Below are positions 1-22,798 of a stretch of 22,798 nucleotides of DNA, piece by piece. Position 1 is the first letter of the stretch. Every line of letters starts with the position of its first letter. Origin of the DNA: Oopsacas minuta (taxonomy: Eukaryota; Animalia; Porifera); contig JAKMXF010000103.1 of the NCBI GenBank assembly GCA_024704765.1, forward strand, positions 1-22,798. The letters are read 5' to 3'. The position numbers were made by a program, and so were the translations under genes. The notes beneath the pieces were generated by a model. The model did not search any database and was not told the DNA's origin. It saw only the letters and a program-made list of their open reading frames with translations.

Positions 1-1047
1 AGTGCCTTCATTTTACTGCCTAGCTTCTATAATGTATCTTGTAATTGTTTTCTCTGCTCTACCTAAGTAAATTACTACAATATAATTTAAGAGCAGTTAT
101 AGAGTATATCAGAAATACAGAACAATTCTCAATAGGTTTATGTGGATTTCTATAAACCATAGCTTTCTAATACACTAAGCCAACGGCACCAACATTTTTC
201 TGGAACCAGGGATTGGTTAAACTAGTTTGGGATTATTATGCTGGAGTGTATATCTCAGAGACATTGCGCTTTGGGTCGAATGAATGTATCACACACTTGT
301 AGATATACATGTCATCATTCCATAAAAGCAAAAACTGTGTCAAAATATGCCAAATTATATATTTTGTAATCAATAATTCAGCGAATTATCAAAAAATGCT
401 CCATCTTTAATCCATGTAGAATGTTAAAAGATATTTGATTAAGATGTTGAAATATGAAATGTTCCAAAATCGTTTCTACACACAATATAAAAATTTTGTC
501 ATGATAAAGTTACCAAGTTTCTGAGTTATAGCACATGCCATTGCCTTAGTGAATTAGAATGCAGGCAGGTCAGGAAATTGCCCGAATCCTCACAAATTTT
601 GCTTCCTTAGTATAATTCAAAAAATTCGGCTATCAAACACAACGATTATTTCATCGAGGCTTACGGTATAATTATACAGATTCTATTGTATTCTTATTCT
701 GACATATATAACTCGAACAAGTTACGAAATACAATTCCTATAATTAACAAAACACAAAAATGTTCTCAGAGATTAGTTTGTTGGTAACTTTATTGGATTA
801 ATTACATAATATTACCTATTATACTTCTTGTTTATTTGGTTATTTGATATTTAAGCCCTAATATGACCAGAAATGCCATTATCAATTACACTTGGACGTT
901 GTGGATGCGAGTTAGGGTAGTTTCCTGGCTGAAAGATAGCGGAGAAATCTGTACAAGTATATTTGGGATATTTATAGGAGAAATGAGGAATTTAGTTTTC
1001 AATTTAGATAAATTCTAGTTCTATAAAACACGCTTTCAGCTCCAAAG

Positions 1048-1087
1048 CATACATAATATGTTTTAGTCATACATAATATGTTTTAGT
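1048..1087. repeat. Perfect 2 x 20-bp tandem duplication inside the left palindrome arm
   Basis: catacataatatgttttagt occurs twice here but once in the mirrored arm. Confidence 0.9.
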
Positions 1088-1292
1088 TGATGCTCGTTGA
1101 GTTTCAGCTATTATTGCAAGCTATTTTTCGGGTGAATCAGGTGAAGGAGATTTCCTTAATATCATAAACCAAAGGAATAGTTATTTAATATCCAGTGCAT
1201 TAATTAACTACAATCAGTTATATTTTTATTTATCTGTAGTGTATGAATTATTCAATTTGATAATATCGCAATCTAATTTATATCTGAAAATA

Positions 1293-1475
1293 CAGTAGAG
1301 TCTGGTTAATACGCCAACGTTTAAGTCGTAACTCTTGATAAGGAGTACAAATTTGTACACTTTATCAGTCCCCTTCGATGCTTTTCAATGTAAATTAGTT
1401 CGGATAATACATACTCTGGATAAGAAGTATGTATTTTGTCAGTCCCCTGGTGTACGTATTGACGAGGTTCTACTG
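1293..1475. mobile_element. pogo/Tigger-like (Tc1/mariner superfamily) MITE
   Basis: TA-cagtagagtctggttaatacg ... cgtattgacgaggttctactg-TA: the terminal inverted repeats (TIRs) match at 17/21, with TA on both sides and no ORF. Confidence 0.8.
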
Positions 1476-1828
1476 TATTTTCAGATATCAGAATTAGATT
1501 GCGATATTATAAACTTGATTGAATTAATGCACTGAATATATAGAATGACTATTCTCTGGTTTCTGATATTATGGAATCTCCTTCATCTGAGCAGAAACCA
1601 GAGAAATACTTGCAATAATAGCCAAAACTCAACGAACATCAACTAAAACATATTATGTATGTTTTGGAATTGAAACTTAGATTTTATCTAAAGTGCAAAT
1701 TACATTTCTTCATTTCACAAATAAGTATATTTCGTACAAATATTCATCTGGCAATATTGTCACATCGAATATAGCAATTGAGGCTATAGGGGAACTGAAA
1801 ACGGAGGGGTTAATTTTATTTGTAGGAA

Positions 1829-2074
1829 GTAGGAATAGGGATTGTAGGAACAGTCAAGTAAACTGGTCTCATTACCATAACAGCCAAAGTCGAGTAGATT
1901 AGTTAGCATCAGGGTCATAATAGGCAATAGTACTTTCGATGACTGAAGAATAGCCTAATGCCTGACATGTGACTGTAGCATCTGCATCATCCCAGCCATC
2001 GTCACAGATATAGCCCCATGCACTGTTGTAATAAATATCAACTATAGCCCTACACTTGTCACAAAGCCATTAAG
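1829..2074 (-). pseudogene. Frameshifted scavenger receptor cysteine-rich (SRCR) domain remnant
   Basis: The minus strand reads LNGFVTSVG / IVDIYYNSAWGYICDDGWDDADATVTCQALGYSSVIESTIAYYDPDAN / NLLDFGCYGNETSLLDCSYNPYSY, with frame changes near 2046-2047 and 1901. These are classic SRCR motifs (WG.ICDD.W, VTC..LG, C.G.E.SL..C). The C-terminal cysteines are missing. Confidence 0.8.
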
Positions 2075-2210
2075 TCAATTATGATATAATACATACTTAG
2101 TGAGAAACAAAACATAATATAAAAAGTTTGAGAATTATACATACAAAATTTATAATTATTACAAATGCCATTTACAATTCTAATTTGAACAAATATTTTC
2201 CAGTAATTAA

Positions 2211-2362
2211 TTATTTTTTATCCAAAGGTTCAAAGATTGGGTTTTGTATAAAATCATACTTTTCGCTTCCAGTCACTACTAATGATTTTTCATTTTCAGC
2301 ATTATCTTGTGCTATTGGGAAAGACTCCATCGTTTCATTCTCTATTAGGTTGATTTCTGAAC
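2211..2362 (-). CDS. aGPCR exon 32: terminal cytoplasmic tail (GSEINLIENE...YDFIQNPIFEPLDKK*)
   Basis: A TTTTGTAG acceptor at 2363 and a phase-1 GTTAGT donor at 2932 join in frame. 49 open codons follow, then TAA at 2213-2211. Confidence 0.7.
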
Positions 2363-5300
2363 CTACAAAAGACAGTTCAAATAATTAAATACTAATAGAA
2401 CAGTGGAGTTTCCATTAATTTTTGATGGCTATGACATTTAAGAGAAATTGACTCTAGTAAAACATATTTCTGAAAGTAGAAAATTATCATCGAATTGAAT
2501 GCCAAAAATTCGATACTACTTATTTGAAGAATTATTCTGATAACATAACTAATACTTTTATCTCAAAGTGCTTTATCAAAAATCCTGCAGATTTTACGCA
2601 GTGATGTTACTTTTTAAACTCATGAATTGACAGTTATTTGACACACTGCATAATAGGGTCACCTCCTATCTGGTTATTCGACTAAATTACCGGATAATTT
2701 TACACTATTTATGTTGTATTTAATTTCTCCGGGTTAATATGGTTGCTTCGGGCCAATTGATCTGATTAACAGATGGCTCTATTAATTAATTAAGCAGAGT
2801 ATACTGTAATTGATAATTCAGTAAATGTGTCATGAACATACTCTCATCAGGTAGAGTATTTTGCTTTACAAAAATATAGTAATTATAATCTTGATTTATC
2901 AATAAAAAAATCGGCGAACGAAATTAACTAACCATGATATAATGTATTTTTTTGCATTTCACTGTCTCCAGATCTTGATTTCTTCTTAATCTTGTATTTT
3001 AAAGTGCCACTCTTCACTCTGCTTGAAATAGTATTAGATGTAGTTTGAGTGTTTCTTTTCCTTTTAAATATCGCTCTAACTTCCGCATTTCCTAACGTAA
3101 CCACAATAAAGAATATAAGGCCCATACCTCCATTCAATAGGATGAATATCCATTCTACAACTGTGCTCCGTATGAATATGTTGAATATTAGAATCACCCA
3201 AGGTAATCCTAAGATTGGTGTTAGAATTAAACTGTATATTAATACATTCTTTATTAACCCAAGCCTTTGATCTTCTCCTGCCTTAGCTCTAGCTGTTACA
3301 ATCCGTACAACAGCGAGAATGAGTAGTATAAGATTGATGAGGAGAAGGATAATTATAGGGGAAATAAACGCCCATATAACTCCATAGTTAATATTGAGGA
3401 AACAGTGCTCACTGGGGTCTACGTAGTTTTCTCTTGTTACAGCAATTGTTATTATTGGAATAACCAAAGGGAACGTCCATCCGAACACGATGAGATACGG
3501 GTAGATCTTCCTCGTGGTCATTACAGCTGTTTCAAAAGAAATATTAGTAAATAATGGTATCACAATCAACAAAATTGTATTATATTTCTCATACAGTCAA
3601 CTCCCGTTATATCGAAGCTCAAGAGAGCACGATATTTCCTTTGATACTGAGTTCGATATTAACCGATGATATTTATGTTACTTTGAAGATTTGTGACTAT
3701 ATTTCTACAAGTTAGATTTAGAATAGAGCGGATAGCTCGATGTAACGGGAGTGACTGTATTTAATCTCAAATTTTTCTTCAAGATTGTTTAGATGACCCA
3801 GAAAGAATTACATTAGAAATGGAACAATAAATCCGATTGGGTCTGTTCACTCTTTTGAACAAAAATTTGCTGTAACAGGGACTAAGGAGCAATTATTATA
3901 TAATTATATATAACATGGAAGCGTACAATGTATCTTCCCATATACTATTATATATTCTACGTAATCAACTCACCTATAACCAGTTTGAAAATTATGAAAA
4001 TTCCATTACACAGAGTCCAAGTGAACACTGCTAACCAAATATAGTGCAATAAGAATCCAATGATTAAACAAACAAAGTCATTATGAGTCCCACTCTCTAT
4101 TCCGAGCAGGAACAGTCCTGTAGCTAGCAGCATTGACAGACAGTAGTTGAAATAGATTATGTTTGCTTCCACTTTGAAAAATGGCTTTCCAGCTATGAAG
4201 AATAGAATCAAAGAGATTAGCAAGAAGATGAATGAAATGCTGACAAGCAGGTAGCTGAATATGGAGATGACCAACTCTTCAGTTTCACTAGTTGGAATAT
4301 CGTGGGGTGTAACAAATACCGCGAAACTAGTGAAGTGTGAAGTACTACAGATTGTTAAATTCTCATCGGGAACAGAGGTTGTTTGAATACCATCACTATT
4401 CCATATTGATCCATTCAATGCAACACATATGGATTCTAAATTAGCAGTAAACTTTGTGTAGAATGCTATCTCTGCCTAAAGATAAATAGAATTATAAATT
4501 CACGAACAGTTAACCAAATTTTCTCGTATAAGATTGAGATACAATTTTTCAATAACGAATACACAGTATACAAAGTTTGGTAATAAACTTACATCTTCAG
4601 ATAACTCGATTCTCCCGTATACATTACTTTCCTCTTGAAGAGTTTCAATTATAAGAATGTCGCTAGCCTGTGAAGACATACCTTCTCCAGGGTCTACTGG
4701 TTGATTACTATCTCTATTTATTAGGGTTGTTGCAACCTAAAATGTAGAAAAAGATATTCAAACTAGACATAATTTAACTACGAAAATTAAGTTGTTTTCA
4801 AGAAATAAATCAATATTATTAAATCTCAATTGTTGTTTGTCTGTTTGTTTGTCCTTTGAATAGCTCGAGGCGCAATGTGCCGAGTTCATCGCGAAGCGAC
4901 GAGCCAAAGGCTCGTTTCGTTAATATTCCTATTGGTCAGACCAGTACACAAAATTTGCAATATTTCCATATATGGAAATTCAGTTACAAGGAGCTGAACT
5001 CATTTAAGATTATAATATTTCTGAATCATTTACCGCTATATTTCCATCAACTGCGAGTTGTTGTGCCACGGACTGAGGAATTGAGAATTGAGTGTTGAAT
5101 TCTGTACTTGAGTTGACAATACCAGGAAAAACATAACTAGACTGTGATTCTGTCACACTTCTGGCCTGAACAACTATAGTCACAGTCCTTGACTCAATAA
5201 CTTGTATACCTGAATCAAGATCTCTCAGAATATTTTGACTGATATTTTGGATTGAATTGATTGCAATCAGTTCAGGAGTATTAATGGATGCAACTGAATT

Positions 5301-8300
5301 GGACATTCCTTCAGGCTAGATAGTAACCATGCATAATTATTGCATTGAACATATGGGCGTAAGATTATTATATAATTATTTTAGAATTCTGATAATCACA
5401 TTTCAAATTCAATTTTGCATATTTACCTATCGTTTTGCCTGACAAATTTTGCAAAAATAGGCAGAATAAACCGATTTTCGAATGCATACACTGCACTATA
5501 CTAGAATGATTAGATGGATTAGATGGATTAGATGGATTATTTAGGATTAGAAAGTGAAAATTTAGTTAGGTAAATAGCATATGGTGGAATGTACGTAACT
5601 CACATCGATCATAGTAGTATTATTGCTGCTAGAATTAACCTCCAGACTCCTATCTATAATCCCCTCAGCTGCCTCCAATAGCGAAATGACAGTCTCCTCA
5701 TCTAGGGACATACCATTACTCAGTGATTTGTTAACTAGTAAGGCATACGTGCTAGCTACTTGTTCAAGCTGCTCTTCATCTTCAGCTGCACCTGAGAGCA
5801 ATGCTACAGCAGCAGAAGCAACTTGACTTTGGTCATTAGTAATTTCAGTTTGATTCATCAACTGAGTTGCAACGTCATCAATATCCATTACAGTAATACT
5901 CAAATTGAACCTAACAGAACGTACATCTCTACCAGCTGTATTCTCAGCAATGCAATAGAATATTCTATCATCTGATAATAGCTGATTTGTAACGGTTAAT
6001 ATGTGTGATGAAATATTCTCGAATTTAGAATTCGTCCAGTATATAGTTGTCAGTGATAGTTTTCCTTTTGACTCACAAATGAGAATATGTTCAAAGGTAA
6101 TATTGAATTCCACATCCAATGTTATGTTTTCTGAAGGCAGAATTATTGTTGGAAATACTAAAAGGAGAAAACTGAATCATTCTTTCCGATCTTGGAGGTT
6201 CGAAGTATATTCTAATTAATATTTTAACATTGTCAGTTCACTTACTTGCTGATGTTATTTCTGCTACTGGTAAACTCAGAAGTGAAAAATCTGCACTCGT
6301 TTGCTACAAAAGTATAAATATATTAATTGTTATTTGCAAAATGCCTGTTATAGATACAAGTAGATATATATGTCAGCTGACTGAACTGAAAAGGATACTA
6401 ATTATGGAAAAAGTGATTATTGCCACTCTCATGTTTGATGATAATCTTACCCAAATCGACCAAAATTGACAATATTCGATACTCACCATATCTTCATCTA
6501 AGAATAGAATATAATAGCTATAGGACACTGTTGTTCCAGGATTTAACGGTAGATTGGTATAGGTTATTCCATTGTAAGTTGTTTCTTCTCTTGATCCAAT
6601 GATAAATGAGAAATAGTCTCCTGGTTGATTGAATAACGAAGAACCAAGAGCTGCTTGAATACGAACTCTAGTAGATTTATCACCAGACCCGTATATAAAA
6701 CCATTAGTATCAGTGGTATTCGTATTGATAGCAGAAAATCTTTCTGTTGTAGTATATCCAGTAAATATTTCTGGATTGTTGTAGTCCGTGATAATATAGA
6801 TGACACTAGCATAACAAATATAATTATTCCAATACATATGGCCAGTATTCGAAAATCGTTATTTTGTGGTTTTCTGATTAGAGAAAGAATGAATCACCAG
6901 TGAGTGGAGAATACATATGAAGTTAACAATAATTGACGTGCTGTATTTCTAATTACAAATATTTTGTCAGGAAAGTTCATTAATATACAAAAATTGATTG
7001 CTATTATAAATTACGTACATAAAAGGGAAATATGGATTGATTGTATTGAATTACCAAAAAGGAAAATAACAAATGAAATGAAAATTCTTTATTAATGAAA
7101 TTCTGATTCACTATGTTTATATACGAATATTATACACGGATAGAACACGGATAGAACACGGATGGAACTCGGATGGAACTCGGATGGTAGCCATTCGGGA
7201 AACAAAAATAAGTAAGTATTAACCGAGTGCACGTCTTATCCGTGTTCTAGTGTATATGAGAACATATTTAATCGTTATAACATACCCTATGTTGGCTGTT
7301 ACAAATAGACTTTGTGTTGGCACAAATATTTCTACTGTGTATAGAGCTGGTTGAGTAGACTGAGTAGGAGTTGGTTCAACAGGTACTTCACTTGGAACTA
7401 TATTGCAATACAAGTATGGAATAATAATTATCATCAAGGAAAGTGAATATAACATACGGTACGTGAATTTCTCTTAATGAATATTCAATAAATAGAGAAT
7501 ACAACTTACCTAGTGGATATGTTGTATTAAAGATTGGTTGTGATCTGATACTAATTCCTTGTTGGGTGACTACATTTATACTGATTGAATATTCTGTATT
7601 TGGTAATAGGTTAGATATAATCTGTTCATACGGTCCTGAATTTCCATCAGCAAAGTATTGAATTTGTTGCTCTGTATCTCCAGGAATTTGGTAGAATATG
7701 TTAAAACTTTGTAGAGCTCCATTCAAAGTAGTGAAATCATTCTCAAATGAAACTAGTAGTGACATCTGAAGCGTTCCTATTGGTGCAGTTATTGGGATCA
7801 CTGTAATAACGATGGGAGGACCGGTAGGAGCTAGAATAGAGAATATAATTATAATACTTGTATACTATATTAGAATATACGTATAATAAATATGATACAC
7901 AAATATCTTGATAAGTAGTGAAATTCATTCGTTTAGACTGAACCAAGTATTTTATGACAAACCATTTGCAGCTAGAGTTGGAGGTATAATGGTAACGAAA
8001 GGTGTTCGCCCAAGAGCAGTCTGAATAGATACATTAACCTCGTACTCATAATTAGGGAGAAGATCATCTAGAGTAATACTATTATCGTCTATAGGGAATG
8101 TCATAAAGAGTTCAGGAGTCATATTTATAATCACACGATCGGATTGTCTTCTTCTTCTCATATCAGTTGGAAATACGCTGTCTTCAAATAGGAATCCTTG
8201 GTAAATACAGATATATTGAGTAGCTGGGGAATTTAGTACTGATACTGGAACAAAAGGGATAATTAGAGTTATACTTGTTGAAGTGGTTTGAATCATTACA

Positions 8301-11300
8301 TCATCAGGTGTAAATACTGGTACAGTAGGAGGAGAAACTAAAGAAAGGTTAACATAATGTAGTAAGTATAGTTAGATATGTTTACCCTGTATTTAATGAC
8401 AATAAATGCATTGGAGTATAGCTCTGACCTTGGCTGAACCAGAAGATCCGATTGTTTCAATGATCACCGTGTCAGTTCATTTTAGCGCGAATCCAACTTT
8501 CCACCCATGTACCCCCTGTTGTCGTTCGTGGAACACAAATTGCACTCATGTTGGACACAGTATAGTTTAGCCTTTGCACTAAACAACCAACCTGCTTCTG
8601 TCATGATATATCTGGTCTCACTCGAAGCACCTAAGCCAGCTCCATTTCCAACTCTTACACTAACTACATACATCGTTCCTTCGTCTACATTATCGAAACA
8701 TACCATAATGATAGTAGATTGGACACTATAGCAACTAGCATCATTTATATTACATGTTCTGTTACTGGGACCTGATATTTGAATACTCGATAAGTTTACA
8801 AAATATCTGTCAATTAAACCATTTTGATCAATTGCTGGTGGGTTGGTAAATCGTACACATATTTGTGTAGGATTATTACTTGATACAGTAAGAATATTTG
8901 GAGCAGCAGACACTAAAAGAATAAGAAAACACAATCAATTCTATGTATGTAAGTTTGTTTACTGTTTTGAATATGAAATAATGCATCCTTAGCATGCCAA
9001 TGTCACATTTGCTGACAAAGCCCTCTCATTGTGGCGTAAGATTTAAAAGGGCCTGAGTATGAGTAGTCTTAACATATTCAACAAACCTGCTTCATTAGTT
9101 AACTGCACTACTCCATCAGTATATTCACTTGTTCCTGCTACATTAATAGCTCTAACACCAATAGTATAATTATTATACTCTTGTAATCCAGTCAGATCAA
9201 CAGAAATTTGTGTTTCAGCTGGATAGTTTGAATTTGGTGCATTTACCATTACAAACTGAGTATTAGTATCAAATATCTCTCCTGTATAGCTGATATTATA
9301 CATGAGATCAGGTCCATTCTGATCTATTGCAGGAGGAGGATTAAATGTTACTCTAATAGATGTAGCACTCAATGTTACTGTCATTACGTTTTGAGGTGTT
9401 TCACTGGGAGCTATTTGGAATATAAACAAATAGTAGATAAAATTTTGCAAAACTCTGTTTTTCAAAGGGAAAAAGAATATATTATTGAAATTAAGAGCGA
9501 TTCAGAGAACCATCTCTTATACGAATATAGTCAGTAAATTTTACAGTGTATTATCACTATCCTGCACCCTTTTACATACAAGATTATTTCTTATACAAAG
9601 CAAAAGGACATTATTAGCAAATTGATTCACATCTCACCTGCGATATCTGCCAACTGCACTACTTCATCTGTGTATTCACTTGTTCCTGCTACATTAATAG
9701 CTCTAACACTAATAGTATAATTGTTATATTCTTGTAGTCCAGTTAGATTAACAGAAATTTGTGTAACAGCTGGATAGTTTGAATTTGGTGCATTTACCAT
9801 TACAAACTGAGGCTCAGTATCAAACATCTCTCCTGTATAGCTGATATTATACATCAGATCAGGTCCATTCTGATCTATTGCAGGAGGAGGATTAAATGTT
9901 ACTCTAATAGAATTAGCACTCAATGTTTCTGTCATTACGTTTTGAGGTGTTTCACTGGGAGCTATGGAGAATACAATTATAATTATATAGTTTATACTAT
10001 ACAGCTCCATGTGTATATATCACTGTTGAATTAGTGTATTAATTATACTGAATTAGATCAATTAATCTTACCTGCGATATCAGTTAACTGTACAATTCCA
10101 TTTGTGTATTCAGTTGTTCCTTCTACATTAATAGCTCTAACACTAATAGTATAATTGGTATATTCTTGTAATCCATTTAGATTAACAGAAATTTGTGTAT
10201 CAGCTGGATAGTTTGAATTTGGTGCATTTACCATTACAAACTGAGGATCAGTATCAAATATCTCTCCTGTATATCTGATATTATACATCAGATCAGGTCC
10301 ATTCTGATCTATTACAGGAGGAGGATTAAATGTTACTCTAATAGATGTAGCACTCAATGTTTCTGTCATTACGTTTTGAGGTGTTTCACTGGGAGCTATG
10401 AAAGAATGCATATAAATACTATTATATAGATAATGAACTCAGGACAGCGGTTACGGCCAGCCGGAACATGATCATTTTTGTAATGTGCATTCCTATACTA
10501 TTAGTAAAGTATCTGTGCTACGATACTAATAGGAAGCATATTAATAATATGGATTTCAAAGTGTTCATTATTTTCATCAAATTGATAAATTATACCGAAA
10601 GAGAACGATCAATCTTACCTGCGATATTAGTTAACTGTACAACTCCAAGTGAAAATTCACTCATTCCTTCATCATTAATAGCTCTAACACTGATAGAATA
10701 ATTGGTATATTCCTGTAATCCAGTTAGATTAACAGATATTGGTGCAGTAGCTGGATACGATATGGGATCTGAGAAAGATATATTATCAAACTGATTAGAA
10801 GTGTCGAATATCTCTCCTATGTATCTGATATTATACATAGTAATAGGTCCATTCTGATCTATCTCAGGAGGAGGATAAAACATTACTCCAACAGAATTAG
10901 CACTCAATGCTACTGTCATTACATTCTGAGCTGTATCACTGGGAGCTATAAATTAGAAATATTGAATAAATACAGATTAACTATTATGATAAATATTCTG
11001 TATTATAACTTACCAGCTGGGTCAGTTCTCAAATAAACAGGATCACTGAAAGGACTGAGTCCAACTAAATTTCTAACAGCGAAACTAACAGAATAGTTAA
11101 CAAATTCTTCTAGTGGTGATAAAATAGTAAATTTGAAGGTGGTATCATTTGTATTAGTAATAGGAACAGTGATTATCTGGCTTGTTTCTATATCTATTCC
11201 TTGTAATCTAATCTCAACTGACTCAAGTGCACCATTGTGTTCATCTATATCTGGTATCCTCCAAGTACTGTTTAATGCTGTGGAGTTTATTACAGTGATA

Positions 11301-14300
11301 GATATGTTAACTGGAGGGGAACTTGGAGCTAGAGAAAGGTATAGTATGAAGATATGAAAATATTATTAATTATGCGGGAAATTCCAAAAAAATCTAACTC
11401 CAAAACTACTCAAGTTAAAAGGGCTATTTTGGTGGAAGAATTGAATTCGAAAAGGAACAATCATTAATTGTTGTATTATTCATTTTCCTATACGATTAGG
11501 ATAGTTTGTATTTGTTTTAACTATTATCATAATCCCTCGCTAATCCAAACAGCAGTGTTCCTATTGTAAAATACATCGTCCGGGTTAGTGAATTTGTTCA
11601 GATATGCGAAATGCATTGATACAATACTATAGGATCTAGGAGTACATTTTTTCGAGAGTTGTACAAACGATTAAAAGTCTGCTAACACGTGTAATATATG
11701 TATTATAATATATTATGGATTGTTTGATTATTTTTAATAATTGAGATATTCTCAAACTTGTTGAGTATACTTGAGTATTCGTATTTAGAAATTTTGAAAA
11801 GAATTAAGCATTTTTGGTATTTCTCAATATTCAATCAAAGCTAAGAATTGATACTAACTGTATAACCTAGTCGTTTACAGGAATATGATTCTATGAATTT
11901 GATGCTAACCTGCAGCTTGAGTTGTGGCTCGTAAAGGGTCAGTGAATGGACCATCACCAACACTCGTGCTTGCTCGTAATATAAATATATAGCTTGTATC
12001 TTCATCTAACCCAGTCACATTGATACTGAGATTAGTTGGAGGAACTGTTATATTTCGAAGATCTGTATCTCTTTCAATACCAGAATATTCAATAAAGAAA
12101 TTCACTAATATTCCATTCTGATCAATAGCAGGAGGGCCAATCCATGACAGAAGTATAGCACGACCACTCTGAGCAGTAAAGTTCTGTGGTGGAGCACTTG
12201 GAGCTAGAATACGACACAATTGAAACTAATGAAATTTTCCTCAAAATATATCAAATCTTACTCACCAGCTTCATTTGTTCTTGCAAATACATCATCACTC
12301 TCTTCTCCATCTCCAATCATATTAACTGCTATAACAGTTATAGTATAGTTATTAAACTCTTGTAAGGTTGTTAAGTTCTCACATAGCATGCCAGTTAGAG
12401 GGTATACTACTGGTGATACAGTTATAGACACATTCTGAGGAGATATCTCAAATGGATTCCCTGAGTAGATTATGGTGAAAGAAGTTATTGGGCCATTTTG
12501 GTTGACAGCTGGTGGAGGACTGAAGCATACTTGTATTGCTGTAGAATTCAATGCCACAGCTGTTACGTTCTGAGGAGGTTCATCAGGAACTATATAATAG
12601 AGTTAATGATATTTCTAGTTTTGATGCTGTTGGATATATACATATGGTATGTGACTCAGCACAACTAATATTAGTTTAATGATATAACACTGTATTGAAT
12701 AGATTTATCATAATAGTGTTTGGTGATATTTCTGTGTCCCAAAATTATTATAATAAAGTACTTACAGAGATACTGTATACTACGAGACTGATGTAAGTTA
12801 CTAAGTAATACAACAACCAAAACATAACAAACCTGCTGCTGCTGTCCTAACTGTTATCATAGTAGCGGTTCCTTCACCAGCTCCATTATTAGCTCTTATT
12901 AACACGGTATAGTTGTCGAACTCTTCTAAATTATATATACACACAATACTTGATTCAGTTAGTGGATAAGGTGTGTTTACGTCTACAGTTATATTTACTT
13001 CAGCAGCATTGAATAACTCTCCTTGATATGTCACAGTATAATTACTGATTGGTCCATTCTGAGTGATGCTTGTTGGAGGATCGAATGTAACACAGAAAGA
13101 AGTAGAATTGATATTAACTTCCATTAAATTGAGAGGTGCAGCAGGTACTAATAGGGGGGAATGGATGAAAATTACAATATAAGAACATTCACTAAATTTC
13201 TCAAAGAATCCGCATTACCTGCTTGCAGAGTTCGTGCTGTAACAGGTGTACTGGAGTCACTAGATCCAGCTGAATTAACAGCCATAGCACTGACAGTATA
13301 ATTGTTATACTCTTCTAATCCCGTTAGGTTAGAAACAGTACATATCATGGATGCATATGAAAAAGAGTATATTAAAACTTCCATCTGAGTAGAAGTATCA
13401 AATGGATCTCCAGTGTATGAGACTGCATAGTTTGTGATTAAACCGTTTTGGTCGATAGGGGTAGGTGGACATACTGTAACCTCAATTACTTGAGAACTAA
13501 TTGTACGTAGGGTTACATTCGGTGCAGCAGCAGGAGCTAAGTAGAGAGAAATATACAAATATAACATTGATTATGGTGAGTTAGTTTTCACACTTTTAGG
13601 CTGTTAATGTATTTTATTTGTCACTTTATGAATACAAAGTTGGGCGGAGCCAAAATCAGCCAGGTGCGACCTCTAATATGGGAAAACAAAAAAGGATTCA
13701 GTTAGTACGTACATTTCTCCAAAACGGATTATCTATTCTTGAACAAATTGTATAAGATGATTCTTAGGAAAATACATCGATTAGTACATAGATTTTGTGC
13801 AATGAGTACGTCTTATCCGAGTTCTACTGTATATGTTATTTGTCAGAGAAATAATTTATGTAAAGCGGGGAATTCAAATGTAGATATTATCAATTACCTG
13901 CTTCAAGAGTTTCTATAACAATAAAGTTACTAACAGGACTTGATCCAGCAGAATTAATCAATACTACTGTTATAGTATAGTTATTGTATTCTTCTAAACC
14001 TGTTATATTGCTACATATTGATCCAGTCATTGGATAATCAGAAGATGTTGTAAGAATATTACCAGTTCTTGGATCTGTATCAAATGGAGATCCAATAAGA
14101 GTGATATCGAATGAAGTTATTAATCCATTCTGTGTATTTCCAGTAGTAAAATCAAAACAGACAGTAATTGTAGTAGCATCAATGGGTGAACTGGAAACAT
14201 TCTGAGGAGCAACAACAGGTGCTATATAGAATAATATTAAGTAAATCTTTAGAAAGTGCCTAGACTGGGGGTTTAACTTAACAAATCGAATATACTCACG

Positions 14301-17300
14301 ACAAAAGACTCGATGCATTTATTATGAGAAGTTTCCACATCATTCATGATTTAGAACACTTGTGGGTATTTTGACTTATTACAAAGTCTCTTTGAATATT
14401 TTTCTCTACAAAATAATATCTGATTTGACTAACCTGCTGCTTCTGTCATAACTGTTATCATTGCAGCAGCTCCTTCACCAGCTCCATTATTAGCTCTTAT
14501 TAACACAGTATAGTTGTTATACTCTTCTAAATTATATATACACACACTACTTGATTCAGTTAGTGGATAAGTTGTGTCTACGTCTACAGTTCTATTTACT
14601 ACAGTCATATTGAATAACTCTCCTTGATATGTCACAGTGTAATCACTGATTGGTCCATTCTGAGTGATGCTTGTAGGAGGATCGAATGTAACACAGAAAG
14701 AAGTAGAATTGATATTACCTTCCATTAAGTTGAGAGGTGCAACCGATACTATTTTGGGAAGAATAAGATGGTAATATACAAATATTTGAGAAACATTTAG
14801 AACAGTTCCTAAGGGTAATGACTATCCCACATTTTACAGAAACAATGCTAGTCCTATATCGAGGAAGCTATGAGCCATCCCACTTTTCATGGGCTTCCGA
14901 TGCAGCTATGGTCATTATAGAGGTTTGTCTTATCGGAATGGATGATATGCGACGTCAGTATATTTATCCAAAAATTTTATCATCAATATCCCCGAATGCA
15001 AAGCACTTTAGATACATACCTGCTTGGAGAGTTTCTGATTGAGTAGAATCACTAACAGGACTTGATCCAGCAGAATTAATCAATACTACTGTTATAGTAT
15101 AGTTATTGTATTCTTCTAAACCTGTTATATTGCTACATATTGATCCTGTCATTGGATAATCAAAAGATGTTGTAAGAATATTATCAGTTCTTGGAACTAT
15201 ATCAAATGGAGATCCAACAAGAGTGACATTGAATGAAGTTATTAATCCATTCTGTGTATTTCCAGCAGGAAAATCAAAACAAACATTAATTGAAGTAGCA
15301 CTGATGGGTGAACTGGTAACATTCTGAGGAGCAACAACAGGTGCTAGAATAAATAAATGGGAAACGATTGAAAGGATATATTTGAAATTTTCATACTGAA
15401 GATTAGGAATAAATGGAAGCATGAAATATGCATACCAAGGTGTATACGGTATGCAGACTTTTCAGATGAATACAAAAAACTGAATTTCAAATTTCGTTTT
15501 GCTACTTGTAAAACAGCAAAATTATCACACGTTAATCCTTGAAAATTTTCATTCATGGACAATTCGCTAATGAATACTTAATATTTCGCCTCAAATCACT
15601 ACTTTATGCATCGCAGCACTATTCAGTAACCTACCTGCTTCATTAGTCATTACTACTATACTCTGACTGATAGGTCCTGGTCCTTGAGAATTAATAGCAA
15701 ATACTGTGATATTATAGTTATTGTATTCTTCTAAGTTAGTTAAATTGAAACACACATTACTCTCCAATGGATAAGAAGGAGGTGATATAACCATTTCATT
15801 AGTGATAGATTCTGTTTGGTATGGAGATCCAAAAGATGTGATAGTGAATGAAGTTATTATTCCATTCTGATTAATACCAGGAGGAGGATCGAAACAGACA
15901 TTAATTGAAGTAGGAGTTATGTTTATACCAGCAATGTTTTGAGGAGCTTCATTAGGAACTAGTAGGGGGAAAATTATGAATAATGGTTATATACAGATAG
16001 ATAGATTAAAGATACTGTAAATTATACTAGAATGATTAAATAGCTTAGAGAATTTCTCTGAATACAAACTTGCTTCTGATGTCATAACTGTAATCATAGC
16101 AGCAGCTCCTTCACCAGCTCCATTATTAGCACTTATTAACACAGTATAGTTGTTATACTCTTCCAAATTAGATATACACACAATACTTGATTCAGTTAGT
16201 GGATAAGTTGTGTTGACGTCTACAGTTATATTTACTACAGTCATATTGAATAACTCTCCTTGATATGTCACAGAGTAATCACTGATTGGTCCATTCTGAG
16301 TGATGCTTGCAGGAGGATCGAATGTGACACAGAAAGAAGTAGAATCAATATTAGCTTTCATTAAGTTGAGAGGTGCAGCAGGTACTAGTAGAATATAATA
16401 TATTTTATTACATAGGGATACCAACTCTCACGGATTCGTGGTTCTAGCGGTAAATCTCATTTATTTTTGCTTTCTTAATTCATATGTTATATAATTGGGA
16501 TAGCTCACCTGCTTCCAATGTTTCATTCCTTACTTCAGCTATCATGGAGTCACTCACCCCTAATTCAGGAATAGTCACCATTAATGATATCGTATAGTTA
16601 ACATACTCTTGTAAGCCCGTTATGTCTACATCTTGTGGTGTACAAAGTCCTGTTTGTTCGGTAATATTGATATTTAGAGTACGAACAGTTGTATCAAGCT
16701 CTACACCTCTGTATACAAATTCATATCGTATTGTTACATCAGCTCCACAGTATTCAAGTGCTCTGAAAGATACTCTTATCGCTGTTGAGTTTATTGTATT
16801 AGCTACCAAATCCTCATCACCTACATATGTTATTAATGTATTTAATAATTCAAATATTTTACTACACAAATTCAATTCTCTAATTAATCTATTATTATAA
16901 CGCTATGTTACTGCTTGCATGGATTTAAATCTTTCGAATTTCAGCTCATTTCCCAAAATGTGAAAATTTTATGACTGAACTAGTAAAAATGCTATTAAGA
17001 TAATAATCGCCAATAATTATCATTACCTATTGCTATGGTATCAACAGCTCTCGGACCGAAGTTTGATTCGAAAATAGAAGCTGACACTCTGATGATAAAC
17101 ACATCATCTGTTGATAGAGTAAGTTGTTGAAAAGTAGAATAATTTGTTAATGTTTGTATATTGATGAGATTTCTGAGAGTACGATAAGTGAGTTGATATT
17201 CCAGACCTTGTGGAAATACTTCAATTGGATATATTCCTGCTGATTGTGTCCATGTAAAGTTGTATACACTACCAGAATCAATGACAGAACTCAAGTTCTG

Positions 17301-19632
17301 TGGCACTCCAGCTATAGAATATATTATACATCAAAGTTGTTTAGTTTACAACCTAGTATGAACCATGAGTTAACTTCTGCGGGAGAGAATTTCCCTAACC
17401 GAAGTAACGTTCGAACGGTCGCTAATTTAGCAAACATAAACTTACGAAGAGGAGGATTAGTTGCTATCAGTAAGAATTCTAAAGTAACATCAGAAGTCAA
17501 TGTTCCATCAGTTAACGTTAGTGTAACAGTTAGTGTTGTATTAAGAGTTTGATTAAGGATGGACGTTGTAATCGTTATTATCCCGTCTATGTCCACTGCA
17601 AACAAATCGTCTGTGGAAGACACCGAATAAGTAACTACAGCATCTTCTTCACCATCACTCAAAGCTGGTACACACCAAACAGTATTATTAGCAGGAGTAT
17701 CAACGGGTAGATCTATGTTGTATGTAGATTGAGAGAGAGTAGGCGCTGTGTCTTCAATATTGTTGATATAGATAATTAAGGTACCCAGTGTAGTAAGGGG
17801 ATCCGAAGTGGTTACTATTGAGAATGATAGCTCAGTCGTGGTTTCATAGTCAAGTGATGAATTTAGATAGAGTTCGCCAGTGCTGTTATCGATTCTGATA
17901 GCTGTAGGTGTCGGAGATAGATCTATTGTAGTACCACTTACAGTTATTGTACCGATAAGTGTGTCAACAGCGGAATTTTCATCTATTGTGAATACGTATC
18001 TGTCTTGTTCGAGAATATTTGCTATTTGTGTAGGATAAACATAAGTATCATTCATAATAATAGTTTAAGGGGAACTTACATGAATTTTCTGTAATAGTTA
18101 GAACAAACGTAGTAGTTGAAGTTAAACTAGTAGATCCTCCGTCATAAGCTTCTATACCTACACTATAGTCACCTAGAGGTAGAGGATCAGTGTTCTCTAA
18201 AACACCAGCTGAAGTCAAACTGAAATTAGCTGCATTTGTGCTGTTACTATCTATCTTAAACATTACCAAACCGTTTGCATTAGAATCTGCATCTGTTGAA
18301 TTAAACCTAACAATTGTGTTATTAACAGACAGTTCTGTGGTATTAATCTCTATAGTGAGGGAATCCGGGCTAGGTGGAGTGGGTATGTTATCATTCAAGT
18401 CAATCAAACAAATATTTATCTCAGCAGCTTCCAAACTTGAAGTATCAGTTATGACAGTTGTGTCTCTACGTTGATCAACATTTTCGTAATCAAGTATGTT
18501 TACTTGTAGATAAACAGGACCCGGAATCGCAACTTGAAAGTTTGGATTTGAAGAGACGGGTGATGTGTTAGTAGTAACGTATACAGGTCCAATAGTATTT
18601 ATAGAGTCCTCACTGATGGCAAAATAGTATTGATTTGGGGTAAACGCAAGATCTATTGAGAAACAGTTTGGTAAAAATACAGCAGATTAGCCAACGTGCA
18701 AACTCTAACAGTAAGCTCGATTAGTTATTAGAATTCTCATTTGATGGTAGAGATTTATATTGAGCAAACATTAATTAATTTTGAGGGTATATAGCCTAGT
18801 TAAATGGTTAGCGAATTCATTTTGTTGCTATAATAATCTGGTTTAGTTGTTGTATTGAATTATTTATTACTTATTACAGTGGATGCCGGTTATGAGAATA
18901 CTTCATATAAACGCATTTGGATGTAGGAGCCATATTATAGAAAAAGATTCTCAGATATACTGTATACCGGTAATAAGAACCAATTTTACTACTATTCTAA
19001 GAGTGTTCTTATAACCGTCATGATATTATATTGGGTATATGGCAACCGTTTTCCAGTTTGATGTTTTATATCCTATAAAAAATCCATGGAGTATAATACA
19101 TGATTCCGTGAATCAAGTAAAAACCCTGTAAAAGTCTATTAAGAATAAATATTAGTCAACAAATTTTGAGAAGAGGCTATCAGACAGTAATATAGTTTCT
19201 AACATTGAAATTCTACAAATTGCAAACCGAGTTGTTCATACCATTACCATAGCTATTATTACTCAACACAAAAGGCTGGTTAAATTAAGTACAATGGAAA
19301 CTGCCTATTAGTAATTCGTAGCAAAATGAGCCTTTTAACAACTTTTTTTCATGGACATGGAGTGGTTTTGTTTGGTAATTACTGTGCATAATATCAAAAT
19401 TCGCTTATTAGCAAGGAAACTCTTGCAAAATACGATTTGCTAATAGGCGGTTTCCATTATACACCCTAATATGAGTAATAAGCACATACCTTGTGAATGG
19501 TTGAATATACAACTAGCTAATAGCACCTATAATTGAAAACAACAGTAAATTATATATTATTGGAAGAATAGAGATGAGACTTACAATCAGTGTTATTGAG
19601 ATCCGCGTGAGTTTAAGGAAGTTAAATATCAT
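2211..19632 (-). CDS. Giant adhesion-class GPCR (4x cadherin, 19x FN3, RPTP-like module, Ig, GAIN/GPS, 7TM); 32 coding exons, ~3,343 aa
   Basis: Manual exon model, transcript order: 19585-19632, 19490-19526, 18080-18652, 17446-18021, 17027-17311, 16509-16820, 16070-16384, 15635-15958, 15020-15343, 14434-14748, 13898-14221, 13219-13536, 12833-13147, 12266-12589, 11910-12203, 11014-11328, 10619-10945, 10072-10395, 9638-9961, 9087-9410, 8592-8912, 7963-8337, 7510-7830, 7286-7397, 6487-6805, 6246-6303, 5604-6157, 5034-5315, 4593-4736, 3974-4475, 2933-3526, 2211-2362. All 31 introns are GT-AG and all phases match, giving 10,032 nt in one open frame from ATG to TAA. No transcript evidence is available. 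Confidence 0.9.
2933..4280 (-). CDS. aGPCR exons 30-31: secretin/adhesion-type 7TM domain
   Basis: Seven hydrophobic segments with family motifs: TM3 C..I..LLHY..LA.F.W, TM4 GW..P, ECL2 Cys, TM5 F..P...L.IN, TM6 P.LGL.W, TM7 LN...G..FF. The 447-nt phase-1 intron is at 3527-3973. Confidence 0.92.
3594..3757. mobile_element. pogo/Tigger-like MITE in aGPCR intron 30
   Basis: TA-cagtcaactcccgttatatcga ... tcgatgtaacgggagtgactg-TA: TIRs differ by one indel and one mismatch. Confidence 0.85.
4310..5315 (-). CDS. aGPCR exons 28-30 (part): GAIN domain with GPS motif and tethered (Stachel) peptide
   Basis: ICVALNGSIWNSDGIQ...TICSTSHF/TSFAVFV matches the C-x-W-x-G-x-C-x-H(L/F)/T(S)-x-FAVL GPS consensus. 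His-Phe-Thr lies at 4337-4329. Confidence 0.9.
4831..4979. mobile_element. Possible Helentron-associated/DINE-1-like non-autonomous element remnant
   Basis: A (TGTT/TGTC)n tract at 4831-4853, a GC-rich hairpin acgagcc-aaa-ggctcgt at 4899-4915, and a perfect 18-bp palindrome at 4962-4979. Ends and target site are not defined. Confidence 0.3.
5508..5539. repeat. 9-bp minisatellite (GATTAGATG) x3.5 in intron 27
   Basis: Read directly from the sequence. Confidence 0.85.
5604..6157 (-). CDS. aGPCR exon 27: Ig-like (I-set type) domain followed by the helical start of the GAIN domain
   Basis: Ig motifs LICESKG, IYW and D..FYCIAENTAG, followed by amphipathic helices (DVATQLMNQ...LLEAAEGIIDR). Confidence 0.85.
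6246..7397 (-). CDS. aGPCR exons 24-26: Pro/Thr linker plus an RPTP-like membrane-proximal beta module
   Basis: The spliced frame reads VPSEVPVEPTPTQSTQP...VTANIG|VIYIITD...FIIGSREETTYNGITYTNLPLNPGTTVSYSYY...EDM|QTSADFSLLSLPVAEITSA. The F.IG...Y.G..Y.N.PL.P motif resembles the juxtamembrane module of receptor tyrosine phosphatase ectodomains (recognised by eye). Confidence 0.65.
7135..7252. mobile_element. Short TA-flanked MITE with an internal 11-bp tandem array
   Basis: TA-cacggatagaacacggata ... tatccgtgttctagtg-TA. About five 11-bp units (acacggataga grading to actcggatgga) lie at 7134-7187. Confidence 0.6.
7510..17311 (-). CDS. aGPCR exons 5-23: 19 tandem fibronectin type III repeats, one per phase-1/phase-1 exon
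   Basis: Most exons start (A/V)P..(A/P)P.N and carry QNG.I..Y and the FN3 tyrosine corner L(E/Q)E(Y/F).NY.(I/V).V.A.N..G.G. Exon lengths are 285-375 nt, all multiples of 3. Exon 16 (11014-11328, APSSPPVNIS...LEEFVNYSVSFAVRNLVG) is absent from the ORF track but translates cleanly. Confidence 0.92.
13680..13829. mobile_element. Partial MITE related to the 7135-7252 element (right end only)
   Basis: gagtacgtcttatccgagttctactg-TAtatg (13804-13835) aligns with gagtgcacgtcttatccgtgttctagtg-TAtatg (7225-7258). Both are preceded by ggga(a)aacaaaaa. The left TIR was not found. Confidence 0.55.
17446..18652 (-). CDS. aGPCR exons 3-4: four cadherin-like repeats, two per exon
   Basis: Cadherin motifs: ISED...LDYE...DLNDNIP; DADSNANG...AYDGG; IDEN...LDYE...NIEDTAP; a degenerate fourth repeat (SDGEED...LTDG). 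The exons are 573 and 576 nt, separated by a 58-nt intron. Confidence 0.85.
18877..19027. mobile_element. Degenerate pogo/Tigger-like MITE in aGPCR intron 2
   Basis: TA-cagtggatgccggttatgagaata ... tgttcttataaccgtcat. The inner part of the TIR matches at ~15/18 and the right terminus is decayed. Confidence 0.5.
19292..19459. mobile_element. pogo/Tigger-like MITE in aGPCR intron 2
   Basis: TA-caatggaaactgcctattagtaa ... ttgctaataggcggtttccatta-TA: TIRs match at 20/23. An internal cgcttattagcaa sub-repeat is present. Confidence 0.75.
19490..19632 (-). CDS. aGPCR exons 1-2: signal peptide (MIFNFLKLTRISITLI|VLLASCIFNHSQ)
   Basis: ATG at 19632. A 58-nt GTAAGT...TATAG phase-0 intron is followed by a 37-nt exon ending at a GTATGT phase-1 donor, which joins in frame to exon 3 (D-LAFTPNQYYF). 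The peptide has a basic N-region and a hydrophobic core. Confidence 0.7.
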
Positions 19633-21272
19633 TATAATATTTTAATGAAATTGGACGCATTAATTGTATTTAAAGGAAAATCAGGTTACATTCCTAATTG
19701 TAATAGGACATACTAACCTGTATTAGATTTCATAGAAAATGGATACTGTTACATTATTATGGGAAGTGTAATCCTAAAAATGATTAGAGATTTGAATTTG
19801 CGATTCAGCAGTTATTATATCCGATCCTTTTAGTTGTATTTTTCATAAATAACTTAACATTTCGTTGAGGATCACCAGCTACCAGTTAGGAAATGTAAGT
19901 TTACTTTTAGGTAATTCCAGCTAAATGTAGGAAAGAGTTTGTCTAACGAGCGATGACCGTTCCGAACGAACACCTTTGCTAGCATTAGTTTAAAGGTGAC
20001 CTTTTCGGATTTTTGAAAAAGAAATACGCTGTACTTTTTGTGGTTTTATTCTAAGTTGTTTATTACGCGAATAACGTATAATATGTATACGTTATCTATT
20101 TGAACGTATTATACGTCTAGGTTAACCTCGAAATATCAGATCTTGACATTGTTAGACTTGTTTAACTCACATAATTATCAAGTATTATATAATTTAGTCA
20201 ATTGTAAGGAGATTTCTCATTAATAATTCAAGAACTACTGTTTTGATACAAAATAATTATTGCATAAATCAGCCTAGTAGAAATTACGTCACCAAAAATT
20301 GAGATTGAACATATAATACAGATTATTCAATTTAGGTTTTATTCAACCACAAAAACCACGTTTCTAAGTGAAATCTTCATCTCTGTGAAAAGGTGACCAA
20401 ATGTTCTATCTCATGCTAAATGTATTTGGAAATAGTGACACTAGATTGAGGAATCGACAAGAGATACAAACTTGAAATTCGGCATGTGTATAGATTGTGA
20501 ATAATCTAGCTTGATATTCTATTATCTAAGCGATTTCTCATTAACTCTCTGAGTTAGGTGTCATAATGTATTGACTTATCAGATAAGGGAACGGCTTGTC
20601 ATACAATAAACCAGTGATTCTCAATGTGTGAGCCTCAGAAAGTGGTTTAGTGTCAATAGCATAAAACAAATTTGTCAAAATACATTCAGAAGCTCAGCTT
20701 CGAGTTCTTTGTATATGAAAGTAGTAAAAGTCAAGATGAATAATTACGTAACTTCTTAACACAAATATTTACAGATAAATTGTCTAGCTTTGAAGACTAG
20801 AATTATCACAAAAAGATTATGTATACCCAATTACTCACTAACTAGAGTAGTCGTTGAAGCAAATCAATATCATTAATTAAGGAATTGATGCAAAGGTGTG
20901 AAAATTTAACATTAGAAATATTCATAAACAGGCTCAAATCTCCAAATAAATAAATGTAATAATCAGCTGGTAGATTCCGCAGGATTGCAAAGACGTATGA
21001 TAGACGTTAGAACGTCCTACATTATCCATTCCCTCAAGGAATCTCTTTATAGGAGCTGTGTATGAATGGATTAGAATAGAATAACAATAATAAGTATGAA
21101 TAATTAACAATAGCTATAACAGAAGATAGAATGAAAATGTTTTGTACATACGTACGTAAATCTAATGAAATAATAAATAGAGTTCTAGGATATCTCTATG
21201 TCTTAGCCAAGTATTGAAGGGAAGAATTGTATAAAAAGGAAAAGGCAAGAATTTGAATAAAAGCCCCAATAA

Positions 21273-22499
21273 CTAGAATATGAGAAAACGATTGTTGTAA
21301 CCTACAACCACAATTCTTCCTGTTGAATTGAGGGTAACTCCAGTAGGTCGTGGAATTGATTGAGTGAGTTTATGAAGTAATTGTCCTGTATTATCAAATA
21401 TAATAACAATATTACTGTTGTGATTCGAAATAATGAAATTACCAGCTCCATCTATCAGGAATGAACTCGGATTATTCAAATGTTTGTTAATAGAATCACA
21501 TACAGTGTTCTGTACTTGATTAAAATTATAGTTGAAAGAGTAGAGAAAGGAATTTTGGCCAGACAATACAAATATAGTATCTTTAGTCAGTTGTATGTCT
21601 TCTGGATATTTGACTATACCAATTCCAAACTGAGATTTGTAAGAATAATCTTGTGAGAATATTTGTATTCTGTTGTTAGAGTAATCACATACATAAATAT
21701 CTCCATTATCTACATTGATAGCAATACCATAAGGTCTGTTGAATTGTCCTTCTCCACTACCTGGAGTACCTATTTGTTTGATAAAATTTCCTTTCAAATC
21801 AAATATCAACAAACAACCTGCTTCATACTGACTCACAAATACTCTCTCTTTATCAATAGTAATACAGAGAGGAGACTTCATCTTATCAGTACCAAATAGA
21901 AACAAGAATTTACCATCTTTACTGAATACCTGTACTCTGTTGTTACATTGATCTGCTACATAGATGTTATCTGTTCTGTAATCAACAGCAACTCCCCATG
22001 GATTCCTGAATTGTCCTTCACCACTACCTCCAGTACCTACACTCACTACTGGTTTCACTTTACCTTTATAATCTACAACTGGTAGACATGAGTAACTTGA
22101 ATTAACAACACTAATCTTACCAAATCCATTAATCATATCTAATAGTGTATTATCAAATTCAAATGAAATATGTTTGGGTTTCCATTCAGATTCTATTTCT
22201 TTCTGTTTCTGTTCTAGGATTTTCATCATTTCAGTTTGAGTTCCTTTCATTGTGGTTGATTCGATATTTTCTCCAATAAACTTCTGAGTTTTTGTAATTT
22301 CGTATATACATTGTTTATGTTTGTCATTTTCCTGTTTGTAATTTTTGTGAATTTCTTCCAATTCCCTCAAAAGTTGGTTCTTCCTCTTTTCCAAATAATT
22401 TGTTATTTCACAAAATTTGTCATCAATTTGACGTTTTATTCGACTTATTTGAAGTTCAAAGCTATCTTCTACTCCAGGAGAAGTTGGAGCAGTAGCCAT
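21273..22499 (-). CDS. Coiled-coil + six-bladed NHL-repeat protein (TRIM-NHL-like, no RING or B-box in this ORF), 408 aa
   Basis: Uninterrupted ORF. The N-terminal third is a charged heptad-rich helix. Six NHL blades follow (FRNPWGVAVD, MKSPLCITID, FNRPYGIAIN, VKYPEDIQLT, LNNPSSFLID, IPRPTGVTLN), with G.GEGQF and D..NNR(V/I)Q(V/I)F signatures. Confidence 0.92.
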   Translation of the reverse strand: MATAPTSPGVEDSFELQISRIKRQIDDKFCEITNYLEKRKNQLLRELEEIHKNYKQENDKHKQCIYEITKTQKFIGENIESTTMKGTQTEMMKILEQKQKEIESEWKPKHISFEFDNTLLDMINGFGKISVVNSSYSCLPVVDYKGKVKPVVSVGTGGSGEGQFRNPWGVAVDYRTDNIYVADQCNNRVQVFSKDGKFLFLFGTDKMKSPLCITIDKERVFVSQYEAGCLLIFDLKGNFIKQIGTPGSGEGQFNRPYGIAINVDNGDIYVCDYSNNRIQIFSQDYSYKSQFGIGIVKYPEDIQLTKDTIFVLSGQNSFLYSFNYNFNQVQNTVCDSINKHLNNPSSFLIDGAGNFIISNHNSNIVIIFDNTGQLLHKLTQSIPRPTGVTLNSTGRIVVVGYNNRFLIF

Positions 22500-22686
22500 T
22501 CTATAAATAATATAAAATTATAATATCTGATAGTATGATAAGTTAACAGGAATTATATTGTTACTATATTAGTGTTGCTGGATTTCCCCGGAAATAGGAT
22601 ACGAGTCATACGACGATATAGCAAGAAGACATCACTAACACTAATCAATTTATACTTCACTCCCAAAGAATACGAATATTAAATGG

Positions 22687-22798
<112 letters not shown>

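Follow-up and report, generated by a model that had tools for sequence, protein, structure and literature searches.

Receptors of the CELSR/Flamingo subfamily carry eight to nine cadherin repeats, and LAR, among the receptor tyrosine phosphatases (RPTPs), has Ig domains at its tip and a furin-type site in the juxtamembrane stalk. Nichols and co-workers reportedly described, in 2012, lefftyrin-type cadherins of sponges and choanoflagellates as cadherin-bearing receptor tyrosine phosphatases. As cited in PMC12221298, lefftyrins have EGF and Laminin-G (LamG) domains adjoining the membrane. In a review of adhesion GPCRs (aGPCRs), cadherin repeats are mentioned for the CELSR/Flamingo subfamily only, where an EGF-LamG region and a HormR domain follow the cadherins. 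The gene considered here comes from the glass sponge Oopsacas minuta, and the window analysed is the entire contig JAKMXF010000103.1, 22.8 kb in length.

A single gene is evident on the minus strand of the window, from an annotated start at 19632 to a stop codon at 2211-2213, and GenBank lists the same locus as one gene with one unnamed product of 3,327 aa with Cadherin, fn3 and 7tm_2 matches. Our independent model comprises 30 exons, beginning with the first cadherin exon and ending at the stop, and at least one exon further upstream; it encodes a signal peptide and about 3,315 further aa, or 3,350 aa with the candidate exon 1. This candidate opens with MIFNFLKLTR, after which comes a long hydrophobic stretch, and is predicted to end in a phase 1 donor (G/GTGCTA) compatible with the acceptor at 18652. 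GT-AG borders are found in 29 of the 30 modelled introns, the donor of intron 1 being a predicted one; one reading frame is kept through the whole exon chain, with a coding sequence of about 10 kb intact, and within this chain the window holds neither a stop-containing exon nor any terminal one, be it transmembrane (TM), phosphatase (PTP) or other. The initial annotation had proposed one in-frame gene of 32 exons and 3,343 aa, with about 2,980 aa outside the membrane, four cadherin and nineteen FN3 domains, and neither EGF nor Laminin-G domains. The single in-frame gene holds, its exon number and length differ from those stated above, and the domain counts agree with ours, as does the ectodomain size (about 2,966 residues N-terminal to TM1). 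EGF and Laminin_G are indeed absent, together with HRM, from every exon scanned with Pfam (E<=0.01; E<=10 for unassigned exons). The order of cadherin tip, FN3 rod, Ig, GAIN/GPS and 7TM that it had assigned to one aGPCR gene is likewise borne out by domain scans, frame, annotation and, for the 3' part, RNA (Table 1).

Table 1. Features of the O. minuta gene along the window (Pfam cut-offs: fn3 25 bits, GPS 22.5 bits, 7tm_2 20.6 bits).
Feature	Position	Strand	Evidence
Candidate exon 1 (ATG + hydrophobic signal peptide)	19527-19632	-	GenBank start 19632
EC1-EC2 exon	18080-18652	-	Pfam Cadherin 34 bits (EC2); EC1 by profile vs PDB sequences
EC3-EC4 exon	17446-18021	-	Pfam Cadherin_FAT4_N 37 bits, Cadherin 27-30 bits (EC3); EC4 by profile
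FN3 1	17027-17311	-	pattern only; Pfam none
FN3 2	16509-16820	-	Pfam fn3 weak
FN3 3	16070-16384	-	Pfam fn3 above cut-off
FN3 4	15635-15958	-	Pfam fn3 above cut-off
FN3 5	15020-15343	-	Pfam fn3 above cut-off
FN3 6	14434-14748	-	Pfam fn3 above cut-off
FN3 7	13898-14221	-	Pfam fn3 above cut-off
FN3 8	13219-13536	-	Pfam fn3 above cut-off
FN3 9	12833-13147	-	Pfam fn3 above cut-off
FN3 10	12266-12589	-	Pfam fn3 above cut-off
FN3 11	11910-12203	-	Pfam fn3 above cut-off
FN3 12	11014-11328	-	Pfam fn3 above cut-off
FN3 13	10619-10945	-	Pfam fn3 above cut-off
FN3 14	10072-10395	-	Pfam fn3 above cut-off
FN3 15	9638-9961	-	Pfam fn3 above cut-off
FN3 16	9087-9410	-	Pfam fn3 above cut-off
FN3 17	8592-8912	-	Pfam fn3 above cut-off
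FN3 18, enlarged	7963-8337	-	Pfam fn3 weak, 18.5 bits; 3' joint RNA-confirmed
FN3 19	7510-7830	-	Pfam fn3 29 bits; both flanking joints RNA-confirmed
Module X, about 160 aa	6246-7397 (7397-7286, 6805-6487, 6303-6246)	-	unclassified; joints RNA-confirmed
Ig + start of helical GAIN part	5604-6157	-	Ig by profile; joints RNA-confirmed
GAIN middle, two exons	4593-5315 (5315-5034, 4736-4593)	-	by position; in frame; RNA joints
GPS + tethered agonist + TM1-TM3	3974-4475	-	Pfam GPS 26.5 bits, 7tm_2 34.1 bits
GPS HF/T	4329-4337	-	alignment to ADGRL3
Tethered agonist (Stachel) TSFAVFV	4311-4331	-	alignment to ADGRL3
TM4-TM7 + start of cytoplasmic tail	2933-3526	-	Pfam 7tm_2 62.7 bits
Last exon: tail with NPIF (2232-2243) + stop	2211-2362	-	RNA joint 2933/2362

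Four cadherin units form the tip, three of them firm and one (EC4) weak. Against PDB sequences the EC1 profile retrieved cadherins of the CELSR1, FAT4 and PCDH type in a range of 9e-9 to 1e-6 (CELSR1 8.9e-9, FAT4 3e-7), while the EC4 profile retrieved cadherins only, and weakly, with cadherin-23 as the best match at 3e-4. Calcium-linker motifs are present as LDYE (twice), DLNDN (18387-18401, in the EC1-EC2 exon), DAD and DEN, the linker between units 3 and 4 being degenerate; judged by these tandem domains and their predicted calcium-binding linkers, the tip belongs to the cadherin superfamily. The mature start of the EC1-EC2 exon, AFTPNQY, is kept in five loci. A second copy of the 5' end of the gene, 90% identical, lies on another O. 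minuta contig, and between these two copies EC1 is a strongly divergent cassette within sequence that is elsewhere 91% identical.

The rod is encoded by nineteen FN3 exons, all of phase 1, with Pfam fn3 scores above 25 bits in 16, weak scores in two and recognition by pattern only in one. The first seventeen occupy 8592-17311 on the minus strand, with a single domain per exon, phases 1-1 and short GT-AG introns. Recent duplicates can be recognised by their identity (domains 3, 6 and 9, 82-87%; 5 and 7, 82%; 14 to 16, 85-89%). A loop of the enlarged FN3 18 contains a polybasic, furin-like site, RRRR (8147-8158), and the motif RRRRQS is conserved in an RPTP homologue (L010) and in a homologue with a simple tail (L013, see below); by analogy with LAR-type phosphatases, a second, furin-type cut would probably be made here.

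The following module X found no match in Pfam, PDB or Atlas and has no counterpart in the RPTP homologue L010. An invariant core (VIYII..D..NP and SYYILF) is common to its homologues, which are 64% and 46% identical. The label "RPTP-like", given to this pre-Ig module by the initial annotation, does not fit: an RPTP relative exists for the cadherin-FN3 arm instead, and module X is unclassified. The Ig profile (A1) matched titin, Robo and MuSK Ig domains among PDB sequences at about 1e-6, and an AF2 model of the single Ig exon gave a beta sandwich and, after it, four helices, at low confidence (pLDDT 43). The putative GAIN region is spread over four exons, of which the GPS motif is the only part that scores in Pfam; the two middle exons have a homologue in L005 (53% identity), and since they have no Pfam match, a GAIN fold is suggested by their position only. 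The GPS lies directly N-terminal of TM1, and its HF/T and the subsequent TSFAVFV align with HL/T and TNFAVLM of ADGRL3. It deviates from the usual motif in having F instead of L at -1 and in missing the second Cys of the C-x-C motif, but appears to be cleavage-competent and is followed by a hydrophobic, putative tethered-agonist sequence. Hydropathy predicts seven hydrophobic segments after the GPS. In the PDB, the 7TM exons matched ADGRD1/E/L/F/G (best 4e-21 and 1.5e-13), and for the TM4-TM7 exon the best solved relatives were ADGRD1 (4e-21), ADGRE1, ADGRL2/3 and ADGRE5. The TM6 motif PILGLPW and the hydrophobic residues of the Stachel are conserved, and the tail motif NP[IL]F is shared with the L005 homologue and with P0007. 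By its 7tm_2 matches, seven predicted TM segments and GPS with tethered agonist, the protein is a member of the adhesion GPCRs (family B2).

Contigs from RNA run X4 verify ten splice joints in the stretch between FN3 18 and the final exon. CT..AC joints fall exactly at the predicted introns at 7963/7830, 7510/7397, 7286/6805, 6487/6303 (low depth plus three loose-end contigs), 6246/6157, 5604/5315, 4593/4475, 3974/3526 and 2933/2362, and joint 5034/4736 is present as loose ends; depth reaches hundreds to thousands over exons vs 4-28 over introns. The 3' third of the gene is expressed and spliced as predicted, and a transcript break between the FN3 array and the 7TM part, which the initial annotation had named as a sign of two genes, was not seen in the RNA, which extends from FN3 18 through the final exon. 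The read comparison covered 2150-8149, and the upstream part (8150-19632) is based on annotation, phase consistency and collinear homologues; the cadherin exons are as complete in run X4 as in the DNA-like runs (0.46 vs 0.42-0.49). Depth in X4 is several-fold (about 3-10-fold) higher over 6150-8149 than downstream, a step that could reflect cross-mapping from paralogues or a shorter isoform. Compared with the homologue in a related sponge assembly, dN/dS values of 0.12-0.27 (0.12-0.18 on the 7TM exons) indicate purifying selection on the exons for cadherin, Ig/GAIN and 7TM, and dS against the aGPCR-linked homologue is about 1.1-1.2 for cadherin and GPS exons alike.

Homologues in related assemblies carry the same arm on different outputs. 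On ctg27922 of ERZ25069837, cadherin exons and FN3 units are followed, after a gap, by nine FN3 units, Ig, GAIN and 7TM on the same strand, in the same cadherin-to-7TM order and without PTP exons; the gap consists of 11 kb of transposon-rich DNA, across which we infer one gene. In ERZ25071281 (ctg49578), cadherin exons and about 35 FN3 units lead into a phase 1 TM exon and two Y_phosphatase domains, and the ectodomain of this tandem-PTP receptor is collinear with residues 194-2421 of the O. minuta protein (about 2,200 residues, 40-75% identity). In the RPTP homologue, FN3 19 lies next to the membrane; the TM and PTP exons of this homologue (L010) have no tblastn match in the window, nor does the window contain a Y_phosphatase ORF. 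A third arrangement, on ctg28024 of ERZ25069837 (L013), joins FN3 18 (with RRRRQ), FN3 19 and module X to an FN3-like domain, one TM and a tail with Tyr motifs. In the tree of cadherin exons, the O. minuta and aGPCR-linked sequences group apart from the kinase-adjacent and RPTP ones (support 99/98). The TM4-7 exon shares 48-54% identity with Lectin_C-fn3-Ig-7tm_2 genes of ERZ20067936 and 48-62% with FN3-Ig-GAIN-7TM members in three assemblies; with its phase 1 FN3 stalk, single Ig before GAIN and related 7TM, the gene is, at the level of sequence, one of the glass-sponge (FN3)n-Ig-GAIN-7TM aGPCRs.

The comparison presents the receptor as a mosaic of phase 1 exon cassettes, the direction of exchange being our reading of it. 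As most of the arm sits on other outputs (PTP, simple tail) in related sponges, the receptor appears to have been built by exon-cassette swap, and since it combines an RPTP arm, the FN3 18-FN3 19-X block and a lectin-aGPCR core, a cadherin-GPCR seems to have arisen here independently of CELSR/Flamingo. The suggestion of the initial annotation that it was independently assembled gains from the finding that the arm is a paralogue of an RPTP ectodomain, not of CELSR. In an early-branching animal, this would represent a second route by which cadherins and a GAIN-7TM core came to be coupled, and one arm on three signalling chassis in related genomes would be a clean natural example of phase 1 exon cassette exchange. 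It would also make the functional separability of arm and output directly testable, e.g., as one ligand giving different signals.

We consider it likely that, as a whole, the locus is a single expressed O. minuta gene for a giant aGPCR of mosaic origin that would signal by a pull on its arm and exposure of the Stachel. The cadherin tip would bind, in a calcium-dependent manner, a partner on another membrane or in the matrix, and the FN3 rod would hold it roughly 90-100 nm out. A pull on the arm could then detach the N-terminal fragment by separation at the GPS and, once uncovered, the Stachel would activate G-protein signalling. The length of 80-100 nm and the mechanosensor role suggested in the initial annotation are extrapolated from domain counts.

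A broader scenario, to which we give a rather small chance, is that glass sponges possess modular receptors in which one cadherin-FN3 arm with a polymorphic recognition tip is mounted on paralogous alternative outputs. These would be a G protein via GAIN-7TM, tyrosine dephosphorylation or a Tyr-motif tail, so that one binding event could be read in opposing ways, as in paired receptors. The divergent EC1 cassette would fit polymorphic recognition of self or partner, for example in controlling the fusion of tissues in a syncytial animal.

Several alternatives to a single giant aGPCR were weighed. We think it improbable that two neighbouring genes have been merged, one for a cadherin-FN3 receptor or secreted protein and one for a separate FN3-Ig-GAIN-7TM aGPCR. 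Reads were compared up to 8149 only, RNA depth drops about 3-10-fold below 6150, and in relatives the arm ends otherwise, in PTP or a Tyr-motif tail; against this, the splice joints are unbroken between FN3 18 and the final exon, the FN3 exons are all phase 1-1 with short GT-AG introns, the exon chain lacks any TM, PTP, other terminal or stop-containing exon in the window, the deposited annotation is a single gene, and the same domain order recurs in a related assembly.

An assembly chimera, with near-identical FN3 repeats joining an RPTP-type 5' part to an aGPCR 3' part, is very improbable: the cadherin exons cluster with the related assembly's aGPCR-linked copy and not with the RPTP group, dS relative to that copy is equal for cadherin and GPS exons, RNA confirms the mosaic-specific junctions (FN3 19 to X and X to Ig), and DNA-like runs are unbroken at the exon-array borders over 2150-8149, as short contigs only. 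Such an error might be expected given repetitive FN3 exons (identity up to 89%), a contig of only 22.8 kb, a separate contig with a 90% identical 5' end and an RPTP as the closest full-length relative of the arm. Just as slight is the chance of a divergent CELSR/Flamingo orthologue that lost EGF, LamG and HRM and gained FN3. N-terminal cadherin repeats combined with GAIN and 7TM would suit it, as would CELSR1 as the best PDB match of the EC1 profile, but that match is generic, with similar scores for FAT4, PCDH1 and CDH23, four units stand against eight to nine, the three domains are absent from every exon, the arm runs collinear with the ectodomain of an RPTP, and the nearest 7TM sequences found, in a comparison that held no CELSR 7TM, are those of lectin-tipped FN3-Ig aGPCRs and of solved ADGRD1/E/L. 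Least probable of all is a transcribed, non-signalling adhesion or spacer protein with a decaying GPCR part, for which the non-canonical GPS (HF/T, one C-x-C Cys missing) and a clearly degenerate partial 7TM copy without TM6 elsewhere in the genome (P0003) could speak, whereas the frame is intact across the roughly 10 kb of coding sequence, dN/dS on the 7TM exons is 0.12-0.18, and the Stachel hydrophobics and PILGLPW are kept.

The gene is not discussed in the O. minuta genome paper, and the literature searched describes no family with this architecture, in line with the initial annotation, which had recognised it in no named family; its novelty is tempered by the single-gene model already in GenBank as an unnamed protein. 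With CELSR/Flamingo (ADGRC) it shares N-terminal cadherin repeats, GAIN/GPS and a family-2 7TM, but its ectodomain, with four cadherins, nineteen FN3 domains, module X and one Ig, sets it apart, and the CELSR1 chain 8vy2_A in the PDB was matched through its cadherin region only. ADGRD1, ADGRL3 and ADGRE are the best 7TM matches among solved structures, and each residue of GPS and Stachel has an aligned counterpart in ADGRL3, but at only about 30-35% identity and with unrelated ectodomains no orthology is implied. Like LAR-family (type IIa) RPTPs, it has an FN3 stalk with a putative polybasic furin-type site toward the membrane end, and differs from them in its cadherin tip, its GPCR output and the location of the site, which falls within a loop of an enlarged FN3. 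Its cadherin and FN3 ectodomain resembles those of cadherin-bearing RPTPs in being collinear with the TM and tandem-PTP receptor of ERZ25071281, with Ig-GAIN-7TM in place of the TM-PTP exons; neither it nor that homologue has the EGF/LamG by which lefftyrins, in the description cited, are characterised. The same phase 1 FN3 stalk-Ig-GAIN-7TM chassis is found in the glass-sponge lectin-(FN3)n-Ig-GAIN-7TM aGPCRs (ERZ20067936 ptg000219l), from which the O. minuta receptor differs in carrying four cadherins instead of a C-type lectin and an extra FN3 18-FN3 19-X block before the Ig.

The giant adhesion GPCR (aGPCR) is real, and its reading as one gene is supported. The window is AT-rich (GC about 32%) and, in an ORF scan, nearly all long ORFs lie on its minus strand. 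GenBank annotates on contig JAKMXF010000103.1, the whole 22,798 bp of which make up the window, a single gene starting at 19632, whose 3,327-aa product has matches to Cadherin, fn3 and 7tm_2, and the one-gene model of the initial annotation therefore corresponds to an existing, unnamed GenBank model. It also agrees with our independent reconstruction, in which ORFs delimited by stop codons were linked by scoring GT..AG pairs; the thirty exons so obtained extend from 18652 to a stop codon at 2211-2213 and keep one frame throughout. GT-AG borders were found at 29 of the 30 modelled introns, these measuring 58-581 bp, while the first intron, of 877 bp, depends on a candidate exon 1 (see table) whose donor was set by eye. 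An alternative donor directly after codon 16 (GTAAGT) was rejected, being in phase 0 and incompatible with the sole good acceptor; we prefer 19527/19526, the end of the candidate exon. The three models (3,350 aa in the reconstruction with candidate exon 1, 3,327 aa in GenBank and 3,343 aa in the initial annotation) diverge at exon 1 and possibly also at a 58-nt exon.

Coordinates of the candidate first exon and of the genes flanking the receptor
Feature	Position	Strand	Remarks
Candidate exon 1	19632-19527	-	hydrophobic signal peptide; total length then 3,350 aa
Intronless NHL-repeat propeller gene	21276-22499	-	408 aa; directly upstream of the aGPCR
SRCR-domain exon	1902-2069	-	Pfam 42 bits; downstream of the aGPCR stop

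The domain assignments vary in the evidence behind them. Within the cadherin tip, which shows the motifs LDYE, DLNDN, DAD and DEN, units 2 and 3 are confirmed by Pfam and unit 1 is a cadherin by a profile from five homologous loci (best 9e-9), while unit 4 is probably also a cadherin, since a profile from four homologous loci (3e-4) matched cadherins only. Each of the 19 FN3 exons is phase 1-1 and encodes a single domain; 16 exceed the Pfam cut-off, two are weak and #1 is recognizable by pattern only. A profile search of PDB sequences confirmed the Ig domain, and both GPS and 7tm_2 surpass the Pfam cut-offs. Alignment to ADGRL3 places the cleavage triad at H-F|T and the tethered agonist at TSFAVFV, with seven hydrophobic segments following C-terminal to the GPS. 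The module of about 160 aa between FN3 #19 and the Ig domain, here called X, gave no credible match in Pfam (E<=10), the ESM Atlas or the PDB (3-sequence profile), and AF2 models of single exons without alignment reached a pLDDT of 38 for X and 43 for the Ig domain with the adjoining part of GAIN, too low to be of use. The label "RPTP-like" that the initial annotation gave to this module was misplaced: X matches no family, and the RPTP relative is that of the cadherin-FN3 arm. Apart from it, that overall reading was largely right.

The sequence is present in four sequencing runs, three of them DNA-like and one RNA-like (X4), and transcript evidence comes from X4, with reads examined over 2150-8149. 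X4 contains CT..AC joints at precisely nine predicted introns from 7963 to 2362, and matching loose contig ends at a tenth (5034/4736); it covers exons at depths of hundreds to thousands and introns at 4-28. Depth is low (9.4) at the joint 6487/6303, yet three more contigs span it by 9-13 letters. The possibility had been raised that transcripts break between exons 23 and 30, but the reads over this interval show no transcript break. The cadherin exons are as fully present in X4 as in the DNA-like runs, which lends weak support to their expression. Summed RNA contig depth is about 3-10x higher over FN3 #18-#19-X (6150-8149) than over Ig-GAIN-7TM (2150-6149); this excess could reflect cross-mapping from a paralog sharing FN3 #18-#19-X, or a shorter isoform. 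Depth spikes seen in all runs within two introns, at about 4750-4949 (up to 337,000) and 3550-3749 (up to 5,600), mark intronic high-copy repeats, and a large number of contigs terminate in loose sequence at 4808-4916 and 3591-3592.

Homologous loci were found by single-exon searches of ENA assemblies, the sources of which are probably other hexactinellids. Exhaustive searching with the TM4-7 exon yielded fragments and paralogs only (best 62%), plus a 90% chimera, the partial and degenerate 7TM copy P0003. Tandem Lectin_C-fn3-Ig-7tm_2 genes in ERZ20067936 share 48-54% identity with this exon. A search that started from a 2,360-aa aGPCR with the same TM6 words matched only that protein's own EGF-type family. 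The closest aGPCR homolog, ERZ25069837 ctg27922, has two cadherin exons together with FN3 exons and, across 11 kb of DNA rich in transposons, FN3 x9-Ig-GAIN-7TM, everything on one strand. Between O. minuta and ctg27922, dN/dS is 0.12-0.27 for the cadherin, Ig/GAIN and 7TM exons, and dS is about equal for cadherin and GPS exons (1.05-1.24), values that fit orthology of the whole gene. No PTP remnants were detected in the window or in ctg27922.

The cadherin-FN3 arm recurs in ERZ25071281 ctg49578, where the cadherin exons plus some 35 FN3 exons align collinearly with aGPCR residues 194-2421 at 40-75% identity, and where FN3 #18 is likewise enlarged and has the RRRRQ site. FN3 #19 is followed there by a TM exon, also in phase 1, and by two Y_phosphatase domains; this gene is a receptor tyrosine phosphatase (RPTP). 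A further locus (ERZ25069837 ctg28024) continues FN3 #18-#19-X into an FN3-like domain, a single TM helix and a tail that bears tyrosine motifs. The cadherin-exon tree separates O. minuta and the aGPCR-linked copy from a kinase-adjacent copy, syntenic with the RPTP locus, and two RPTP haplotypes (support 99/98). Taken with the loci of the relatives, this tree indicates that the cadherin-tipped aGPCR is an old paralog of the cadherin-tipped RPTP rather than an isolated case. With every cassette in phase 1, an exchange of exons, in either direction, would be the obvious mechanism.

Two contigs of ERZ25071281 (L008 and L011) are 97% identical over a stretch of 11 kb that extends from the kinase gene to the end of the cadherin exons; past it their FN3 arrays differ in composition, so that haplotypes or recent duplicates do not have the same stalk structure. 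At the RPTP locus L010, around 15313-20276, another giant receptor phosphatase gene (3,295 aa called) adjoins the cadherin-FN3 RPTP, its Ig array forming one unbroken ORF of >1,650 codons, in contrast to the one-domain-per-exon FN3 genes. A second O. minuta contig, JAKMXF010000123.1 (L001), matches the window at 18265-21822 and 3101-4186. On L001 the NHL gene, the intergenic region and the beginning of the cadherin gene are present as a 90-92% copy, and the contig stops within cadherin exon 1; upstream, the 7TM region without TM6 stands by itself as a 91% copy, a fragment that GenBank fuses with the NHL gene as KAI6657053.1. Residues 13-85 of the first cadherin unit, EC1, are just 42% identical (dS 0.75, dN 0.44) between window 18400-18615 and L001 19300-19520, amid flanking non-coding DNA at 91-92% and an EC2 start at 93% with dS 0. 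The tip domain is thus a divergent cassette, either an allele or the outcome of conversion from a paralog.

The NHL-repeat family also recurs on L001, and the SRCR exon is part of another gene extending off the contig. The last stretch of the contig (22653-22798) is an AT-rich trinucleotide microsatellite, translated as I or L runs, and is the probable reason for the assembly stopping at this point.

Drawing on established aGPCR and cadherin biology, we suggest that the cadherin tip would bind a partner in a calcium-dependent manner, at the end of an arm reaching roughly 90-100 nm (with each cadherin taken as about 4.5 nm and each FN3 as about 3.5 nm). A pull on this arm would free the N-terminal fragment at HF|T, upon which the Stachel would switch on the 7TM. 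Conservation of RRRR suggests furin processing. An NP[IL]F motif is kept in the cytoplasmic tail of three relatives (window 2232-2243; the aGPCR homolog locus L005, 19850-19999; and the protein P0007) and may be a PTB or endocytic adaptor site, the conservation of NPIF suggesting adaptor binding.

Our literature search yielded no account of the shared arm, nor of a cadherin-FN3-Ig-GAIN-7TM architecture. aGPCRs are not covered in the O. minuta genome paper, and surveys of sponge and choanoflagellate GPCRs report FN3, Ig, EGF, HRM and SRCR domains on aGPCRs and describe no cadherin-FN3 form; cadherins that bear phosphatase domains have a name in the literature, the lefftyrin type. A review of aGPCRs names cadherin repeats for subfamily C (CELSR) only, in the order cadherin, EGF-LamG, HormR, GAIN. 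The subfamily C layout includes EGF-LamG and HormR, whereas the O. minuta gene, in which no EGF, Laminin-G or HRM domain was found, sets its cadherin units on an array of FN3 domains.

What the first reader, a model, noticed from the sequence alone, without database searches (positions are those of the whole stretch)
7510..18652. 21 consecutive frame-neutral cassette exons: a possible length- and identity-tunable receptor
Seen: exons 3-23 all start and end in phase 1, and all lengths are multiples of 3. Each of the 19 FN3 exons encodes exactly one domain. No skip combination creates a junction stop: only exon 3 ends in T, and no downstream exon starts AA, AG or GA. Weak-looking donors (GTTTGT at exons 7, 13, 20, 22; GTTGGT at 21) are interspersed with consensus ones. 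Established: phase-1 symmetry is the normal signature of exon-shuffled extracellular modules, so it does not prove alternative splicing. Inference: skipping or unequal crossover could produce many rod lengths and repeat orders, as in Dscam-type or allorecognition-type diversification, but wired to a GPCR.
Basis: partly seen in the sequence, partly recalled or inferred. Interest (0 to 1): 0.75.

Follow-up and report, generated by a model that had tools for sequence, protein, structure and literature searches.

The report
Duplicated FN3 exon array, sponge receptor
A glass-sponge adhesion receptor gene really does have 21 consecutive frame-neutral exons, but they look like the leftover of exon duplication and DNA exchange between neighbouring genes, which is ordinary for this genome, and nothing shows that they are spliced in and out.

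Summary
On the minus strand, exons 3-23 (18652-7510) all start and end in phase 1. The genome is the glass sponge Oopsacas minuta.

The frame neutrality is the expected signature of class 1-1 modules. The absence of junction stops is trivial, because 18 of 21 exons end in G.

No evidence for cassette splicing was found, and none could be sought: no transcript data were reachable. The odd donors are conserved in paralogous copies and are used constitutively in an annotated paralogue model. No Dscam-like intron pairing exists. Published data put exon skipping low in sponges.

- Contig C34 carries exons 21-23 plus six, not three, exon-18/19/20-type units, joined to a single-pass membrane tail (KAI6660282.1).
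- C195 has an extra exon pair in a different order.
- C101 joins the same GAIN/7TM core to a C-type lectin head.

These copies are probably paralogues, but the assembly is fragmented. The scan has noted the same pattern at other loci of this genome. Verdict: a new member of a known kind, of modest interest.

The parts
18080..18652 (-). exon 3, cadherin, 573 nt, phase 1-1, ends in T
17446..18021 (-). exon 4, cadherin (FAT4-like N-terminal cadherin), 576 nt, phase 1-1
17027..17311 (-). exon 5, 285 nt, phase 1-1; all-beta, but its FN3 identity is not shown
16509..16820 (-). exon 6, divergent FN3, 312 nt, phase 1-1
16070..16384 (-). exon 7, FN3 class A (with ex10 and ex13), donor gtttgt
15635..15958 (-). 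exon 8, FN3 class B
15020..15343 (-). exon 9, FN3 class C (with ex11)
14434..14748 (-). exon 10, FN3 class A, donor gttagt
13898..14221 (-). exon 11, FN3 class C
13219..13536 (-). exon 12, FN3
12833..13147 (-). exon 13, FN3 class A, donor gtttgt
12266..12589 (-). exon 14, FN3
11910..12203 (-). exon 15, FN3, donor gttagc
11014..11328 (-). exon 16, FN3
10619..10945 (-). exon 17, FN3, 78-80% identical to ex18-20
9087..10395 (-). exons 18 (10395-10072), 19 (9961-9638) and 20 (9410-9087): three FN3 exons 92-94% identical in nucleotides, separated by introns that do not align with each other; the ex20 donor is gtttgt
8592..8912 (-). exon 21, FN3, donor gttggt
7963..8337 (-). exon 22, FN3-like with an insert carrying RRRR, donor gtttgt
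7510..7830 (-). exon 23, FN3, last of the phase 1-1 run; homology to contig C34 ends 81 nt into the following intron (window 7429)
3960..4475 (-). open stretch holding the exon with the GPS motif (H-F|T, then TSFAVFV) and TM1-3
2931..3596 (-). open stretch holding the last exon: TM3/4-7 of 7tm_2 and the C-terminal tail
5565..6176 (-). first stalk exon of the core shared with contig C101 (93-98%); homology starts 14 nt before its acceptor at 6157
19516..19641 (-). probable exon 1 (hydrophobic, signal-peptide-like open stretch)
   Evidence: reading of the sequence only

Best explanation
This is one gene of Oopsacas minuta for a giant adhesion GPCR. It encodes cadherin repeats, a rod of about 19 FN3-type domains, a stalk, GAIN/GPS and a 7tm_2 core. 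The rod was built by repeated tandem duplication of a one-domain exon flanked by phase-1 introns, so the 21 frame-neutral exons are a historical by-product (class 1-1 modules). The array is still being remodelled at the DNA level. Recombination between the similar exons adds, removes and reorders units. Exon sequences are kept alike while the introns between them have diverged. Whole exon blocks are shared with neighbouring genes that have other membrane anchors. Rod length and composition are therefore tuned over evolutionary time by rearrangement, not, as far as can be shown, by splicing. Inferred, not shown: the protein works like other adhesion GPCRs, with the long rod transmitting binding or pulling to the GAIN domain and exposing the tethered peptide after the H-F|T site.
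For: The exon model, phases and open frames come. Domain assignments come, and the GPS and 7TM alignment to ADGRL3/ADGRD1. Paralogous exon classes in the window (18/19/20; 7/10/13; 9/11) have dS of only 0.08-0.18. Yet their similarity stops within 2-25 nt of the exon ends, and the intervening introns do not align. C34 holds ex21-23 at 96-99% plus six units of the ex18-20 type. Their introns are homologous to window introns 18 and 19, which means recent block duplication, and the exon types are mosaic. That block is annotated as KAI6660282.1, 1206 aa, with one TM helix and no GPS or 7tm_2. C195 reads ex4,5,6,A,B,A,B...,A,C against the window's A,B,C,A,C,D,A. C101 joins a C-type lectin exon to the same stalk/GAIN/7TM at 93-98%, with the break 14 nt before an acceptor. 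An exon of the window stalk (6376-6858) recurs at 95% beside two PTP domains on C34. Genome-wide, about 86 of 150 scored fn3 matches lie in short open frames. One locus, C22:420.7-480.8 kb, has at least 43 on one strand. A precedent for phase-1 bias read as exon shuffling in sponges is 154 of 155 phase-1 introns in the Amphimedon aggregation-factor genes (PMC5400394).
Against: No transcript evidence for this gene could be obtained, so the exon model and its constitutive use rest on sequence alone and on an annotated paralogue. The comparison contigs are short pieces of a hybrid SPAdes/SSPACE assembly made from several individuals (PMC10280926). Some junctions or copy numbers could therefore be assembly errors, and some contigs could be divergent alleles. 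The window's own annotated protein was not found. Exon-limited similarity could partly reflect selection on synonymous sites rather than gene conversion.
Confidence: 0.75

Rival explanations
1. Regulated cassette-exon skipping, tenascin-C style: subsets of the FN3 exons are left out in some cells or stages, giving receptors of different rod length and composition.
For: Every subset of exons 3-23 keeps the frame and creates no stop. Seven of 21 donors have T at +3. Frame-preserving skipped exons are enriched even in sponges (PMC6142364). Tenascin-C shows that nine FN3 repeats can be alternatively spliced (PMC4422809).
Against: No transcript shows it. The odd donors are conserved in the C34 and C195 copies and are used for adjacent joins in KAI6660282.1. 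Introns are 58-581 nt and do not resemble one another. Exon-skipping frequency is low in poriferans. Frame neutrality is fully explained by exon duplication.
Confidence: 0.12
2. Copy-number alleles: C195, C292 and possibly C34 are alternative haplotypes of this locus in the sampled individuals, so rod length is polymorphic in the population, as at allorecognition-type loci.
For: The DNA came from several adults brooding embryos. The variant contigs are short and unplaced and differ in unit number and order. pN/pS is fairly high, 0.57-0.74. Hexactinellids show allorecognition but lack aggregation-factor genes (PMC5400394).
Against: Synonymous divergence of 4-10% is large for alleles of a cave population that the authors expect to have low heterozygosity. 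C34's block sits in a differently built, separately annotated gene. C123 shows tandem NHL/receptor units, which means true paralogues. pN/pS is below 1.
Confidence: 0.15
3. Assembly artefact: the window contig, or the contigs compared with it, are chimeras formed at shared FN3 repeats, so the differences in copy number and the 'shared blocks' are not biological.
For: The hybrid short-read/long-read assembly has k no larger than 99 and was scaffolded. Single-N joins cut C34, C195 and C123 exactly at array edges. C265 (1.3 kb) joins intron 4 to the intron before exon 4736 in an out-of-frame way.
Against: The copies differ by 2-8% all along, and the six C34 units differ from each other by 5-27 of 324 nt, so they are distinct sequences and not stutter. 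The window contig has no N and keeps an open, phase-consistent array through all 21 exons 3-23.
Confidence: 0.1

Closest known systems
Class 1-1 exon-shuffled module arrays (Patthy); sponge example: Amphimedon aggregation-factor genes
   Same: One fold per exon or exon set, all flanking introns in phase 1, and expansion by duplication and shuffling. The AqAF genes have 154 of 155 introns in phase 1 (PMC5400394).
   Different: The modules here are FN3 rather than Calx-beta/Wreath. The protein is a 7TM receptor, not a secreted proteoglycan. High allelic polymorphism, shown for the AFs, is not shown here.
Tenascin-C alternatively spliced FN3 repeats
   Same: A run of similar FN3 repeats whose omission keeps the frame. 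Nine repeats give 511 theoretical isoforms (PMC4422809).
   Different: In tenascin-C the splicing is documented, and in a vertebrate with long introns. Here no isoform is known, introns are 58-581 nt, and the carrier is a GPCR.
Dscam1 exon clusters
   Same: Tandem arrays of paralogous exons for Ig-superfamily-like folds.
   Different: Dscam uses mutually exclusive choice of one exon per cluster, guided by docking and selector intron pairing. Here every exon is a whole extra domain, and no intron pairing elements were found.
CELSR/Flamingo (ADGRC) and other adhesion GPCRs
   Same: Cadherin repeats at the tip, a GAIN/GPS region and a 7tm_2 core. The 7TM is closest to ADGRD1, ADGRE and ADGRL among solved structures.
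   Different: There is no EGF or laminin-G, but a rod of about 19 FN3 domains. I know of no FN3 rod of this kind in a vertebrate adhesion GPCR (own knowledge). fn3 is listed among the domains found in Amphimedon adhesion GPCRs (PMC4302439).
CTLD-(FN3)n-Ig-GAIN-7TM receptor cluster noted elsewhere in this genome (scan note s1-226616)
   Same: An FN3 stalk of variable length on an adhesion-GPCR core, with repeat exons kept alike by DNA exchange. Contig C101 shows a lectin head on the same core as this gene.
   Different: This gene has a cadherin head, and part of its rod is shared with a single-pass 'sidekick-like' gene.

Membership tests
Adhesion GPCR (class B2) | 7tm_2 seven-helix core | tested here: met
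   Pfam 7tm_2 scores 34 and 63 bits in two exons, covering profile positions 4-246 of 250. The best solved relatives are ADGRD1, ADGRE1/5 and ADGRL2/3.
Adhesion GPCR (class B2) | GPS motif directly before TM1, with the H-L|T/S cleavage triad and a tethered-agonist peptide | tested here: inconclusive
   Pfam GPS scores 26.5 bits against a cut-off of 22.5. The alignment to ADGRL3 puts CSTSHFTSFAVFV against CSCNHLTNFAVLM. His and Thr are kept, the residue before the cut is F instead of L, and one Cys is lost. Cleavage itself is untested.
Adhesion GPCR (class B2) | GAIN domain fold upstream of GPS | not tested
   The stalk exons 4503-6176 gave no Pfam match. The spliced stalk was not joined or folded.
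Class 1-1 exon-shuffled module array | Each module lies in one exon with phase-1 introns on both sides | tested here: met
   All 21 exons are 1-1. fn3 matches span profile positions 2-83 within single exons.
Class 1-1 exon-shuffled module array | The same modules occur in different gene contexts, or are duplicated in tandem | tested here: met
   Paralogous exon classes exist within the window. The ex18-23 block occurs in the single-pass gene KAI6660282.1. The core is shared with the lectin-headed C101.
Alternatively spliced FN3 cassette array (tenascin-C type) | Transcripts that join non-adjacent exons | not testable with these tools
Word searches with ex22 and with KAI6660282.1 residues 610-960 found no transcript-derived fragments.
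Alternatively spliced FN3 cassette array (tenascin-C type) | Cassette exons have weaker splice sites than constitutive ones | tested here: inconclusive
   Seven of 21 donors have T at +3. They are conserved in paralogues and used in the annotated paralogue model.
Dscam-type mutually exclusive exon cluster | Docking and selector complementary intron elements | tested here: not met
   Only short AT-rich inverted matches were found, 16-32 nt at 70-94%. The introns share no repeated element.
Allorecognition-type polymorphic receptor locus | High allelic polymorphism with an excess of amino-acid changes | tested here: inconclusive
   Only copies of unknown allelic status are available. Their pN/pS is 0.57-0.74 at pS 0.04-0.10. 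Population data are needed.

The most novel reading that the evidence does not exclude
The FN3 exon array is a diversity generator for self/non-self or partner recognition in glass sponges, which show allorecognition but lack the demosponge aggregation-factor genes. Unit number and identity would differ between individuals, or between transcripts, and would be read out through a GPCR core and through sister genes with single-pass and phosphatase tails.
Probability: 0.07. Interest if true: 0.8.

Novelty: new member of a known kind. Interest (0 to 1): 0.35.

Why it matters
If the contig comparisons hold, this locus shows exon shuffling in progress in an early-branching animal. The same six-exon FN3 block, about 96% identical introns included, sits in an adhesion GPCR and in a single-pass protein. 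The same GAIN/7TM core carries either a cadherin-FN3 rod or a lectin head, and the breaks lie in introns. That makes a textbook mechanism for building multidomain surface receptors directly observable. The idea that splicing tunes the receptor stays a hypothesis that existing RNA-seq data for this species could settle quickly.

Tried and rejected
1. A word search with exon 22 found no hit. A word search with KAI6660282.1 residues 610-960 returned only itself. So no transcript-derived fragment and no annotated product of the window gene was found; the expected product of about 3,700 aa is outside the length band those searches can reach.
I did not try another route.
4. AlphaFold2 on exon 5 alone gave pLDDT 50, too poor for a fold search.
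5. I first read the 40 hits as adhesion-GPCR paralogues. They all map to window 3591-3763, inside an intron, so they are a dispersed repeat.
6. A search for Dscam-like intron pairing was negative.
7. I considered an alternative exon model using the CAG about 20 nt inside each FN3 exon. I rejected it because it shifts the frame by 20 nt and disagrees with the annotated paralogue's junctions.
8. The spliced exons were never joined for a search or a fold.

Full report
**What is there**

The window is the whole 22,798-base contig C103 of a 61.46-Mb, 365-contig assembly. Those figures match the published Oopsacas minuta (glass sponge) genome (PMC10280926). A protein encoded on a sister contig is named as O. 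minuta in NCBI.

The gene lies on the minus strand. Exons 3-23 run from 18652 down to 7510. All 21 are open, have lengths that are multiples of 3 (285-576 nt), and start and end in phase 1. The introns are 58-581 nt, and each carries an in-frame stop if retained.

Downstream lie stalk exons, a GPS motif and a 7tm_2 core. The closest solved relatives are ADGRD1, ADGRE and ADGRL.

**Domain content**

Each exon was searched on its own by reference.

- Exons 3 and 4 are cadherin.
- Exons 7-21 and 23 pass Pfam's fn3 cut-off.
- Exon 6 is below the cut-off but matches a profile of the array's own FN3 exons (hhalign 97.6%).
- Exon 22 is a weak FN3 with an insert.
- Exon 5 is not recognisable. Its single-sequence AF2 model has seven strands but a pLDDT of only 50.

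So '19 FN3 exons' is 17 shown, one probable and one unproven.

**What is trivial and what is not**

Eighteen of the 21 exons end in G, and every FN3 exon begins with the last two bases of an Ala or Val codon. A stop needs T at the first position, so freedom from junction stops follows automatically.

A run of 22 phase-1 introns would be vanishingly unlikely for independent introns; phase 1 is 36% genome-wide in Amphimedon (PMC5400394). These exons, however, are copies of one another.

**Donors**

GTTTGT (exons 7, 13, 20, 22) and GTTGGT (exon 21) are confirmed. Exons 10 and 15 also have T at +3, so 7 of 21 donors do. The same donors are present in the copies on C34 and C195. The annotated protein of the C34 gene joins those exons to their immediate neighbours. 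They therefore behave as ordinary working donors. I could not measure genome-wide donor usage.

**History of the array**

- Self-comparison gives exon classes 18/19/20 (92-94% nucleotide identity), 7/10/13 (90-93%) and 9/11 (91.5%).
- Synonymous divergence within classes is only 0.08-0.18, with dN/dS of 0.4-1.3.
- Similarity stops 2-25 nt beyond the exon ends, and the introns between these exons do not align with each other.
- Between C103 and C34, by contrast, introns are as similar as exons: 95.8% over 2,974 bases.

The simplest reading is old duplications whose exons are still being homogenised by exchange, plus newer block duplications. This is an inference.

**Variant copies in the same assembly**

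- **C34:59043-63362** holds exons 23, 22 and 21 (96-99%), preceded by six units of the 18/19/20 type instead of three. Their introns are of window types 18 and 19, and the exon types are mosaic. The array is cut by a single N.
  - This block is annotated as KAI6660282.1 ('sidekick-1-like', 1206 aa). It continues into one more FN3, a single membrane helix and a tail, with no GPS or 7tm_2.
  - Homology with the window ends 81 nt into the intron after exon 23.
- **C195** reads exons 4, 5, 6, A, B, A, B, a 2.2-kb stretch, then A, C. The window order is A, B, C, A, C, D, A.
- **C101** has the window's stalk/GAIN/7TM at 93-98%, but upstream it has a C-type lectin exon. Homology starts 14 nt before the acceptor at 6157.
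- **A stalk exon of the window (6376-6858)** recurs at 95% at the end of C34, next to two tyrosine-phosphatase domains.
- **C123** shows tandem NHL-gene/receptor units.

Synonymous divergence between copies is 0.04-0.10 and pN/pS is 0.57-0.74. That level of divergence, and the different gene contexts, point to young paralogues rather than alleles.

**How common this is in the genome**

Of 150 scored fn3 matches, about 64 sit in giant open frames (765-3579 aa, many domains per exon). About 86 sit in short open frames. One locus, C22:420.7-480.8 kb, has at least 43 on one strand.

Earlier scan notes, which are unchecked AI leads, describe the same 'all phase 1-1 FN3 exons' at other loci. They also describe a lectin-FN3-GAIN-7TM cluster with DNA exchange. 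So the scan has met this pattern before on other DNA of this genome. Within this species it is ordinary.

**The splicing hypothesis**

I found nothing for it beyond the permissive frame.

- No Dscam-like complementary intron elements exist.
- Published comparative work finds exon-skipping frequency low in poriferans, though skipped exons in animals tend to preserve the frame (PMC6142364).
- Tenascin-C shows that such splicing of FN3 repeats is possible in principle (PMC4422809).

I put regulated skipping at about 0.12.

**How it most likely works**

- Shown: the gene encodes a cadherin tip, a long FN3 rod, a stalk, a GPS motif aligned to ADGRL3 (H-F|T followed by TSFAVFV) and a 7TM core.
- Inferred: it acts like other adhesion GPCRs, with the rod as spacer and force transmitter. 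Rod length changes by recombination between similar exons, and the phase-1 design lets every such product stay in frame.

**Caveats**

- The assembly is a hybrid short-read/long-read build from several adults with embryos, scaffolded afterwards.
- The comparison contigs are short, and three are cut by single-N joins at array edges. Copy numbers and some junctions need long reads.
- I could not fetch more genome sequence.
- I could not find the window gene's own annotated product.

**Verdict**

The DNA-level remodelling has support. Splicing is untested and not favoured. This is a new member of a known kind, of modest interest.

Noticed in passing
window 7510-18652 (all 21 acceptors); also 6157, 4736, 4475: Every acceptor inferred in this gene ends in TAG, never CAG (21 of 21 in the array, and the three checked downstream). 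The same holds for the copies on C34 and C195. It may be a genome-wide preference of this AT-rich sponge.
   Followed up: partly
window 7963-8337 (exon 22): The FN3-like exon 22 has an insert with RRRR followed by QS, a furin-type site. Basic runs of the same kind (RKRR, RRRR, RRRKR) occur at the same place in five short ORFs from other assemblies (P0003-P0007, 48-54% identical). This recalls the cleavage insert in an FN3 domain of the insulin receptor (own knowledge).
   Followed up: partly
window 3591-3763 (intron between the two 7TM exons): A segment of about 170 nt is a dispersed repeat. The first-look search found 629 candidates in the genome; 40 were scored, at 72-81% identity.
   Followed up: no
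window 16115, 14479, 12878 (class A exons); 9129 and 9680 (exons 20 and 19): Donor-like GTGAAG or GTGAAT sites lie in phase 1, 42-45 nt upstream of the real donors, and are conserved in the C34 and C195 copies. Using them would remove the last beta strand in frame. They may simply be the codons for G-E-G and S-E-Y.
   Followed up: no
G000 contig C265 (L011, 1337 b): This small contig joins exon 4 plus 72 nt of intron 4 to the intron before exon 4736 and the GPS exon, skipping all FN3 and stalk exons. The phases (1 and 0) do not match, so it is a broken copy or an assembly chimera.
   Followed up: partly
C34:52978-53823 (+) and C34:57807-58652 (-): The last exon of KAI6660282.1 (FN3, TM helix and tail) is present twice in inverted orientation about 4 kb apart, at about 91-96% amino-acid identity to the protein. 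An 87% copy of its tail also lies at C195:9527-9979.
   Followed up: no
window 21276-22517 (-): This is a single-exon NHL-repeat gene (414-aa open frame). At least nine other copies in the assembly are 85-94% identical in nucleotides, several of them next to copies of the receptor gene.
   Followed up: partly
window 1902-2069 (-): There is an SRCR-domain fragment (Pfam SRCR, 42 bits) downstream of the receptor gene. Window 563-973 recurs at 95% on C24, next to an 89% copy of exon 3.
   Followed up: no
window 3960-4475 (-): The GPS region has only two cysteines where ADGRL3 has four, and F instead of L before the predicted cut.
   Followed up: partly
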